Part shown: one piece after another, positions 1 to 64,000 of the stretch | How positions within the stretch are numbered: the stretch's first letter is position 1 | Layout: each line of letters begins with the position of its first letter | Source of the DNA: Candidatus Pacebacteria bacterium CG_4_9_14_0_2_um_filter_40_15 | GTDB lineage: Bacteria; Patescibacteriota; Microgenomatia; UBA1400; PJMF01 | Assembly: GCA_002788675.1 (NCBI GenBank) | Contig: PFRS01000005.1 | Location: forward strand, 314,635 to 378,634 | DNA: 64,000 nt | Reading direction: 5' to 3' | Notes under the pieces: model-generated | Databases searched by the model: none | What the model was told of the DNA's origin: nothing | The model's input: only the letters and a program-made list of their open reading frames with translations | Program-made: the position numbers and the translations under genes

Positions 1-326
1 CTATAAATAGAGTAATCGGTTTGAAAAAACGACAAGTAGGGTTACTCAGCGGTCTATGGCATGCCCTTAAACCAGGTGGTACACTTGTGTATTCTACCTG
101 TGCAGTTACTCCCGAAGAAGATGAGTGGGTGGTTGGCAAATTTCTGAAGAAAAGAAAAGGTGAGGCAACTCTGGTACCCTTTACAACCCCACAACAAGTT
201 CCTGGAAATCCTGGCATTCCAGGTGAATACGCTGTTGAGTATGACACAAGCCTAGTCCGCAGAGTGTTACCTCATACCTCAGGACTTGACCCTATGTTTG
301 TGGCGGTTTTTAAGAAAGCTTTGTAA
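1..326 (+). CDS. 16S rRNA m5C methyltransferase, RsmB/Sun (NOL1/NOP2) family, C-terminal fragment (5' end lies outside the window)
   Basis: The translation contains GGTLVYSTC, the conserved catalytic-cysteine motif of Sun-family RNA m5C methyltransferases. The ORF continues upstream of position 1. Confidence 0.6.
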   Translation, partial: INRVIGLKKRQVGLLSGLWHALKPGGTLVYSTCAVTPEEDEWVVGKFLKKRKGEATLVPFTTPQQVPGNPGIPGEYAVEYDTSLVRRVLPHTSGLDPMFVAVFKKAL

Positions 327-927
327 ACAACTCAGACTCTGGAAATCTAAATTTAGGTCGTGCTGGACCTTCTTTTCGGTACCCAAGTGCAAGCACAACT
401 ACTGGTATTTGATCTTCAGGAACTGAAAGAATTTTAGCGTACTCATTAGGTAAAAATCCCTCCATAGGACAGGAATCGATTTCTAACTCAGCAGCTGCCG
501 CAAGACCAAAACCTAGTGCAATGTATGCTTGTCGGGACGCCCAGGTTTCTTGTTGCTGATCAGACTTATTTGAGAGTGCCCCGGTCATCATGTTTTTCAT
601 TCCAGACAGTTTTTCTTTTGCCGCGCTATCTCCACCAGATAATTCTTCAACATATGCCGATACACGACCAACGGCATCGTTAAGTGCTGAGAAAACCAAA
701 ATATGAGAAGATTCAGTCAATTGAGCCTGATCATAAGAAGCAGCTCTTAGTTTTTCCTGAACAGATTTGTCTGAAATAATATGGACATGAAATGGTTGCA
801 AACCATAGGATGTTGGTGCTAAACGAACTGCTTCGAGAACTTTTGCTAAATCAGCATCTGATACCTTCTTTGTAGTATCAAACGACTTGGTGGCAAAACG
901 CCATGAGAGTTGAGATAAAAATGACAC
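310..927 (-). CDS. NAD(P)H nitroreductase family protein
   Basis: 205 aa with the typical nitroreductase layout: an N-terminal SxxK(R)FxxxxV region and a C-terminal GxxAxxxxLxAxxLGLGT-like block (ALGFGLAAAAELEIDSCPMEGF). Confidence 0.65.
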   Translation of the reverse strand: MSFLSQLSWRFATKSFDTTKKVSDADLAKVLEAVRLAPTSYGLQPFHVHIISDKSVQEKLRAASYDQAQLTESSHILVFSALNDAVGRVSAYVEELSGGDSAAKEKLSGMKNMMTGALSNKSDQQQETWASRQAYIALGFGLAAAAELEIDSCPMEGFLPNEYAKILSVPEDQIPVVVLALGYRKEGPARPKFRFPESELFTKLS

Positions 928-1118
928 ATGGTCCTTCCTTTTTATTGGAATAGTACTGTAGCATGTCTACTCAACTTTACAAAGGGTTGAAACTAGATAT
1001 AAGTCGAGCAATGTCTTTAGTCTAAGAGAAGGAAATTATATAACCTATAACTTGCAATCTAGGCTCTTTTTGGTATAATTTTCCCCATCTTACATCATGT
1101 GTCGTGTAATCACGATAT

Positions 1119-2366
1119 ATGGTTGGGATTATTTCGTTAACATTATCTGTTTTTTATTTTAATAAACCAAAAGAAACACAACCGGGGCTCAGCCCCAAAA
1201 GGTTAGAAACCGTGAGATACAGATTGAAAGTTCTAAATATTATTCTGCTTTTTGCTTTATTCTTGAGTGCATGTGGGCCAACTGGCTCTCCAGCACCGGT
1301 TCAAACTGTTGAGGAAACCACTGCTGGGCCAGCAATAAATGCAGTACCAACAGCAACCCTAGCCCCAGTTGCTGCTCCACCTCCCCCGCAACTCTATGAG
1401 CTGTATCCGGATGCAGATCCGGATGAGGTGTCCACTTACGCAGCAATAGCTGCGTGTGTGCCTGATCCCAACCTTACAAGTAAATTAGGTGGAATCTACA
1501 ACCTGCATCCTTGTTTAGACGAGGATTTCATGGCTGTGAGCAGTGTTCTCTCAGTGGTGACCCTGGCAAGCGTGTACTCTCTAAGTTCAGCTGAAGTAGC
1601 TGCAGGGACATTCACAATTGCCGGTGTTGTCACAACCATTGTGGCAGGTGTTGAAACTGTTGTAGCAGTGATAGTGGCTAGTCCTGTGACAGTACCAGCC
1701 GCAATTATAGCTGTAACAGGTCTTACGTTGTACGCATTCATTTCCTCTCCTCCCAGCATAACCGATCCTCGGCTAGCGGACTGGGTAGCAGGGGTCTATC
1801 CCAGTAAGGTAGCAATGATGGCTAATGGCCAATTTGCACTTGGCGGTGGAACTGCTGTCTTTACCGAGGACATGACCCGAATGAGTGAGGTTGATGTAGA
1901 TGCCTTTGTTGAGCGGTGGGATCTTACCCTTCGATTTACCAGCGGCCCAACAGCCGTAATTATCGAGGACCATCCGGTCCATGCGGCAAACGCCTACTTG
2001 GCGTTGTCAGCCTTGGGCTTTAAAGTCCTTGGCGTCTACCCAAGCTGCAGCTCATTTATGGGCAGCAGTGTAATGGGCTTAATCAGTGGAGGAATGTTTA
2101 TCAACCTCTACTTAATAGACGAACAGCTGTTGGGCGGCGAAAATGGCTCTGCCTGCGCAGTGTCCATCCGCAGCATTAGCCCGGCATCTTTTATTTTGCA
2201 TTACTCGTCTCTGGGGGGACGAGATATATTCGGTAACCAAATCCGTGCAACGAATCAGTTGAACGGTGCGACTGGCGTTACCGATGCCGTCCAAAAGAAG
2301 CAATCCATGTTCCGCTTTATCGAGTACATTCTCGAAAATGCGGACAAAATTGTTCCTCCTGGATAA
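1119..2366 (+). CDS. hypothetical Ala/Val/Thr-rich lipoprotein; true start probably GTG near 1213
   Basis: A signal peptide with the lipobox LFLSAC-G follows the RYRLK n-region. The body is low-complexity and A/V/T/P-rich. An AAAAGG RBS lies before the GTG. The antisense ORFs inside this gene are judged spurious. Confidence 0.45.
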   Translation: MVGIISLTLSVFYFNKPKETQPGLSPKRLETVRYRLKVLNIILLFALFLSACGPTGSPAPVQTVEETTAGPAINAVPTATLAPVAAPPPPQLYELYPDADPDEVSTYAAIAACVPDPNLTSKLGGIYNLHPCLDEDFMAVSSVLSVVTLASVYSLSSAEVAAGTFTIAGVVTTIVAGVETVVAVIVASPVTVPAAIIAVTGLTLYAFISSPPSITDPRLADWVAGVYPSKVAMMANGQFALGGGTAVFTEDMTRMSEVDVDAFVERWDLTLRFTSGPTAVIIEDHPVHAANAYLALSALGFKVLGVYPSCSSFMGSSVMGLISGGMFINLYLIDEQLLGGENGSACAVSIRSISPASFILHYSSLGGRDIFGNQIRATNQLNGATGVTDAVQKKQSMFRFIEYILENADKIVPPG

Positions 2367-2396
2367 TTATATTAAAAACAGATGAATGTTATTCAT

Positions 2397-2421
2397 AAGG
2401 CCAGGTATCACACCTGGCCTT
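2397..2421 (+). terminator. rho-independent terminator hairpin
   Basis: The perfect inverted repeat aaggccaggt-atcac-acctggcctt is followed by a T-rich tract, downstream of the 1119..2366 gene. Confidence 0.5.
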
Positions 2422-2554
2422 ATTTCGTATAACGATAATAAATGCGCGAGCCCTCTTGGCCCGCGCATTAAAATTGTGTCTGACCGACACCACATTTGAG
2501 TCTGAGAAAGCACAAATGTGTTTTGAACTAACAAAGAGGTACTACGCTCCTCAG

Positions 2555-3088
2555 TTAGTTACCGTGCATGCCCATTCCGCGGCCGGCACCTGAGCCATCT
2601 CCGCGACCTGCACCGGGGCCACCTTTCCCTTCACCAAGTCCCATGGGACCTACTAAAGAGATATCAATGCCTTGCTCTGATGCCCATGCTTCCATTTCGG
2701 AGCGGTGGGCGTCGCGGTAGGCGTCGCGTTCTTCAGGTGATGCGCTCAATAAAGCCTCGTGGTCTGCCTGCATTTCTTCATGCTTTTGTATTATGGCATC
2801 TGCCTGTTCTTGAGTAAGAGAACCATCTTCAACTTGAGTAGCTAAATGCTCTTCAAACCGTGATTGCATCGCGAGTTGATGCTCAACACGATATTGTGAA
2901 AATACTTCTTCTACTTCGCTCTCATTCAACCCAAACCGATCAGCGATTCGCTGGATGAGGGGAAGTCCGCGCTCGTTTTCCATAGCTTGAACCGTTGTAG
3001 CGGAAAAAGATCCGACTGCTAACAGTCCTGCTAAGGCAAGAGCTGGAAGAATGATTTTTTTGCTGTGCATAGATATTCCTTTCAGCAA
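2555..3088 (-). CDS. periplasmic CpxP/Spy/ZraP-family (LTXXQ) stress protein with Gly-rich C-terminal tail
   Basis: It has a signal peptide (ILPALALAGLLAVGSFSA) and an all-helical acidic body with an LTQEQ motif. The tail GPGAGRGDGSGAGRGMGMHGN is Gly/Met/His-rich like ZraP. It sits directly next to a two-component system, as cpxP and zraP do. Confidence 0.45.
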   Translation of the reverse strand: MLKGISMHSKKIILPALALAGLLAVGSFSATTVQAMENERGLPLIQRIADRFGLNESEVEEVFSQYRVEHQLAMQSRFEEHLATQVEDGSLTQEQADAIIQKHEEMQADHEALLSASPEERDAYRDAHRSEMEAWASEQGIDISLVGPMGLGEGKGGPGAGRGDGSGAGRGMGMHGN

Positions 3089-3152
3089 AACTATTTACTA
3101 CTAAGATGAAGTATAAGCAACTAAACTGAGAAAGAGCTTAAAACACAACAAA

Positions 3153-4220
3153 TTACTTTTGAGTAAGTGGCAATGAGACAGTAAAGGTGCTACCAGTACC
3201 GAGAGTACTTGAGACGGAAATAGAGCCTCCATGAGTCTCAACAATTTCCTTTGCGACTGCTAAACCAAGACCAAAACCTGCCTTATATTGTTGTGTTCTG
3301 GCAGTATCTACCCTATAAAATCGATTAAAGATGCAAGGTAATTCCGATGAACTGATACCTTCTCCTGTATCCTTAATCATCAATATGCATCGTCGACGTG
3401 ATGTTTTTAAAATAACATGTACTGAACCAGAAGCTGTATATTTTATTGCATTCTCAACTAAAATAGTAAGTAACTCTTGAATTTTTTCTTTATCAGCCTG
3501 AAGCTGCACACCTGCGCCCAACACTTCCAGATCTAATTCTTTTTCATCCGCAAGAGGTTTGAGCAAAGTCACCACTTTTTGCACTAATGGCTTAACCTCA
3601 AAAGTGCTAAAAGTAATTCTATGCCTGTTTCCTTGATACATTGTTAGTCGAAGCAGCTTATCAACAAGATACTGCAAGTTATCTACCTGTTCTAAAGAAG
3701 TTTCCACCACTTCTGAAACTTCTGTCTCAGAATGTTTTTTCTTTAATAAAAATACTTCCAATAGTATCTTTAGCGCTGTCACCGGAGTTCTCAGTTCATG
3801 AGAAGCATCAGCCACAAATTTCTTTTGATCTTCAAGTGCCTTTTGTATTGGTCCCAAGGTTTTACCTGCCAATAACCAACCTGCAAAAATAGCAAAAAGG
3901 GCTAAGATCGCGTTAATAGAAAATAATTGCCAAATAACAGACTCTTTTGCAACTTGAAGATCTTCAGTAAGTAACTGACTTTTTACAATGTGCTGTAAAC
4001 GAGGATCATCAAGCGTATCTAGTTGCTGACGCCAATGTGGAGGTAAGGCAATTCCATGTTCTTCAGCAAGCACACGTACTTTTGCTCGAGCAAAACTTCG
4101 TTCAAGCTCAACAGTAAATGAAAAATAGAGGGCTGTACTAAATAAAAGACTAATTGCCATTATGGTAAAGAGATACCAAATGGTCAATTTCATTCGAGCA
4201 GAATGGAACATTCCAAACAT
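3153..4220 (-). CDS. sensor histidine kinase
   Basis: Two N-terminal transmembrane segments are followed by the HisKA H-box ADASHELRTPVTAL and the HATPase_c blocks DTGEGI and GGFGLGLAVAKEIV. Confidence 0.85.
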   Translation of the reverse strand: MFGMFHSARMKLTIWYLFTIMAISLLFSTALYFSFTVELERSFARAKVRVLAEEHGIALPPHWRQQLDTLDDPRLQHIVKSQLLTEDLQVAKESVIWQLFSINAILALFAIFAGWLLAGKTLGPIQKALEDQKKFVADASHELRTPVTALKILLEVFLLKKKHSETEVSEVVETSLEQVDNLQYLVDKLLRLTMYQGNRHRITFSTFEVKPLVQKVVTLLKPLADEKELDLEVLGAGVQLQADKEKIQELLTILVENAIKYTASGSVHVILKTSRRRCILMIKDTGEGISSSELPCIFNRFYRVDTARTQQYKAGFGLGLAVAKEIVETHGGSISVSSTLGTGSTFTVSLPLTQK

Positions 4221-4222
4221 TG

Positions 4223-4909
4223 TTATTCTTTCTGGTCTTCTTGTATTGTATATCCAAAACCGCGCACCGTTTTTATAAAGGTAGGTTTACTGGAAAAAGG
4301 CTTCTCAAGTTTCGCTCGCAAGTAACCAACATACACTTCAACCGTATTTGGTAACACATCAGCATCAAATTCCCAAACTGCTTCAAGTATCTGATCTTTT
4401 GAAAGCACTCTACCCGCATTTTTAAGCAAATACACAAGCAATGAGAACTCTCTTTTTGAAAGGCTAATCGGGACATCATCCCGCAACACTGTCATAGCGG
4501 CAGTATCTACCCGTACATCATCATATTCTAGCACTTCATGTTGAAATGCCTTTTGTCTTCTAGCCAATGCCTGAACACGAGCTACTAACTCTGCAAATTG
4601 AAAAGGCTTCACAAGATAATCATCAGCCCCCGTCTGTAAACCACCCACCTTATCTTCAAGCGATCCTCGTGCTGTTAACATGAGAATTGGAGTGGTATTC
4701 CCTTCAGACCGTAATTCTGAACAAATCTCCATACCATTTTTTCCAGGAAGCATAAGATCTAAAAGTATCACATCATACGTTTCATTTATGGCTAAATCAA
4801 ACCCATCTAAACCATCGTAAGCTACATCCACAGCATACCCATGCGTCTGTAAACCTTTCTGAATTGACTCAGCAATAGTGTGATTGTCTTCGACAATAAG
4901 CAGTTTCAT
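4223..4909 (-). CDS. OmpR/PhoB-family response regulator
   Basis: The receiver domain (MKLLIVEDN...ILLDLMLPGKNG...) is followed by a winged-helix trans_reg_C domain (VEVYVGYLRAKLEKP...IKTVRGFGY). The start is set at MKLL rather than the longer ORF. Confidence 0.85.
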   Translation of the reverse strand: MKLLIVEDNHTIAESIQKGLQTHGYAVDVAYDGLDGFDLAINETYDVILLDLMLPGKNGMEICSELRSEGNTTPILMLTARGSLEDKVGGLQTGADDYLVKPFQFAELVARVQALARRQKAFQHEVLEYDDVRVDTAAMTVLRDDVPISLSKREFSLLVYLLKNAGRVLSKDQILEAVWEFDADVLPNTVEVYVGYLRAKLEKPFSSKPTFIKTVRGFGYTIQEDQKE

Positions 4910-5085
4910 ATGTGTACTATAGTATACCGGATTACTGAGAAAAACCTGAATGAGCTTTTTTTGACTGATGTATAGGTGTGTTTTACACACAGATTGCAGT
5001 GGTAATTTAAAAGTAAAAGTGATATACTACGTTTCTGCCTAAAACCAGGCTTCGTCTTGGTTTTTTTAGTTCTAGGAAGACATTT

Positions 5086-6918
5086 ATGCAAATGCTAAAA
5101 ATTCGAAACATTGCCGTTATAGCTCACGTTGACCATGGAAAAACAACTCTTGTGGACGCTCTCTTAAAGCAAACACACGTATTCCGTGATAATCAAAAGG
5201 AAATGAGTGAAGATCGTATTCTGGATAGTAATGACCTCGAGCGAGAACGCGGAATTACAATTTTGGCAAAAAACTGTGCAATCGATTACAAAGACTACAA
5301 AATCAACATCATTGATACTCCAGGTCACGCAGACTTTTCAGGTGAAGTTGAGCGAACCCTTTCAATGGCAGATGGAGCCCTGCTCATTATCGATGCGCAA
5401 GAAGGCCCAATGCCACAATCACGCTTTGTGCTTAAAAAAGCATTAGCTCTTGGATTAAAAATTATAGTTGTTGTTAATAAAATTGATAAACCTTTTGCCC
5501 GAACTGAGAAAGTTCTTGCAAAGGTAGAGGATCTATTCTTAGAGCTTGCTCAAGATGAAGATCAACTCCACTTTACTACCCTGTATGCAATTGCCCGAGA
5601 AGGTAGTGTTTTTACAGAAGTTCCTGAAGATTTAACACAAAAAGGAGATGTTACCCCACTTCTTGAGAGAATCGTCTCAGAAATTCCTGCTCCTCAAGTA
5701 AATCAAGACGGCCCATTCAAGATGGTTGTCTCAACTATCGATTACGATAAACATCTTGGTCGTATCAGTATTGGCCGTATCTCTCAAGGAACTATCCATC
5801 GTAGAGATACAATTATTGTGACTGATACTCCAACCAAAACTCACTCTGTAGAGCATCTTATGCTCTCTCGAGGTCTTGGACGTTATGAAACTGAAGAAGC
5901 TCAGGCTGGTGACATCGTCGCACTGACTGGTGTTTCAAATATCACCATTGGTCAGACACTTTCTGATCCAAGTGATACCACTTCACTCCACACTATTGAA
6001 ATTTCAGAACCAACGCTACATATGCAAATGGGTTCAAACTCATCTCCATTTTCTGCTCAAGAAGGTGACTTCACAACAAGTCGTCAACTTGAAGAGCGAC
6101 TAGAGCGAGAACTTGAAAGTAATCTTTCACTTCGTGTTGAAAAACTCGACGGGGGTCAGTTTAAACTTTCTGGTCGAGGTGAATTACACCTTTCTATTCT
6201 TCTTGAAAACATGCGCCGTGAAGGCTATGAAATGGAAGTAAGTAAACCTGAGGTTATTACCAAAAGGATTGATGGCATTCTTCACGAACCTATAGAAGAA
6301 GTAAGTATCATTGTTCCAGAGGAATTTAGTGGTGCAATTAATCAAGAACTCGGTAAACGATACGGTGAAATGCAAAAAATGGAATCAGTTACTGATACAG
6401 AAGTTGAATTTACCTATAAAATGGCAAGTCGAGCTTTAATTGGTCTGCGAAGTACGCTGCTAACACTCACAAAAGGCACTGCCTTAGTAAGTAGTCAATT
6501 TATCGCCTTTGAGCCAATGGGAAAACAAATTCCACAGCTGCGAAATGGTGTCCTTATCTCATCAGAAACTGGTGATGTAACTGCGTATGGACTCAATGCT
6601 GCCCAAGGCAGAGGTGTAACCTTTGTTAAACCAGGTGATACTATTTATGAAGGTCTTATTGTTGGTGTAAATGCTAAAAAAGAAGACATTGAAGTTAATG
6701 TCTGTAAGGGTAAAAAACTTACTAACATGAGAACTTCTGGTAGTGATGGTATTATCTCAATTATTCCACCACTTGAAATGAGTCTCGAGCAGGCGCTCGA
6801 ATTTATTGAAGACGATGAATTACTTGAAGTTACTCCTAAATCTATTCGTGTTCGTAAGAAAAATCTTACAGCAGTAGACAGAAAAAGACAAAAACGCAAA
6901 GAGCGAGAAACTAACTAA
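5086..6918 (+). CDS. typA: translational GTPase TypA/BipA
   Basis: IRNIAVIAHVDHGKTTLVD, DSNDLERERGITILAK and DTPGHADF match the BipA sequence pattern nearly residue for residue. The length is 610 aa. Confidence 0.9.
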   Translation: MQMLKIRNIAVIAHVDHGKTTLVDALLKQTHVFRDNQKEMSEDRILDSNDLERERGITILAKNCAIDYKDYKINIIDTPGHADFSGEVERTLSMADGALLIIDAQEGPMPQSRFVLKKALALGLKIIVVVNKIDKPFARTEKVLAKVEDLFLELAQDEDQLHFTTLYAIAREGSVFTEVPEDLTQKGDVTPLLERIVSEIPAPQVNQDGPFKMVVSTIDYDKHLGRISIGRISQGTIHRRDTIIVTDTPTKTHSVEHLMLSRGLGRYETEEAQAGDIVALTGVSNITIGQTLSDPSDTTSLHTIEISEPTLHMQMGSNSSPFSAQEGDFTTSRQLEERLERELESNLSLRVEKLDGGQFKLSGRGELHLSILLENMRREGYEMEVSKPEVITKRIDGILHEPIEEVSIIVPEEFSGAINQELGKRYGEMQKMESVTDTEVEFTYKMASRALIGLRSTLLTLTKGTALVSSQFIAFEPMGKQIPQLRNGVLISSETGDVTAYGLNAAQGRGVTFVKPGDTIYEGLIVGVNAKKEDIEVNVCKGKKLTNMRTSGSDGIISIIPPLEMSLEQALEFIEDDELLEVTPKSIRVRKKNLTAVDRKRQKRKERETN

Positions 6919-7129
6919 CTTTCACTTTAATTGGTACTTCATCTAACTCTATACCGTCATACTTAGCTATCGCTTGGTATGCTGCCATTGGTGGCATCTG
7001 AAATTCTACACAATGTTGGGCATGAGCCCCTGAATATTTAAATTGGGTGACTTCACCCAATTCTTCAAACATTTCAATTATGTCATTTTTAGACATGCTA
7101 TTAGGTAGTGCACAGACATGGACTCTCAT
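6911..7129 (-). CDS. small RRM-like RNA-binding protein (putative)
   Basis: The 72-aa protein has an RNP2-like stretch (VHVCALP), an RNP1-like stretch (AQHCVEFQM) and a beta-alpha-beta pattern ending in IKVKVS. Its stop overlaps the typA 3' end by 8 nt, in convergent orientation. Confidence 0.35.
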   Translation of the reverse strand: MRVHVCALPNSMSKNDIIEMFEELGEVTQFKYSGAHAQHCVEFQMPPMAAYQAIAKYDGIELDEVPIKVKVS

Positions 7130-7186
7130 AATGCTCGATTTTATACTTATTTTTTCTCCATAAAAAGTAGGAATATCTAGTATCTG

Positions 7187-8194
7187 TTACTTGGTCGGCG
7201 GGACCTCAACAGGATGTGCATTAACCCATTCATAGATATGTTTTGAGAGTTGTTCAAGCTGTGGTATTGCAGATCTTAGTTCTGGCAATGATTCAGATGC
7301 GGAGCTTACACATAACAGATACGGATTTTCAGGATGAAATACAATCTGACACTGATTAAAACGAAACTTCTCATGTGCCTCTGGTGGTGGATCATAATAA
7401 CCAAATTTGCTTGCTACTTCAATTTCATTGGGTATGCCAGCTACCAGCCCCATTTTGTACTGTGACTGAGTAAGTAATGACAATGCCTTTTCAGAGTTCA
7501 CCCTATTTAAATAACTAGCATTGTATAACATTCTAAACATATTAGAATAATCTTTAAGTGAAATTTCACCATCAAATTCCATGTGAGTCTGTTGCTCAAA
7601 TGATTGTAAAAAATCTGGATAATGCTTGTTAAGAATGTACTGTAATGAAGAAGCTGACTCATTATCAGAATACTTGATCATACGAGCGACCAGATCAGAT
7701 ACTGTATATTTTTTGCCATTTTCTAAAACCATATCTTTATATTCTTCAGTATCTAGATTGCGAGCAAAAAGAAACTGATTAGCATATAAAAATTCTTCAT
7801 CTAATAATGCTGGATACTCTTCTGATTTTTTATACACTGCTAATAGTATCAATACTTTACTAAGACTTGCCGGTGCAATTTTTTCGTTTTCGTTTATACC
7901 AAGCCATAATCCAGTACGCAAATTTCTATAATAAACATTAGTGGCATCACGCAGATGCAGTTGTTCCATTTTTGTAGTGATTTCTGTATCTAGTGCTTGT
8001 AACCTTGGCGACATGATATCAGCGTCACATTCAAGTAACGGCTCAATGTATCTATGACCAGTTTCTCTAATTTCCCGATAATCAGATAAAACAGTCTTTG
8101 ATGATTCAGATTGGTTCTTCCTTCCAAAATACAGTAACAAAGGAACTGATCCAAAAAGTACACCAACTAAAAATAAGATGAGATTTTTTTTCAT
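7187..8194 (-). CDS. class A beta-lactamase-related serine hydrolase (PBP-like fold)
   Basis: After the signal peptide come the SxxK motif (ASLSKV), the SDN motif (YSDNES) and a KTG-like motif (SKFGY). Confidence 0.55.
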   Translation of the reverse strand: MKKNLILFLVGVLFGSVPLLLYFGRKNQSESSKTVLSDYREIRETGHRYIEPLLECDADIMSPRLQALDTEITTKMEQLHLRDATNVYYRNLRTGLWLGINENEKIAPASLSKVLILLAVYKKSEEYPALLDEEFLYANQFLFARNLDTEEYKDMVLENGKKYTVSDLVARMIKYSDNESASSLQYILNKHYPDFLQSFEQQTHMEFDGEISLKDYSNMFRMLYNASYLNRVNSEKALSLLTQSQYKMGLVAGIPNEIEVASKFGYYDPPPEAHEKFRFNQCQIVFHPENPYLLCVSSASESLPELRSAIPQLEQLSKHIYEWVNAHPVEVPPTK

Positions 8195-8361
8195 GATCTA
8201 TAACAATTATTATCTTAACGAAGAATATGCTACACTCAGCATTTATGCAACGTACAAAATCCCTGTGTACAAGCCAAATATAGTTTCTTGAGTTTTGAAT
8301 AATAAACCCATAACTTATTTTTCTAAAACCCTCGGCTTTTACAGAACTCATGTGTTAGGGT

Positions 8362-8859
8362 ATGATATGGAGTATGTATCTTCACGATGTTTTAAAAAAA
8401 TACTTGCCAATACTTTTGATAAAAATAAGGTACCCCGGCACTCAGGTGGGATCACACTTTCAATGCTCAAAAAACTTCACTATTTTTCATGGTCAGAAAT
8501 CAGTACGTATCGGAAACCATTGCAATCTTGTTGATGCGCTCATTAACGCAGGCGACTCGTCAACAGTTTCCATCGGCGATTATGTTTTCTTTGGTCATGG
8601 AGTAAAACTTCTTGGCAGAGGCCATGATCTCAGATATAAGAATCAAAAACGTCAAACAACTATAACTGAAAAACCCATAACCATTGGAAATGGTGTTTGG
8701 ATCGCAACTGGTTCGACTATCTTAGGAGGAATAACTATAGGTGACCATGCAGTAATTGCAGCAGGAAGTATTGTGACTAAGAACGTTCCTCCAAACACAC
8801 TTGTAGCAGGTATCCCAGCTAAAGTCGTTAAAAAAATAGAGTTTAAAACAAATACATAG
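8362..8859 (+). CDS. hexapeptide-repeat sugar O-acetyltransferase (LbH family, maltose/galactoside acetyltransferase-like)
   Basis: It has tandem [LIV]-G-x-x-x-x-I hexapeptide repeats (IGNHCNL, IGDYVFF, IGNGVWIATGSTILGGITIGDHAVIAAGSIV) and the C-terminal NVPPNTLVAGIPAKVV. Confidence 0.7.
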   Translation: MIWSMYLHDVLKKYLPILLIKIRYPGTQVGSHFQCSKNFTIFHGQKSVRIGNHCNLVDALINAGDSSTVSIGDYVFFGHGVKLLGRGHDLRYKNQKRQTTITEKPITIGNGVWIATGSTILGGITIGDHAVIAAGSIVTKNVPPNTLVAGIPAKVVKKIEFKTNT

Positions 8860-9096
8860 TTACTTAACTGTATACCCCAACTTTGTTATCACGCCCTTAA
8901 GTTCATCTTCAGAAACCTTGGTCTTATCAAACTCAATCTCTGTTACTCCAGTCGCATAGCTAGTTGTAGCACTTGATACACCTGCAGTATCCTCAAGCTC
9001 TCCATCGATATTCATACTACAACTGGTGCAATGCATACCATCAACTTTCAACCTAATCTTTTCTCCACTTTGCTTTTTGTTTAAAAATGAAAACAT
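8860..9096 (-). CDS. copZ: copper chaperone CopZ (HMA domain)
   Basis: It carries the GMHCTSCS metal-binding motif (GMxCxxC) in a ferredoxin-like fold of about 70 aa. The start is set at MFSF. Confidence 0.75.
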   Translation of the reverse strand: MFSFLNKKQSGEKIRLKVDGMHCTSCSMNIDGELEDTAGVSSATTSYATGVTEIEFDKTKVSEDELKGVITKLGYTVK

Positions 9097-9107
9097 AGTT
9101 GCCTTTC

Positions 9108-10238
9108 TTATTTTACTTCCATTACTCCAGTATACATTCCCATTGAACAAGTAAAGGTAAATTTGCCTTTTGAAGTTGGTGTAAAAGTAAATGTCTGTGC
9201 ATCAGTGGCCTTAAGATTTGCAGAAATATTAAATTCTTTAAATATAAATGAAAGCGCACACGAATACGTTCCATTACTCTGCACTGTCAGTTCAACTGGA
9301 ACCCCTTGCTTTACTGTCACGTAATTTGGACTGTATCCCTGATTCACTGCGTTGATGGTAACCTTTTGCACTCCATTTACTACTTGTGCCATGCCACTTC
9401 CAGCTCCATTTGATTCTGCAAATCGGTCACTAGAAAAGAAATAGGTAACTGGGCGAACTATCTTGCTCAGCGTAATCGGTGCATCAGTAACAATCAGGAC
9501 CCCGTTCACAGAGTACAGCGCCATACCAATCAGAACAACAGAAGCAATCTTCGTAAATTTTTGATACCAACCTTCAGAGAGTTTTGCTGTAGCTACACCA
9601 ATTACAGCAAAAAGTGGAACGGTACCAAGCACAAAGGTACCTAAAATAAGTGCTCCACTGATTGGATTACCCGAGTTTATCGCAAGCACTTCCATTGCCT
9701 GAGTGACTCCACAAGGAATAAACACAGTGAGTAACCCGAGCAGCGCTGGGGCAAATAAGGCCTTGCTCTTACTAGAATTGCGAATATATCGCTGCAAAAA
9801 TTTAGGTGGCTGAAATGCAACATATCTAAAAATAGGATGGACATCAAGCAAATTCATTGCCGTCGCAAACATGAAAAATGCTGTGAAAATTTGGAAAAAT
9901 AACCGCACTTCTAAAGATAAAGTAATTGCGGATCCAAGCAGACCTAACATAAATCCTAAAATCACATGAGCCACAAATTTACTCAGTAGGAACATGCCCA
10001 CTGGCATCCAATCTAGCTCGTCGAATGAATCAAGACTAAATAGCGCCGATCGCTTTTGAAGAGCTTTTACATATGCAGCCTTCTTTTTTTCTTTTAGCTG
10101 TTTTTTGTCATTCACAATAGCTTCGTGCTCTTGATCCTTTTGGTTAGCAATTACACTTGCTAATAGTCCACCCTGCATTGCAGCACATGCGATTCCACCT
10201 GTAGTTAAACCAGTAATAAATATCAAAAATAAATTCAT
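9108..10238 (-). CDS. membrane protein with multi-TM permease-like domain fused to C-terminal cupredoxin-like domain (copper-resistance associated)
   Basis: About 6 to 8 TM helices with conserved Cys and Gly are followed by a C-terminal beta-rich domain (VKQGVPVELTVQSNGTYSCALSF...FTFTCSMGMYTGVMEV) that resembles cupredoxin_1. The gene lies between copA and copZ. Confidence 0.45.
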   Translation of the reverse strand: MNLFLIFITGLTTGGIACAAMQGGLLASVIANQKDQEHEAIVNDKKQLKEKKKAAYVKALQKRSALFSLDSFDELDWMPVGMFLLSKFVAHVILGFMLGLLGSAITLSLEVRLFFQIFTAFFMFATAMNLLDVHPIFRYVAFQPPKFLQRYIRNSSKSKALFAPALLGLLTVFIPCGVTQAMEVLAINSGNPISGALILGTFVLGTVPLFAVIGVATAKLSEGWYQKFTKIASVVLIGMALYSVNGVLIVTDAPITLSKIVRPVTYFFSSDRFAESNGAGSGMAQVVNGVQKVTINAVNQGYSPNYVTVKQGVPVELTVQSNGTYSCALSFIFKEFNISANLKATDAQTFTFTPTSKGKFTFTCSMGMYTGVMEVK

Positions 10239-10250
10239 AGAGACTGTTCC

Positions 10251-12497
10251 TTATACTAATCTTGTTCTTTTAAGTCTGAGTGCATTTGCCACCACACTTA
10301 CACTTGAAAATGCCATTGCTGCTCCAGCCAACATAGGATTAAGTACTACTCCAAAAATCGGATACAATGCCCCCATCGCAACTGGTATTAACACAATGTT
10401 ATATCCAAAGGCCCAAAATAAATTTTGTCGAATGTTACTCATCGTTGCTTTTGAAAGCTTAATAGACGTCGGGACTAAATTCACATCACTACGCAGCAAC
10501 GTGATGCCAGCAGACTCAATTGCCACATCGGTACCACCACCCATGGCGATGCCAACATCTGCAGTTGCCAAAGCAGGGGCATCATTTATGCCATCACCGA
10601 CCATAGCTACATATTCATATTCTGTTCTTAGGTTACGAATTGCTTCCTCTTTTTGATGGGGAAGTACTTCTGAAAGTACTTGTGATATCCCAGCTTGTTT
10701 TGCAATAGCTTGAGCTGTTTTTTCACTATCCCCCGTTATCATTACACTTGCTATACCCATCTCTGATAGTTCTAAAATCATAGCAGCTACATTTTCTTTA
10801 AGCGTATCTGCAATGCTAAATACTGCCGAGAGCTGCCCATCGATTGCCATGAAGACAACCGTATGTCCTTTTGCGGAATACTCAGCAAAGAAATCCTTTG
10901 CATCTTCGGAAACCGCAACCATATTTTCATGTAGATGTTTCATGTTTCCAATAAGAACTGAAGCCTTACCCACAAATGCTTCCACACCTTTCCCACTCAC
11001 ATCTTTAAATGCTGATATTTTCAATGCAGTTTTATTCTCCATTTTTTTAGCTGCATAATCTGCTAAGGCACTAGCCAAAGGATGGTGTGATTTTTCTTCA
11101 ACCCCGTGAAGGATACTCATAAGTTTTTTCTCTTCAGAATAGACTTTTTCAGCAACAACTATGGGTTTACCTTGGGTCAGTGTACCAGTCTTATCAAACA
11201 CTATGGCTTTAACTTTATTTGCAACCTCAAGAGCATTGGCATCTTTAATAAGAATGCCAAGTGAAGCACCTCTGCCCATCCCCACCATAAGTGATGTTGG
11301 CGTAGCCAAACCCAATGCACAAGGACAAGCAATAATGAGCACATTAATCATACTAACGAGTGCTCGAATAAATCTAGGCTCCGGCCCAACAACCAACCAA
11401 GTAACAAACGTTAGTACAGATAAGATGATAACAACAGGTACAAAATATGCAGCAATGACATCAACCAGTGCTTGAATTGGTGGACGTGATCCTTGTGCCT
11501 GCTTAACCAAGGTGATAATTGATGCCAACATGGTGTCACTCCCAACCTTTGTGGCCTGCATCTCTATACTGCCTGATTCATTTATGGTTGCACCAACAAC
11601 AGTGTCACCAATTTTCTTCGTAACTGGGAAGCTTTCACCCGTTATCATACTTTCATCTATAGAAGTTTCACCAGACATAACGACACCATCTACTGGCACT
11701 TTTTGGCCTGGTTTAACCAGAATAATATCACCCACAATAACCTCTGTAATTGCTGTTTCAATCCAAGTGCCACTTTGCTTCACGAGCGCAGTTTTGGGTT
11801 GTAATCCGAGTAACTTCTTAATTGCTGATGACGTTTGTGCCTTCGCCCTAATCTCTAAATATTTACCAAGTAAAATAAAGGAAATAATTGCGGCGGAAGC
11901 CTCAAAGTACACATGCGTTTCTATGCCACTGAGCACAAACCAATCGGAGAAAAGCGTCACAACAGTTGAGTAAGTAAATGCGACAAATGTTCCAAGAGTA
12001 ACAAGTGTATCCATGTTGGCTGTTTTGTTTTTTAGACCTGACCATGCACCCTTGAAGAAGCGTCTGCCTGCCCAGAATTGCACAATCGCAGACAAAAACA
12101 TGGCGAAGTATGGGTTATGTAGCTGAGAGGGTATAAATGGCATCATAAGACTCATGAGCACGATTGTGATACCAAGACTAACCAATAATTGTTGTTTTAA
12201 TTGCTTAAGTTCGATTGTGCGTTCTTTTTCGGCTAAATCACCTGCCGCATCATCATCCATATGTGCTGTATATCCTGCTTTTTTAACTGCCTCAGAAATT
12301 CTTTGTGTATTTATTTTTTCACCTGCAAATACTACCGTCGCTTGCTCATTTGCATAATTAACATTGGCGTCAGAAACTCCCGGTGTTTTTTTAAGTGAAC
12401 GTTGAATAAGGCTGGCACAACTTGCACAGTGCATTCCAGATACGTGAAATGACAGTGACTCTCCTTTTTGTGTGTTGTTTGGTTTACTTTTGGACAT
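10251..12497 (-). CDS. copA: copper-translocating P1B-type ATPase
   Basis: It has an N-terminal HMA motif (GMHCASCAS), the CPC motif in TM6 ([12 protein letters not shown]), the phosphorylation site FDKTGTLT, and the GDGINDAP hinge. Five antisense ORFs inside it are rejected. Confidence 0.9.
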
Positions 12498-12969
12498 ATT
12501 TTGAGGGGCCTTTCTTAAATGCAGTTAGACAACCACTGGCGCAAAAAAAGTAGTCATGGCCTTCATGTTCACACTGAAATGCAGCAGTCTTTGGTGATAC
12601 GCGCATTCCACAAACGGGATCCTGAACAATGGGGACAAGTTCTTTCATTTTATATTTCAACTCTTCAGCGAATGAGGTGTCATCCGAAGTATCAATTAAT
12701 AATTCTCTAAGCAAGTCACTGACTGCAATAATATTTGGGTGAGTCAAAGAGTAATACACCTGTTTTCCCTGTTTTTTGGTTTTAACCACACCCGCATCTC
12801 TAAGAACCATAAGGTGTTGACTAATATTTGCTTGAGGCAAATCTAACATCGTGTAAATGTCAGTAACAGGTAACTGCTGATCACGCAAAAGATGAATTAT
12901 TTCTAATCTGCGTGAATTTGAAAGCGCCTTAAGTAAGTCAGCTTGTTTTGTAAAAAGAATTTCATACAT
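12484..12969 (-). CDS. ArsR/SmtB-family metalloregulator with C-terminal TRASH/YHS metal-binding domain
   Basis: An N-terminal wHTH ([13 protein letters not shown]...[14 protein letters not shown]) is joined to a C-terminal DPVCGM...C...C YHS/TRASH cysteine motif. It sits upstream of copA with a 14-nt overlap, so it is the likely operon regulator. Confidence 0.7.
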
Positions 12970-13164
12970 ATTCTAATAATAGAATATGTTATGTGAATAT
13001 ACAACTGGCTAGTTTGATAATTATTTGATGACTAAAGAATTGGTTCATCACTTGGTACAGCTTTTGCTTGCTATCTTTTCTGTTCAACACAAAAGAGTAT
13101 TCAATAATTAAACTTTTATTGATACACTAGGATAAACAAACCACATAAGTGGAAAAGGAGTTGT

Positions 13165-13599
13165 ATGGCAAAAAAAATTCATGCCGATACCGGCATCATG
13201 GTACCAGTAACATTTATGAGTCTCTTTGTAGTAAGTAGTGCTGTTATCTTTGTTGCGAACAGTTTATTTCCGAGCCAAGTAGTATTAGGTACCCACTCAA
13301 TTACAGCTGGCTGGTCAATTTTGCTGAGTATAAGTGCTCTCTCTTTATTTAATACTCTTGCCGTACCCTTTATTAGAGAATATGAAAATAAAAAAGAAAA
13401 AATGTTTAGTGATAGAGATTGGATGCTTGCATACTTAGCCCTAAATTTTGCTGGGCTTTGGATACTCTCACGATTTGCAGAGCAGCTTGGCCTAGGATTG
13501 AGTTCATGGATCGTTGCTGCTGTCCTCGCAGCTATTCTTGATGTAACTCAAGGATTGGCAATTATGACCATACACAAGTATCGCGCGCGCATAAAGTAA
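13165..13599 (+). CDS. hypothetical membrane protein
   Basis: 144 aa with four predicted TM helices and no recognisable motif. Confidence 0.4.
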   Translation: MAKKIHADTGIMVPVTFMSLFVVSSAVIFVANSLFPSQVVLGTHSITAGWSILLSISALSLFNTLAVPFIREYENKKEKMFSDRDWMLAYLALNFAGLWILSRFAEQLGLGLSSWIVAAVLAAILDVTQGLAIMTIHKYRARIK

Positions 13600-13658
13600 G
13601 CAGGTTATGCCTGAATCTATGGTATCATTACACTATTGATATACCTATCGAAAGAACT

Positions 13659-13820
13659 ATGTCTAAACCAAAGAAAAAAAGAGATAAAAAATATTCTGCA
13701 AAAAGTGCTGCATCAACTCCCGGTAGTAATTTTCTAAAGACCCTTGGCCAGTTTAGCCAGCAACGAGCCCAAAAGAATACCCGAGCGGTTTCTATTCATA
13801 TTCCTAGAAAACCGAAATAA
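13659..13820 (+). CDS. small basic hypothetical protein (53 aa)
   Basis: The ORF (MSKPKKKRDKKYSAKSAASTPGSNFLKTLGQFSQQRAQKNTRAVSIHIPRKPK) is not in the supplied track. It is followed immediately by a perfect hairpin (tcagcctaa-c-ttaggctga at 13826..13844) and a T-run, which would terminate it. Coding status is not proven. Confidence 0.25.
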   Translation: MSKPKKKRDKKYSAKSAASTPGSNFLKTLGQFSQQRAQKNTRAVSIHIPRKPK

Positions 13821-13932
13821 TTTTTCAGCCTAACTTAGGCTGATTTGTCGGTGAGCAGCTGAACATCACACTTGTGGTTAGTATAAAACATACAATACCT
13901 ACATACTGTTTAAAAAATGGTATGATTCGATT

Positions 13933-15090
13933 ATGATACCGACAACTTCTTCTCGATTACCCAAATTTCTTATTGTTCAAGTAATTCCCAAAACCACTAA
14001 ACAAGAAGAAATCACTACCGAATTAGCTGAAACTAAACAGTTAATAGATACCTTTGGTGGTACAGTTGTTTCAGAAATAATACAACGACTTGATCATCCT
14101 AGTCCAAATTTTTATATTGGAGCAGGAAAAGTTGAAGAACTCAAACTGCTTTGCGATTCAAACGGCATAGATGTTGTTGTTGTAAATGGTTTAGTAAAAA
14201 GCAGTCAACTTTTCAGAATTGAAAAAGAGCTCTGGACTGTTTCGCCTAAAATTATGGTGTGGGACCGCATTGATCTTATTCTTAATATTTTTGATCAGCA
14301 TGCAACTACACTCGAATCAAAACTTCAAATTAAATTAGCTCGCGCTACCCACATGGGGCCACGTATTTATGGATTAGGTAAGACTGAACTCTCACGGCAA
14401 GGAGGCGGTGTTGGAACCCGCGGCAAAGGTGAAACAAATATTGAGTTCGAACGTAGACAAATAAAAGTAGATCAACAAAAGATTAAAAAGGAGCTGAAGA
14501 AACTCATTAAACAAAAACAAAATAGACTTACTAAACGTACCGAGATGGGCATCGGACCAGTTGCACTTGTTGGCTACACAAGTGCTGGAAAAACTACTTT
14601 GTTTAATACTCTTACAGGTAAACAAAAAGAAATGAACAAAGGACTCTTCACAACACTGGATACTGTTGTTGGAAAATTAAAATCTCCCAACTTTGAACAA
14701 CCCATTTTAGTTTCAGATACTATTGGTTTTATTAGTAACCTGCCGCCCGTCTTAATCGATTCATTTAAATCCACACTACTTGAGTCTCTTGAAGCAAAAC
14801 TGTTATTACATGTTGTAGATGCTCATGATCCACAAGTTTTAGAAAAGATTAGTGTAGTAGATGAAATATTACTAAGTTTGAAAGCAAATCAGCCAGTCAT
14901 CCTAGTCCTTAATAAATGTGACATTATTGATGAAGCTGCACTCCAAAGTATCCAAGAAAAAATTGAAAAATATATTTCATCTAGAGAAAGTGACGTACGC
15001 ACTGTGCAACTAATTTCAGCGCATACTGGAGCACACATTGAAGAATTAGTTTCACATATTGAAACTTTTTTTGAATCAAAAATGAGATGA
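13933..15090 (+). CDS. hflX: GTPase HflX
   Basis: An HflX-type N-terminal domain is followed by a G-domain with a P-loop (GYTSAGKTTLFNTLTG), DTIG (G3) and NKCD (G4). Confidence 0.85.
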   Translation: MIPTTSSRLPKFLIVQVIPKTTKQEEITTELAETKQLIDTFGGTVVSEIIQRLDHPSPNFYIGAGKVEELKLLCDSNGIDVVVVNGLVKSSQLFRIEKELWTVSPKIMVWDRIDLILNIFDQHATTLESKLQIKLARATHMGPRIYGLGKTELSRQGGGVGTRGKGETNIEFERRQIKVDQQKIKKELKKLIKQKQNRLTKRTEMGIGPVALVGYTSAGKTTLFNTLTGKQKEMNKGLFTTLDTVVGKLKSPNFEQPILVSDTIGFISNLPPVLIDSFKSTLLESLEAKLLLHVVDAHDPQVLEKISVVDEILLSLKANQPVILVLNKCDIIDEAALQSIQEKIEKYISSRESDVRTVQLISAHTGAHIEELVSHIETFFESKMR

Positions 15091-15139
15091 GTTCAATATA
15101 TGAACTACTCCTCGATAAGAATGATATACTATCCTGGCT

Positions 15140-16036
15140 ATGACACAAACATTAATTGCCAAAAATGCTAACTGGGAAGACTACGAACTACTTGATTCTG
15201 GTGAAGGCGAAAAGCTTGAACTATTTGGAGATGTGCTCTTAATCCGACCATATCCAGAAATAGAGTGGCCCAAATCACAACCGCCTGAACTATGGAAACG
15301 AGCAGATGCAGTCTTTATTAGAACCCAGGGCGATAAGGGGCACTGGCTAACAAATAAAAAACTGCCAGAATCCTGGCAAATGCATTGGCAAGATGCTATA
15401 GCTACTATTTACCTTTCACCCTTTAAACACACTGGCGTATTTCCAGAACAAAGCGCACATTGGGATTGGATGAAACAGATTTTGCTTGCAGATAAAAAAC
15501 AACGACCTGAGTATCAGCCACACGTACTTAATTTATTTGCCTACACTGGTATGGCAAGTGTCGTATGTGCTATGACTGGAGCAAAAGTGACTCATGTCGA
15601 CTCATCACGGGCAGCAATTGGTTGGGCAAAAGAAAATCAGGCCGCATCAGGACTCGATCAAAGATCGATTCGTTGGATTCTAGATGATGTTATGAAATTT
15701 GTGACTCGAGAAATAAAACGTGGTGTTAAATATGATGGCATCATACTGGATCCACCAGCATATGGCCATGGAGCAACTGGTGAAGTTTGGAATTTTAAAT
15801 CATCTTTTCCACGGTTACTTGCTCTGTGCAAAGAAATTCTTGTTGAAGATCCATTGTTTATGTTAATAAATGCTTATGCTGTAGCAATTTCTCCAGAAGA
15901 TCTAGAAAAAAAACTAGCTGAAGTAATGCTAAAAAAGGGACCAGGAACACTTGAGTCTGGCGAGTTAGTGCTACAGGAATCAAAGTCAGATCGGTTACTT
16001 TCCACTGGGATATTTGCTCGATATACCAAATCATAA
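15140..16036 (+). CDS. class I SAM-dependent RNA methyltransferase (RlmI/YccW-like)
   Basis: LNLFAYTGMASVV is a SAM-binding motif I variant. ILDPPAYG is the motif IV DPP(F/Y) characteristic of N/C5 RNA methyltransferases of the RlmI/RlmK type. Confidence 0.6.
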   Translation: MTQTLIAKNANWEDYELLDSGEGEKLELFGDVLLIRPYPEIEWPKSQPPELWKRADAVFIRTQGDKGHWLTNKKLPESWQMHWQDAIATIYLSPFKHTGVFPEQSAHWDWMKQILLADKKQRPEYQPHVLNLFAYTGMASVVCAMTGAKVTHVDSSRAAIGWAKENQAASGLDQRSIRWILDDVMKFVTREIKRGVKYDGIILDPPAYGHGATGEVWNFKSSFPRLLALCKEILVEDPLFMLINAYAVAISPEDLEKKLAEVMLKKGPGTLESGELVLQESKSDRLLSTGIFARYTKS

Positions 16037-16051
16037 CAATGTTTAAAAGGT

Positions 16052-16726
16052 ATGCGTAAAAATATTACACTCCTCATTCCGTTTTACAATGAAGCAAACA
16101 GAATTTTGACGGTGCTTACTGTACTTTCAAAAGTGAAACATATTGAAAAGATTGTGTGTATAAATGATGGCTCAACAGATGGGACCAGTGATCAAATACG
16201 AATACAATTTCCACAGGTGGCTCTCTATGGATATCCAGAAAATAAAGGAAAGTCTGCAGCAATTAAGTTTGGTTTATCTCATATCAATACAGAATTTATT
16301 TTATTATTTGATGCCGATTTACGTAACTTTTCTGTTCAAAATGTACAACAAGCAATTGATAGCATCCAAAATTCAAAAAATAAAATTGATGCTCTGTTTT
16401 TTAGACAAACCAATGACCCTGTACTGTCAAGACTACTCAGACAAGATATCCTTATTACCGGTGAGCGAATTGTGCGAACTAAAGATTTAAAAACTGTTTT
16501 AAAAAATAAAATTAATAACTATGAACTAGAACTGGCAATTAATGCATTTCTTTATAAAAATAATAAAAGAGTGTATTGGATTCCTTTTGCTTCAACTAAT
16601 CACTTTAAATTTGAAAAGTGGGCCATACAAACTGCAATAAAAAAAACATTTCAGTTTCAACACAAACTTATTTCAGCGAGCTATTTAAAACAACTCTTTT
16701 TCTTTAAACCCACAAAACTCTCTTAG
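16052..16726 (+). CDS. glycosyltransferase family 2 (dolichyl-phosphate sugar synthase-like)
   Basis: The N-terminus reads LLIPFYNEANRI...INDGSTDGT, and the acidic motif appears as FDADL. Confidence 0.7.
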   Translation: MRKNITLLIPFYNEANRILTVLTVLSKVKHIEKIVCINDGSTDGTSDQIRIQFPQVALYGYPENKGKSAAIKFGLSHINTEFILLFDADLRNFSVQNVQQAIDSIQNSKNKIDALFFRQTNDPVLSRLLRQDILITGERIVRTKDLKTVLKNKINNYELELAINAFLYKNNKRVYWIPFASTNHFKFEKWAIQTAIKKTFQFQHKLISASYLKQLFFFKPTKLS

Positions 16727-16765
16727 GTGTCATTAATACTCATTTTTAAGGTATAATAACTCTTC

Positions 16766-18391
16766 ATGTTAATTGGTACAAAGAACTTATCAAAATCTAT
16801 TGGTGCAAGGAATCTTTTTAAAGATTTAACCTTTACCGTTACCGACGGTAAAAAAATTGCTCTCGTCGGAAGAAATGGGTATGGCAAAACCACACTCCTA
16901 AAAATTCTTAGTGGTGAAGACCAACAATTTGATGGTCAAATTGATAGTCGAAAAGGCTTGCGTATTACTCTCACAAAACAGGAACACATTCATGAAACTG
17001 AACAGTCTCCATTAGCATACATTTTAAATAGTGTTCCAAATTTCTATGAATATAAAAAAATCATTGAAGATTATGAAGAAGGCAGAAGCACGAATCTTAA
17101 TCACTACTTACAAATTCTGGAATACTATACAGAACACCGTTACTTTAATATCGAAGCAGCTATCGAAAGCACCCTTCGAGATTTTAATCTTTCGGAAGAA
17201 GCAATTTTACAGCCTCTTGGGAATCTTTCTGGTGGTGAAAAAAGATATGTCGAGATGACTCGAATGATGTTCTCGCAATCAGATTTACTGTTGGTAGATG
17301 AGCCTACCAATCACATGGACTATCTTGGCAAGCAACGTTTTATAACTTGGATGAAAGCACTTCCCCAAACAGTAGTTGTTGTAACACACGATCGCGATGT
17401 ACTTAGAAATGTAACTAGAATTATTGAACTCAAAGAACAAAAAATTGATATCTTTAAAGGAAATTATGATCACTATATTTCCCAGAACGCTAATCAAACT
17501 TTGACTTCAGTTAAGCTGTACTCAGACCAATTGAACCGACTTCAGGAAGCAAAGAAAAAAGTCGACTGGGGTCTAAAAATGCGCGCCAAAAGCAAAGCCT
17601 GGAAAATTCGCTACGACCACTGGCTCCGTGACTACGAAAAAATAAAAGCTGAAACAGTCAAACCATCTTTTTGGATTGATCAAGATTCTGTGGATGCCAT
17701 GGATAAAAAGGTGGTTGATTCATACGAAAAATTTAAACAAAAAAATATTAAAATATCTGCTAATACTGAAGTTAAACGCGGCTCAGAATTAATCCGTGTT
17801 AAAGACTTAACGCTTGGGTACGGTGATGAACCAGTTTTTAGTAACCTGAATTTTTCAGTGGGTGCTACTGACAGAGTTTTTGTTAAGGGCAAAAATGGTG
17901 CGGGTAAAAGTACGTTAGTACGAACAATCATGGCCCTCTCTAAAGATCAAAAGCCAAAATCTACACTACTAAATGGCGAAATCGTTATCGACCCCGACCT
18001 TCAAATTGGCGAATACGAACAAGAGATTAGTCAGCGCTACCTAAATCTTGCACTTGAAGATGCCGTAATTCTTAGTTACCAAGAAAAAAATGTTCCCATC
18101 GACCTTCAGACTGTCAAAAAATTATTAGCTCAATATTTATTTGATCCAAAACAAGATGGCAGACAAAAAATAATGAGTTTATCAGGTGGTCAAAAAGCAC
18201 GTTTCCAACTTATAAAAATGTTTGTTGGTGATCCTAATTTACTAATCTTGGATGAACCTACCAATCACCTAGACTTACCGTCAATCGAAGAACTAGAAAA
18301 TGCGCTTGAAAAGTTTGCTGGCGGTATCCTGTACATCACGCACGATACCTACTTTATAAAACGTATGGGTGGAAAAGTGATTGAGATTTAA
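16766..18391 (+). CDS. ABC-F family ATPase (two ABC domains, no TMD)
   Basis: There are two Walker A sites (GRNGYGKTT and GKNGAGKST) and two signature/Walker B blocks (LSGGEKRYVEMTRMMF...LLLVDEPTNHMD and LSGGQKARFQLIKMF...LLILDEPTNHLD). The interdomain linker is about 100 aa. The EttA-like versus ARE subtype cannot be decided. Confidence 0.85.
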   Translation: MLIGTKNLSKSIGARNLFKDLTFTVTDGKKIALVGRNGYGKTTLLKILSGEDQQFDGQIDSRKGLRITLTKQEHIHETEQSPLAYILNSVPNFYEYKKIIEDYEEGRSTNLNHYLQILEYYTEHRYFNIEAAIESTLRDFNLSEEAILQPLGNLSGGEKRYVEMTRMMFSQSDLLLVDEPTNHMDYLGKQRFITWMKALPQTVVVVTHDRDVLRNVTRIIELKEQKIDIFKGNYDHYISQNANQTLTSVKLYSDQLNRLQEAKKKVDWGLKMRAKSKAWKIRYDHWLRDYEKIKAETVKPSFWIDQDSVDAMDKKVVDSYEKFKQKNIKISANTEVKRGSELIRVKDLTLGYGDEPVFSNLNFSVGATDRVFVKGKNGAGKSTLVRTIMALSKDQKPKSTLLNGEIVIDPDLQIGEYEQEISQRYLNLALEDAVILSYQEKNVPIDLQTVKKLLAQYLFDPKQDGRQKIMSLSGGQKARFQLIKMFVGDPNLLILDEPTNHLDLPSIEELENALEKFAGGILYITHDTYFIKRMGGKVIEI

Positions 18392-18398
18392 TTTTACA

Positions 18399-18953
18399 TT
18401 AGACTCGTACTGAGCCCCTAAATCCACGAGCTGCATAATACGATATCGCACCATTGTGATAGATAAAAACAGTGTCATATCTTCGGTCAGCAAAAAGTGC
18501 TCCACCTAGCTTTCTAATTTCTGGAGGTGTCACAATCCAACTTGAAGTTTTAAGATCAAATTTTCCTAACTCTTGTAGCTGTTTATATTCTGCCTCTGTT
18601 AACAACTTGATACCCATTTCAGCTGCCATATCTTGAGCGCTACTTTTAGGTTTATGTTCTTTTCGCTCATCCAGAGCCTTGCTATCGTAACAAAGACTAC
18701 GACGGCCTTTTGGACTTTCCTCACTGCAATCAAAAAAGATGAACTCACCGGACTTGGTGTCAAAACCTACTACATCTGGTTCACCACCGGTGCGTTCCAT
18801 TTCACTCAGTGTCCAGAGCTTCTTTTCATTTGCTTCTAACTTTGCTTGGACATCTGCCCACTTGATAGTTGCATGGCGAGGCATATGTTTTTTAAAACGA
18901 ACTTCTAGCGTTCTTAGTAATTCAGTTTTTTGTTCAGAAGATACATTTTTCAT
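18399..18953 (-). CDS. DUF4256-family protein
   Basis: The sequence MKNVSSEQKTELLRTLEVRFKKHMPRH...WADVQAKLEAN...LSEMERTGGEPDVVGFD...FFDCSEESPKGRRSLCYD matches my recollection of the DUF4256 family. The start is moved to the internal Met. Confidence 0.5.
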   Translation of the reverse strand: MKNVSSEQKTELLRTLEVRFKKHMPRHATIKWADVQAKLEANEKKLWTLSEMERTGGEPDVVGFDTKSGEFIFFDCSEESPKGRRSLCYDSKALDERKEHKPKSSAQDMAAEMGIKLLTEAEYKQLQELGKFDLKTSSWIVTPPEIRKLGGALFADRRYDTVFIYHNGAISYYAARGFRGSVRV

Positions 18954-18963
18954 GTTTAGTTTC

Positions 18964-19395
18964 CTAATTGTTACTACTATTCTGAGAGTTTTCATCTACT
19001 GCAACCTCTGGAGAAAAAGGGTTGAATGCGACCTCCCACACGTATCCATCGATATCTTTAAAATAGCCTGAATAGCCACCCCATGCACGAGCTACAGGTT
19101 CTGCAGTAATTTCTGCACCAACAGCTCTAGCCTCCTCAATAACAGAGTCAACTTGTTCTGTTGAGATGACATTATGTGCAAGCGTCATTCCAGAAAACTG
19201 TCCTCTTTGTGGAGACACGCCAGCCTCAGCTGCCAGTGACTCAAAACTAAAGAGCGAGAGCATCATAGTCTGTGAAGTTGAAATAAAGGTAATCCCGTCA
19301 CTACGTTTTACAAGAAAACCTAACTTTTCATAAAAGAGTGTAGCTTTTTCTACATCTTTGACGCCTAGTGTTATGAGTGAAATATGTGAGTTCAT
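18964..19395 (-). CDS. VOC-family (glyoxalase/bleomycin-resistance fold) protein
   Basis: The N-terminus ISLITLGVKDVEKATLFYEKLGF is typical of the VOC fold, and there is a second beta-alpha-beta-beta-beta module. Confidence 0.65.
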   Translation of the reverse strand: MNSHISLITLGVKDVEKATLFYEKLGFLVKRSDGITFISTSQTMMLSLFSFESLAAEAGVSPQRGQFSGMTLAHNVISTEQVDSVIEEARAVGAEITAEPVARAWGGYSGYFKDIDGYVWEVAFNPFSPEVAVDENSQNSSNN

Positions 19396-19430
19396 AGAGT
19401 AAGTATATCAGACCTGATAGATGTATCGTT

Positions 19431-19928
19431 TCAGCTGGTAATAGAATCCTCAGGCCCAACTTTTTCAATGTATTGCACTTCTGATAGTTCGCTCATTAGG
19501 CTTTCATTTTCAGCCTGCATTTTGTCAAAATTACTATATTGATCATCGGTTATTCTCTTAACAACAAGTTCCAGATCTAGATGGTACTTTGGCTTGTTCA
19601 TCGCCATTGCTCGCTGCAATAGCAGTTTTTCTAATGAAATAACTCGATAATTGCTTTCTTCAATTGCATTCTGGGACAAAAATGCATAATCAAAATAATC
19701 AATTGTTTTCCATATCTCAAACCCATGCACAGCTACGCCCAAGTCTCCCCAAAGATCTTTTAGATTTTTAGGATACAGCCGCACTAAGCTTTCAAAGTCA
19801 GATTTTGTAACAATAAAGTCACTATCATCACCTGCTTTTCTTAAATCATAGTACTCCATAGCTTTTCCACCAATGAGCAATGGTTTTTGTGAGAATGTCA
19901 TTTTTAATTGGGAGAAATCAATGTTCAT
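19431..19928 (-). CDS. putative minimal nucleotidyltransferase (GGx11DxD motif)
   Basis: LIGGKAMEYYDLRKAGDDSDFIV fits the hGGxAxxxY..R.T.DhD pattern of the small NTase fold used by Lnu/Lin/ANT-type enzymes. It is otherwise unassigned. Confidence 0.35.
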   Translation of the reverse strand: MNIDFSQLKMTFSQKPLLIGGKAMEYYDLRKAGDDSDFIVTKSDFESLVRLYPKNLKDLWGDLGVAVHGFEIWKTIDYFDYAFLSQNAIEESNYRVISLEKLLLQRAMAMNKPKYHLDLELVVKRITDDQYSNFDKMQAENESLMSELSEVQYIEKVGPEDSITS

Positions 19929-20027
19929 AGAAGAATTGCAAATTAATCTAACGGTTTATTACTTAACTCTATCAGACCTATTCCAACACTTCGAGAGGTA
20001 AAATGAGCAATGATATACAGGTGATTC

Positions 20028-20486
20028 TTATTTTCGCTGCTTTAAAGCTCGATCAATCAAAACCAGTTGATTAGTTCTTAAATGGGGTAAGTTTTCTTGA
20101 GAGAAAAATCCATACTCCGTTACCTCATGCGTTGGCTTAAACTCGCCACCAATATACTTCCCCACACAGCAAAAGTCGAGCCGAGCAGAGCTTCGATCTG
20201 TTCTGGTTTTAACTAAAGAGTCTGCACTTACAACTAAGCCAGACTCTTCAAAAATTTCGCGTTCAATCCCTTCAAGTGGATGCTCACCTGATTTTATGTA
20301 GCCACCGGGCAAACTCCATGAATGCGCTCGATAGACATGTTTAAAAACCAAGACTTCATTCTTGTCATTGAAGATAACTCCTGTGACTCCAACCAAAAAG
20401 ACATCTTGAAATAATCGCATAATAAAAAGCTGCACACTTTTGGGAAAGCGCAGATACTTCCAAAGTTTTGCTAATGTGAGTTTCAT
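20028..20486 (-). CDS. NUDIX hydrolase
   Basis: The Nudix box GGYIKSGEHPLEGIEREIFEESGL follows the pattern Gx5Ex7REUxEExGU. Confidence 0.8.
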   Translation of the reverse strand: MKLTLAKLWKYLRFPKSVQLFIMRLFQDVFLVGVTGVIFNDKNEVLVFKHVYRAHSWSLPGGYIKSGEHPLEGIEREIFEESGLVVSADSLVKTRTDRSSARLDFCCVGKYIGGEFKPTHEVTEYGFFSQENLPHLRTNQLVLIDRALKQRK

Positions 20487-20833
20487 AGTGAATTTTTGTC
20501 TGAACTGTCTGGGTCGTTCTCATTTTTTAGACCGACATTTTCTAATTCAAGCTGGTGCACTTTTCTTGTTAGCTCAACCACTTCTTTTTTTTCTTCTGTA
20601 ATCTGTTTGTGTTGTCCCCTAATTTTAAGATTCGTAGAAATTGAATTTATAAAACTAATACAATATGATAAAACAGCACCAAGAAGAATGGAACCGATTA
20701 TCACGTAGTTTATAGGAAGATCGGGAAATACGTAATTCAAAAAAGTCAGCGTAATCACTTCAGTGTTTTGCATCGACAAAAAAGTAATACCTGCCCCTAA
20801 AATTAAAAGAAAAATAAATATTAGCATAGGCAC
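20483..20833 (-). CDS. LapA-like (DUF1049) inner-membrane protein
   Basis: Two TM helices are followed by a coiled coil (VELTRKVHQLELENVGLKNEN). It overlaps the Nudix gene by 4 nt. Confidence 0.45.
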   Translation of the reverse strand: MPMLIFIFLLILGAGITFLSMQNTEVITLTFLNYVFPDLPINYVIIGSILLGAVLSYCISFINSISTNLKIRGQHKQITEEKKEVVELTRKVHQLELENVGLKNENDPDSSDKNSL

Positions 20834-20840
20834 CTAGTTG

Positions 20841-21086
20841 TTATTTCTTACGAAGAATTCTGCCAATAAAGATAACAACAGCAGCTCCAAGTGTCGCTAC
20901 AAGTACACTGTAAAAATTAAAGCCTGTTACACCCGGTTGACCAAAGAAATTCATAACAAATCCGCCTACAAATGCACCAATAACGCCCAGAACTATGTCT
21001 TCAAGGGTGCTATTATTACTCTTCATAAACAAGCTTGCTAACCAGCCAGCAAGTGCTCCAAATATAATCCATAGTAGTATGTTCAT
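20841..21086 (-). CDS. GlsB/YeaQ/YmgE-family stress membrane protein
   Basis: MNILLWIIFGALAGWLASLFM...GVIGAFVGGFV... is the hallmark of the transglycosylase-associated family. Confidence 0.65.
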   Translation of the reverse strand: MNILLWIIFGALAGWLASLFMKSNNSTLEDIVLGVIGAFVGGFVMNFFGQPGVTGFNFYSVLVATLGAAVVIFIGRILRKK

Positions 21087-21126
21087 ACAATTCTCTTTCT
21101 GTAACATTTGTTACAAAGGTATACGC

Positions 21127-21522
21127 TTATAAAACAATTTCAGTCGTGCTCAGCTGTTGCAGCTTTTGGAGCAACTCTTCTTTTGAGTATGAGGATGTGG
21201 ATATCTTTTGGTTCTCAAAAGTTCTGAGCCCTTCAATAATTCTGCGAGCATAAATTGCTTCACTTTGGCGCAGATTTCTAATTTCAATTTCGTTCTCTTC
21301 ATAGGTTTTCGAAATAATAACCAGCTGTGAAAAAAAGAGTGAGGTATTGATAAGCACGTTTGAAATATTTCGTATATCAACGCTATACACTTGTGAAGTA
21401 AAAAGTTCTCTAGTAACAATATTGACTCTACCTTCTTCGATCACCAAGGTGTCTGGAAAGAGGTCGATGGGAAACGCGTGAGAGGAAATACTGTATAAAA
21501 TACGATTCGATTTTTTCACCAA
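21127..21522 (-). CDS. hypothetical protein
   Basis: A 131-aa ORF with no recognised motif. The overlapping 21150..21419 ORF is rejected. Confidence 0.3.
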   Translation of the reverse strand: MVKKSNRILYSISSHAFPIDLFPDTLVIEEGRVNIVTRELFTSQVYSVDIRNISNVLINTSLFFSQLVIISKTYEENEIEIRNLRQSEAIYARRIIEGLRTFENQKISTSSYSKEELLQKLQQLSTTEIVL

Positions 21523-21637
21523 ATTAGCAACAAGGATGTTATCAGCTATCTTTTTTTGTAAAATTTGGTCTGCTTTTGATGGTATTTTTTTTGGTATAGA
21601 TCCTTAGTAGAGTGATACGATGTTAGGTAGTAATTAA

Positions 21638-22042
21638 TTATTCTGTAGTGACATCACTTGGTGATATTGGATAGACAAGATCTAGCAATCGAACGAGACC
21701 CCATGCAGCGCAGAAATAAACAACACCTGCTATAAGCGTTGGCCATTCGAACACATAGTTTCCTGATACAAATATTCCTAAGATTCCTCTAAAGGGGAGT
21801 GCTAATGGATCTGTAATTCCATATATAAAACTGGTAAATGTCGAAGATTGATAGGCACCAATCATTTTTAGAACAACTCTAAATGCAAGTAGCACTTCGA
21901 ATATTCCTAGCACATACCAAATAACTTGATTAATTCTAAGAATAGTTTTTTTCTTTTCAAAGGTTTTTTGTGGAGATTGCCCTCTGGCAGGTTGTTGTGA
22001 TTTCTTAATTGTTACTTCTCGATTTGTAATTGATTCACTCAT
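21638..22042 (-). CDS. YggT/Ycf19-family membrane protein
   Basis: Two TM helices, with the conserved YGITDPLALPFRGILG block typical of YggT. Confidence 0.5.
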   Translation of the reverse strand: MSESITNREVTIKKSQQPARGQSPQKTFEKKKTILRINQVIWYVLGIFEVLLAFRVVLKMIGAYQSSTFTSFIYGITDPLALPFRGILGIFVSGNYVFEWPTLIAGVVYFCAAWGLVRLLDLVYPISPSDVTTE

Positions 22043-22250
22043 CTAAGATGGTTACTTTCTTGATTATCGTTTCTTTAGGAAGGTACTGCAATAAGGCTTT
22101 TTCAACTAAGGCCGTTAAGGTCATCTCCTCGAAAATTGCTTCGGCCTTGGCATGCTTTAATATCGCCTTATTTAAAAAAAGTGTCACTCTTTGAGTGTCA
22201 TTTGTTGCCATACTTGTAATAGTACAGGTATTTGAAGTAGTTGTCAACAT
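22035..22250 (-). CDS. small ribbon-helix-helix (CopG/antitoxin-like) protein
   Basis: RVTLFLNKAILKHAKAEA...MTLTALVEKALLQYL has the beta-alpha-alpha pattern of an RHH. Confidence 0.3.
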   Translation of the reverse strand: MLTTTSNTCTITSMATNDTQRVTLFLNKAILKHAKAEAIFEEMTLTALVEKALLQYLPKETIIKKVTILDE

Positions 22251-22341
22251 GACACCACTTCAGAGACATGGCAATTAACTAACAACTCATTTTTTAAAAA
22301 AAAACCAGATACACACCGTTATAGTAAGAACAGCTACATAC

Positions 22342-22719
22342 TTGTATACTGGCAGTATGCAAGAACAAGAGAGACAACCCTCACTACCATTTTTCATGAC
22401 TGAACCTATTGCTGCTCAACAAGCTAAACAAGACCTACTAACAGTGGCTGCTCAGCAAAATGAAACTCAAATTATTGAAGCAGCCACAAGATTTGTAACT
22501 GAACTACAAGCTGAGGCAGAACAAAAATGGCCATCTGCATCAGAAAGAGACGTTTGGTTTTTCTACCAGTTAACTAAAACATACATACAAGCAGGCTTAT
22601 GGGATGCAGCTGTTGAAGCTGTTAATGATTTGCAAATGCTTGCTGCTAATACCACTCTCGGCCCAGCAGATTATAATTCTTTGGAAGATTTTATCATGCA
22701 GAAAACCACGGAAGTGTAA
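22342..22719 (+). CDS. hypothetical protein
   Basis: A 125-aa acidic, helical protein with no motif. Confidence 0.3.
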   Translation: MYTGSMQEQERQPSLPFFMTEPIAAQQAKQDLLTVAAQQNETQIIEAATRFVTELQAEAEQKWPSASERDVWFFYQLTKTYIQAGLWDAAVEAVNDLQMLAANTTLGPADYNSLEDFIMQKTTEV

Positions 22720-22724
22720 AAAAA

Positions 22725-22750
22725 AGACCTTCTTGTTACCAAGAAGGTCT
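22725..22750. terminator. bidirectional rho-independent terminator
   Basis: The perfect hairpin agaccttcttg-ttac-caagaaggtct is flanked by an A-run on the left and a T/C-rich run on the right, between convergent genes. Confidence 0.55.
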
Positions 22751-22776
22751 TCTGGTCAAAGTTTGGTAAAATGGCG

Positions 22777-23106
22777 CTAACGAGTCAATAGACCCTCAGC
22801 ACCACCCCACTTTCCTTTAACCCTTTGCCACCAGCATTCTACTGACTGGTCTTGATATGCCAATTTCTGCATAGTGGCTAATATTTCGGCCTGAGCAAAA
22901 ACAACCTTTTGTTGTAATTTGTCCTCATTATCTGTGACCCACCCGGTCACACAAAAAGTCGAGAGTCCTGAGTTTTTACCAAGGACTTTTGTCTCAAAGA
23001 CAACTTCCATACCAAAGGCTTTAGCTGCTTCGGCCTGAACAGCTAGTGCGATTTGATCGGCCTGAGCCGCACAACCACGCTTGTACCGCAACACAAATTC
23101 GGGCAT
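22777..23106 (-). CDS. hypothetical protein (possible tautomerase-superfamily, Pro1 N-terminus)
   Basis: 109 aa starting MPEFVL. There is no firm motif. Confidence 0.3.
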   Translation of the reverse strand: MPEFVLRYKRGCAAQADQIALAVQAEAAKAFGMEVVFETKVLGKNSGLSTFCVTGWVTDNEDKLQQKVVFAQAEILATMQKLAYQDQSVECWWQRVKGKWGGAEGLLTR

Positions 23107-23210
23107 AGTTTCACCTCCAAAGTGAAAAAATTTATGCGGATAAACTTGAGAGATTATATCAATAATATTGATAATTGCAAATACTATGGGTTTTTTTGAT
23201 AAAATTTTTT

Positions 23211-24191
23211 TTAACCAATAACATTAAAAAGTAATCCAATTATTACAATCCCCACAATCGTAATTCCAAAAAATACTGCAAGTAACTGAAAACGCATAAC
23301 CTTTTTAAGGATCAGCGCTTCAGGAATAGAGAGAGTAACCGTAGCCGTCATAAACGCTAACGCGGTTCCTAGTGGAATACCCTTTCCCACTAATGCCTCA
23401 ACAATAGGAATAACCGAAACAGAGTTAGCGTACAGTGGCACACCTAGCAAGACTGCAACTGGAACGCTCCACCAAGTGTTCATACCTAGATACTGTTCAA
23501 TCAGCGTCTGCGGAACATACCCATGAATGATAGCTCCTAAGGCAACTCCTAAAATAATGTAGGGGTACACTTTTTTTGTAATTCCCCAACCATCCTGCCA
23601 CCACAGTTTAATTTTTTGCGATAATTTTAGTTCTTCTCCTTCATTTTCTACTAACATTTGTGCGTTATTCTTGAACTTCAATACTGCGGGGTCTACATAT
23701 TTTTCCATCTTCAACTTTTCAATGAGCATTCCACCTACAATACTTACTACAATTCCCACCAAGTTATACAGGATAGTCATTTTTAAGCCAAAAATTGCAG
23801 GAAATAAAAATAAAGAAGCCTCATTCACCAATGGTGAACTAATCAAGAAGGTAAACGTAACACCCATAGGAATTCCAGCTGAGAGAAACCCAATAAATAA
23901 CGGAATCGACGAGCAAGAACAGAAAGGAGTAACGACTCCTAGCAAAGCTGCAAATAGGTAATCAATGCCGTACCAACGTCTTTTTGTAAGTAAGTCTCGA
24001 ACTTTTTCTATGGGAAAGTAGTAGCGGGTGATTGCCATCAAGTAATTAATGGCTACTAACAGAATGCCAATTTTTAGTACATCATAAATAAAAAAATTAC
24101 TCGCATTCCCCAAGTAACTATCTGGAGCAATTTTAAGCCAATTAAAAGTAACAGTATCGGCAAAAACCTGAATTGGACTAAATATGTCCAT
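23211..24191 (-). CDS. DUF318/ArsP-family permease
   Basis: A polytopic membrane protein with the conserved CSCSSIPLF motif (TPFCSCSSIPLFIGF) that marks this permease family. Confidence 0.6.
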   Translation of the reverse strand: MDIFSPIQVFADTVTFNWLKIAPDSYLGNASNFFIYDVLKIGILLVAINYLMAITRYYFPIEKVRDLLTKRRWYGIDYLFAALLGVVTPFCSCSSIPLFIGFLSAGIPMGVTFTFLISSPLVNEASLFLFPAIFGLKMTILYNLVGIVVSIVGGMLIEKLKMEKYVDPAVLKFKNNAQMLVENEGEELKLSQKIKLWWQDGWGITKKVYPYIILGVALGAIIHGYVPQTLIEQYLGMNTWWSVPVAVLLGVPLYANSVSVIPIVEALVGKGIPLGTALAFMTATVTLSIPEALILKKVMRFQLLAVFFGITIVGIVIIGLLFNVIG

Positions 24192-24426
24192 AGATTTTTT
24201 CCTTGACTATATCTTTATTAGCGTTGAAACCCACCATAACTACTTTGCCATCGACTACCAAAATTGGACTACTCATTGCCCCCATGCTGATAATTTTTTG
24301 TATTCCCTCTGGACCTGACAGATACTCGACCTCGTCATCTGAATGTAATTCAAAAACAATAGTCTTAACCATCTGATGTAACTTCTGACAGGTATGACAC
24401 CCTGAACCAACAACTTGAATTTTCAA
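24178..24426 (-). CDS. thioredoxin-fold small redox-active disulfide protein
   Basis: 82 aa with the CxxC motif GSGCHTCQKL in a Trx-fold context. It overlaps the permease by 14 nt. Confidence 0.55.
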   Translation of the reverse strand: MKIQVVGSGCHTCQKLHQMVKTIVFELHSDDEVEYLSGPEGIQKIISMGAMSSPILVVDGKVVMVGFNANKDIVKEKIYGHI

Positions 24427-24437
24427 ACTATTTCTTT

Positions 24438-24746
24438 CTAAATACTAAATACTTGTGCAACTATTTGCTTGCCGTTTTGAGTAAGGGAATAATGCACGTT
24501 TAATCCTGATTTTTTTCCTATAATGAGGCCTGCTTTTCGCAGATCTGCTAGGTGATGAGATAGTAAACTTTGTGATAATTGAATATGTTCAGAAAACTCA
24601 CACACACAGTGCGAGCCACTGCTTAGGATACATAAGATTTTTAGCCTGTTTGGCTCGGCGACTAATTTTAGGAGAGATGTTATCTTTTCAATATGCTCAA
24701 ACTTTGAGTCACTTGACTGGCAGCAACTATATGAAATCATATTCAT
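24438..24746 (-). CDS. ArsR/SmtB-family transcriptional repressor
   Basis: The wHTH PNRLKILCILSSGSHCVCEFSEHIQLSQSLLSHHLADLRKAGLI includes a CVC metal/metalloid-sensing site in helix 3. Confidence 0.75.
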   Translation of the reverse strand: MNMISYSCCQSSDSKFEHIEKITSLLKLVAEPNRLKILCILSSGSHCVCEFSEHIQLSQSLLSHHLADLRKAGLIIGKKSGLNVHYSLTQNGKQIVAQVFSI

Positions 24747-24803
24747 ATACTATCATTATTTCTATGAAATTAAAGCATACAAAGTCATTTGAAGTTTCAA
24801 CAA

Positions 24804-25247
24804 TTACAATAAGTTAAACAATTCATCAATAGTCCATATACCAGTAGGAACATCCTTCTCCAGAACTATTCGACCTTCTTTTAGAGCAGTATTAATATCA
24901 CCCCAATTTATCTCTAAGCTACCAAAGGAATCATCACCCTCACTATCCATCGTCCAAGCAGTGCCATCAAATGAAACATTCCATTTAGCAAACAAATCTC
25001 TAAGTTGTTGAAGTTGATCTTCATCAACCATCACATCGTATATAGTTTCAGAATAATCTAACTCATCACCATAAGCATCTGTGATAGCAATAAGATTTCC
25101 AGTCATGTCATCAATCTTAGCATTTAACTGAAGTATTTTCCCTGGGATGAGTTCAAAATCAATTCTTTTTTTTGAAATTGTTTCGTTTCCCGCCAAATCT
25201 TCTTGCATTCTTAGTCTCCTCTGTTTTTTATTACTTTTTACAGTCAA
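24804..25247 (-). CDS. hypothetical acidic protein
   Basis: 147 aa with no motif. Confidence 0.3.
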   Translation of the reverse strand: MTVKSNKKQRRLRMQEDLAGNETISKKRIDFELIPGKILQLNAKIDDMTGNLIAITDAYGDELDYSETIYDVMVDEDQLQQLRDLFAKWNVSFDGTAWTMDSEGDDSFGSLEINWGDINTALKEGRIVLEKDVPTGIWTIDELFNLL

Positions 25248-25249
25248 TG

Positions 25250-25873
25250 TTATTGGCCGTCTTTAAACTGCTCCATCATTTTTTGCAACTGCTCTTGGTC
25301 TCCAACATTCATTTCCTGTTTTTGCTGTGTGAAGGCGCTCAAATCAGTGAATGTTACATCTGCTGGAGGGGTGAAGACAGCATCATCAACAGATGTTACT
25401 TCACACACAATTGTGTACCCTTGGTTCTGATATTGATCCCAAGCATCCTTGCTGGAAAAGTCGGGAGCTTCTTGTTCTGGAGCATCTGCCTCATCAGCCA
25501 TATTTTCAGGTGCATTTACCGCAAATTTCATCCCTTTTTTTGTATCTTCACTCCAAGAGTAACCATACTCTCCATCGGATATGAACGAACCATTTGTAGT
25601 AGTAGCATCATCAGAGCTAACCGTCTCAAAACGAACTTTTTGTTCTTTCATGAAGTATCTACTTGAAATACCGTTTTCTGTATCTGTCATTTCGCAGCTT
25701 ACAGCTTGCCCATTTTCTAGTGCTTTACCAACTTTTTGCCACTCAGAAATACTTTCTTCAACGGGTTGATCAGCAGAGATTACTGCCTTTTCTGTTGGCT
25801 GTTCTTTGGTGGTGCAACCTGCAATGCCAACTGCGCTCATTAGTACTAGTGCTAAAAAGATACTTTTTTTCAT
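25250..25873 (-). CDS. hypothetical lipoprotein
   Basis: A signal peptide with the lipobox GIAGC follows MKKSIFLALVLMSAV. Confidence 0.45.
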   Translation of the reverse strand: MKKSIFLALVLMSAVGIAGCTTKEQPTEKAVISADQPVEESISEWQKVGKALENGQAVSCEMTDTENGISSRYFMKEQKVRFETVSSDDATTTNGSFISDGEYGYSWSEDTKKGMKFAVNAPENMADEADAPEQEAPDFSSKDAWDQYQNQGYTIVCEVTSVDDAVFTPPADVTFTDLSAFTQQKQEMNVGDQEQLQKMMEQFKDGQ

Positions 25874-25884
25874 ATGTCTCCTTA

Positions 25885-26466
25885 CTAAGCAGTATACATA
25901 ACTACATGCTCAAATTCATTAAGAACTAAAACCGGCAAATCAGATCTTTCATGCAGTAGCTTTAGTTTTATTTCTTTATGATCTTCTTTATCCCAATGAC
26001 ACAACGCTTGAATGGGCAGTAGTCCCAAGCCATCGTGCACTGTCTTTGAATCTTGGCTATCAAAGGATAATACATAGTGCTCAGCTGCAAAAAACATTCC
26101 CATTGAACTACCTGCAAAAACTTTTCCAACTAGCTTTTCCTTAATCGGGGCTAAATCAACATAGAGCGGCTCAATGTACTCAGCTTCCCCTCCAGCTATG
26201 TAGAGAACATCTGATCTGTCCAATTTGCTAAGTAAGTCTTCAGGAGTTTGCGCAACAAGAATCGTGACCTCTTTACTTGAATGTTTTACGATACTTTCAG
26301 AATCTCTTTGCACAAGTGCATCCCACTCGCCTTTTTCTCGAGAAAAATAACACAGAAGAACGGTTACCCTTTTACTAGCAACAAGTTGAGTGAACTGAGC
26401 AAAAAACGCATTGTTTTGTGCGTTTTGTGTTGAAGTCTTACCACCATGTAAAAGGTATGTAGTCAT
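25885..26466 (-). CDS. peptidase S51/type-1 glutamine amidotransferase-like protein (tentative)
   Basis: It has a flavodoxin-like layout (LYIAGGEAEY) and a GxSxG-like nucleophile elbow (FAGSSMGMFF). The assignment is weak. Confidence 0.3.
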   Translation of the reverse strand: MTTYLLHGGKTSTQNAQNNAFFAQFTQLVASKRVTVLLCYFSREKGEWDALVQRDSESIVKHSSKEVTILVAQTPEDLLSKLDRSDVLYIAGGEAEYIEPLYVDLAPIKEKLVGKVFAGSSMGMFFAAEHYVLSFDSQDSKTVHDGLGLLPIQALCHWDKEDHKEIKLKLLHERSDLPVLVLNEFEHVVMYTA

Positions 26467-26515
26467 ACTGTGAGTATATCAGATGAACTATTATCAGCTT
26501 GATCCCAGTAGAGTC

Positions 26516-26806
26516 TTAGTAATCTAGCTCAGGATCATCAGTTGGCTTACTGCCCCAGCGCCATTTGGGAGGAGGACCCATTTTGTATGATGTACCCACT
26601 AAAACACTTACTGAAATGATTGTGAGTAGTATAAAATTTCTTACTTCAGGTGTCAGGGTATTATTTTCAACATCTTTCAAGAATATCAAGCCATAAAAGA
26701 TTGGCAACATACATACTATAACTGTTACATGACCCTGCCAGGAACTCGGCATCCAACCATACCCATAGCGTCGTCTTTTAAACCAATATCTTTGCTTTTT
26801 TATCAT
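26516..26806 (-). CDS. hypothetical small membrane protein
   Basis: 96 aa with two TM segments. Confidence 0.3.
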   Translation of the reverse strand: MIKKQRYWFKRRRYGYGWMPSSWQGHVTVIVCMLPIFYGLIFLKDVENNTLTPEVRNFILLTIISVSVLVGTSYKMGPPPKWRWGSKPTDDPELDY

Positions 26807-26813
26807 TTCTTAA

Positions 26814-27299
26814 CTAATTTTCAATTTCGTATATATCAATTTCAGATTTTTCCTCCGATGAAAAACGGATAACTGCAGTTTTCTTAAACCCAAATGAAGT
26901 TCTTTCTACTTTTATGTTTTTAGGCTGAGCATCTGATTTTTTTACATCCTTAAAAAGTTCTTCGAACTCGGCAGTCAGTCTAGCTAAAAATCTGGGTTTG
27001 GTATCACCACCTGGCATTAATTGATATCCCACTTCCTGAATTTGCCCTAACATTTCATCAGTAAGAAACGTCTTCGCACCAGAGTTAGATGGAATATGGA
27101 CAATCATCATAAGAAATGAATTATCTGCTTTGCTTTTACCCCAAATAGGCACCGCAATACAATCAATAATTTCTTTTGTTGATACTCCCTCATATCTTTC
27201 ATCAGCTGCAAACACTATCTCCACTCCACCTGCTCTTGAAACTTCCTTAGTTTTTTCCAAAGCTATAGCCATATGTTCATATCTTGAAACTGTTTCCAT
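26814..27299 (-). CDS. hypothetical protein
   Basis: 161 aa with no motif. Confidence 0.3.
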   Translation of the reverse strand: METVSRYEHMAIALEKTKEVSRAGGVEIVFAADERYEGVSTKEIIDCIAVPIWGKSKADNSFLMMIVHIPSNSGAKTFLTDEMLGQIQEVGYQLMPGGDTKPRFLARLTAEFEELFKDVKKSDAQPKNIKVERTSFGFKKTAVIRFSSEEKSEIDIYEIEN

Positions 27300-27501
27300 A
27301 GAATCGTTCTATCCTGTTTTATTTGTAGTGCCCATTTGACGAGCATTCTGTAACACATCATCGTCTGACACAGGGCTTTGGCTAGATCCTACCGTAGAAT
27401 CTACGCTCATTTGGTGTCTCAATCAAGGTGTTAAATAGAGTATTATCTGTAGACATTGTAATCAGAATTGCACCAGGTTCCATGTTCCCATATGTGTGTT
27501 T

Positions 27502-28302
27502 TTATATTGGATCAGGCTCAAATTCCCCACCCATTCCGGAACATTGCATGTTTGAATATTCTTTTGTACGTATATTCAAGTCCATCTCACAACCAGCCTC
27601 CTGGTGAAAACCAGTAAGTACCTTACAATCTTCATCAGTGCATTGTATTGCCCCGACTATACCGACATTAAATCTAGGCAAGTCGATAGACTCTAAATAG
27701 AAGAAGTGACTGAGTGCCTCAGTAACATTTCCCTCTTTTTTTTCTACCTGATAACGATACCTGTCAATTTTATTCGTTTGACCATTCACTACCCAAACTT
27801 CATTACCAACTATTTCAAAAAGGCGATCCTCAGCATAAATTGGACTTGAAACAGAAAAAATGTGAGGGCGAAACTCACCTGCATCCAACTCAAGAGCAAA
27901 TACACCACTATTTGAATCCTCTGATAAATAATCACTCAACCTAAAAGCTCTTATTTTTCCACCATCGATATCTTTTTCCAGTAACAACCTTTGTTCGTCT
28001 TCTTTTTCAGCTTCACGATTCTGGGGTGACACTACGGGTGTTGCTAAAGGTGTCATATTAGGTAACACCACCATTTGTTGGCTTTGTTCTTGTGATGCTG
28101 TAAAAGTACTTAAAAAATAACCACCAACTACACCTATCACTAAAGTCAGAGCTATCAGAAATACTGGTACTGCTCTACTTGAAGGATAATTTTTGGATGC
28201 ATGCAGACCTAAATCCGATAGTTCTTCAGAAACGGGTAGTTGGGAATTTGTATGCATATTCATGAGTGTAACAAAAATGAATGTAGAAAAACACCAGAAC
28301 AT
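27502..28302 (-). CDS. hypothetical membrane-anchored protein
   Basis: A single TM helix (VFLIALTLVIGVVGGYFLSTF) is followed by an extracytoplasmic domain with a C-terminal Cys pair. Confidence 0.35.
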   Translation of the reverse strand: MFWCFSTFIFVTLMNMHTNSQLPVSEELSDLGLHASKNYPSSRAVPVFLIALTLVIGVVGGYFLSTFTASQEQSQQMVVLPNMTPLATPVVSPQNREAEKEDEQRLLLEKDIDGGKIRAFRLSDYLSEDSNSGVFALELDAGEFRPHIFSVSSPIYAEDRLFEIVGNEVWVVNGQTNKIDRYRYQVEKKEGNVTEALSHFFYLESIDLPRFNVGIVGAIQCTDEDCKVLTGFHQEAGCEMDLNIRTKEYSNMQCSGMGGEFEPDPI

Positions 28303-28356
28303 ACGCTCAGAAATTAGAACGAGTCTAGAAACTATTTCAAAATAAAACTAAAAAAA

Positions 28357-28578
28357 TTAGTAAGCTTTTGTCGCGCCGTCTGCAATTGCTTTTTCAGCAT
28401 TTGCTTTAGACATCATTGCACAAACTGTTGTTCCACACGTGTGCTTTCCTTTAGCCATGAAACCACCTTTTGCAGTTTGGTGAATAGCTGGTGCTGACAA
28501 TTCAACGCCTTTTTCTTTACATTTAACGCAGTATCCTGTGACCATGACTGTCTCCCTATAAATTATATCTTGGTACAT
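28357..28578 (-). CDS. small Cys-rich (zinc-ribbon-like) protein
   Basis: It has a CVKCK...HTCGTTVC arrangement of four cysteines. The start is probably at MVTGYC. Confidence 0.35.
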   Translation of the reverse strand: MYQDIIYRETVMVTGYCVKCKEKGVELSAPAIHQTAKGGFMAKGKHTCGTTVCAMMSKANAEKAIADGATKAY

Positions 28579-28702
28579 TGTACAGCCATTTTATGATGAT
28601 GCATACCTTAAAGATAAAAGCAGACCAATCTACTGTTTTTTTCGGTGGCAAATTCAAAATTTTGTATCAGAAAATATAAAACGTAAGCTCATAATTCGCA
28701 TC

Positions 28703-29155
28703 TTACAAATAATCATCGATCTTAATTTTCTTTTGCTGCATCAATATCTGAAATGAGTTTGGTCTCTGCATGAGTTCTTCTATATTTTCAGGAACAATTT
28801 GCCAACTCAAACCGTATGTATCTTTACACCAACCACACTGCTCAGAATCAGGATGTGCAGAAAGTTTACTCCAATAGTAATCTATCTCTGATTGGTCTTT
28901 ACAAAACACAGCAAAAGATACCGCTTCAGTAAATTTGAATTCGTCACCTGCATTTATAGCGGTAAAGGCCTGACCATTTAATTCAAAATCGATTGTTAAC
29001 ACCTTACCCGCAAATTCCTTTTGAAAATCTGCTAGGCCTTCTTCAGGATAGTAAACAGTACTAATAACTTTACTATCCTTAAAAACTGATGTGTAAAATT
29101 CTACGGCTTCTTGAGCATTTCTTGAAAACCACAAGTTGGGAATAATTTTTTTCAT
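28703..29155 (-). CDS. VOC-superfamily protein, PhnB/3-demethylubiquinone-9 3-methyltransferase-like domain
   Basis: The N-terminus IIPNLWFSRNAQEAVEFYTSVF is characteristic of the PhnB-like family, and the length is about 150 aa. Confidence 0.6.
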   Translation of the reverse strand: MKKIIPNLWFSRNAQEAVEFYTSVFKDSKVISTVYYPEEGLADFQKEFAGKVLTIDFELNGQAFTAINAGDEFKFTEAVSFAVFCKDQSEIDYYWSKLSAHPDSEQCGWCKDTYGLSWQIVPENIEELMQRPNSFQILMQQKKIKIDDYL

Positions 29156-29177
29156 ACTTTTAACCCTTTCAATGGAT

Positions 29178-29528
29178 TTATTTTCTTAAAATTTTTTCAA
29201 TTGTTTTACCTTTTGCCAACTCATCTATCAACTTATCCAAGAAACGGATCTCTTTCATTAGTGGTTCTTTAATTTCTTGTATTTTTACACCACATATACT
29301 ACCTGTAATCAAAAACCTAGAAGGATTTAATTTTGTTGCTTGTTTAAAAAAAGTCTCGAAGTCTGTTTGTTTTTTTATGTGAGCATCCAGATCATGTTGA
29401 GAGTAACCTGTTAACCAGGTAATAATCTCATCTACTTCTGATTTAGTTCTTCCTTTTTTCTCAACTTTTGCAATATAAAGTGGATACACACTGGCAAAAC
29501 TCATTGTATAAATTCTTTGTGAAGTCAT
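29178..29528 (-). CDS. DUF2200-family protein
   Basis: [39 protein letters not shown] matches my recollection of the DUF2200 family consensus. Confidence 0.5.
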
Positions 29529-29588
29529 AGTATGGTATATCCTTTTTTTGAATTATCAGTTTATAAATAGTTATTCGGCTAGAGCTAT

Positions 29589-29969
29589 TTATGCTTCAAC
29601 TTCAACAACAAAACCACCATATGCCATTTTTTTCATATCAAATGGCATTTGAAAATCTTTGTATTCTGAGGCATTTTCACCCATCTCTTCCATGACTTTA
29701 GCATTAACTTGATCCCGATGTTCTTTTGACTTAAACACTATAAATGAAAACCAAACCGATTCACTGTTTTTTGCGCCTGCCATTTCTGTAAATGAGCGTG
29801 ATTTTTCCTCACCCATTTCTTGTGCAGCCATGTCATCTCCACGACACTCATAATATTCTAATGCACCATGCTTCATCCAGGAATCTCTGCCATCTTCGGC
29901 CATTTTTTTATATTCTTCAGATTTGTCTTTTGGGACTACTAATACGAATCCATCAATATATTTTGACAT
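29589..29969 (-). CDS. DUF1428-family protein
   Basis: YIDGFVLVVPKDKSEEYKKMAE...GALEYYEC at the N-terminus and a C-terminal YGGF are typical of DUF1428. Confidence 0.55.
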   Translation of the reverse strand: MSKYIDGFVLVVPKDKSEEYKKMAEDGRDSWMKHGALEYYECRGDDMAAQEMGEEKSRSFTEMAGAKNSESVWFSFIVFKSKEHRDQVNAKVMEEMGENASEYKDFQMPFDMKKMAYGGFVVEVEA

Positions 29970-30146
29970 ATTTGCCTTCCGAATAGTTTACTTTTATGAA
30001 AGTATATCAGAAGTTTAAGCGTCCACTGCGTGGTATTACACCTACTTGAAGAAAAAAGTATTGCTGAGTATCTGGAACAATTGTGGTATTATTGGCTCAC
30101 AGCTATAGAGGAAATTAGAAACTGTTTTACCTGAAAAAATTGAAAA

Positions 30147-30428
30147 CTATGATTTGTTTTTCCCAGTGAGAATAAGTGTGTCTGAGGCGTCGTTGTGAAC
30201 TTTTCCACTACCGACATGTTTACTGCTGATTTTTGAACCGTTCTTAATGACATGAAACAATGCCATGCCATGTCCACGACCCAGCTCATACTCATCTTTT
30301 AGCCAAGTAAGTACTTCGCTTGCTTTAGTACTTTTACCAAAACCTTTCAGTTTAGCTTCATCTAAAAGCTGTTGTGGAGTTTTACCTGTTTTTTCTTCAA
30401 TTTTATCTAGGTATGCTTGAAACGACAT
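30147..30428 (-). CDS. DUF4287-family protein
   Basis: MSFQAYLDKIEEKTGKTPQQLLDEAKLKG is the recognisable DUF4287 N-terminus. Confidence 0.5.
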   Translation of the reverse strand: MSFQAYLDKIEEKTGKTPQQLLDEAKLKGFGKSTKASEVLTWLKDEYELGRGHGMALFHVIKNGSKISSKHVGSGKVHNDASDTLILTGKNKS

Positions 30429-30861
30429 AGCTCTATTATACGTTAAAAATCTATATTTTCCAAAAAAAAGGTTCTAACCTCTACTTCTGGGTATTATGTT
30501 ATTAAGATATTCTTCTTGAAGTAAAATAAAGGGCTCCCCAGAAAGGTTGTACTCGAACTAGGAGGTGGGTTGAAGGTTATTTATTCAAAAATAACAAACT
30601 CATCTTAAAATCTGCGTGTCAATTTTAATTCTATAGATTAGTTCGAGACCCATCGGGATCAATAAAAATTACTTGAGATAAAAAATTAAAGGTATTAAAC
30701 CCCAGGGCAAGCCCAGGACCAAATTCCGAGGCAAGCCTCGGGGTATTAACCGCATAAGGAAAAATTAAACTAGGAAAGACCCTTAATATAATATTTAGTA
30801 TTTGATCCCCCCCCACAATAGATCAATCACTCTAAAAGCGTAGGTATTGCTAGTAAAAATT

Positions 30862-31008
30862 TTATAATTTAAACCCTAATAAGCGGGCGATAAATACTAT
30901 TACTGCGATAACCAACAGCAGATGAATCATACCTCCCCCCATTTTTAAACCAAATCCACCTATCCACGAAATGACTAAAATTGCGATAATGATGTCTATT
31001 ATCCCCAT
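30862..31008 (-). CDS. lmo0937-family small membrane protein (48 aa)
   Basis: The ORF is not in the supplied track. MGIIDIIIAILVISWIGGFGLKMGGGMIHLLLVIAVIVFIARLLGFKL matches the conserved GGG(L/M)IHLLLVIAV core of this family, and an AGGAG RBS lies upstream. Confidence 0.5.
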   Translation of the reverse strand: MGIIDIIIAILVISWIGGFGLKMGGGMIHLLLVIAVIVFIARLLGFKL

Positions 31009-31047
31009 ATTTCTCCTTTTTTTAATTAACTACTAGTTCTAAATAAA

Positions 31048-31344
31048 CTATTTCTTCCAGATCTTTTTTACTTCTTTATTAGATTTTTTTGCAGCATCAG
31101 CTGTTTGTTCTAATTTTGATTTACTATCAGCGACTTGATCATTAGCTGTCTTCATATAAGTTGAAGCCTTTGCTTTTACGTCATCGACAATTTCTTTAAC
31201 CTTTTCTTGATTTTTATTATTTCTCATTGCCACTACTCCTGCAGCAACCACACTAGCGCCGACAACGGCTCCAGTGACAGCAGCGACGACTGTATTTGAA
31301 ACATTCTTTAGGTCATCCGATTTTTTTTGTTTAGTATTAGTCAT
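31048..31344 (-). CDS. YtxH-like membrane-anchored protein
   Basis: An N-terminal Ala/Gly/Val-rich TM segment (VVAAVTGAVVGASVVAAGVVA) is followed by a charged helical tail. Confidence 0.35.
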   Translation of the reverse strand: MTNTKQKKSDDLKNVSNTVVAAVTGAVVGASVVAAGVVAMRNNKNQEKVKEIVDDVKAKASTYMKTANDQVADSKSKLEQTADAAKKSNKEVKKIWKK

Positions 31345-31376
31345 AATTTTTAACTTTCTTTTCTAATTTATAGTAA

Positions 31377-31598
31377 TTATTCTATAGGGTTAGCTGGAGC
31401 ATCAACATTTACCTGTGGAGCCTCGACATTTATTTCTGGGGTTGGTACATTTACCTGGATTACTCTCCTGCTTTGCAATGCAGGAATCCCATACGTAACT
31501 AGTAAACCCAAGGAAACTATCAAGAAAACTACTACAATGATGAAGCCAAATCCACCAGAGTTTTGCTGTGGTGCTGGGTTATTTACAACTGTTGCCAT
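31377..31598 (-). CDS. small hypothetical membrane protein
   Basis: 73 aa with one TM helix. Confidence 0.3.
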   Translation of the reverse strand: MATVVNNPAPQQNSGGFGFIIVVVFLIVSLGLLVTYGIPALQSRRVIQVNVPTPEINVEAPQVNVDAPANPIE

Positions 31599-31715
31599 AT
31601 CACTCCTTTTATTTCAATTAATTATCTTCAAAGATAAGTATGCGCCGATTAATCACTAGATTCAGTGACTTGACACAGAAAAGGTTTGTGAGGGAAATTA
31701 CAAGTTAGCTGTGAG

Positions 31716-32375
31716 TTAAAGATTTTTTGTGCTAATGAGTTCTTGCTCTAACTTGGCAATATTACTAAAAATCATGTTATGATCGACAAATTCAACTAAT
31801 TTTTTTTGGGCTAATTTACCTAACTCAATACTAACTGTTTCTCTAGCGACCCCAACTAACGAGGCAATATCTTGATGAGTGAAACGATGCTGTACAATTA
31901 TTTTAGTCCCATTTTTATTACCAAAATAGGTAGCCAGGTAGAGTAGAACGGAAATAACTCTCCTGTACGCATCACTAAAAACTAAGTGTTCGATTCTTGC
32001 GAGTGATTCTTCATAGCGTCTGAGTAGTTCACACATTAGCTCAGAAATTAAATCTGGCTTGTTTTTAATAAACTCCAAGACCTGATTCTTTGGAGCTCTA
32101 CCAATCTCAACAGGTGTAAGTGCCTCATAAAAATATACGTTTGGCGTATTGTTGAAAGCCCATACCATGGGGAAATAGGAAATAGGTTGCAGAATATGTA
32201 AAGTTAATTCTTCACCAGTATGCGAAATAATATATTGGCGAACATATCCTTTAGTGAGGCAAAAAATACCTTGAGGGTCATCATCCGCCCTGATCAGCAT
32301 TTCTCCTTGTTTATACAATCGCAGTTGAAACTGAGAAAAAAATTCTTCAAATACTTTGGTTTTACTTTTATTCAC
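31716..32375 (-). CDS. Crp/Fnr-family transcriptional regulator
   Basis: A cNMP-binding-like beta-roll is followed by a C-terminal HTH (RFTHQDIASLVGVARETVSIELGKL). Confidence 0.7.
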   Translation of the reverse strand: MNKSKTKVFEEFFSQFQLRLYKQGEMLIRADDDPQGIFCLTKGYVRQYIISHTGEELTLHILQPISYFPMVWAFNNTPNVYFYEALTPVEIGRAPKNQVLEFIKNKPDLISELMCELLRRYEESLARIEHLVFSDAYRRVISVLLYLATYFGNKNGTKIIVQHRFTHQDIASLVGVARETVSIELGKLAQKKLVEFVDHNMIFSNIAKLEQELISTKNL

Positions 32376-32529
32376 TATCTTGATTATAGCCTATGCATAG
32401 CAAAATTTGTGAGCAATAGAGGTTAATGGCTCGCCGTGATGGACGATATTCGAACTGAGCTATTCAAAAAATCATTTCCATATTTGTCATATTCAGAAAT
32501 AGAAAACTTGCTAAATACAATTTAAAAAG

Positions 32530-33426
32530 CTAATCTTTCAAAGATGATATATCAATGCTTTCGGAAATATCACCTGGGTTTAAATCTAATTGAAAATATT
32601 GACTTCCGTCACTGCCTTTTGAATTTATTTCTATTTCTAAATTAACTGGCTTCTCATTAATAGTGATAAAAAGATAGTCATTGAAAAAAAATGCACCTTG
32701 CTCAGGCTTGATTTCAGAAATATCACAGCTTGCAAGTCTGTCAGAACATTGAATGTTTGTTCTGTAATTTCTAGTAATGTCAATATTAGGTAAAAATGAA
32801 GACAATCCCATTAAATAATTGTCACAAGTCGGCGTAGGTTTTTCTGGTAAATTTAAATCATAAATAGAGTCCTTAATATATCCCTCTGAAAGCCTTGCAT
32901 TTATTGATATACGTTCATCGTACCTATCTGAGTTAACCTTTAGCATAAAACAAATAGTATTTTTACCACTCTTGAAATATGAGTCCAATCTTTCAATATA
33001 ATCTTGAAGCAATTCGATGTAATCGGCTACATCTTGCCTTGATTTAATTCCATCAAAAGGAAATCTGATTAATGGATTAACTAAATTTGGTAGTTCTTCT
33101 TCCAATTCTTGAATCTCATCTTTAATTGCCCGCACTGTCTCTTCGGCTGTTAACTTATAAAAACTTGCATCTATTTCAAACTTTGTAGTTGAGTTTTTAC
33201 TCTTTTCATTTGCAATATATTCTTTTCTCCACACATTATATATGGATATAAAAACAATGATTATTAAATAATAATTAGTCAGACTTTTGGGTAAAGTATA
33301 TGCGTCACCATTGCTGATATAAACAGAAATAAAATCATAAACAGATGGGAGCAACAATGCCAAATTTGACCACTGCAAAAAAACTCTACTGATAAATATG
33401 TAAATTTTAATAATTTCTTTCTTCAT
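32530..33426 (-). CDS. hypothetical membrane protein, last gene of island cargo operon (possible effector)
   Basis: 298 aa with two N-terminal TM helices (LALLLPSVYDFISVYI and YYLIIIVFISIYNVW), then a coiled coil and an Asp/Ile-rich C-terminal domain. Its start overlaps the upstream gene's stop (ATGA), which implies translational coupling. Confidence 0.45.
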   Translation of the reverse strand: MKKEIIKIYIFISRVFLQWSNLALLLPSVYDFISVYISNGDAYTLPKSLTNYYLIIIVFISIYNVWRKEYIANEKSKNSTTKFEIDASFYKLTAEETVRAIKDEIQELEEELPNLVNPLIRFPFDGIKSRQDVADYIELLQDYIERLDSYFKSGKNTICFMLKVNSDRYDERISINARLSEGYIKDSIYDLNLPEKPTPTCDNYLMGLSSFLPNIDITRNYRTNIQCSDRLASCDISEIKPEQGAFFFNDYLFITINEKPVNLEIEINSKGSDGSQYFQLDLNPGDISESIDISSLKD

Positions 33427-35249
33427 AATTTCTCAAGTTCATTTTTCAAAAAATAGGCAGCAGACATGTGGTTTTTTGCAATGCTTTTATCTAAATCTCT
33501 ACTTAGCACTCTCTTACTTCTTCTTTCTATATCTCTGCTCAATCTATGTTTTAGTTCAATTAAATTTTCATTTTCTGTTCCTTCAAACTTAAACTTTAAA
33601 AAATGACATCCAGTGATTACATATACCTTTTCATCCAATCCTGCTTCCTCTTGGCTTTCCCACAAAGCTTTTGGGAAAGGTGCGCTCATATTTATTGTCT
33701 TATTAAAAAATAACTTAGCTACATTTACAGCATCAGTATTTTTTACAGATTTAACTGTTCCAATATAAGTTGATGCGCCCCCGTAAATGAAATTACTTGA
33801 AAGCACATGATTTGAGATGCAAGCATTATTAAAAACAAAAGGAAAGGACTCTGGGTCAGACAAACTTGAAAATGATGGAATAAAGTTCTTTGAAACTCCT
33901 TTTGTAACTATTACATTACAATAATTTACGTTTTTCACTTTTCTCTGTTTTAAAACTTTCCAATCTTTTCTCTTCAACTTTGAGAACTCTGACACTATTT
34001 TTTTCGATGAACCCGGTTTATAAGTTTTCTCATACCATGGGCTTCCATCTAACTCTACAAATTCATAGAAGCTTTTAACATTAATTATGGCATCTTCACC
34101 TGTCCCAAAACCTGTGGGTTCGAAGGAATCTATAGCATCAACCACTATGACATGCTCACAGCCTCTACTATCAACAAACTGTATATCAAACCTTTGACCT
34201 TCTGGAAGTCCTCCATGACTACATATAAACAATAAATCGTAGGGATAAAACTGAATAGAATTGCTTAATTCGTAGTTTGTAAATTGATTATCCCAAAACT
34301 CTTTGGTAATAACTTCTTTTTGAGCCAACAAGTCACTCACATCATCTGTTTCAGAATCAGAAAAGAATCCAGTATCTACGAGAAGCGCTGATTTCACGAT
34401 TATTTCAGGGTTTGCTATTGATTCAGCGATAAAGTAGCCAGGCATTATTCGTCCTAAAATATGAGTTGATGCAATATTAGGATAGAAATAACCATAAGGA
34501 ATTTCATCAGTATAAAATGTCACAAAATCATAAGCTTCGATTTCACCAAAGTCCGCATCTAGCTCTGATTTTATACTTGCATTAATTTCTCTAGCTACAT
34601 CGCCTCTCGCTTCATTTGAATCATTATCAAAAATCAAAGCGGCAATTTCTTTAGAGGAATATTCTAAATCTGTTTGTATGAATTTAATATCAGCGTTAAT
34701 GGAAAACGCATAGTTAGCAACTATGACAGGAGACAACTCATCATCAATATCGTAATAAACACAATGCTTACTTGTTTGTTTAAATGAATATTTATAATTA
34801 GCTTTATTCGTAATTACCAATCTTTGTTTGTTCTTTTTTGCTATTAAAAGTGCTTGAGCAACTTTCTGTTTTTCTGGCTCACATTCTAAATTCCCCTCAA
34901 ACACAATATTCATTGGTTCTGCGATTTCCGACTTTATTTGAGATTTTTTTGTTACTGTTATGTATCTTTCTTCTGGAATTCGCAATTGGTCTTTGATGAT
35001 TTTAATGTATTTAGGATTAACACCCGCAAAAATACATATCTCAGGCCTAATCTTAGCCAAAATATTGTTTAGCTTTATTAATTCGTTACTCCAGTCATCT
35101 CTCAAAAACCTTGGTAATTCAAAAACACAAAAATAATCATTTGGTTCATAAAAACAACTTGATATTTGAGCAGCTAATATATGGTTCCCACTTATACATA
35201 TAACTTTATTTTTTATTGTCGGTGCGTTATCTGAATAGCTATGCATCAA
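33423..35249 (-). CDS. large hypothetical protein with caspase/CHAT-like His-Gly and Ala-Cys motifs (tentative protease)
   Basis: 608 aa. LLFICSHGGLPEG has the hydrophobic-x-S/G-H-G pattern of caspase-fold His. About 130 aa downstream, FVFNNACISN has the hydrophobic-A-C-x-S pattern of the caspase-fold Cys. There is no P-loop. The function is inferred only from these motifs. Confidence 0.4.
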   Translation of the reverse strand: MMHSYSDNAPTIKNKVICISGNHILAAQISSCFYEPNDYFCVFELPRFLRDDWSNELIKLNNILAKIRPEICIFAGVNPKYIKIIKDQLRIPEERYITVTKKSQIKSEIAEPMNIVFEGNLECEPEKQKVAQALLIAKKNKQRLVITNKANYKYSFKQTSKHCVYYDIDDELSPVIVANYAFSINADIKFIQTDLEYSSKEIAALIFDNDSNEARGDVAREINASIKSELDADFGEIEAYDFVTFYTDEIPYGYFYPNIASTHILGRIMPGYFIAESIANPEIIVKSALLVDTGFFSDSETDDVSDLLAQKEVITKEFWDNQFTNYELSNSIQFYPYDLLFICSHGGLPEGQRFDIQFVDSRGCEHVIVVDAIDSFEPTGFGTGEDAIINVKSFYEFVELDGSPWYEKTYKPGSSKKIVSEFSKLKRKDWKVLKQRKVKNVNYCNVIVTKGVSKNFIPSFSSLSDPESFPFVFNNACISNHVLSSNFIYGGASTYIGTVKSVKNTDAVNVAKLFFNKTINMSAPFPKALWESQEEAGLDEKVYVITGCHFLKFKFEGTENENLIELKHRLSRDIERRSKRVLSRDLDKSIAKNHMSAAYFLKNELEKL

Positions 35250-35252
35250 TTT

Positions 35253-35924
35253 TTAATCCTGTCTCTCTTGCCAAGGGGCTATATTGCTCTCCCCAGTTTC
35301 TTCTGTTCTTACTTCTCTAGGACTAATGACCTCTTTACTAAAAACAATATCTGGTAAATCATATTTCTTATCGTATTCAAATGCCTCTTTTCCAACGTTA
35401 ATTTCAAAAACAGATGTTGTGGGGTTTACTACAACCAACTCAGCAATTGTATCCGGGTGGTTTCTCACATTCCTAACTGCCCATATTGGATAATCTATTA
35501 ACTTCTCATTTGCATACTTCTTTATCTCTTCATAATCAACACCATCTGTAGTAAATAAATGTACAAGCATCAAATATTCTGAAGAATAAGCTCCGCTCAA
35601 TTTCCTAGTCCTAATGAGCTGTTCAAGCAAAGACTCTTTAGATTTACGATAGCTAGTTAATTCAATAGTGGTTATATCCATTGACACACCATTTGGCTGC
35701 ATGAGATATGCATCTGGCGGGTCTTGCAGCGGCATTCGTAGATAAGTTGGCAAACCTCTAATTTTACTCAACACAAACGCTGCTATTGCAGCAATTCTAG
35801 ACTCTCTGACTACCTTATTCTCAGGTTTTATTAAAGCCCCAACACCTTGCTCCTGTTCAAATTTTTGAATATGCATGAATGTGTTTGTCGGAGAATGCCA
35901 TCTTTTATTAAATTGTCTTTTCAT
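35253..35924 (-). CDS. hypothetical protein (island cargo operon)
   Basis: 223 aa with no recognisable motif. It is tightly packed between neighbours, with a 4-nt gap to the downstream gene. Confidence 0.4.
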   Translation of the reverse strand: MKRQFNKRWHSPTNTFMHIQKFEQEQGVGALIKPENKVVRESRIAAIAAFVLSKIRGLPTYLRMPLQDPPDAYLMQPNGVSMDITTIELTSYRKSKESLLEQLIRTRKLSGAYSSEYLMLVHLFTTDGVDYEEIKKYANEKLIDYPIWAVRNVRNHPDTIAELVVVNPTTSVFEINVGKEAFEYDKKYDLPDIVFSKEVISPREVRTEETGESNIAPWQERQD

Positions 35925-36023
35925 CTTGATTTTATTGTATCAAAATAAAACATTTATAATAAAATGGATTTATGATATTGACTGGCGATTTATTAATTCT
36001 GATTTAAGGTAGTGCTTCTAACA

Positions 36024-36836
36024 CTATCCCTTAGCAATTGCGTCAGCCCAACTGTATTTATCATCTTTGTAAATCTTTTTCATTTTTCTATCAAAATCTC
36101 TCCAATTTTTTACCAACTCTGGCATCTCAATCTTTTGTTCGTGAGGAAGTCCTATATCTGCATTGAAATTTAGCGGATTAATTTGAAAACCATTTTTTGT
36201 AACTAGTGCAATCTGCAAATGTTTGCTCACACCCGGATGAGGATTTCTAAAAACATCGTATGACAATACAACTCCCAATACCTGTGCGTAACCAAATTGA
36301 TTTCCTACCTCCATCTGCATAAGCTTCTCAGGCTCACTATGAATTCTTTCCAAATCATCTAGATAGACTTGCTTATTGTTACCACTTCCAATCGATAAAG
36401 GACTATGCACCCTTGAAGCTTCATACTCAAAACTGGGTGCTTTTAACTTCGCTACAAAAGACTTTGGTTGTCCTTTACTCCCATTATCTGCTATAGGGTC
36501 TACTGCAACTATAATCATGGAGAACGGTCTTTTCTTTTCTTCAGGAAGCTTTGAGTATAGTTCTTTCGCCCTTTTACCCCACTCTCTGGCTAATTGGTCA
36601 GGAATCCATCCTCCTTTACTCCTGGATGACATAAAGTCCCTTAAGGCTTGAGTAAACATAAACCCTGTTTCTATATCACCACTAAAACCAGACATAGCAA
36701 ACTCACCTACTGGATATATTTTTTGAACAACATCATGGAAATCTTCTTTACCATCAGGGAAAGATACAGTAGCTTGAACATCAGAGATTAAAACACCATA
36801 GCCAAACATTGTAGGAATACCAATAACCCAAGTCAT
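36024..36836 (-). CDS. proteasome beta-subunit/Anbu/HslV-like Ntn-hydrolase (Thr1 peptidase family), putative
   Basis: The N-terminus MTWVIGIPTMFGYGVLISDVQATV has Thr at position 2, which would be the nucleophile once Met is removed. It continues as hydrophobic-G...GxVL(I/A)(S/A)D..(A)T with Asp about 17 residues after the Thr. QKIYPVGEFAMSGFSGDIETG then parallels the proteasome SKIhhI.....hGsGAGD block around Lys33. The length is 270 aa. Confidence 0.5.
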   Translation of the reverse strand: MTWVIGIPTMFGYGVLISDVQATVSFPDGKEDFHDVVQKIYPVGEFAMSGFSGDIETGFMFTQALRDFMSSRSKGGWIPDQLAREWGKRAKELYSKLPEEKKRPFSMIIVAVDPIADNGSKGQPKSFVAKLKAPSFEYEASRVHSPLSIGSGNNKQVYLDDLERIHSEPEKLMQMEVGNQFGYAQVLGVVLSYDVFRNPHPGVSKHLQIALVTKNGFQINPLNFNADIGLPHEQKIEMPELVKNWRDFDRKMKKIYKDDKYSWADAIAKG

Positions 36837-36870
36837 ATACCAATTATAACCCGAAAATAATTATTGCGAT

Positions 36871-37179
36871 TTAAGAACTTAAGTATTGCTCTTTACACTC
36901 TTTGCGAAGATTATCTCTGCCGTTTGATGTTGCATCATATAATCTTGTGCAATCTTCTCCCTCAAGTCCATTATTCTCACAAGCTCTAGGAAGTGCTTCT
37001 ATGTTGTTAGAGTACCATTCTTCAGCTTTACCTAAGCAGGATTCATATTGTTCCTGTCTGTCTTTTAGAGCCTCTTCCTCTTTAATTTTATCCTGTCTCC
37101 ACATAATGAATATTCCTAATATCGTGAACGAAATTATTAATGCTGCGATTACAAGTGAATTTATTTTTTTCATATTCAT
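36871..37179 (-). CDS. small membrane-anchored Cys-rich protein, first gene of cargo operon
   Basis: An N-terminal TM helix (LVIAALIISFTILGIFIMW) is followed by a charged domain with four cysteines. Confidence 0.4.
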   Translation of the reverse strand: MNMKKINSLVIAALIISFTILGIFIMWRQDKIKEEEALKDRQEQYESCLGKAEEWYSNNIEALPRACENNGLEGEDCTRLYDATSNGRDNLRKECKEQYLSS

Positions 37180-37191
37180 ATTTTACTATGA

Positions 37192-37215
37192 ATACTGCGT
37201 TGTTGCATACTGCGG
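37192..37215. promoter_or_regulatory. direct repeats ATACTGCG x2 in divergent promoter region between cargo operon and XRE gene (candidate operator)
   Basis: ATACTGCG occurs at 37192..37199 and again at 37208..37215, inside the 54-bp intergenic region between divergently transcribed genes. Confidence 0.3.
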
Positions 37216-37233
37216 AATAGTCAAGAATTACTC

Positions 37234-37455
37234 TTGATGGAAGAAAAGCAAAAAGTAACAGAACTAGTGGGAGATGAAATTCGAAAACACAGAGAAGAAT
37301 CTGGTCTTTCGCAGGAAGAACTTTCAGCAAAAGCTGGTTTATATAGAACCTATGTTGGTCATGTAGAAGTAGGTCGTTACACACCTTCAATCTATACTCT
37401 CTTCAAGATAGCCAGAGCTCTCAAAGTTAAAGTCTCAGAAATAATACCCTTTTAG
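37234..37455 (+). CDS. XRE-family helix-turn-helix transcriptional regulator
   Basis: The HTH_3 core is LSQEELSAKAGLYRTYVGHVEVGRYTPSIYTLFKIARALKV. Confidence 0.7.
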   Translation: MMEEKQKVTELVGDEIRKHREESGLSQEELSAKAGLYRTYVGHVEVGRYTPSIYTLFKIARALKVKVSEIIPF

Positions 37456-37633
37456 TGGGAAAAGACCCCTTATTCCCATATATGGAAAAAACTTTCTCTT
37501 TAATGAGAGAAGGTTAATAGCCTATGGGGGGGCTGGACATGGTAAAAACCCACCAAATAATTTCTGATATTGCAGTCTCAGCTCAAAAATTCGCACTAAA
37601 TTTTGTACTCGTATCTTATACAATATAGTTAAT

Positions 37634-38323
37634 ATGAGTATGATTATGGATAATGAAGAACTACATGAAGCTATTGCAGACTTTAGCATGAGTGAGCTTA
37701 GTGAAGTGAAAGACTTACTGGTTGAAATTATCTCAAGTTACAAAAACTTTCATAAGGATGAACTGGCATTTAGTATTCAAGTTGATACTAAAAAAAAGAG
37801 AACTATTTACCTTTTAGAAGGTTTACTATCACATGCTGATATCTACTACACTCCAAGCACATTACGATGGTCTAAAGATGGTGAATACTTAGTTGATTTT
37901 GGTGCAAAGGATGGTGATTGGCTTGAATACTCAGCAGTATCTACACTAGAGCAAATACGAAAAGCAATTAATGACAGACTTGTAAATCAAGCTGATTCAA
38001 AATTGAAGCTATCAACCAAAAACAACTTGATTCATATTGTGCATTACAGAAAAGATGGCTCAATAGTTACAGCAAAAATTTTAGGAAATTCTAATAGTGG
38101 AAAAATTTTAAGTTCTTTGAGAAAGAATTCAGCGATGACTCTAAGTGAATTATCTAAAGTCATGAATGAACCAAGAAAACATGCCGATAGTCCTCTTCCA
38201 GAAAAGAGAGTCCACGATGCCATCAAATACATTAGAGATAAACTCAAAATTGAAGCTAACTCACCAAATGACATTTTCAATATCGTTGGCAAAGAATGCC
38301 AGCTAATCATTCCTACTGAATAA
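37634..38323 (+). CDS. hypothetical protein with C-terminal OmpR/PhoB-type winged-helix DNA-binding domain
   Basis: The C-terminus RVHDAIKYIRDKLKIEANSPNDIFNIVGKECQLI parallels the trans_reg_C recognition region (VDVHIRRLRKKL....I.TVRGVGY.L). There is no receiver domain. Confidence 0.4.
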   Translation: MSMIMDNEELHEAIADFSMSELSEVKDLLVEIISSYKNFHKDELAFSIQVDTKKKRTIYLLEGLLSHADIYYTPSTLRWSKDGEYLVDFGAKDGDWLEYSAVSTLEQIRKAINDRLVNQADSKLKLSTKNNLIHIVHYRKDGSIVTAKILGNSNSGKILSSLRKNSAMTLSELSKVMNEPRKHADSPLPEKRVHDAIKYIRDKLKIEANSPNDIFNIVGKECQLIIPTE

Positions 38324-38421
38324 ACTTCCATAACTTCCGAAAAAATCCGACAAACTCTTGGCTAAATTGCTAAGAGTTTTTTGTTTTTAACCGAAGTAAA
38401 TTACTAGAGAATATATCTAGT

Positions 38422-38670
38422 ATGAAGAACAAAACGAATTATTATAGCTCTGATTTATCACTGGTCACTACTCTTTCTTTAGACTTTCCAATCATTGGAA
38501 TAGATAGAAGAAATCCATCTAGGATTATCTTTGAATTTGAAAGCTCTAGAGAATTATCCGCCCGAATAAAAGAATACTGGAATGCTGAATTATTTATTGA
38601 GCCACAACGATTTTTTACACAACTAAAGTATATAAAAGCACAAGTATTTGGGAGGCCTAATGCTGAGTAA
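38422..38670 (+). CDS. hypothetical protein
   Basis: An 82-aa ORF in the island backbone. Confidence 0.3.
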   Translation: MKNKTNYYSSDLSLVTTLSLDFPIIGIDRRNPSRIIFEFESSRELSARIKEYWNAELFIEPQRFFTQLKYIKAQVFGRPNAE

Positions 38671-38836
38671 TAAATCAGTAATCAGCCTCCAGCAAGTCAT
38701 GAACGAAGATGGTTTACATCTAAACCAAGAAGAGACAAGGTCTCTTGGTGAGTTGTTAGTCAGTATAGGACTTCAATTAAAAATGAGTATTAAAAATAAT
38801 AATGAATATGAAAATAAAAACACAAAGCGTAGTTGA
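38648..38836 (+). CDS. hypothetical small protein
   Basis: A 62-aa ORF that overlaps its neighbours. Coding status is uncertain. Confidence 0.2.
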   Translation: MGGLMLSNKSVISLQQVMNEDGLHLNQEETRSLGELLVSIGLQLKMSIKNNNEYENKNTKRS

Positions 38837-39644
38837 TACTGCACACTATTTTCTATCACAACGAGTAAGCATTATTCCTGTCACAAAAGACAAGAAGCCG
38901 TATGCAGGGTTTAGTTGGGATGCATATAAAAAACGCTTTCCCACTCAGGATGAAATAGATATCTGGTTTAGATATGTATATCCAAATGCAAATTTAGCCA
39001 TAGTAACTGGAGCGCTTTCAAAACTAATAATACTAGATATAGACCCCAGAAATGGTGGTGATATATCTTTGTTAAAAAACAATAAAAGCCCATCAGTTTC
39101 AACACCAAACAATGGAAAACACATATATTTCAGACCAACTAACCTTGTAAAATCTGCCAAGCATAGTGCACTAGGATATGACCTACTCTATGAAGCTTTA
39201 GCTCTTGTCCCGCCCTCCCTTACAGTAAATGGTGCATATGAATGGATAAACTCATTTAATAGAAATAACATAGAAGAGTTTCCAAAATATTTACTTAGCA
39301 AGCTAGAACTCATTCAACCTAAACAGAATGAAGCTTCTGCCAAACCACTTAGTCAAAAAAAAGGCAATCAAAAAACTCAGTTAAGAGGTATTGAGGTTAG
39401 GCACGCACGAGATTATCCCCTAGATAGATTGCTATTAAGTGATGGTGTAAATCTCATCCAACGAACAAATAGCTACCACCTTACCTGCCCATTTCATAGT
39501 GATAGGAAGTCTTCAGCTGTTTACTATCCATCCACCAACTTGGTTTATTGCTTCAAATGTTCAAGAGCATTTAATCCAATTGATTACCTAACGATAGCAA
39601 AAGGTTATTCATTCAGGGAAGCCTTAAAGGAATTAACAGAATGA
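38802..39644 (+). CDS. bifunctional primase-polymerase (Prim-Pol) N-terminal domain protein with CHC2 zinc finger
   Basis: The N-terminus IPVTKDKKPYAGFSWDAYKKRFPTQDEIDIW...NLAIVTG...LIILDID matches the Prim-Pol pattern (PVxxxKxP....W.......#....W......NhGhhhG...hhhhDhD). The C-terminal CPFHSD...CFKC is a CHC2 DnaG-type zinc finger. Confidence 0.6.
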   Translation: MNMKIKTQSVVDTAHYFLSQRVSIIPVTKDKKPYAGFSWDAYKKRFPTQDEIDIWFRYVYPNANLAIVTGALSKLIILDIDPRNGGDISLLKNNKSPSVSTPNNGKHIYFRPTNLVKSAKHSALGYDLLYEALALVPPSLTVNGAYEWINSFNRNNIEEFPKYLLSKLELIQPKQNEASAKPLSQKKGNQKTQLRGIEVRHARDYPLDRLLLSDGVNLIQRTNSYHLTCPFHSDRKSSAVYYPSTNLVYCFKCSRAFNPIDYLTIAKGYSFREALKELTE

Positions 39645-40051
39645 AAAGCAAGGCATTAAGAATAAAAGAAAAGAGAACAAAAGGTTTTCTTAAATTTCCA
39701 AGAAAACTTATTGAGCTTGTTCTCAGTGGAGATGTATCTGATAGAGCTTTCAGTCTATACCTGGTTATTATCAACCTTGCTGTTTATTCTGAAAATAGTT
39801 CCTACTATGGATGCCTTGAACTTAATCCTCATAACCTTTCAGAAATTTTCTCTAAATCTTCAAATACAGTTAGCAAAAACTTTAATGAACTTCTCTCACT
39901 TGGTCTCATTAACAAAGTAGACAAAGATTTGATTGAGGTTATCAACTTCAAAAAACTGTTTGATGATACTCAATATATGGAGGAAGCTTCCTCAGATTTA
40001 GTTAATAAAGTTTCAAAAATGAGAGGAGAAATATCACATATGAAAAGCTAA
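39641..40051 (+). CDS. hypothetical protein (island backbone)
   Basis: 136 aa. It overlaps the Prim-Pol gene by 4 nt. Confidence 0.35.
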   Translation: MKSKALRIKEKRTKGFLKFPRKLIELVLSGDVSDRAFSLYLVIINLAVYSENSSYYGCLELNPHNLSEIFSKSSNTVSKNFNELLSLGLINKVDKDLIEVINFKKLFDDTQYMEEASSDLVNKVSKMRGEISHMKS

Positions 40052-40175
40052 GCAGCACTTTTCACCTATGTACTGGTGAATTTAAATGCTTATTAAGGTT
40101 CTTAATGTTATTAGGTTTCTTAGTAAGAAATACATAAACAATAAAGTATATATACCTGTGAATACGTAGGTTAGA

Positions 40176-41780
40176 ATGAAAGATAATATGAACAATAAAA
40201 ACATAGCTGCACTCTGGTGCAGAGTAAGCAGTCCAGACCAAGAAACTTCTGGGTATTCACTACCTGCTCAGGAAGAACTTTTAAGAGAGTACGCTACACG
40301 AAAAGGAATTCAAAAGGTTGATTTTTTCTCTGTTTCAGAAAGTGCTAAATCTAGTCAAGTAAGAGCAAGTTTTAAAGAGCTGTTCAGCCATGTAAAAAAA
40401 CATAACATCAATATAGTAATTTGCGAAAAAGTTGACAGATTAACCAGAAACTTTTACGACATGATAATGATTGATGAATGGCTTGAGAAAGACCATGAAA
40501 GAGAAATACACCTCGTAAAAGATTCGCTAGTTCTTCACGCTGGCTCTCGTTCTCAGGATAAATTAAATTGGAACTTAAAAGTTTTATTAGCAAAAAATTA
40601 CATTGATAATCTCAGAGAGGAAGTTAAAAAGGGTCAACTGATGAAACTCAAGCATGGCTGGCTACCAACTAGACCTCCATATGGTTATAAAACTGAAGGA
40701 AACAAGGGGCACAAAATTCACGTCATAGATAATGAAACTGCACCAATTGTAAAGAAACTCTTTCAACTCTACTCAACTGGCAACTACTCACTTAAAGCCA
40801 TTACAGAAAAAGCAAATGAGCTTGGTTTAAGAAGTTCAAAGGGTAATCCAGTTGTTAAAAGTAGAATACACAAACTGCTTCAGGATAAGTTCTACATTGG
40901 CATTAATATTTGGAATGATACTGAGTATCCTGGTAAACAAGAAACATTCATCGAGGAAGAATTATTCTACCTGGTGAAGAGGGTTATGAAAGGTGGCTTT
41001 AACAATACACGCACTTACTCAAAGCATAACTATCTTTTTAGAGGAATGTTTAAGTGTGAACACTGTAAAGGCACAATCACCTGGGAAGAACAGAAAGGTA
41101 TTGTGTATGGTCACTGCAACCACTACAAACCATGCCCCTCAAAAGATTGGGCTCGTGAAGATTCTGTCGAAAAGCAAGTTAAAAAGTCATTAAAGTCACT
41201 GGTAATAAAAAACAAGCGAGTATTAAACTGGCTAAGAGATGAACTGAGCACACGCATTCATGAAGAAACTGATGTATATGTAGCTTCAATAGAACAACTT
41301 AAAAAAGACTTAGTGCTCACTGAAAGGGCTCAAGAGCGACTCTATGATGACAAGCTTTATGAACGTATCCCTGAGTCAATGTATGACCGAAAGGCAAATG
41401 AGTTTAAGAATAAGACTAAGAAGCTAGAGAAACAAATAAAGGAGCTCTCTGGTGGCACTGATAAAGCTAGACAGGTCGGACTAAGTATCTTTGACCTTGC
41501 ACAAGGTGGTCATATCATTTATGAAAAAGCTGATATTGAGAAACGTCAGCTACTTTTAAAACTGGTATATAAAACAAGAGAAATTTTCGAGGATACTTGT
41601 AGCTTAGAGTATACGGAAGAAATGGCATTACTATTGAAAGCAGTCAACCAGACTAATCGTTCGAAACTGGTGAAAAAAGTTGAGAAAATGGAAGCTACTT
41701 TCGAACCATCTGAAAAGATTGATTTAGCAAGAAAAAGTGACTCTTTTATGTCCTTGCGGACTGGTTTGCTCCCCCGGTAG
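40176..41780 (+). CDS. large serine recombinase (integrase)
   Basis: It has a resolvase-type catalytic domain whose nucleophile Ser lies in LWCRVSSPDQ and a conserved DRLTRN. A recombinase domain follows, then a zinc-ribbon (CEHCKG...GHCNHYKPC) and a C-terminal coiled coil. Its stop codon at 41778..41780 lies inside the tRNA-Asn 3' end. Confidence 0.85.
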   Translation: MKDNMNNKNIAALWCRVSSPDQETSGYSLPAQEELLREYATRKGIQKVDFFSVSESAKSSQVRASFKELFSHVKKHNINIVICEKVDRLTRNFYDMIMIDEWLEKDHEREIHLVKDSLVLHAGSRSQDKLNWNLKVLLAKNYIDNLREEVKKGQLMKLKHGWLPTRPPYGYKTEGNKGHKIHVIDNETAPIVKKLFQLYSTGNYSLKAITEKANELGLRSSKGNPVVKSRIHKLLQDKFYIGINIWNDTEYPGKQETFIEEELFYLVKRVMKGGFNNTRTYSKHNYLFRGMFKCEHCKGTITWEEQKGIVYGHCNHYKPCPSKDWAREDSVEKQVKKSLKSLVIKNKRVLNWLRDELSTRIHEETDVYVASIEQLKKDLVLTERAQERLYDDKLYERIPESMYDRKANEFKNKTKKLEKQIKELSGGTDKARQVGLSIFDLAQGGHIIYEKADIEKRQLLLKLVYKTREIFEDTCSLEYTEEMALLLKAVNQTNRSKLVKKVEKMEATFEPSEKIDLARKSDSFMSLRTGLLPR

Positions 41781-41840
41781 GATTCGAACCTACAACCTAC
41801 CGGTTAACAGCCGGGCGCTCTGCCATTGAGCTACAGGGGA
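41769..41840 (-). tRNA. tRNA-Asn (anticodon GTT), CCA not encoded
   Basis: A hand-folded cloverleaf on the minus strand has a 7-bp acceptor stem (UCCCCUG/CGGGGGA), a D-arm (GCUC-AAUGGCA-GAGC), the anticodon loop CUGUUAA, a T-arm (GUAGG-UUCGAAU-CCUAC) and discriminator G. Confidence 0.8.
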
Positions 41841-41985
41841 TTGTGTTGAATATATTTTCAGTAAAAAAATACTGCAAATAGAAATAAAAGAACGTAGTTA
41901 TTTTACCATAACCAGGCATCAAGTAAACAGGAAGCCGAGCTTCCTCTGACTAGCTTCTGCTGTTGAGCAGATAATTGTGAACTTG

Positions 41986-43188
41986 TTAGTGTCCATGCCC
42001 AGCATGTGTAAATTTTTTACTGTTTTTGGCAGCATCTTCAGCCGAAAGCAGGTACACTGCAAGAAATGTTGTGAGTGGCACTGCTAACACCAGGCCTATT
42101 GAGCCAGTAAGAGTACGTACAATTTCTTCTGCAATAACTTGATTATTCACCTTCACCCACCAAGGCACACCGCTGTCGACAAACACGAGCAGAAAAAGCG
42201 GCAGACTGGTACCGGCATAGGCTAAAAAGAGTGTGTTCACCAGTGAAGCCACATGATCTTTACCAACTTCTAAAGCTCTAAAATATATCTCTTGTTTTGA
42301 AAGGCTGCTATTTGCTCCAAGAAGCTGTTCAACCACAGAAACTTGTGCTACCACAATATCATCCAAGACACCAAGTGCCCCAATAATTATGCCCGCAAGG
42401 AAAAGTCCTTGTAAATTAATAGAACCATACTCTGCAAACTGCAAAAAGTACGCCTGTTCATCACCCAATCCTAATAATCTTGCAAGCTGGACAACATAGG
42501 TTGAAAGTAAAATTACCACTACAAGCACCGCAACAATCGAACCAAAGGCCACATGTGATTTTCTGTTAAAACCATGAGCTAAATAAATAGTCACTGCTCC
42601 AGCTGTGATTGAGGCAATGACACTTACCAACACTGGACTCGTGCCCTGCAGAATCGCCGGCAACATGTACCAACCCAAAATAAAGAATGTGGAGAGCATG
42701 CCAATAATTGAAAGCATACCTCTAGTGCCACCCACAACAGCCACCAACACCAAAAACACCATAGCTAAAAAGAGTAAGATTGGAATACGATACATGTCGG
42801 CAAGCACAGTAAATTCATTATTCTCTGCATCCGCTTGAGTAGTCAATATAACTTGATCTCCAACAGTAAATCGTTGTGCTTCAAGAACAGGTTGAAATTC
42901 ACTTCCAACCATAACTTCAGATATTTCATCAGTTTTCTGATTCTGGACTCGTAACTTCTGTATAAATGCTCTGTTACCATCAACTTCGAATTCCTCCTCT
43001 TCTATCACCGCAGTGACCTTACCAATATCATAGGCTTGCTGAGCAGGAACGGGGAGTACGTTTGCTGCTTCAGATGCAACAGGCGACTCCTCTTGAGCAA
43101 AAGTTTGAATACCACTTGCAAAAAAGATACATGCGAGTAACCCAAAGACAAAAAAACGTAGGTGTAGTGTAAAAGAAACATTCATCAC
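41986..43188 (-). CDS. YibE/F-family polytopic membrane protein
   Basis: An N-terminal signal/TM segment and an extracytoplasmic domain are followed by about 8 TM helices with Gly/Ala-rich packing that resembles YibE/F. Confidence 0.5.
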   Translation of the reverse strand: MMNVSFTLHLRFFVFGLLACIFFASGIQTFAQEESPVASEAANVLPVPAQQAYDIGKVTAVIEEEEFEVDGNRAFIQKLRVQNQKTDEISEVMVGSEFQPVLEAQRFTVGDQVILTTQADAENNEFTVLADMYRIPILLFLAMVFLVLVAVVGGTRGMLSIIGMLSTFFILGWYMLPAILQGTSPVLVSVIASITAGAVTIYLAHGFNRKSHVAFGSIVAVLVVVILLSTYVVQLARLLGLGDEQAYFLQFAEYGSINLQGLFLAGIIIGALGVLDDIVVAQVSVVEQLLGANSSLSKQEIYFRALEVGKDHVASLVNTLFLAYAGTSLPLFLLVFVDSGVPWWVKVNNQVIAEEIVRTLTGSIGLVLAVPLTTFLAVYLLSAEDAAKNSKKFTHAGHGH

Positions 43189-43253
43189 AGTAGGTCACAT
43201 TATATCGAGGTCTGTCCAAAAGGTCACTGTACAAACAGTCTCAGATCGGTAGA

Positions 43254-44381
43254 ATGGTCACAATGAGCAAACGCATTCTCCTTGTCACCGACACGTACCT
43301 CCCAACAATTAGTGGTGTAACCACTGTAGTCTCAGAATATAAAAAAGAATTAGAACTGCTCGGTCACTCAGTTGCTGTCGCAGTTCCTGAAACTGAGGAA
43401 ACAACCAAAATGGAAAATGTTCTCACTGTTCCAGGTCTTCCAAGTATTTTACGATCTGATACTGTTCTTCCATTGTATTTTGTTGGACTGGAAAATAAGA
43501 TAGATGCTTTTAATCCTGATGTCATCCATATTCATAGCCCAGGTCCATTGGGTCTTTGGGCACGCAAATGGGCAAAAAAAAATAACGTCAGAGTAGTCAC
43601 AACTGTCCACGCTACTCCGACTTTTTCTGCTAGCTATCTACCCTTTAGCTTTCTGTACGAAGATTTCATTAAAGAAAGTGGTTGGAAGTTTTGGGAATGG
43701 TTTCTGGAAACGAGCGACGTGGTCATAGCCCCTTCCTACTTCATAGTTGAAAAATTAAAAAAAATTGGCATTAAAAATACTATTTTTAGAGCTCCTTTCT
43801 GGATTGAACCTTACCAGCTCACAAAGAAAACTCAAAAGAAAAAAACAACCGACTTCCTCTTTTTTGGACGACTTGACCCTGATAAAAACCTACCTTTTTT
43901 ATTAGAGAGTTGGTCAAAAGTAAGTGTTCCAAATGCTCACCTAACTATTGCTGGCAGAGACCTCAAAGATCAAAGGAAAGATTTACAAACACTGGCAAAA
44001 ACACTTGGTTGCGAAAGCACTGTAACAGTTTTTGGGAAAGTCAGCGAAAAAAAGAAACTCGAACTTTTCTCCAAAACCGATTTCTTTGTCATGCCTTCAA
44101 AAGTTGAAGTGCAGAGTATTGTTACGTATCAGGCTGCTCTGTCCGGTATCCCAGTGGTGGTTGCGCGCGCCAGCGCGCTTCCTGAGATTGTAGCTCACTC
44201 CACTGCCCCTGATCTCATCTTCGATCCTGATGATCCAACCTCACTCACCAGAGTCCTGGAGAAGTGCTGTACGAAAAAAGCTTCCTACACCAAAAACTAT
44301 ACACTCTCAAAAGACTTCAGAAAATCTTTTACCAAAGAGACTATTCTTAATAATTTAGTGAAAAAGATATACTCAATCTAA
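43254..44381 (+). CDS. glycosyltransferase family 4 (GT-B, retaining)
   Basis: The C-terminal half carries the E-x7-E-like motif and TYQAALSGIPVVV, typical of the GT4 donor-binding domain. Confidence 0.7.
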   Translation: MVTMSKRILLVTDTYLPTISGVTTVVSEYKKELELLGHSVAVAVPETEETTKMENVLTVPGLPSILRSDTVLPLYFVGLENKIDAFNPDVIHIHSPGPLGLWARKWAKKNNVRVVTTVHATPTFSASYLPFSFLYEDFIKESGWKFWEWFLETSDVVIAPSYFIVEKLKKIGIKNTIFRAPFWIEPYQLTKKTQKKKTTDFLFFGRLDPDKNLPFLLESWSKVSVPNAHLTIAGRDLKDQRKDLQTLAKTLGCESTVTVFGKVSEKKKLELFSKTDFFVMPSKVEVQSIVTYQAALSGIPVVVARASALPEIVAHSTAPDLIFDPDDPTSLTRVLEKCCTKKASYTKNYTLSKDFRKSFTKETILNNLVKKIYSI

Positions 44382-44649
44382 CTTCTATCCCAGTCATAAA
44401 ATAAAAAAGTGTTACTGACTATAAAAAAAGATCTGGTGTATGTGCATTTTTGTGGTTTCATAAAAAGAATGATGTGCTATAATTCAAACTCTTGTGTTCG
44501 TTACTGCAACGAATAACAGGAACGCACTTTACTACATGCATACAACTTTAGTCAGATACCTGTGTTTCTTTTTTATGAAAGGAAATAGTGGTATCTGGCT
44601 AAAACCCAAATGGCCAGAGAAAATACATTTCAAGGAGAAAAGATTTTCC

Positions 44650-44769
44650 ATGAGCAAAAAAATGATGTCCATTTTGGCAGGCACATTTCTTTTGGTTGCC
44701 GGCGTAGCCGGGGCGTACTGGTATTTTCTGCAAAATCCTGACGCAGAAGTCCAGTACTTCGAACTTTAA
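44650..44769 (+). CDS. small hypothetical membrane protein (39 aa)
   Basis: An AGGAG RBS sits 8 nt upstream of the ATG, and the protein has one TM helix. The longer 91-aa ORF in the track probably starts too early. Confidence 0.3.
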   Translation: MSKKMMSILAGTFLLVAGVAGAYWYFLQNPDAEVQYFEL

Positions 44770-44799
44770 GAAAACGGCCGTAAGCATGTAACAAAAAAA

Positions 44800-44829
44800 C
44801 CCGCACCATGTACTGGAGCGGGTTTTTAC
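44800..44829. terminator. bidirectional rho-independent terminator
   Basis: The hairpin cccgcacca-tgtac-tggagcggg is flanked by an A7 run upstream and a T5 run downstream, between the convergent small gene and rpoD. Confidence 0.55.
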
Positions 44830-44850
44830 TTTTTATTTCAATTATTTGTA

Positions 44851-45942
44851 TTACTCTAAGAAATCCTGTAACTTCTTACGTCTACTAGGATGTTTCAGCT
44901 TGCGTAGAGCCTTAGCCTCAATTTGACGAATACGCTCGCGTGTTACACCAAACTGTTTACCTACTTCTTCGAGTGTCATCATTTTGTTGCCGCTTAAGCC
45001 AAAGCGCATCTTAAGCACTTTTGCTTCACGGTCGCTCAGAGCCCCAAGGACTTCTTCAACATTTTCGCGCAACATCTGCATACTGGTTGCTTCGTACGGT
45101 GAAACTTGACCATCATCTGAGATGAAGTCGCCCAACACACTATCATCATCTCCATCACCCACTGGGGATTCAAGCGATGTCGTGTTTTGAGAAATCTTAA
45201 GAATTTCGCGAACTTTTTCTGGATCCATCTCCATGGCCTTACCAATTTCTTCTGGTGAAGGCTCACGGCCCAAATCTTGCATAAGTCGGCGAGAAGTTCG
45301 CATTAACTTATTGATGGTTTCAACCATATGAACAGGAATACGAATAGTACGAGCTTGGTCGGCAATTGAACGAGTAATAGCTTGGCGAATCCACCATGTT
45401 GCGTAAGTAGAAAATTTAAATCCTTTAGTCCAATCAAATTTTTCAACTGCACGAATTAAACCTTTATTACCTTCTTGAATTAAGTCGAGGAAAGTCATTC
45501 CACGGCCAATATATTTTTTTGCAATAGACACCACCAAACGAAGGTTAGCATCAATTAAATCTTGTTTTGCTTTTGGATCGCCGGCCTCAACCTTTTGAGC
45601 TAAACGTATTTCTTCTTCTCTATTAAGAAGCGGAATACGGCCAATCTCTTTGAGGTACATACGCACAGGATCTGCAACAGTTCTGTCTTTAAGTGTAGAA
45701 AGTGTAGCAAGTTCTTGGGTAAGATCATCGTCACCGGTTTCTTCTTTTTTCTCGGCAACAGACTCAAAAATGTCTGTTCCCATTTTGACGAGTTCATAAT
45801 AAAAATCATCAAGTTCTTCAAGGTATTCTTCTGGTTCAACAAAAGCTTGAAGAATATCATCTTGAGTAAGGTATCCTTGTTTCTTTGCAAGTGAGAGTAA
45901 CTTATCAATATCTTTCTGAATGGCTGCGGGAAGTTTAGGCAT
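44851..45942 (-). CDS. rpoD: RNA polymerase sigma factor RpoD (sigma-70)
   Basis: Region 2 reads [56 protein letters not shown], and region 4 reads [31 protein letters not shown]. The start is set at MPKLP. Confidence 0.9.
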
Positions 45943-46149
45943 AAGAATAAAAAAAGAGGGCTGGCAATTACCAGCAATCATCTACTACTTTCTGTTCTGT
46001 ATAATTATACACCCGAATGTCAAGTTATCAAGCGCTGTCTGGTGAGAAGGTGACGCAAGTATATGTCTCACTTTCACAACTCCACATTCTAAGGAACTTG
46101 TGTGTTCAATTTTGAATTATTTATCGTATGTATACATATTTATTCTTCC

Positions 46150-46770
46150 GCTACAGAAAACCCCAGGCTTTCAAGCCTGGGGATGAATGGCAGTTGAGGC
46201 GAAAGCCGAAACTGCTATCTTGTATACTTGATGCATGACTAGAAAATACTGGACGGGAGCTCATACAACACATCGGTTGAGATTTCATATAGTTCTTTTA
46301 CCAAAATACCGCAGGAGAGTGCTCAAAGGCAAAATAGCTACTAGAATAAAGCAATTGTTCTATCAGGCGTGCCAGATGAATAAGTGGTGGATAGATGAAA
46401 TAAATCTCCAGCCAGATCACCTACACATGTTAATCCAGATAAAACCAAGGGAATCAGTGTCAAGTGTGGTGCAGTTACTCAAGGGAGGGAGTAGTAAGGT
46501 GATCAGGGTAGAGTTTCCAGATTTGGAAGAATATTTATGGGGAGATAGTTTTTGGTCAGATGGCTATTTTGCCGAAAGTGTGGGAACAGTAAACGAAGAA
46601 ATAATTAAGCAGTATATTAAAAACCAACATGCAGCAAGTATTGAGGGCGATTAGCCCTCATGCATGAAGCTCCGGCTTTTAAGCCGGAGAGACTGTTCAC
46701 TTTATATGCATCTAACATACTCAATGAAGTGCTGGTACCATTTGCGCCAGGCATTCTGCCTGGCGCAAAC
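46150..46770 (+). mobile_element. IS200-type insertion sequence (IS200/IS605 family, tnpA only); extent approximate
   Basis: The Y1 HuH transposase gene is flanked by subterminal perfect hairpins. On the left is ccccaggc-tttcaa-gcctgggg at 46161..46182. On the right are gagggc-gatta-gccctc, ctccggc-ttttaa-gccggag at 46670..46689, and gcgccaggca-ttc-tgcctggcgc at 46744..46766. Confidence 0.6.
46235..46654 (+). CDS. tnpA: IS200/IS605-family Y1 transposase TnpA
   Basis: The HuH motif is HLHMLI, and a conserved N-terminal H is present (HRLRFHIVLLPKYRR). The catalytic Tyr is in WSDGYFAESVG. Confidence 0.85.
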   Translation: MTRKYWTGAHTTHRLRFHIVLLPKYRRRVLKGKIATRIKQLFYQACQMNKWWIDEINLQPDHLHMLIQIKPRESVSSVVQLLKGGSSKVIRVEFPDLEEYLWGDSFWSDGYFAESVGTVNEEIIKQYIKNQHAASIEGD

Positions 46771-46805
46771 TCAAACTCAACTCAAATCTTACAACAAAAA
46801 ACGAA

Positions 46806-48104
46806 CTACACTCGCCCTCGCAGAATAAGTGTATCAACCACACTCTTTACAGCCTTAAGATAGGTCGCCATTCGAAGTGAAACCTGTTTCAACTCTTGCA
46901 TATCCCAAGCATCTGTCATTGCTTGCTTCATCAAAGGCTCCAACTTACTCAGCACTTCTGCGTGTGACCAATAGTAGCCTTGAAGGTTTTGCACCCATTC
47001 GAAGTATGAAGTGGTTACGCCACCAGCATTTGCCAGCACATCAGGCACAACCAAGATACCTTTATTTTCAAGAACAATGTCAGCTTCAGGTGTTGTTGGA
47101 CCATTTGCCATTTCAATAACTACTTTTGCATTAATTGTCGAAGCATTCTCAAGCGTAATAGCATTCTCAAGCGCCGCTGGCACCAACACATCAACATCAA
47201 GAGCAAGTAATTCTTCTGCAGAAATAACTTGGCTCGAATCCTCTGTTAATGACCCAGTTCTCTTTTTTGTTGCAAGAACGTCACGTGGACTCAGACCAGT
47301 CGCATCATACAAAACCTGCTTAGAATCAGAGACAGCCACAACTTTAAAACCACGCTCTGCTGCATGCAATGCAAACCAATAGCCAACATTACCAAAACCT
47401 TGAATAGCTATGGTCACATCATTGGGTTTCTTCCAGCCCATTTTTTTACATAAGATTTCGAGCACATATACTCCGCCCAAACCAGTAGCTTCTTCGCGGC
47501 CCTGTGAGCCGCCCAGTTCTAGTGGTTTACCAGTGAAGGTTGCCAAAGGATTTTCTGAAAAAGTTCCCATTGTCTCTTGTTGATACTGCTCGTACTCATC
47601 AACCATCCAAGCCATAATTTGACCAGTGGTGTTTACATCAGGAGCTGGGACATCAACCCAAGGACCCACAAATGGAGCGACAAACCGTGCGTACGCTCGG
47701 CTGAGACGTTGCAGTTCGGCCATACTTAGGTCACGAGGATCAACAATTATGCCACCCTTACTTCCACCATAAGGAATACCAGTAACGGCAGATTTCCAAG
47801 TCATCCAAGTAGACAGTGCCATTACTTCATCTTTACTTACATTTGGGTGAAAACGGATACCACCTTTGTACGGACCTCGAGCATTATCATGCTGTGAACG
47901 GTACGCAGTAAATGACTTTTCTGTGCCATCATCCATGGTAATCTGGAGTTCTGTCTCGTGAACTTGATCAGGTTCACGAAGTTTATTAATGGCAGCATCA
48001 AACTGAACCTCTTTGTCTCCAACATACGAATCACGAAGCAGTGCAGCAACTTGTAACAGTTGTTCAACTGCATGTGCGTGCGCAGAACTTTGTTTTTTTT
48101 TCAT
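46806..48104 (-). CDS. gdhA: NAD(P)-specific glutamate dehydrogenase
   Basis: GGSKGGI carries the catalytic Lys, and the nucleotide-binding site is GFGNVG. The length is 432 aa. Confidence 0.9.
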   Translation of the reverse strand: MKKKQSSAHAHAVEQLLQVAALLRDSYVGDKEVQFDAAINKLREPDQVHETELQITMDDGTEKSFTAYRSQHDNARGPYKGGIRFHPNVSKDEVMALSTWMTWKSAVTGIPYGGSKGGIIVDPRDLSMAELQRLSRAYARFVAPFVGPWVDVPAPDVNTTGQIMAWMVDEYEQYQQETMGTFSENPLATFTGKPLELGGSQGREEATGLGGVYVLEILCKKMGWKKPNDVTIAIQGFGNVGYWFALHAAERGFKVVAVSDSKQVLYDATGLSPRDVLATKKRTGSLTEDSSQVISAEELLALDVDVLVPAALENAITLENASTINAKVVIEMANGPTTPEADIVLENKGILVVPDVLANAGGVTTSYFEWVQNLQGYYWSHAEVLSKLEPLMKQAMTDAWDMQELKQVSLRMATYLKAVKSVVDTLILRGRV

Positions 48105-48193
48105 AATGCATCCTTTTTAAACTTATAATGGTCAAAAAGCTAACCATACGTTATTACGGCCAATATCTCTCTTATTTTACTCGGGGTCCTATA

Positions 48194-49261
48194 TTAGGAT
48201 TCTTGTCGCTCAAGCCATCGTTCAGCGTCTAGCGCCGCTGCACAACCTTGACCAGCTGCAGTAATTGCTTGCTTATAGCGCACATCGACATTATCACCAG
48301 CTGCAAACACTCCTTCAACAGAAGTCATGCTTGGGTACTGAACCAATCCTTCAGACAAAGCAGCTTGAGCCTTGGTAACACCAACTTCTGTTGCACTCTG
48401 ACGAGTAACAACATAGCCATGACCATCAAGTTCAACTTGATCAACAAATACACTTGTTTGTGGTCTGTGCCCAATGGCGATAAACACACCATCTGCTGAC
48501 AATACCTTTTCTTCGCCATTCTCTTTAACACGAACCCCAGTCACTTTTTGGTCACCAATAATTTCTTCAAGCGTTGTATTCCACAGCACCGAAATCTTTT
48601 CATTTCCCAACACGCGTTCTTGCATAATCTTACTTGCTTTAAATGAATCGCGACGGTGAATAACGGTAACATGCTTTGAAAATTTGGCCAAAGCCAGTGC
48701 ATCTTCCATAGCACTATCACCACCACCAACTACATAGGTTTCTTTATCTCTAAAGAAAGCAGCATCGCACACAGCACAGTAGCTTACGCCTTTGGCTGAA
48801 AACTCAGCTTCACCAGTAACGCCAGGCTTGATGGGACTTGCTCCTGTTGAGATAATAATTGAGTTAGCTACATACTCAGGCTCAGATGCCTTAATACTTG
48901 CTGCTAATTCTTTTTGCTGTTCTGGAGTGTAGTCATTGAGTTTTTGAGGATCGGTGCCTTCTGGCAACGTGGTCCAAATTTTAAATGGACGATGTGACAA
49001 ATCAACTGCTGTCACATGCATATCTACGATAGACGTCCCAAATCGTTCAGCCTGAGTTCGAAACTGCATCATCATTTTCGGCCCCATGATTCCTTCTGGG
49101 AATCCTGGGAAATTCTCCACATCTGTAGTGAACATAAGTTGTCCACCAGATTGGTATCCCGCAAATACTGTTGTTTCTAACTGTGCCCGACTGGTATAGA
49201 TCGCTGCGGTGTACCCAGCAGGACCAGAACCAATGACGGCTACTTGAACTTTCTTTGACAC
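48194..49261 (-). CDS. trxB: thioredoxin-disulfide reductase
   Basis: The FAD site is VIGSGPAGYTAA, the redox-active CAVCD is present, and the NADPH site is GGGDSAMEDA. Confidence 0.9.
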   Translation of the reverse strand: MSKKVQVAVIGSGPAGYTAAIYTSRAQLETTVFAGYQSGGQLMFTTDVENFPGFPEGIMGPKMMMQFRTQAERFGTSIVDMHVTAVDLSHRPFKIWTTLPEGTDPQKLNDYTPEQQKELAASIKASEPEYVANSIIISTGASPIKPGVTGEAEFSAKGVSYCAVCDAAFFRDKETYVVGGGDSAMEDALALAKFSKHVTVIHRRDSFKASKIMQERVLGNEKISVLWNTTLEEIIGDQKVTGVRVKENGEEKVLSADGVFIAIGHRPQTSVFVDQVELDGHGYVVTRQSATEVGVTKAQAALSEGLVQYPSMTSVEGVFAAGDNVDVRYKQAITAAGQGCAAALDAERWLERQES

Positions 49262-49302
49262 GCCTATCCTTTCATTTCTCTTATTTTTTTGCTGAACGTA
49301 CT

Positions 49303-49656
49303 TTATTCAAGTACTTTTTCAATCATATCGCGGTATCCCTGTTCTCCAGGAAAACCAACTTTTTGAGCCGCCAATTCGCCATCTTTAATGATAACTACTG
49401 TTGGAATACTCATAACACCAAAACTTGCTGGAACTTGATTGTTTTCGTCAACATTAACTTTAACGATATGAACTTTACCTTCGTACTCGCCAGCTAATTT
49501 ATCAACAATTGGAGCTGCCATTTGACATGGGCCACACCATTCAGCGTAAAAATCAACAAATACAGGCATACCTGCTTCTTTTGCGTCTTCTACATTTTTC
49601 TTAAAATCGGCATCTGTCCAGTGAGCTGCCTGTGCAGTTTTTTTATCGTCTGCCAT
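49303..49656 (-). CDS. trxA: thioredoxin
   Basis: The active site is WCGPC. The start is set at MADDKK. Confidence 0.85.
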   Translation of the reverse strand: MADDKKTAQAAHWTDADFKKNVEDAKEAGMPVFVDFYAEWCGPCQMAAPIVDKLAGEYEGKVHIVKVNVDENNQVPASFGVMSIPTVVIIKDGELAAQKVGFPGEQGYRDMIEKVLE

Positions 49657-49742
49657 ACGTCCTCCTTTGTGAGTACTTCGTACTACTATTACTTTATATC
49701 TAATACCTACTACTATACATGAGCGCAACTACTTAGGTTCCG

Positions 49743-49988
49743 CTATTCATACTTAAAAAGTTCTTTAAGCACTTGGTCTAAATCATCAGTTCTGGCTTCT
49801 TTTGAGCATTTACATGCTTCACCAGTGAGTAAATCACGGGCTGTGCGACCCAAAGAGCCGCGAACTGCAATAATTTGACGACAAATATCAATACAGGCAC
49901 GTTCTTCTTCGTACATTTTAACGATGCCTTCAATTTGGCCGCTGATGCGTTTAAGTTGTGCTAACTTTTTGTCTGTTTGCATACACAT
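49743..49988 (-). CDS. CsoR/RcnR/CstR-family (DUF156) metal/thiol-sensing transcriptional repressor
   Basis: LKRISGQIEGIVKMYEEERACIDI parallels the CsoR helix-1/helix-2 region with the sensing Cys. The C-terminus has a C-x-C pair and no His, which is a CstR-like persulfide/thiol-sensor arrangement. The start is chosen at the internal Met so that the palindrome lies upstream. Confidence 0.65.
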   Translation of the reverse strand: MCMQTDKKLAQLKRISGQIEGIVKMYEEERACIDICRQIIAVRGSLGRTARDLLTGEACKCSKEARTDDLDQVLKELFKYE

Positions 49989-50010
49989 AATATACCCCCG
50001 GGGGGTATAT
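49989..50010. promoter_or_regulatory. GC-core palindrome ATATACCCCC-GGGGGGTATAT, CsoR-type operator candidate
   Basis: A near-perfect 22-bp inverted repeat sits immediately upstream of the CsoR-family gene. CsoR operators are known to be TACCC...GGGTA-type GC-tract palindromes. Confidence 0.45.
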
Positions 50011-50045
50011 GGGTCAAGCACTAAAAATTGATCGATAAAAAGAAT

Positions 50046-51827
50046 TTATATGTTTTTTCGCAGCAACACAATTTCTTTGAGGAGCTGGTTTTGCTTCTCT
50101 TCTTCAGCTTCGGTTTTGTCTGGTTTATCATCGAGTAGAGCTAGTTTATAGGTAATTTGATTTATCCGCTCAGTGATACTGAGTTTCTGCAGTTTTGCCA
50201 GCGCTGTTTTCCATTCTTCGTCGCTTCCGTCTGAGGTTGCCGATGAGAATGAACGATACTCTGCCATAAGATCAAAAATCGTTTGCTTAAGATCTTCTGG
50301 TAAATGCATTGAAAAGGTCTTCACCGTTACGGTTCCTTCCTGAGAAGCTAATGAACGAATAATTTGATTGAGCCCTGCAGTCTCAAAATTAAACTCAGCC
50401 AACTCTTGTGCGCGATCAACCAGTCTCCGTTCATCACCGCTAAACAATAAATACACACAGTATTGTTCTTGCTTTTCTTTTGGTGAAAGTTTTTTGGCCT
50501 CAATCTTTTGTGCTTCAGTTTTTTCCTTCTTTTCTTCTGGAAGCTTCTTATGTTTCTTATATGACTGAATGTCATCCTTGACTGTCTGCTGCTGCACACC
50601 TAATTTTTCTGAAACTGATTTTATGTAGTGCTCAAGCTCGACTGCATGAGAAACACTCGAGAGAACCGGTGCCAACTCTTCCATAATTTTTCGTTTGCCA
50701 GATGGAGTAGTGGCATCAAACTGAATAAATGCAGCAGAAATTAAAAAGTCATAGGCTGTTACCGAATGTTTAACAGTTTCACGCCACAATTTAGGATCTT
50801 TGCGAATTAATTCGTCAGGATCTTTTCCTTCTGGCACCTGAAGAACACGAAGCTCAACTTTTGTTGACTTCAACACATCGATCGATTTTTTGGTTGCTTT
50901 CACACCAGCTTCATCACTATCGAGCGCTAACAAAACTGTGTCCGAAACTCGAGCTAACAGCTTTGCATGATCTTCAGTAAGAGCTGAACCTTTAATAGCT
51001 ACAATATTATTCACATGAGCCTGTTGTGAGGTAACTACATCGAACTCACCTTCAACAACAATCACGCTACCTGCTTTACGAATATGTTGGAACAACTCAC
51101 TAAAACCAAACAGCATCTTACTCTTGTGATACAGCAACGTTTCTGGCGAGTTAATATACTTTGCATCTTTAGCGGTGCCTTCCAGGACTCTACCGGAAAA
51201 GCCAACGACCCGACCTCGGCTATCTCGCAGAGGGAACATAACTCGGCCACGGAACCGATCGTAGTAGCGGCCATTTTTCCCTTTAAGTATTAAACCCGCT
51301 TGCTCGAGCAGATCGAGTGAGTACTTCTTTTTCTTATGCAGAAATGTCATCAGACCATCCCAGCCAGGCAGTGAGTACCCTAATTGAAATAACTTAATGG
51401 ATTCATTATTTACGTGGCGATTTTTGAGATACTCGCGGGCAACTTCACCCGTTTTATGTTCAGTAAGAAGATAGTGATAGTACTCTTTTGCTAGGTCAAG
51501 AACCTCAAGTAATTGCTCTTGCAGTTCATCATCACTTGACTTTTTATAGGACTCTAGAGTAATATTAGCCTTATCTGCCAAATGTTGAAGGGCTTCAGCA
51601 AAGCTCATCCCTTCATATTTTTCAAGAAAAGTGAACGCATCACCGCTCTCACCACAGCCAAAACACTTGTACCGCTGGAGGCGTTCATCGACAAAAAAAG
51701 ACGGACTTTTCTCGCCATGAAATGGACAGAGACCCCTAAAATAGGTGCCGCTTCTCTGGATCGAGATTCGCGACCCAATGACATCAACGATGTCGCTGGC
51801 TTCTTTTACTTCTTGGATTTGTGACAT
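50046..51827 (-). CDS. dnaG: DNA primase
   Basis: There is a CHC2 zinc finger (CPFHGEKSPSFFV...CFGCG), an RNA polymerase domain, and a Toprim region (VVVEGEFD...LDSDEAG). Confidence 0.9.
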   Translation of the reverse strand: MSQIQEVKEASDIVDVIGSRISIQRSGTYFRGLCPFHGEKSPSFFVDERLQRYKCFGCGESGDAFTFLEKYEGMSFAEALQHLADKANITLESYKKSSDDELQEQLLEVLDLAKEYYHYLLTEHKTGEVAREYLKNRHVNNESIKLFQLGYSLPGWDGLMTFLHKKKKYSLDLLEQAGLILKGKNGRYYDRFRGRVMFPLRDSRGRVVGFSGRVLEGTAKDAKYINSPETLLYHKSKMLFGFSELFQHIRKAGSVIVVEGEFDVVTSQQAHVNNIVAIKGSALTEDHAKLLARVSDTVLLALDSDEAGVKATKKSIDVLKSTKVELRVLQVPEGKDPDELIRKDPKLWRETVKHSVTAYDFLISAAFIQFDATTPSGKRKIMEELAPVLSSVSHAVELEHYIKSVSEKLGVQQQTVKDDIQSYKKHKKLPEEKKEKTEAQKIEAKKLSPKEKQEQYCVYLLFSGDERRLVDRAQELAEFNFETAGLNQIIRSLASQEGTVTVKTFSMHLPEDLKQTIFDLMAEYRSFSSATSDGSDEEWKTALAKLQKLSITERINQITYKLALLDDKPDKTEAEEEKQNQLLKEIVLLRKNI

Positions 51828-51896
51828 AGTGTAGATTCATTTTATACTGTATCAAAGCAGATCGCTAGCACTAGCTAGCAGAAAGACAAATAAAAT

Positions 51897-52277
51897 ATGA
51901 CAAATAACGATACATCAGACAAAAAAAATAAAAAAACAGAGACCTCTGTGTCGCACCACAGCACGCCATTTGCAAAATACTTTAATATCTTAAGTGATAT
52001 TGATAAAAACAAGCGTTATTCACAAGAGTATGGTTCTATACTTATCCTGAGTTTAGTTGAAGAAATTGGAGAAATGTCTCGTGCATACTTGGCTGAACAT
52101 GGCCGTAAAAAAAGCAACCTTAGTGCTCAAGCTGATGAAACATATGAGCAAGAGCTTGGTGACATTTTACTGGTTATCTTACGTTTTGCCCGCATAAAAC
52201 ATATTGATCTTGATGAACGCCTCATGTACTCACTCAATAAAATCCTTGCCCGCAAGGACAAACCAAAAGGCGCCTAA
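51897..52277 (+). CDS. MazG-like nucleotide pyrophosphohydrolase domain protein
   Basis: The helical NTP-PPase core has E-E...E...D acidic residues (LVEEIGEMSRA...ELGDILLVILRFA). Confidence 0.55.
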   Translation: MTNNDTSDKKNKKTETSVSHHSTPFAKYFNILSDIDKNKRYSQEYGSILILSLVEEIGEMSRAYLAEHGRKKSNLSAQADETYEQELGDILLVILRFARIKHIDLDERLMYSLNKILARKDKPKGA

Positions 52278-52322
52278 TCCTACGTTCTACCAGCCACACG
52301 TATCTAGTGTTACACTAGGTAC

Positions 52323-53900
52323 GTGCAAGATTTACTCGATTCAATAACCAAAAATAAAAAGGCTGTGCTAATTCTTTCGGCACTCATTTTTTTCTTTTCT
52401 CTCTTCTTCTTTCGATCTATCATGCTGCAAACCGCAGACCTGGGTAGATACTTAGTTAATGGCCGTGAAATCCTGTCTGGAAACTGGCAAGCTTTAGTTA
52501 CCACAAACTTCTACTCCTACACCTATCCCGACTATCCTTTTATTAATCATCATTGGTTTTTTGGTGTAATTGCCTACAGCATCCAACAAGCTTTTGGCTT
52601 TGCTGGGCTTTCGCTCTTTGGTGTAGTTACAACTACAACTGCTTTTGGGGCTCTAGTCTACTGGAGTTATAAACGATATGGCTTGGTTCCTGCAGTAACC
52701 GCTGGCTTCCTCATGATCCCACTCATAACCACACGACATGAAATTAGACCTGAATTGATTAGTTTACTGGGAGTTACCATATACTTTATTGTGCTTGAAA
52801 GATTCACACATTCACGTCTGAAGTGGTACTGGCTTTGGATACCGTTGTTCCTGACTCAACTTGTCTGGCAAAATACCCATTTATTTTTTATTCTAGGATT
52901 GTTTGAACTGTTTGTGTTCTGGCTCTACGCAGTAGCAAGCAAAAACTGGCACGCGAGCAAGCACCTTGGGGCACTCGGTGTCGTCTCTGCCGGCCTAACC
53001 CTACTTAATCCTAATACAGTAACTGGTGCACTCATGCCCTTCACTATTTTTAAAGAATATGGCTATCGTGTGGCTGAAAATCAGTCTTGGCTGTTTATGT
53101 TGAACTACTTTCACTATCATATTCAAATGTATGAACTTTTTATTGCGGTGCTCCTTGTACTGGTAGGAGGCTTCGTGCTTATAAAAACAGCACAAAAAAA
53201 ACGTCTCTTCCTTCTTACTCTTGCTACTATTTCTTTGACCTTTGGCATCGTCACTTTTAAAGTAAATAGACTTGCTTCGTTTTGGGGAGTTTTGAGTATT
53301 CCACTTGTTGCTGAACTTGTTGCATATTTCGCTCATACCTACAATAAAAAGTTTCGTGCCCTCTTCGACGACTCACTGGGGATGATGTTTCTATCATCAG
53401 TGGGATTTATCGCCCTAATAGCACTGGCTTGGACGGGGTTATTCATGCCATTTGCTGCCAACACAGGTATTGGACTTGCTCCTGGAGTAAACCAAGTTGC
53501 TGAATTCATAAAAAAACAACACCTTCAGGGGCCCGTTTTTAACAATTATGATATTGGCGGCTACTTGATCTATCATTTGTATCCCGAAGAAAAAGTTTTC
53601 GTTGATAATCGCCCCGAAGCGTATCCTACAGAGTTCTTTGAAAATGAGTATATTGGACCTCAAAATGATTCCAAGCAGTGGCGTGAGTTAGATAAAAAAT
53701 ATGATTTCAACCTTATCGTGTTCTACCGACATGACTTAACTGAGTGGGCTCAAAAATTTATGATTGATCGTGTTTCTGATGAAAACTGGGTTCCCATTTA
53801 TGTTGACAACTACAGCATCATATTTATAAAAAATGTGCCTGAAAATGCTGATGTTATTAGCATTTTTGAGCTACCGCAAAGCATGTTCGGCATCAAATAG
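52323..53900 (+). CDS. polytopic membrane protein with C-terminal soluble domain (possible GT-C-type membrane glycosyltransferase)
   Basis: About 11 TM helices over the first 370 aa are followed by a soluble domain of about 150 aa. No diagnostic motif was found. Confidence 0.35.
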   Translation: MQDLLDSITKNKKAVLILSALIFFFSLFFFRSIMLQTADLGRYLVNGREILSGNWQALVTTNFYSYTYPDYPFINHHWFFGVIAYSIQQAFGFAGLSLFGVVTTTTAFGALVYWSYKRYGLVPAVTAGFLMIPLITTRHEIRPELISLLGVTIYFIVLERFTHSRLKWYWLWIPLFLTQLVWQNTHLFFILGLFELFVFWLYAVASKNWHASKHLGALGVVSAGLTLLNPNTVTGALMPFTIFKEYGYRVAENQSWLFMLNYFHYHIQMYELFIAVLLVLVGGFVLIKTAQKKRLFLLTLATISLTFGIVTFKVNRLASFWGVLSIPLVAELVAYFAHTYNKKFRALFDDSLGMMFLSSVGFIALIALAWTGLFMPFAANTGIGLAPGVNQVAEFIKKQHLQGPVFNNYDIGGYLIYHLYPEEKVFVDNRPEAYPTEFFENEYIGPQNDSKQWRELDKKYDFNLIVFYRHDLTEWAQKFMIDRVSDENWVPIYVDNYSIIFIKNVPENADVISIFELPQSMFGIK

Positions 53901-54134
53901 TTTTTGCACCCCTTCCTCGAGCATAATATCCTATAACATTGACTTTTGGGTGTTTTTCTGCTATACTGGAAGATAGTATCCCAAGGTGCATCACTACGAT
54001 TCACCAATTGGGCTGCTCGCACATTAATATAACGAATTTTTATTTCTCCCACTTTGATGGGCTTAGTAAGCTTTTAAATTTTATTAAAATTTAGGGCTTT
54101 CGGGCCCATTAACTATCCTGGAGGATATTTTAAA

Positions 54135-54884
54135 ATGAAGACAATAGCTCTGTTAGTTTTGACTTTAATTGCCAACTTGCAATCATGCTTAGGTTTAGAT
54201 CAAGACGTGAAAGATTTGAATGCAATCATCTACAAAGAGGTAGCAGCAGAAATTACATCTGAAGCTTATCTTGATGATCAAATCATTATCGATATCACCG
54301 AAAATTCTGGTGAAATTACGATTAGTGATGGGAATGTGTCCCACACTATTGAGGTCATGCTCAGCGTTCTAGCTGAACAGGACTTTGATGCTGCCCATCC
54401 GACAATTTTAACAATTGTCAAAGTGGACAACAATGTAGCCTGCATGACCCAACAAAAAGACGGCCGGTTGCTTGAGGGCACCAACTATTCAATTGAAAAA
54501 TTTCAATGTGATCCCTTGTTCCATAACCTCTTAGCTAGCGGAAAGTGGGACATTGTTGAAAACGTTGATGGTCTTGCTTTTACAGAAGACTATAACTTGG
54601 TGCTACTCATTGATGAGGCACCAAACAATGATCAATTTTCTTATACTGGAAAGGACGGCTCTCCTCAGATTTTTGAAGTTAAACTTTTGAGCATGACGCC
54701 AAAGGAAAATACCTATCAATATACATACCTCGTTACCCATAATGGGACGAAGGTATGTACAATTAAAGAAATGACCGACGGCGGCATGTCTGAAACCTCA
54801 ATTTCAGGCTATGATAATTGTGGCCGGCAAACGTTTCTTGATGGGTATACCATCACTGTTGCTGGTCACTTTTTGGAAAAATAA
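54135..54884 (+). CDS. hypothetical secreted protein
   Basis: It has the signal peptide MKTIALLVLTLIANLQSCLG and is an acidic protein with conserved Cys pairs. Confidence 0.4.
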   Translation: MKTIALLVLTLIANLQSCLGLDQDVKDLNAIIYKEVAAEITSEAYLDDQIIIDITENSGEITISDGNVSHTIEVMLSVLAEQDFDAAHPTILTIVKVDNNVACMTQQKDGRLLEGTNYSIEKFQCDPLFHNLLASGKWDIVENVDGLAFTEDYNLVLLIDEAPNNDQFSYTGKDGSPQIFEVKLLSMTPKENTYQYTYLVTHNGTKVCTIKEMTDGGMSETSISGYDNCGRQTFLDGYTITVAGHFLEK

Positions 54885-54904
54885 AAAATATTCGTTATAT
54901 ATCA

Positions 54905-54934
54905 AACGCTCCTCATCCCGAGGGGCGTTTTTTG
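54905..54934 (+). terminator. rho-independent terminator
   Basis: The hairpin cgctcctc-atcc-gaggggcg has one mismatch and is followed by a T6 run. Confidence 0.5.
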
Positions 54935-54951
54935 TGGCTAAAAACAGAATT

Positions 54952-54971
54952 GGCGCACCTTGCGGTGCGCC
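54952..54971 (-). terminator. hairpin terminator for the minus-strand membrane-protein gene
   Basis: The perfect hairpin ggcgcacc-ttgc-ggtgcgcc is followed on the minus strand by a T-run. Confidence 0.45.
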
Positions 54972-54989
54972 AAATTCTTACTACTTTAA

Positions 54990-55583
54990 CTATTTTGGCT
55001 TGTTGTTCTCTTGAAAAATGCGCACAACTTCTGAAGTGCTCATGAACAAGAAAATGATGGCAATGGTGAAATACAACTCATTGCCAAAATATGCAACGAG
55101 CACACTTGTACAAACAATCACTGCCGTGCTGACCTTGTACCAGACCCAAAACTGTTTGTCTTCGACAAGCTTGATACGTGTAACCACGTAGGCTATGCCA
55201 TATTCAACAAACATAAATAATGCTATGGGAAACACAGCCAAAATGTCACCCAGAAGGACATACACTAACATGGCACCAAAACCCAAAGGGGTACTGATAA
55301 AAAGCATCCATTTGTATATTGGAATAATCCAAAGCATATCTGCATCACCCATTTGAGCGATGCTGCTTGTCATTGCCACAGCAAAAGCAACAATTGGCAA
55401 CAAACAAACTGCCACAACTGTTGCTATCTCAAGCCAACGGACATCAAAAAGCAAATGGACATAAAAACCACTGGCCAACGGGATAATCACTAAAAGCAAA
55501 AGAATTATGCTCAAGTAATACCCATGACCTTCACTAAAAAATGAAACTACTTTGTTTTTCATCTTTTTTTTCTGAACCTCCAT
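54990..55583 (-). CDS. hypothetical polytopic membrane protein
   Basis: 197 aa with about 6 TM helices. Confidence 0.4.
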   Translation of the reverse strand: MEVQKKKMKNKVVSFFSEGHGYYLSIILLLLVIIPLASGFYVHLLFDVRWLEIATVVAVCLLPIVAFAVAMTSSIAQMGDADMLWIIPIYKWMLFISTPLGFGAMLVYVLLGDILAVFPIALFMFVEYGIAYVVTRIKLVEDKQFWVWYKVSTAVIVCTSVLVAYFGNELYFTIAIIFLFMSTSEVVRIFQENNKPK

Positions 55584-55989
55584 TAAAGAACGTTTCTACT
55601 GCAAATATGTAATTAGCAGCAGAAAAATAGTAAGATCCTAGAATTATACTATAGAGACGTAGTAAAAGCAAAAAAAGAGCTCAGACTATGGGGGGGCCTG
55701 AGCTCAGATACAAACTGTTTTTCAATCCAAGTTACTATTTGTTTAAATTAAAATCACATCATAGAAGATAGGTCCTCCTTTTTTTAGCTCAGCCATTCCG
55801 ACTGGAGAAAGTTAGATCACCCCCTCTGTGTTGATTTTTAGTTTAATCATAGTTGCTTGCTCCTTGTTTGAAACAGGTTGTTAAGATTCAGCTTCAACTC
55901 CTTTGTGCGCCTTGCACGCTCGAGCTGAAGCAGTAATGTAGTATGTTACCACAGATACTCGAGATTACAATACGTCACAAATGCGTAAG

Positions 55990-57675
55990 CTATAAGATGC
56001 GCTTAAATAAACGATGCAAATCTTGCATTTCAAAATCAATGTACACCGGTCTGCCATGCGGACAGGTAAACTGTGTTTTGGTTGAAAATAATTTTTCAAG
56101 GAGTCTTCTCCGTTCATCTTGTGAAAGCGCTTCACCTGCCTTAATAGCCGTACGACAAGCCAAAAAAGCCAGAGTTCTATGCGTAGTGCTATCTAACTCT
56201 GAAATGGGTCTATCTTCCAATAAATCAGCAGCAAACTCCTGTAACAGCACTTCAAAGTTACGACCATGAAAAACTTTGGGCGCAGCTTTGACTGTGATCA
56301 ACGTATCTGCAAAAGTTAACACAAAACCCATTTTTGCTAAAACTGCATGATGCTCTTCAAGTGTCATATGCTCTGTTTTGGAAAGCACTACTTTAATAGG
56401 CTTAGAGAATTTTTGACTTTCCTGACTTTTTTTGGCTTCAAATGCTTCAAGAAATTGTTGATACAAAATGCGCTCATGGGCGGCATGCTGATCGATAATC
56501 ACAATCCCATGAGATGTCTGTGCAATTAAGTACAAATTGTGTACCTGCAGTATTTCAGCATTTTCCTTAAGTGAAAAATCTTTTACAGTCCACGGATCAA
56601 CATCTGCGCGCAACACTTGGGCAGTGATTTCTTCCATTGTGTTGTCTCGAAGCACTGAATCAACTCCCGTGCCATGACTGGCATAGTGCAAGTCCTCACG
56701 CTCAAGCACGCCGCGAACAGCATCTTGCACGAGCACACGGACTGCTTTCTCATTTATAAAGCTAACGGTATCTTTTTTTGGGGTAATATTTACATCGACC
56801 ATTTGTGATGGAATAGCCAAGTGCAACACAAACACAGGATAGGTGCGCGGTTCTAAAAGCGTTCCATAGACTTCCTTTATTGCTGCAGCAAGGTCAGGAC
56901 GCTGGACAGGTCGACCATTCACGAATAATAACTGTCGATGCTTTCCCTTATGTGCTAGCTGTGGAGCTCCTAAGTACCCAGAAATCGAGTAATGGTCACT
57001 GGAATGCGCCAACTCAAAGAGTAATTGCTGCCTAATCTGCAATACTGATTGAATTCGCTCTGCAGGCTTTTGGGCAGGTAAATCAAATAGATTCTTAGTG
57101 TTGTGTGTAACCGAAAAACGAATAGCAGCATTTGATACAAAGGTTGGCAACAAGACTCCTAAGTTTTTTTTAAGTTCGGTACTGTCCGACTTCAAAAATT
57201 TTCTACGTGCGGGAGTTTGTGCAAATAACTCAGTCACTGAAATCTGAGTCCCTACCGACATTCCAATCGCTGAAACTGAACTCAAGTTTCCATGCGAGAC
57301 TATAAGTTGTGCTCCAATTTTTTCCGAAGCTACTCTGCTCGCTATTTCGATTTTTGCAATTGTGGCCATGCTCGAAAGGGCCTCTCCTCTAAATCCAAAT
57401 GAACCTAAACTGAGCAAATCATCTAAAGAGGAGATTTTACTGGTACTATGCGCAGCCACAGCCAGTGGCAACTCATCAGGATACATACCGCCACCATCAT
57501 CAACAACAGTAATACGCTTAGTGCCACCTTCTTCGAGCATAATATCAATAGTCTGAGCACCAGCATCGAGTGCATTTTCAACCAGCTCTTTTATTACTGA
57601 TGCAGGATTTTCAATGACCTGACCGGCTGCTATCCGAGCGCGTACATCAGCTGAAAGTTCCTTTATTCTAAGCAT
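55990..57675 (-). CDS. mutL: DNA mismatch repair protein MutL
   Basis: The GHKL ATPase N-terminus reads VIENPASVIKELVENALDAGA, and a C-terminal dimerisation/endonuclease domain is present. Confidence 0.9.
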   Translation of the reverse strand: MLRIKELSADVRARIAAGQVIENPASVIKELVENALDAGAQTIDIMLEEGGTKRITVVDDGGGMYPDELPLAVAAHSTSKISSLDDLLSLGSFGFRGEALSSMATIAKIEIASRVASEKIGAQLIVSHGNLSSVSAIGMSVGTQISVTELFAQTPARRKFLKSDSTELKKNLGVLLPTFVSNAAIRFSVTHNTKNLFDLPAQKPAERIQSVLQIRQQLLFELAHSSDHYSISGYLGAPQLAHKGKHRQLLFVNGRPVQRPDLAAAIKEVYGTLLEPRTYPVFVLHLAIPSQMVDVNITPKKDTVSFINEKAVRVLVQDAVRGVLEREDLHYASHGTGVDSVLRDNTMEEITAQVLRADVDPWTVKDFSLKENAEILQVHNLYLIAQTSHGIVIIDQHAAHERILYQQFLEAFEAKKSQESQKFSKPIKVVLSKTEHMTLEEHHAVLAKMGFVLTFADTLITVKAAPKVFHGRNFEVLLQEFAADLLEDRPISELDSTTHRTLAFLACRTAIKAGEALSQDERRRLLEKLFSTKTQFTCPHGRPVYIDFEMQDLHRLFKRIL

Positions 57676-57676
57676 A

Positions 57677-60301
57677 CTATTTTAACTTCTTTTGTAATTT
57701 TTCGAGCGTCTTAAAAGCTTCTATTGGAGTGAGTGTATTCAAATTAACTGCTGCCAACTCTCTCAAAAGAGTAGCCTCAGAGGCATTTTTATTTGGTGAT
57801 ACATTTCCAATCTGAGCACCCTGCACGGACTGTGCTTCTAACTCAATTAAAATATGTTCAGCTCTTAGGGTGACTTTTGCGGGCACGCCTGCCATCTTAG
57901 CAACTGCCACACCAAAGCTGTGGGAGGCCCCACCAGCTAACACTGTGTGTAAAAAGGTTGGAGGTTCAGTTGTATCATCAATTGCCATGTGCACATTTTT
58001 AATACTTTTGGGGAAAAGTTCTTCAAGCTGCTGAAGTTCATGATAGTGTGTTGCAAATAATGTTTTAGGTCGACTCTTGGTATCTGAAACTAAAAACTCA
58101 GCAATTGCCCAAGCCAAACTAATACCATCGTAGGTACTCGTGCCTCGACCAATTTCATCCATAATAATTAAGCTCTTGCTGGTGGCATGATTTAAGATTG
58201 ATGCGGCTTCAACCATCTCCACCATAAAAGTTGACATGCCTGACGTAATAAAATCAGAGGCACCGCTTCTTACAAAAATTCTATCAACTAGGCTAATATG
58301 TGCATCCCTAGCTGGAACAAAGCTACCCATGTGTGCCATCAGCACAATCAAGGCAACCTGCCGCATGTACACAGACTTTCCGGCCATATTCGGACCAGTT
58401 ATCAGGAGTAGTTGATGTTCAGAGCCATCAAGCAGTGCATCATTGGGTACAAATCTACCTCGTTCGTGAATACTCTCAACTACTGCGTGCCGGCCTTCTG
58501 TTATGCGAATTTCATCACTTAAACCTACTACTGGCTTACAGTACCTTTTTTCAATGGCAGTTTGTGCAAAACTTGCCAAACAATCTACTTGCGCTGCGGC
58601 AGTTGCTGCCTCTTGTAGCTGTGCTAAGTAGGTCATTGTTGTAGTAACTATAGTTGCAAACAAGCCAACCTCAATTTTTTCAATCTGTTCTTCAGCCGTG
58701 AGAATTTTTTCTTCGTACTCTTTAAGTTCAGGCGTAATAAATCGTTCTGCGTTTACCAAGGTTTGTTTGCGATCATACTCTTTGGGTACCTGAGCCAGAT
58801 ACGATTTACTAATCTCAATATAATAGCCAAACACTTTATTGCTCTTAACCTTAAGCGTGATTATACCTGTCTTCTTTCGCTGAGCTGCTTCATACTCAAC
58901 AAGCCAAGCTTTGTCTCCTGACTGAAGTTTTCTGAGCTCATCAAGTTCCACATCAACACCAGCCGCAATCACCCCACCCTTTTTAACGTCTACTCTAGGA
59001 TCCTCTAAAAGGTTGTCATCCAAGTACTTCACAAGTTTCTCTATATCTTCAGGCATATGTCTCATCACCTCTGAAAGCAGTGGAGAACTGCATTTTTGCA
59101 ATGTCAGTTTACAGTTCAAAACTTCAAGTAGTGAATGTTTAAGTCTAATTAACTCTGGAGGCACCCCTAAACCAACTGAAAAGCGAGCCAAAATTCTTTC
59201 AATATCGTACATTCTAGACAGATTCTGTTGCAGCTCTTCGCGCAAATATTGGTTCGAAGCCAACTCATCCACCGCATCTAACCTCTGCTGAATACTCTTT
59301 TTTTGTGTGAGTGGCTCAACAAGCCACCTACGGAGCAAACGTGCGCCCACAGCACTTTTTGTGGCATCAATGGTATCAAGGAGCGAGCCTTTTTTATTTC
59401 CTTCACGAATGGTAGAAAATAACTCTAAATTTGAAATGGTTGATCGATCTAAAATTACAGCTTGAGCTTGCGAAAGTGCGTGAGGTGCCTGCAAATGTTG
59501 TACATCCATCTTTTGTGTGGTGCTCACATAAGCAAGAATAGCAGAACAAGCACGTTGCGCTTCAACCTTGTTCTCAATTCCAAATCCTGAAAGAGTGGTG
59601 ACTTTAAAGAACGAAGTTAATTGTTTTTTTGCATCCGAAGTTGCACTTTCCCACTCATGAAACACCGTCACGTTACAGTTTTCATACTCCGACAGAGTAG
59701 AAATAATCTCGTAGTTTGCATACTCAGTGGGTGAAACTAAAACTTCTCGAGGTTCATAGGTAACTAGAATGCCATCAAGCTCTTTTTGCCAGCCATCACG
59801 AGCTATCTCACAAGTGAAGAAGCTTCCAGTAGAGATATCAGCTAAAGCACAACCAACTTTTTTTGCTCCAAAAGAAATCGCACATAAATAATTATTCTTT
59901 CTTGAATGCAAAGAAGCGTCACTCATCACAGTGCCCGGAGTCACTATGCGAATAACTTCACGCTCCACAATACCTTTTTTGTCTGGCTCTGACATCTGTT
60001 CACAAATTGCTACTTTGTACCCTGCTCCAACCAGTTTGGCTAAATATGAATCTGCTGCATGAAAAGGAACACCTGCCATCGGAACGTGACCATCCTTACC
60101 TCGTGGCCGAGCGGTAAGAGTAATGCCCAAAACTCGAGCACCGACTTCAGCATCGTCTAAAAACAATTCGTAAAAGTCACCTAATCTGAAAAACAGCATA
60201 CAGTCGGGGTACTGGGCCTTTATATCCATGTACTGCTGCATCATTGGTGTCTGAAAATCTCGCATACGTATTTCACTATAGCACGCAGAGATATAATTCA
60301 A
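57677..60301 (-). CDS. mutS: DNA mismatch repair protein MutS
   Basis: The mismatch-binding N-terminus reads TPMMQQY...FYELF. The Walker A is GPNMAGKS, and the signature is ST(F/Y)..E. The gap to mutL is 1 nt. Confidence 0.9.
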   Translation of the reverse strand: MNYISACYSEIRMRDFQTPMMQQYMDIKAQYPDCMLFFRLGDFYELFLDDAEVGARVLGITLTARPRGKDGHVPMAGVPFHAADSYLAKLVGAGYKVAICEQMSEPDKKGIVEREVIRIVTPGTVMSDASLHSRKNNYLCAISFGAKKVGCALADISTGSFFTCEIARDGWQKELDGILVTYEPREVLVSPTEYANYEIISTLSEYENCNVTVFHEWESATSDAKKQLTSFFKVTTLSGFGIENKVEAQRACSAILAYVSTTQKMDVQHLQAPHALSQAQAVILDRSTISNLELFSTIREGNKKGSLLDTIDATKSAVGARLLRRWLVEPLTQKKSIQQRLDAVDELASNQYLREELQQNLSRMYDIERILARFSVGLGVPPELIRLKHSLLEVLNCKLTLQKCSSPLLSEVMRHMPEDIEKLVKYLDDNLLEDPRVDVKKGGVIAAGVDVELDELRKLQSGDKAWLVEYEAAQRKKTGIITLKVKSNKVFGYYIEISKSYLAQVPKEYDRKQTLVNAERFITPELKEYEEKILTAEEQIEKIEVGLFATIVTTTMTYLAQLQEAATAAAQVDCLASFAQTAIEKRYCKPVVGLSDEIRITEGRHAVVESIHERGRFVPNDALLDGSEHQLLLITGPNMAGKSVYMRQVALIVLMAHMGSFVPARDAHISLVDRIFVRSGASDFITSGMSTFMVEMVEAASILNHATSKSLIIMDEIGRGTSTYDGISLAWAIAEFLVSDTKSRPKTLFATHYHELQQLEELFPKSIKNVHMAIDDTTEPPTFLHTVLAGGASHSFGVAVAKMAGVPAKVTLRAEHILIELEAQSVQGAQIGNVSPNKNASEATLLRELAAVNLNTLTPIEAFKTLEKLQKKLK

Positions 60302-60326
60302 AGTGGGTCAATAAGTGAGAATTTTT

Positions 60327-60773
60327 TTACTGTAATTCGGATTTAAGAATTGCGATATCATCTATGGTAACAAGTGCCAGTGGCAACTGTTCAGCCTCTT
60401 CAAGACTAAACCAACCAATTTGATCACATTTTTCTAGCTCACAGTTGCGTGGTGTCCCACTCACAATGCGACACAAAAAAGTTTGTGCTACCCAATGCTG
60501 GTGCTCTTCGGGCAAAATATTGTCGACAATGTTGAATCTTTTTATAACGGAAACAGTCACTCCAAACTCTTCCATCACTTCCCTGTGGAGTGCTTCTTCT
60601 AAAGTTTCTCCAAACTCCACAGCTCCTCCAGGAATTTCCCACTTACCACGTTCATTTTTTGCTTTTTGACTTCGCAGAGCAAGAAACACTTTGTTTTCTT
60701 CGTTTGAAATGAGCGCACCAACACCAACACCGATACAATCTATACCAATTTTGCATACATTATTTGCAAACAT
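60327..60773 (-). CDS. NUDIX hydrolase (MutT-like)
   Basis: The Nudix box is GGAVEFGETLEEALHREVMEEFG. Confidence 0.75.
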   Translation of the reverse strand: MFANNVCKIGIDCIGVGVGALISNEENKVFLALRSQKAKNERGKWEIPGGAVEFGETLEEALHREVMEEFGVTVSVIKRFNIVDNILPEEHQHWVAQTFLCRIVSGTPRNCELEKCDQIGWFSLEEAEQLPLALVTIDDIAILKSELQ

Positions 60774-60993
60774 TATCAGTCCTTTCAAAGACTTTTTCTT
60801 TTGAAGTCAGTCCAGCAGAAAGCGTGAGTTCACTCTTTTTTATTCCCAAGTGCTTAGCTAACAGTGCAATCACTGCTTTATTAGCTTTACCTTTTTCTGG
60901 TGCCGCAGTGGTCCAAACCTTGTAAGAGGCATCAGACACTGTCTCAACTTTTGACTTTTTTGCACCGGGAACTACCCGCACTGATATATACAT
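60760..60993 (-). CDS. DUF167/YggU-family protein (UPF0235)
   Basis: The small protein has VRVVPGAKKSKVE...KGKANKAVIALLAKHLG, which is typical of YggU. Confidence 0.55.
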   Translation of the reverse strand: MYISVRVVPGAKKSKVETVSDASYKVWTTAAPEKGKANKAVIALLAKHLGIKKSELTLSAGLTSKEKVFERTDNVCK

Positions 60994-61030
60994 AGTTGGT
61001 TTATATCACACAAACTTGTGTGGTGCAGGT

Positions 61031-62029
61031 TTAGTGTACTGCTTCAACCTCTGCGGCTGGGTGTCCGAATGGAATTAAGTAGGTTACAGATTCATTAGGA
61101 TCTAAACCAAGCTCTGAAACCACTGAGTCAGAACTAAATCCACCGGTCACCACAGTGCCTAAACCAAGGCTTTCTGCCTGCAGATACAGATTTTGACCAA
61201 TATGTCCTGCTTCTAAATCAGCATTCATCTCAGCAGAATCCGGGAATTTTGCTTCAGATTTAGCGTAAGCTGTAGAAAGCACTATCACAACCGGCGCATT
61301 TTGTGAGTTATCTTGCACCTTAGCTGCATTAAGTTTATCACCAGCATCCGCTACACCCATATCTGAGAGTGAATGTGTTGCAGGCTCGTATCTATAAAGT
61401 CCAGGTTCAACACCCTCGACATTTCGCACAACCGCATAAAGTGTATGAGGATATGTTCCTCGACCAGATGGAGCAGCTCTATGGCCACTTTCATCAGTCT
61501 GTCCTTGTCCTGCCCACAGCATTTGTGACAAGTCAGCAATTGAAATAGCATCCTGAGTATATGCGCGCTTACTTCTTCTTATTGCAATTGCTTCTTCGAC
61601 AGGCATGCCTTTGAGCATTTCAGGTTCAGGTAATTCGACAGTCCCAACAGATGGAAGCATCTCTGGCATAACATACTGCAGTGCAGCTACTTCTTCCGTC
61701 TGCTCTGACTCGTCCATCACAACTGGACTCATAACCTCAGTTTTTTGCATTTCAGTAAACCAAAGCGTAAAGAACAATACAGAAATTCCAAGCAAAAAGA
61801 GGGACACAAAAGAGAGAACCTCAGGTCTCATGTGACGTGTATCCTTTACTTCAGTATGTACTGCTGGAGGTGCAATCTTTGGTGTAACAGCACCTGTCCC
61901 TTGTGCTTCAGATTGGATTGGAGTTTCAGACATAGTTCCTTCTACTTGATATATTTTATATACAAAATTAACAACACCTATCACAAAGATGTCACTCTCT
62001 ATTAAAGACTTTTTCAAAGCCAGAGTCAA
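61031..62029 (-). CDS. membrane-anchored nitroreductase-superfamily protein (SagB/ThcOx-like dehydrogenase domain)
   Basis: A single TM helix is followed by a C-terminal nitroreductase fold (AIRRSKRAY...MLWAGQG...GLGTVVTGGF). Confidence 0.5.
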   Translation of the reverse strand: MTLALKKSLIESDIFVIGVVNFVYKIYQVEGTMSETPIQSEAQGTGAVTPKIAPPAVHTEVKDTRHMRPEVLSFVSLFLLGISVLFFTLWFTEMQKTEVMSPVVMDESEQTEEVAALQYVMPEMLPSVGTVELPEPEMLKGMPVEEAIAIRRSKRAYTQDAISIADLSQMLWAGQGQTDESGHRAAPSGRGTYPHTLYAVVRNVEGVEPGLYRYEPATHSLSDMGVADAGDKLNAAKVQDNSQNAPVVIVLSTAYAKSEAKFPDSAEMNADLEAGHIGQNLYLQAESLGLGTVVTGGFSSDSVVSELGLDPNESVTYLIPFGHPAAEVEAVH

Positions 62030-62061
62030 GCAGTACCAAAAGCAAAAATAACTATATGAAG

Positions 62062-63360
<1,299 letters not shown>

Positions 63361-63554
63361 CTATTAACTAATTATGTGCTGCTAGCTACTACTATAGTAT
63401 GAACCTACCATAATCACAATCTTTTTTCTGAAATAGTTGAGTGAAAGTTGCTGCCGGCAGATGTCCTCAATGGGGATCTGTTATAATGAAACAGATTGAT
63501 ATCCCCGTTTACGCTTATTTACGTTACTCTTGCAGATTTCTCTAGGAAGGACTG

Positions 63555-64000
63555 ATGTCACAATTAATCTATCAATTCTATTCCCCAAAAGGGTTACAGA
63601 AAAATAAAAATGTTAGTAACAGTTCTCGGCTGGTACTCGTTGAAGCTGAAAAATATGGAGTCGAATGGAATATCCTTCCCGGCACACAAATAATTACCCT
63701 AACTTACAACGGTAAAACGCAAACGTACTACCATCAGGTTCCCTCTGCTACGACTGCACTTGCAATTTATTCTACCCAAAATAAACGTACAACGTCATAC
63801 TTACTTCAAAATGCAGGTATATCTGTGCCAAAGGGTTATCGCATTAAGAAGTCCGCATCACAAGAGTACCTACACTCACTCTTTGATAATCTTCAAAAAC
63901 CGCTTGTGGTAAAACCTAGTGATGGCACCTGGGGCGAAAACATAACTGTTAACATACAATCATTTGAAGAATTTACTCAGGCCATTCAAGTTGCTTTTCA
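63555..64000 (+). CDS. ATP-grasp family protein (RimK/cyanophycin-synthetase-like), N-terminal part; 3' end outside window
   Basis: An AGGAAGG RBS precedes the ATG at 63555. The N-terminal pre-ATP-grasp region has a VKPSDGTWG block in the position where the GxxG(K/R) motif of ATP-grasp ligases falls. The gene is truncated at the window end. Confidence 0.4.
   Translation, partial: MSQLIYQFYSPKGLQKNKNVSNSSRLVLVEAEKYGVEWNILPGTQIITLTYNGKTQTYYHQVPSATTALAIYSTQNKRTTSYLLQNAGISVPKGYRIKKSASQEYLHSLFDNLQKPLVVKPSDGTWGENITVNIQSFEEFTQAIQVAF

Follow-up and report, generated by a model that had tools for sequence, protein, structure and literature searches.

Proteasome-type proteases are textbook self-compartmentalising machines. 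Two of their described relatives, Anbu and BPH, have neither a propeptide nor a dedicated unfoldase, and in both respects they resemble the protein described here (PMC5666114, PMC5777263). Anbu is frequently encoded in an operon with ATP-grasp, Alpha-E and transglutaminase genes, and its dimer needs a long C-terminal helix (PMC5666114). BPH is a compact subunit of ~200 aa with an elongated, highly acidic pore loop after helix H2 (PMC5777263). In connectase, helices H1 and H2 are lost and a two-helix insertion lies between strands S3 and S4 (PMC8665760); connectase shows that the proteasome fold can support ligation (PMC7980362, PMC8665760). A 2021 survey by Fuchs, Alva and Lupas described many prokaryotic orphan relatives for which neither function nor context is known, and its 22 uncharacterised subfamilies of proteasome homologues (DPH, RPC, PPH, CPH, AAH, WPH, PHI, ACC, PMI-1 to PMI-6, PHD, FC1 to FC5, DAH and GPH) include some that associate with phages or mobile elements (PMC8665760).

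The window analysed here (the whole 64,000-nucleotide stretch) contains a gene for a predicted protein of this superfamily, the Ntn hydrolase gene, at 36024..36836 on the minus strand. It is a confirmed open reading frame of 270 aa with an ATG start, whose translation begins MTWVIGIPTMFGYGVLISDVQATVSFPDGKEDFHDVVQKIYPVGEFAMSGFSGD. The first-pass annotation had described a Thr directly after the initiator Met, an Asp about 17 residues further on, a Lys33 equivalent within QKIYPV and a GxxGD loop in SGFSGD, and all of these assignments are borne out by the codons and by an alignment of 153 homologues. Met1 and Thr2 are encoded at 36831..36836 (minus strand), with Thr2 itself, the predicted N-terminal nucleophile after removal of Met1, at 36831-36833; Thr2 and the adjoining Trp3 are each conserved in 135 of 136 ungapped homologues. 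Asp19 (36780..36782, minus strand; 151/152) lies exactly 17 residues after Thr2 and is equivalent to proteasome Asp17, and Lys39 within QKIYPV (36720..36722, minus strand), the equivalent of Lys33, is present in all 153 homologues.

Two glycine-containing motifs complete the set. In proteasome beta subunits Gly47 belongs to the oxyanion-hole region and Ser129 hydrogen-bonds Thr1. The first motif, Gly50-Phe-Ser-Gly53 (36678..36689, minus strand; family consensus GFAG, with Asp next), corresponds to GFAG of HslV and to the Gly47 region of beta subunits, with Gly50 in 146, Phe51 in 151 and Gly53 in all 153 of 153 homologues. The second, Ile149-Gly-Ser-Gly152 (36381..36392, minus strand), is equivalent to the proteasome Gly-Ser129-Gly; Ile149 is found in 149/153 and Gly150 and Gly152 in 153/153, and Ser151 is kept in 120/153, being replaced in ~20% of members by Cys, Asn and others. 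In all 225 family sequences that carry TW[VI][VI]G the Thr (in one case a Ser) stands directly behind the start-codon residue; the gene call had been extended upstream in 14 of them, where the same start-codon-Thr pattern is present. The family's predicted products thus begin without a propeptide. At the other end, residues ~222-270 (36027..36173, minus strand) form a C-terminal extension that is absent from HslV, as delimited by DSSP on the structural model and by conservation; it comprises short strands and a helix at 245-255, with conserved Met238-Pro239, Ala242 and a C-terminal Ala266 in the homologue alignment.

An exhaustive profile search yielded 708 homologous clusters with E<=1e-3, of which 248 also reach E<=1e-30; the proteins are all of ~265 aa, and nearly all of these homologues start with Met-Thr-Trp. 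The median family length is 266 aa, so that 270 aa is typical. This depth came only from the exhaustive profile search, a word-indexed homology search returning 3 sequences only. Family loci were gathered with a degenerate DNA pattern for MTW[VI][VI]G...GFxG, which retrieved 119 stretches, 46 of them with a full-scoring family gene and the others chance matches. Both archaeal contigs fall among the chance matches, and an archaeal distribution is therefore not supported; the family is bacterial and widespread over many phyla, in a patchy manner. Members from cultured organisms include WP_311910582.1 of Bosea, WP_128290817.1 of Afifella and WP_064487246.1 of Vibrio. No member was found in phage genomes by tblastn, and the fold matches in BFVD are to distant proteasome-like phage proteins only, with 10-17% identity.

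The locus defines a clean family of ~700 clusters, with a confidently predicted structure, all catalytic residues in place and no predicted propeptide, and it is named by none of Pfam, NCBIfam, PHROGs and PADLOC. Its members are annotated at source as 'hypothetical protein' throughout, except for one JGI label of 'HslVU peptidase subunit'. Searched alone, the window protein has no useful match in Pfam, NCBIfam, PHROGs, PADLOC or PDB (phmmer), and its assignment is therefore based on the family profile and the fold. A search against PF00227, suggested at the outset as a check, gave a divided result: the window protein is unmatched at E<=1, but 33 of 112 family members have sub-threshold matches, the best at E=2.6e-4. 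Missing the PF00227 gathering threshold is a matter of library sensitivity and not of structure. Similarly, 31 of the 112 members have sub-threshold matches to NCBIfam HslV models (TIGR03692, weak; best E=6e-5), all below the cut-offs, and the window protein matches neither of the curated HslV models TIGR03692 and NF003964. Even if the protein is only a housekeeping-like peptidase, a new family model would replace 'hypothetical protein' on members of the ~700 clusters.

The family profile relates the protein most closely to HslV. In PDB it matches HslV chains (E=1.4e-5 to 3e-2) and, marginally, 20S beta chains (E~0.1), with weak matches to alpha chains as well. In the profile-HslV register the HslV Asp is paired with Asp19, Lys33 with Lys39, and the GFAGS within HslV's AGFAGS with the GFAGS of the family. 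A global hhalign to E. coli HslV gives E=1.4e-4 and ends near residue 202; it pairs MT with MT, Asp19 with Asp17, Lys39 with Lys33, GFAG with GFAG and IGSG with IGSG in one register. The equivalent alignment to one T. acidophilum beta sequence failed (E=0.45), so that the sequence-level link runs via HslV and not directly via the beta subunit.

The fold links the protein to the beta subunit. An AlphaFold2 model built without templates has a pLDDT of 95.2 and a pTM of 0.92, and its strands and helices follow one another as in a beta subunit; an earlier run on a shallow alignment was unusable, with a pLDDT of 46. The best 50 Foldseek matches in PDB are all 20S proteasome subunits, mostly beta, with E-values of 2e-8 to 1.5e-7, probability 1.00 and target-normalised TM scores of 0.53-0.74. 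In model and matches alike the alpha-beta-beta-alpha sandwich of proteasome-like Ntn hydrolases is evident. The model has a short beta hairpin at residues 21-35, helices spanning 55-70 and 79-95, and further elements after strand S10, including the helix at 245-255, such that strands and helix reach residue 269. The conserved catalytic set, the HslV register and the beta-like model together mark the protein, by sequence and by model, as a member of the proteasome superfamily, namely an Ntn hydrolase of the Thr1 type without a propeptide. Conservation of Thr2, Asp and Lys in homologues and similarity to Ntn-hydrolase families had been named beforehand as the points on which this reading should stand or fall; the residues are conserved and the similarity is present, and hence the core claim of the first-pass annotation stands.

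The protein is none of HslV, Anbu, BPH and connectase. HslV is its nearest relative by sequence, and both families are bacterial with an N-terminal Thr nucleophile, but HslV has ~175 aa and ends after S10, whereas the Ntn protein has 270 aa and a C-terminal extension of ~65 residues relative to it. The model also shows a short additional helix between H3 and H4, and Trp3 is invariant in the Ntn family, unlike in HslV. Within the window no hslU or other AAA+ gene adjoins the Ntn gene, and 57 homologue loci show no recurring neighbour; the Ntn gene is accessory, with links to mobile elements, in contrast to the housekeeping heat-shock operon of HslV. It is very unlikely that the protein is simply a divergent HslV still partnered by an HslU-type ATPase whose gene lies elsewhere in the genome. 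HslV is indeed the best match in the sequence libraries, and the JGI label points the same way, but the scores of members fall far short of the HslV model cut-offs, the window protein is unmatched and ~90 residues longer with its extension, hslU is missing from the adjoining genes while no other neighbour recurs elsewhere, and a patchy, mobile-element-linked distribution differs from that of the housekeeping hslVU operon. The 20S beta subunit (PF00227, MEROPS T1) is the best structural match and shares the catalytic residues, together with a helix after S10 that is common to it and the model; the Ntn protein differs from it in having no predicted propeptide and no alpha subunit partner.

From its length the first-pass annotation had placed the protein closer to Anbu or BPH, and this part of it did not hold. 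Orthology with either is largely refuted, and we regard it as extremely unlikely. The missing propeptide and the missing adjacent ATPase are indeed common to all three (PMC5666114, PMC5777263), a length of 270 aa is closer to Anbu than to HslV, and the elements predicted after S10, including the helix at 245-255, would also suit Anbu, since HslV and BPH are without them (PMC8665760). However, the PDB matches of the family profile at E<=10 comprise HslV, beta and alpha chains and no Anbu or BPH chain, and the sub-threshold NCBIfam matches go to HslV models only. The ATP-grasp, Alpha-E and transglutaminase partners of Anbu occur neither in the window neighbourhood, nor among recurring neighbours, nor in the 25 most frequent neighbour Pfam families. 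In the monomer model the C-terminal helix (245-255) has only 11 residues and is followed by a terminal strand, whereas the Anbu dimer needs a long helix (PMC5666114). The loop after H2, SKLPEEKKRPFS, is short and of mixed charge, where BPH has a long and acidic pore loop.

The family fits the class of homologues described by Fuchs, Alva and Lupas, although no single subfamily description fits it, the comparison being one of descriptions only. Like those homologues it has conserved Thr1, Asp17, Lys33 and Gly47 equivalents, no propeptide, no AAA+ partner and an uninformative gene context. Its HslV-like motifs and bacteria-only range resemble their 'group I', whereas the H3-H4 element and the S12/H5-like elements at the C-terminus resemble PMI and group II; group I members such as BPH, AAH, CPH and PPH are compact and without C-terminal elements. 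RPC is without H2 and restricted to Proteobacteria, whereas the Ntn family has H2 and spans many phyla, and PMI-3 and PMI-4 have long pore-loop insertions in place of a short loop. None of the recovered family-member accessions is among the listed representatives of the survey (e.g. WP_137109689.1 for PMI-2, HDY66466.1 for PMI-4 and WP_035979212 for AAH).

The model differs from connectase as well, in that it keeps two helices (55-70 and 79-95) and joins S3 to S4 by no more than a short hairpin. This bears on the idea that the Thr1 chemistry serves something other than bulk proteolysis, with the protein acting as a specific transpeptidase or ligase, or as an amidohydrolase whose target is a small molecule or a single defined protein, and working as a monomer or dimer with no chamber. 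Ligation by connectase provides a precedent (PMC7980362, PMC8665760), and such a role would accord with the invariant Trp after the nucleophile, with the lack of an unfoldase partner and with a C-terminal extension that is conserved in the family but missing from HslV and BPH, which are chamber proteases; the extensions and insertions of many new homologues may not suit stacked rings (PMC8665760). Nevertheless, the hallmarks of connectase are missing from the predicted structure, and HslV, the nearest relative by sequence, is a chamber protease. A non-bulk role is thus rather doubtful, if conceivable.

The reading that we favour, and consider probable, is that the protein is an active propeptide-less Ntn peptidase of an uncharacterised HslV-related family, carried as an independent single-gene passenger of an island; its catalysis we infer from the conserved residues and the model. 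Met1 would be removed by methionine aminopeptidase, and Thr2 would then supply both the base, through its free alpha-amine, and the nucleophile, through its hydroxyl, with the protonation of these groups tuned by Lys39 and Asp19 as by Lys33 and Asp17. The Gly50/Gly53 loop would form the oxyanion hole, and Ser151 of IGSG would position the Thr. If HslV and BPH are a guide, activity would probably arise only in a homo-oligomer of stacked rings or a related assembly, and the family-specific C-terminal extension probably shapes either this assembly or access to the active site. Substrates could be peptides, unfolded proteins or one specific target, probably handled without a dedicated unfoldase, because no ATPase or other gene travels with the Ntn gene. 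Removal of the start Met to expose Thr1 is experimentally established for Anbu and BPH (PMC5666114, PMC5777263), both of which showed no proteolysis of model substrates in vitro (PMC5777263), so that the term peptidase is not guaranteed even for proven relatives.

As a single-gene passenger, the Ntn gene occupies the cargo region of an integrative element at a tRNA-Asn gene. The island is ~9 kb long, with a left end fixed by no repeat, and contains a serine recombinase, a PrimPol and a helix-turn-helix regulator. The large serine recombinase, or integrase (40176..41780, plus strand), has Resolvase, Recombinase and Zn_ribbon_recom domains and matches the phrog_95 integrase at E=2.6e-72; its 3' end overlaps by 13 nt the gene for tRNA-Asn (GTT; 41768..41840, minus strand; ARAGORN), which is the right-hand boundary of the island and the probable integration site. 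To the left of the tRNA gene GC content drops from ~0.40 to 0.32-0.36. The mobile-element cargo setting proposed from the outset is well supported by recombinase, tRNA and GC drop. No attachment-site repeat of the tRNA-Asn 3' end was found, as expected because the integrase is a serine recombinase, and a suspected tRNA remnant at 32.43 kb showed no similarity. Another contig from the same population stops 330 bp beyond the gene that borders the island. Between the Ntn gene and the recombinase lies a regulation and replication module (37234..40051, plus strand; Pfam, NCBIfam and PHROG matches), comprising an XRE-type HTH protein (37234-37455), a 229-aa protein, a DUF5659 protein, a PrimPol that carries a DnaG zinc ribbon (38802-39644) and, at 39641-40051, a protein similar to a phage replisome organiser.

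The Ntn gene is flanked by further genes on the same strand. Upstream, at a distance of 34 nt, is a 102-aa gene (36871..37179, minus strand) with an N-terminal hydrophobic stretch and only weak, spanin-like PHROG matches. Starting 99 nt downstream is a tightly spaced three-gene module (32530..35924, minus strand), consisting of a 223-aa gene (35253-35924), a gene for a 608-aa CHAT-family caspase-like protein (33423-35249), whose homologues carry PF12770 CHAT, and a 298-aa gene (32530-33426). Homologues of the CHAT protein 844 aa in length were examined as possible fusions with the 223-aa protein and are not fusions. Promoter and terminator scans around the operon gave fewer matches than shuffled sequence and are uninformative.

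The first-pass annotation had placed the Ntn gene beside a second putative protease in one cargo operon. The neighbour is indeed a CHAT-family protein, but the functional link and the single operon are not upheld. A two-protease system, in which the Ntn hydrolase and the CHAT protein would be co-regulated or act on each other, could draw on the common strand and the compact order (102 aa, 34 nt, Ntn, 99 nt, 223 aa, 3 nt, 608 aa, 4-nt overlap, 298 aa), on the identical arrangement in every contig of this Pacebacteria population, and on the CHAT domain in homologues of the 608-aa protein. Set against this, CHAT homologues sharing 47-52% identity are found either beside the 298-aa partner or on their own, in neither case with an Ntn gene nearby, the 608-aa/298-aa pair recurring at another locus without one; relatives of the 102-, 223-, 608- and 298-aa proteins are found at 0 of 57 Ntn-homologue loci; and the 99-nt gap departs from the tight spacing inside the trio. 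Since the CHAT and 298-aa pair occurs elsewhere without an Ntn gene, the apparent operon is a juxtaposition. The Ntn gene is functionally independent of the adjoining CHAT-protease module, and a two-protease system is quite unlikely.

Homologues elsewhere likewise have no fixed partner. No neighbour recurs in 46 genome loci by BLAST clustering, and no immediately adjacent same-strand ORF recurs in 57 loci (phmmer E<0.01). Some homologues lie in integrase-adjacent islands and one in a prophage-like region, and the 148 nearest neighbours include 4 tyrosine integrases, a TrwC relaxase and PtuA-like ATPases. One homologue adjoins HigBA, another lies beside a PIN-TPR-GreABC conflict-type protein and an integrase, a Bradyrhizobium homologue adjoins a Bil system, an HTH/M78 pair and an AAA/S8 pair, and Vibrio and Salmonella plasmid copies are located near IS3 and TA genes. 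A further homologue is located just after smpB. The association of the family with mobile and defence genes is anecdotal; this repeated placement of a lone gene by integrative elements, plasmids, TA and defence genes is a context not reported in the survey (PMC8665760).

These surroundings raise the possibility that the protein is a single-gene conflict or defence effector of mobile elements, activated by infection or directed at phage or plasmid proteins. This is compatible with an independent propeptide-less Ntn peptidase and would specify its role; we hold it to be a tentative and rather unlikely possibility. It gains from the position of the Ntn gene as integrative-element cargo beside the CHAT module, from the company that homologues keep with Bil, HTH/M78 and AAA/S8 genes in Bradyrhizobium and elsewhere with HigBA, the PIN-TPR-GreABC protein and integrases, from the patchy range over phyla and the plasmid copies, and from the stand-alone gene, like many defence genes. 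It loses in that PADLOC has no match, only few of the 148 neighbours match defence models, and several homologue loci look like ordinary chromosome flanked by housekeeping genes. Literature searches for a defence or CPR connection of the family found nothing, and turned up no published test of such a role.

A more specific version, in which the protein would be an unrecognised conflict module of integrative elements and plasmids, gated by its C-terminal extension and either destroying phage or plasmid proteins or triggering abortive infection, is speculative and somewhat less likely still. If it is true, this would be the first proteasome-type immune effector in bacteria, and would give the orphan homologues of Fuchs et al. 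a first biological role. A further homologue is located just after smpB.

The Ntn gene is a genuine open reading frame on the minus strand of the window (36024-36836), starting with ATG and encoding 270 aa that read MTWVIGIPTMFGYGVLISDV...QKIYPVGEFAMSGFSGD. A 100% identical protein from Candidatus Pacebacteria, a CPR bacterium, has been deposited from several assemblies as 'hypothetical protein'. The first-pass annotation placed the residues of a putative proteasome-type active site correctly: counting from Met1, which Thr2 immediately follows, Asp19 lies 17 residues beyond Thr2, Lys39 falls within QKIYPV, and GFSGD occupies residues 50-54. These residues are conserved, as that reading needed. 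Among 153 aligned family sequences, Thr2 and Trp3 are each present in 135/136, Asp19 in 151/152, Lys39 in 153/153, Gly50 in 146/153, Phe51 in 151/153, Gly53 in 153/153, Ile149 in 149/153, Gly150 in 153/153, Ser151 in 120/153 and Gly152 in 153/153, so that the family shows next to no variation at the residues defining an active site of proteasome type. The start is M-T-W in 211 of 252 family sequences (M-S-W once). Fourteen others have an apparent N-terminal extension, and as Met or Val stands immediately before the Thr in all 14, these are over-extended gene calls; the family thus lacks a propeptide.

Used alone, the Ntn protein has no match in Pfam, PADLOC, NCBIfam, PHROGs or PDB, and a word-indexed search found two relatives only, at 37% identity. 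An exhaustive search of 1.84 billion representative proteins with a profile built from these three sequences recovered 708 clusters at E<=1e-3, 248 of them at E<=1e-30, nearly all 255-275 aa long and matching from residue 1. When a 112-member profile was compared with all PDB sequences, HslV chains ranked first (E=1.4e-5 to 3e-2), followed by 20S beta (E about 0.1) and alpha (E about 1.3) chains; the GD, K and GFAGS of HslV align with SD(19), K(39) and GFAGS of the family. PF00227 matches 33 of the 112 members and the NCBIfam HslV models 31, all sub-threshold, and essentially no other NCBIfam model is matched. The similarity to Ntn hydrolases anticipated in the first-pass annotation is therefore present. 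Global hhalign against an E. coli HslV sequence (E=1.4e-4), which serves as an illustration of register only, pairs MT with MT, Asp19 with Asp17, Lys39 with Lys33, GFAG with GFAG and IGSG with IGSG.

An AlphaFold2 model from the 112-sequence alignment, made with no templates, has a pLDDT of 95.2 and a pTM of 0.92, and the top 50 Foldseek matches in the PDB are all 20S proteasome subunits (E 2e-8 to 1.5e-7, probability 1.00, target-normalised TM 0.53-0.74). As modelled, the core follows the element order of a beta subunit. DSSP assigns to the model strands 3-8 and 14-19, the latter ending at Asp19, a hairpin at 21-35, strands 40-44 (directly after Lys39) and 47-54 (the GFSG loop), and helices H1 (55-70) and H2 (79-95). 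A short loop of mixed charge, SKLPEEKKRPFS, follows H2 and leads to strands within 105-150 that end in IGSG, then H3 (156-167), an extra short helix (169-176), H4 (182-197) and strands 207-213 and 216-221. The family-specific C-terminal region (about 222-270) is modelled as two short strands, a helix (245-255) and a terminal strand near Ala266; Met238-Pro239, Ala242 and Ala266 are conserved in the family alignment. This region starts where HslV ends in the global hhalign comparison. C-terminal elements of this kind have been described for beta, Anbu and 'group II' proteins and not for HslV or BPH (PMC8665760), and the Ntn protein, as modelled, pairs HslV-like active-site motifs with C-terminal elements of the beta/Anbu/'group II' type.

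The family falls outside HslV, Anbu, BPH and connectase. Membership of HslV was rejected, as the proteins score below curated cut-offs, are 90 residues longer and occur without hslU. The earlier labels of Anbu or BPH were also abandoned: there is no sequence match to either, no ATP-grasp, Alpha-E or transglutaminase partner as for Anbu, and no acidic pore loop as for BPH. The family's place is among the orphan proteasome homologues of prokaryotes that Fuchs, Alva and Lupas surveyed in 2021. Members such as a Bradyrhizobium sp. STM 3809 protein were in nr before the August 2020 snapshot of that survey, so the family may be one of its clusters, although in a comparison by text descriptions alone none fits fully. 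No later paper characterising such a protein was found in the literature searched. The Ntn protein, unannotated so far, is one more orphan proteasome homologue, whose existence will not surprise specialists.

A working scheme can be suggested on the pattern of HslV and the beta subunit of the proteasome. Met1 would be taken off by methionine aminopeptidase, as seen by mass spectrometry and crystal structures for Anbu and BPH (PMC5666114, PMC5777263). The exposed threonine (proteasome Thr1) would then act as nucleophile, aided by the equivalents of Lys33 and Asp17, with Gly47 forming the oxyanion hole and Ser129 hydrogen-bonding Thr1, these being the roles of the five residues in the proteasome-type family (PMC5777263, PMC8665760). 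The protein is probably a homo-oligomer and probably needs no dedicated ATPase, both by analogy with HslV and BPH. Two features, the invariant Trp that follows the nucleophile and the C-terminal extension conserved in the family, are predicted as the likeliest to set specificity or assembly. As for the chemistry, the leading alternative is that Thr1 serves a specific transpeptidase or amidase; connectase shows such chemistry to be possible, but the structural hallmarks of connectase (PMC8665760) are absent from the Ntn model and assignment to connectase itself was rejected.

The low-GC stretch holding the Ntn gene (0.32-0.36, versus >=0.40 to the right of ~41.8 kb) is filled by a mobile-element backbone. 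It comprises a 534-aa large serine recombinase (40176-41780), whose stop-codon end overlaps by 13 nt the 3' end of a tRNA-Asn on the opposite strand (41768-41840), a PrimPol with a DnaG zinc ribbon (38802-39644), a protein resembling a replisome organiser, a DUF5659 protein and an XRE-type HTH protein (37234-37455). The recombinase, PrimPol, tRNA-Asn and base composition support the mobile-element setting originally proposed, and together with the conserved residues, the HslV profile match and the 20S fold they uphold the core claim that a mobile element carries a Thr1 Ntn hydrolase of proteasome type. The tRNA-Asn end has no direct repeat elsewhere in the window, and none marks the left end of the island; this is expected with a serine recombinase, and the left end (~32.4 kb, between a CRP-like regulator gene and the 298-aa gene) is thus only an estimate. 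A contig of the same population (L132, ena:ERZ27293386 k141_134178, 34.8 kb) ends ~330 bp after the YibE/F gene at the tRNA-Asn/island junction, past which other contigs of the population continue into the island; possible explanations are variable presence of the island and an assembly break. An IS200/IS605-type Y1 transposase gene (46235-46654; 6535-6954 in the retrieved locus L130; PF01797, annotated on matching contigs) lies between sigma-70 and glutamate dehydrogenase genes, some 4.5 kb to the island's right.

The cargo is divergent from the HTH gene and encodes, in order, proteins of 102 aa, 34-nt gap, the Ntn protein, 99-nt gap, 223 aa, 3-nt gap, 608 aa, 4-nt overlap and 298 aa, an arrangement found in all contigs of this population. 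The 102-aa protein (36871-37179, minus strand) is hydrophobic in an N-terminal segment and has a charged tail containing Cys, and only weak PHROG matches, to Rz-like spanins (E about 5e-3). The last three genes form a tightly coupled trio (32530-35924, minus strand) around the 608-aa CHAT-family (caspase-like) protein (33423-35249). The trio's own proteins have no Pfam match; more distant homologues of the 608-aa protein carry PF12770 CHAT, one being annotated as a CHAT-domain protein, so the suggestion of a second protease beside the Ntn gene is reasonable, but joint function of the two is unsupported, and closer homologues speak against it. One homologue of the 608-aa protein, in CPR contig L138, adjoins a 298-aa homologue (36% identity) with no Ntn gene, and another is a stand-alone 844-aa protein (both 47-52% identity). 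The L138 pair has a different, 470-aa gene upstream. A fusion of the 844-aa protein with the 223-aa protein was rejected on comparison; about a third of the close homologues of the 608-aa protein are 840-849 aa long with an unrelated N-terminal extension.

Full-scoring family genes turned up at 46 loci when 185,579 species genomes were scanned with a degenerate DNA pattern covering the N-terminal and GFxG motifs, and exact-protein look-ups added 11 loci. None of these contains relatives of the 102-, 223-, 608- or 298-aa proteins, no neighbour cluster is common to more than three, and the ORFs directly adjacent on the same strand are unrelated across loci, even at phmmer E<0.01, except in near-identical genomes. 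The Ntn gene thus stands by itself as a module of one gene with no partner gene, and the 'operon' is two cargo modules juxtaposed.

Confirmed family loci are numerous in Acidobacteriota and occur in Chloroflexota (Anaerolineae, including cultured Leptolinea sp. HRD-7), Alpha-, Beta- and Gammaproteobacteria, Planctomycetota, Verrucomicrobiota, Omnitrophota, Gemmatimonadota, Bdellovibrionota, Thermodesulfobacteriota and CPR (Pacebacteria, Peregrinibacteria, Peribacteria); two archaeal pattern matches are not family genes. Some homologues lie in islands of hypothetical genes with tyrosine integrases a few kb away; one is in a prophage-like region, one adjoins HigB/HigA, one directly follows smpB, a Vibrio coralliilyticus plasmid copy adjoins an IS3 transposase, and a longer variant is near TA genes on Salmonella plasmids. 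No member was found in the phage genomes searched, and viral structure matches are distant proteasome-like proteins only. The 148 nearest neighbours include four tyrosine integrases, one TrwC relaxase and two PtuA-like ATPases, the others being unrelated housekeeping genes. Contexts are thus heterogeneous and often mobile or variable, and the mobile/defence link, drawn from individual loci, is suggestive only; where the role is concerned, the leading alternative is a conflict or defence function carried on mobile elements. With its sharply delimited membership and its repeated occurrence as a lone gene in mobile or variable regions, the family offers a testable lead to the function of orphan homologues.

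The Bradyrhizobium homologue adjoins a Bil (ubiquitin-like) system, and in Bradyrhizobium-type contigs L122-L124 a dense defence-type stretch upstream (1-7700) encodes BilA ubiquitin-like, BilB-like and BilD_N proteins, an HTH/Peptidase_M78 pair, and an AAA ATPase with an S8 subtilase. An S8 gene is also upstream of the B. diazoefficiens SZCCT0138 copy (L109:3413-4317), which is split into two adjacent ORFs each matching part of the profile; this copy is frameshifted and probably decaying, consistent with an accessory gene. At another locus (L127:1606-7001) the ~5.4 kb upstream of the homologue lack any gene call. The 346-aa protein of Salmonella enterica plasmid pRSE21 (L140:6001-7041) matches the profile only through query residue 152; it and family proteins P0012, P0017, P0117 and P0202 are longer (300-460 aa) or match in two stretches, and such variants may carry different C-terminal domains.

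Follow-up and report, generated by a model that had tools for sequence, protein, structure and literature searches.

A predicted cysteine-based repressor of the CsoR family encoded ahead of the thioredoxin genes of Patescibacteria

A small regulator of the CsoR family (PF02583) is encoded together with trxA and trxB in the 64-kb stretch of patescibacterial DNA that was analysed here (the window). Considering the residues of the protein, the gene neighbourhood and the promoter region, this regulator is probably a histidine-free repressor that acts through a switch of two thiols and controls its own operon, which would be composed of the regulator gene, trxA and trxB and perhaps continue into gdh. 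The lack of the copper-sensing His, in combination with a predicted DNA site before the thioredoxin genes, points to a probable Cys-based redox switch that would govern the main antioxidant system of these minimal bacteria. On the best reading of the data the regulator is CstR-like in its chemistry, yet it represents a distinct clade, with the fingerprint x-C-E-C and a different regulon.

The fold, the operator and the probable cysteine chemistry of such a regulator are known already; the fingerprint, the regulon and the host lineage are new. In the literature that was searched we encountered nothing that linked the CsoR family (DUF156) to a thioredoxin operon or to the Patescibacteria, and thioredoxin is absent from the main text of the family-wide CsoR sequence similarity network (SSN) paper.

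The locus and its conservation in Patescibacteria

The regulator gene, trxA and trxB are consecutive on the minus strand, in that order (Table 1). A preliminary description of the window had placed trxA and trxB after the regulator gene on the same strand, which is confirmed by the coordinates and by the family scores: the trxA product reaches the NCBIfam equivalog level (TIGR01068, 110.4 bits against a cut-off of 96.8), and so does the trxB product (TIGR01292, 350.3 bits against 343.45), with a match that is split over two stretches. The assignment of the regulator to the DUF156 repressors is equally sound (PF02583, 66.5 bits against a cut-off of 22.8, E 2.8e-18). The extent given for its gene, 49743..50021, is probably too long: it is that of the maximal GTG-initiated ORF (92 aa), which takes in the operator and the -35 hexamer. 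Past trxB, the prediction shows no terminator ahead of gdh in the window, and gdh may tentatively be added to the unit as its fourth member.

Table 1. Features of the regulator locus and of the copper locus in the window
Feature	Position	Strand	Remarks
dnaG	51827..50046	-	upstream of the regulator gene
-35 hexamer TTGACC	50012..50017	-	consensus scan
Operator palindrome, 21 bp, ATATACCCCC-G-GGGGGTATAT	49990..50010	.	predicted; core ATA-TAC-N9-GTA-TAT
-10 hexamer TATATT	49989..49994	-	right palindrome arm plus one base
Regulator gene, 79-aa CsoR-family protein, fingerprint x-C30-E55-C59	49743..49982	-	PF02583, homologue alignment and promoter geometry
Regulator-trxA spacer, 86 nt, ending in the trxA Shine-Dalgarno sequence AAGGAGGA	49657..49742	-	
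trxA, thioredoxin, active site WCGPC	49303..49656	-	PF00085, E 2.7e-26
trxB, thioredoxin-disulfide reductase, active site CAVC, ~30-aa insertion	48194..49261	-	PF07992, E 1.3e-44
gdh, Glu/Leu/Phe/Val-type dehydrogenase	46806..48104	-	PF00208 and PF02812
ArsR-HTH+YHS regulator gene	12969..12484		overlaps the CopA-type ATPase gene
CopA-type ATPase gene	12497..10251		followed by genes for a DsbD_2-cupredoxin protein and an HMA protein

The gene order proved to be strongly conserved. A word-based protein search retrieved 16 close relatives, in which the order dnaG-regulator-trxA-trxB is kept down to 64% identity. Scanning species-representative genomes with a 13-sequence alignment of the closer relatives then yielded 80 loci. 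Many of the related metagenome-assembled genomes (MAGs) were recognized as Patescibacteria by their isolate names (e.g. HK-STAS-PATE) and by gene content, and the titles 'uncultured Pseudomonadales' were set aside. Regulator, trxA and trxB have the same order and strand in all of the ~70 patescibacterial loci that are not broken by a contig end. In fact, the complete arrangement of promoter, operator, regulator, trxA and trxB has been kept in ~70 species of Patescibacteria, down to ~45% identity. Some loci lack dnaG or gdh and there the block of regulator, trxA and trxB is intact. In 39 of 66 loci the distance from trxB to a downstream gdh is at most 250 nt, and in 11 loci a gene encoding a malic enzyme directly follows trxB. 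The source annotations of the relatives are generic ('hypothetical', 'FrmR family', 'copper-sensing').

The association extends to more distant members of the family. Those designated P0031, P0043, P0049, P0167 and P0171 adjoin trxA on every contig of sufficient length, with trxB and gdh next where the contig continues; for three of them a direct comparison with the window protein gave 38-40% identity. Upstream, these members have unrelated genes (DsbD_2/SfLAP, DUF192). The persistence of the link at this level of identity, next to unrelated upstream genes, implies that the connection between regulator and thioredoxin is older than the local synteny. Several promoters of the distant members carry TACT-C6/7-AGTA in place of the window-type operator, a sequence that we take to resemble the type-1 sites of RcnR-like members.

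Eight alphaproteobacterial loci (L082-L085, L087, L088, L090 and L091) were rejected, as they belong to another subfamily and encode RYC...H...H metal sensors. Judged by the N-termini of the neighbouring products, most of these sensors adjoin candidate metal-transporter genes (CDF-like or permease-like).

An operator embedded in the promoter

A consensus promoter scan of the region upstream of the regulator gene identified TTGACC and TATATT, separated by 17 nt, with a score of 10 out of 12. The spacer between the two hexamers is filled by a palindrome whose two 10-bp arms match perfectly and flank a single base (5 C and 6 G on the plus strand), and which also overlaps the -10 hexamer and would cover about -28 to -8 if transcription starts at 49982. 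The palindrome had been noticed before; its perfect arms and its CsoR-type architecture are upheld, but the extent of 49989..50010 was one base too long and should read 49990..50010. It occurs once in the window, where none is expected (100 shuffles), and no second credible site was found in the window when it was searched for ATACCCC-N3-GGGGTAT with up to three mismatches.

The sequence has the characteristics of a type-2 operator of the CsoR/CstR kind: it reads ATA-TAC-CCCCGGGGG-GTA-TAT, contains G/C tracts, is flanked by TA repeats and is located in a promoter. The resemblance to known CsoR operators that had been put forward thus holds, as the palindrome fits the TAC-N9-GTA pattern of experimentally defined operators of both CsoR and CstR. 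The CsoR sites of Streptomyces lividans obey this pattern, e.g. TATACCCCCTAGGGGTAA (PMC3902906), and the cst operator of Streptococcus mitis is ATATACCCTTATGGGGTATAT (PMC8643695).

The same arrangement recurs among the homologues. Of 74 distinct upstream regions, 57 have TTGACA or TTGACT as their -35 hexamer and 68 have a distance of 16-18 nt between -35 and -10; the -10 hexamer is TATATT, TATAAT, TATGCT or TATATA, while a 17-bp core, ATACCCC-N3-GGGGTAT, holds a fixed place between the two. Since the flanks of these regions cannot be aligned, the conserved combination of promoter and operator constitutes a phylogenetic footprint. The core is present in exactly one copy per locus in 63 related loci and is always located directly upstream of the regulator gene. 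The search for operators covered the 64-kb window (the genome possibly measures ~1.19 Mb) and ~8 kb around each relative.

The position of the promoter has consequences for the start of the gene. Two ATG codons follow the -10 hexamer, one at 49988 that abuts it (the NCBI gene model, 81 aa) and one at 49982 (79 aa). The product of the latter begins with MQTDKK, which in the alignment matches the point where the homologues begin, and ATG 49982 is most likely the start codon. It forms the seventh base after TATATT, with 6 nt in between, and a spacing of 6-7 nt is also the commonest among the relatives. The seventh base after the -10 hexamer is the usual position of the transcription start. A Shine-Dalgarno-like sequence before the start codon of the regulator is found in none of the 74 upstream regions; by contrast, trxA bears one. 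The proximity of the ATG to the -10 hexamer, together with the lack of a Shine-Dalgarno sequence, suggests that the mRNA of the regulator is leaderless. Going by this geometry, the start codon would probably constitute the very beginning of the transcript.

The regulator protein and its probable signal

Ten solved members of the CsoR family match the regulator. Alignment to the solved proteins GtCsoR, SpCstR and InrS places C30 at position X, E55 at position Y and C59 at position Z. Position Y holds the Cu-ligand His in CsoR (GtCsoR, MtCsoR) and InrS, Asn in SpCstR and Glu55 in the window protein. C30 aligns with the X cysteine of CsoR, CstR and InrS, which in this family stands at the start of helix 2, and both C30 and C59 are kept in all 73 sequences compared; Glu55 is found in 65 of them and Ala in 7. 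The residue that precedes C30 is Ala, Ser or Thr, versus the Tyr of Cu-sensing CsoRs. The window protein itself has four cysteines (C30, C34, C57 and C59) and no His. Most of the homologues contain exactly two cysteines (61 of 72), and 43 of 72 have no His. The preliminary description had proposed a Cys...Cys-x-Cys sensing arrangement without His. The absence of His is correct, but the sensing feature that is conserved is not Cys-x-Cys, as C57 (present in a minority) and C34 (present in 3 of 73) are variable, whereas C30 and C59 never vary. What the homologues have in common is the fingerprint x-C-E-C, and Cys-x-Cys is a peculiarity of this species.

Among the solved members, the identity of the window protein is 41% to GtCsoR, 38% to MtCsoR, 37.5% to InrS and 35% to SpCstR, so that it is roughly equidistant from these four. 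A profile search of 1.84 billion representatives returned 4302 family matches, of which the nearest ~55 carry the Glu fingerprint, and the lower-ranked ones are classical CsoRs of the type RYCID...H...HC. None of the NCBIfam equivalog cut-offs is reached by the window protein: the RcnR model gives 34.6 bits against 138 and the FrmR model 26.7 bits against 133. Since there is no His at all, the histidines at W and Y of the Ni/Co sensors RcnR, InrS and DmeR (H-C-H-H or H-C-H-C) are missing, and sites of the RcnR and InrS type are excluded. The P-C-H-x pattern of the formaldehyde sensor FrmR, in which Pro2 pairs with the X Cys, is not found either: residue 2 is Gln, a position that varies (S, K, Q) among the relatives, and Y carries no His. 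In a rough neighbour-joining (NJ) tree without support values, which included SpCstR, the window protein falls in a His-free clade outside all five reference sequences. Single-linkage clustering of 150 representatives and five PDB sequences did not separate the subfamilies at any bit-score threshold; it was uninformative because the proteins are too short, and the NJ tree and the residue fingerprints were used instead.

Taken together, these features suggest the following mode of action. The reduced tetramer would bind the TAC-N9-GTA palindrome and, because this site occupies the spacer of a sigma-70-type promoter and part of its -10 hexamer, the bound protein would exclude RNA polymerase. Oxidation would join C30 to C59' of the partner subunit, by means of a disulfide or, with a persulfide as the oxidant, of a tri- or tetrasulfide, upon which the cross-linked repressor would dissociate from the DNA. 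Translation of the leaderless mRNA would then provide more regulator, thioredoxin and thioredoxin reductase, and the induced thioredoxin system would reduce cellular disulfides or persulfides. Thioredoxin would probably reduce the repressor too, and thereby close a homeostatic loop. We infer repression, cross-linking, leaderless initiation, co-transcription and the reset by thioredoxin from sequence.

With respect to the inducer, persulfides, tetrathionate and, in vitro, H2O2 are known to cross-link cysteines of the C30/C59 type in CstRs, which thereupon dissociate from the DNA (PMC8643695, PMC11672702). As CstRs react with H2O2 in vitro as well, the chemistry of the cross-link does not discriminate between inducers. 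The putatively regulated genes encode a general disulfide reductase system and not a system for sulfide detoxification, and therefore a disulfide or peroxide signal with a reset by thioredoxin is favoured. We consider general disulfide or peroxide stress to be the inducer with a confidence that falls just short of even; a persulfide-specific inducer is rather unlikely, and the remainder of our expectation goes to another inducer or to none. A wider proposal, which we put forward as possible rather than probable, is that the protein represents a first case of a CsoR-family sensor of general thiol-disulfide or peroxide stress, and not of metals or persulfides. Many Patescibacteria would then have it as their principal redox regulator, and perhaps have no other, and it would drive an operon that is leaderless, resets itself and joins thioredoxin and thioredoxin reductase (Trx/TrxR) to genes with a possible role in NADPH supply (gdh, malic enzyme).

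The alternative that deserves most attention is a persulfide-specific sensor of the CstR type, in which C30 and C59' would be bridged by sulfane sulfur (RSSH or polysulfide) and the main task of Trx/TrxR would be the reduction of persulfides. The window protein indeed has the x-C-x-C fingerprint and a cst-like operator in common with the characterized CstRs, candidate persulfide sensors form the largest non-metal group of the CsoR family (PMC11672702) and thioredoxin-like proteins of S. aureus reportedly reduce protein persulfides (PMC6196236). Nevertheless, we think it a minority option, as no gene for a sulfurtransferase, persulfide dioxygenase, SQR or CoA-persulfide reductase was found in the loci examined, and as the 'wedge' Asn at Y (x-C-N-C, Asn55), which marks the CstR groups of the Firmicutes (PMC11672702), is a Glu here. 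In addition, the identity to SpCstR is low (35%) and the protein falls outside the SpCstR group in the rough NJ tree. The earlier characterization of the protein as CstR-like can thus be retained for the two conserved cysteines and the missing Y His, but not as an identification with CstR, in view of the replaced wedge residue, the other regulon and the separate grouping.

One could also suppose that the regulator governs only itself or distant targets, and that trxA and trxB are expressed constitutively from a promoter of their own, their adjacency being inherited synteny. The spacer between regulator and trxA is AT-rich in this genome and, with its 86 nt, could hold an unrecognised promoter; promoter-like matches do occur in or near the spacer in 17 of 73 relatives. 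Moreover, across much of the lineage the block of regulator, trxA and trxB keeps synteny with dnaG and gdh, so part of the adjacency may indeed be inheritance. However, these matches are weak and unconserved, compared with the 65 of 73 cases ahead of the regulator gene, and neither a promoter-like nor a terminator-like site is predicted on the minus strand within the spacer of the window. The spacer ranges from 9 to 243 nt in the relatives (median 47), and the 21 of 71 loci in which it measures 9-25 nt leave no room for a promoter. The link between regulator and thioredoxin genes survives where dnaG or gdh was lost and holds where the upstream genes are unrelated, and a second operator is absent from all the flanks that were searched. 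With few promoter-like matches in the spacer and no predicted terminator, co-transcription is the parsimonious reading, and we infer that regulator, trxA and trxB share one transcript; independent expression of the thioredoxin genes seems improbable.

An ordinary sensor of Cu(I) or another metal that merely adjoins the trx genes is a still more doubtful proposition. It would agree with the best single PDB match, a Cu-sensing CsoR (4m1p, E 9e-10), with the best NCBIfam match, RicR, and with the label 'copper-sensing' that the sources attached to relatives; moreover, two-Cys proteins of the CsoR family can bind Cu(I). A scan of metagenomes for the promoter-embedded operator revealed that ~50 of 82 oriented sites precede classical csoR-copZ/copA operons and that one belongs to a trx-type locus, and it revealed no further targets for this organism. 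As the same type of operator mostly serves copper operons, the site in the window indicates a CsoR-family operator and says nothing on the signal; taken alone, the operator is no argument against copper. The NCBIfam scores, however, lie far under their cut-offs (44 against 175), and the protein departs from the x-C-H-C fingerprint at the decisive position. According to published family work the Y His is an allosterically essential ligand of Cu(I), and the alignment of Glu55 to this His in GtCsoR, MtCsoR and InrS supports the view that a copper site is lacking. Neither copA nor copZ adjoins the regulator gene in the window or in the ~70 related trx-type loci; copA is located 37 kb away, beside a regulator gene of its own. 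The overlap of this ArsR-HTH+YHS gene with copA is in line with the earlier view that the copper genes are controlled separately, by an ArsR-type regulator. Copper sensing is unlikely, since the Y His and the Tyr before the X Cys, and indeed any His, are missing, no cop gene is nearby and copA has a separate ArsR-YHS regulator.

Finally, the palindrome might be read as an RNA hairpin or as a terminator of the upstream dnaG instead of a protein-binding site, on account of its position 36 nt past the dnaG stop codon and of the 9-bp GC-rich stem that can form. This reading was rejected as hardly credible, considering that the stem is not followed by a U-run, that the energy of the fold is unexceptional (z -1.3), that the site and a -35 TTGACA at fixed distance are kept in loci without dnaG upstream, and that the sequence matches known CsoR-family operators.

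Relation to known sensors and thioredoxin regulators

The interpretation of the protein as a thiol-switch repressor of the thioredoxin genes bears on the specificity of the inducer, which is an open problem of the CsoR family, whose known sensors respond to Cu, Ni/Co, formaldehyde or persulfide. No H2O2-specific sensor of the family has been characterized, which has prevented a side-by-side comparison (2024 Chem Rev review, PMC11672702), and the x-C-E-C clade might fill this gap. With its two cysteines unchanged and an operator that is almost the same, but with Glu as the wedge residue and thioredoxin genes as the probable regulon, the protein is a natural partner for comparison with CstR and CsoR, and the question of specificity can be approached with a protein of 80 residues and a 21-bp duplex. 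The Patescibacteria (CPR) are ultra-small organisms with tiny genomes, in which few regulatory circuits are understood. The present circuit is readable from sequence and strictly conserved across ~70 species. Its layout, with promoter, operator, leaderless start and dehydrogenases that possibly supply NADPH, points to a compact control unit, and suggests how these bacteria may tune their main disulfide-reducing system.

The closest known counterpart is CstR, as described for S. aureus, E. faecalis and S. pneumoniae/S. mitis (PDB 7MQ1-3). CstR and the window protein belong to the same fold family, have two cysteines at aligned positions (C30 and C59 in the numbering of SpCstR as well) and lack a His at Y. 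The CstR operator, ATATACCC-TTAT-GGGGTATAT, is near-identical in form to ATATACCCCC-G-GGGGGTATAT in the window, and by analogy an intersubunit cross-link that frees the DNA may be expected for both. The differences concern the fingerprint (x-C-E-C versus x-C-N-C), the regulon (trxA-trxB, possibly with gdh, versus genes for sulfurtransferase, persulfide dioxygenase and CoA-persulfide reductase) and the sequence, which is only 35% identical to that of SpCstR and belongs to a separate clade. In addition, the host belongs to the Patescibacteria and the promoter appears to be leaderless.

The Cu(I)-sensing CsoRs of M. tuberculosis, B. subtilis, S. lividans and Geobacillus (PDB 2HH7, 4ADZ, 4M1P) have the PF02583 fold in common with the window protein, which is ~41% identical to GtCsoR and has kept the DNA-contact motifs Q36 and (Q/R)LKR. 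An operator of the form TAC-N9-GTA is common to both, and by analogy an autoregulated operon headed by the repressor would be a further likeness. The window protein differs in that it has no Y His, no Tyr before the X Cys and no copZ/copA partners, and the copper genes of this organism are accompanied by an ArsR-YHS regulator.

Thiol-based control of thioredoxin genes is well known from proteins of other folds, namely RsrA-SigR, which acts on trxBA in Streptomyces, Spx, which acts on trxA and trxB in Bacillus, and OxyR, which acts on trxC and grxA in E. coli. Their logic resembles the one proposed here, in which a cysteine switch would respond to the oxidation of thiols by inducing the thioredoxin system, which in turn would reset it. 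RsrA is an anti-sigma factor, Spx an RNA polymerase-binding protein and OxyR an activator of the LysR type, and their folds are unrelated to that of CsoR. The mechanism proposed here differs from all three in that the promoter would be occluded by a tetramer of the CsoR family.

Start of the regulator gene and operator variants

The public model of the regulator (P0001) starts at ATG 49988 and yields an 81-aa product (MCMQ...), with the start codon abutting the -10 hexamer. On the basis of the alignment of homologues and the promoter spacing we favour ATG 49982, which gives a protein of 79 aa. Several of the relatives in the database are over-extended, and their spurious 'IPPGGI' N-termini arise because the gene models run through the operator.

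The distant members of the regulator clade (fingerprint x-C-E-C) carry TACT-C6/7-AGTA or GTACCC-N3-GGGGGTAT sites at the same promoter position, and there the start codon is again found a few bases 3' of the -10. The type of operator seems to have switched within the clade, while the link to trx was retained.

Many of the spacers between the regulator gene and trxA contain a short GC-rich hairpin that lacks a U-run, located just 5' of the Shine-Dalgarno sequence of trxA, as well as repeated AAGTA/AGTAG words (in the window: AGTACgaaGTACT). These elements could have a role in RNA processing, RNA stability or attenuation.

Related sites at other loci

The core palindrome ATACCCC-N3-GGGGTAT was also encountered on loci L106 and L101, between a gene for a 78-aa two-Cys CsoR-family protein (fingerprint x-C-S-C, 26% identity to the window protein) and the divergent gene of a 304-aa TrxB-like flavoprotein with a CASC motif. 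This arrangement may represent an independent pairing of a CsoR-family protein and a thioredoxin reductase outside the Patescibacteria. On L156, a short and, judged from the ORF translations, apparently high-GC contig, the same promoter-embedded site precedes a trxB gene whose product shares 58% identity with the window TrxB; no CsoR-family gene is visible on its 1.6 kb. A similar site, TTGACATGTCAATACCCCCC-N-GGGGTAT (L158 and L116), has a dnaG homologue ~250 nt downstream of it; the contig appears GC-rich from its ORF translation.

Genomic surroundings and TrxB

Genes for gdh or malic enzyme after trxB were noted across ~50 related loci besides the window; gdh lies on the same strand and at most 250 nt downstream of trxB in 39 of 66 loci. 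A malic-enzyme gene immediately follows trxB in 11 loci, with gdh next where the contig extends that far. The gdh product and malic enzyme could both be sources of NADPH for the thioredoxin reductase, in which case the redox module would carry its own reductant supply. The transposase gene that follows gdh in the window is not found at the corresponding position in the relatives L007 and L008. The window TrxB itself is matched by TIGR01292 in two stretches, which points to an insertion of ~30 residues near residue 90-120 compared to typical thioredoxin reductases.

Positions of the features in the window and in other loci
Feature	Locus	Position	Strand	Remark
trxB	window	48194-49261	-	product 355 aa
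gdh	window	46806-48104	-	gene after trxB
gdh/malic-enzyme region	L010	3419-4612
IS200/IS605-type Y1 transposase gene	window	46235-46654	+	between gdh and rpoD-like gene
rpoD-like sigma factor gene	window	45981..44851
Copper locus	window	8860-12969	-
ArsR-HTH+YHS-domain regulator	window	12969..12484	-	overlaps CopA-type ATPase gene
CopA-type P1B ATPase	window	12497..10251	-
DsbD_2-cupredoxin fusion	window	10238..9108	-	after CopA-type ATPase
HMA-domain protein	window	9150..8860	-	after DsbD_2-cupredoxin fusion
Hairpin/repeat-word spacer	window	49657-49742
Homologous spacers	L010, L018, L027, L029, L033, L038, L039, L041, L045, L067, L072
Variant promoter site	L093	~800-850
Variant promoter site	L094	~220-268
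Variant promoter site	L096	~4950-5000
Variant promoter site	L092	~230-275
x-C-S-C/TrxB-like pair	L106	609-1846
x-C-S-C/TrxB-like pair	L101	~833-1100
Promoter-embedded site	L156	338-363	-	immediately 5' of trxB
Similar site	L158	~9090-9117	-
Similar site	L116	134-161	-
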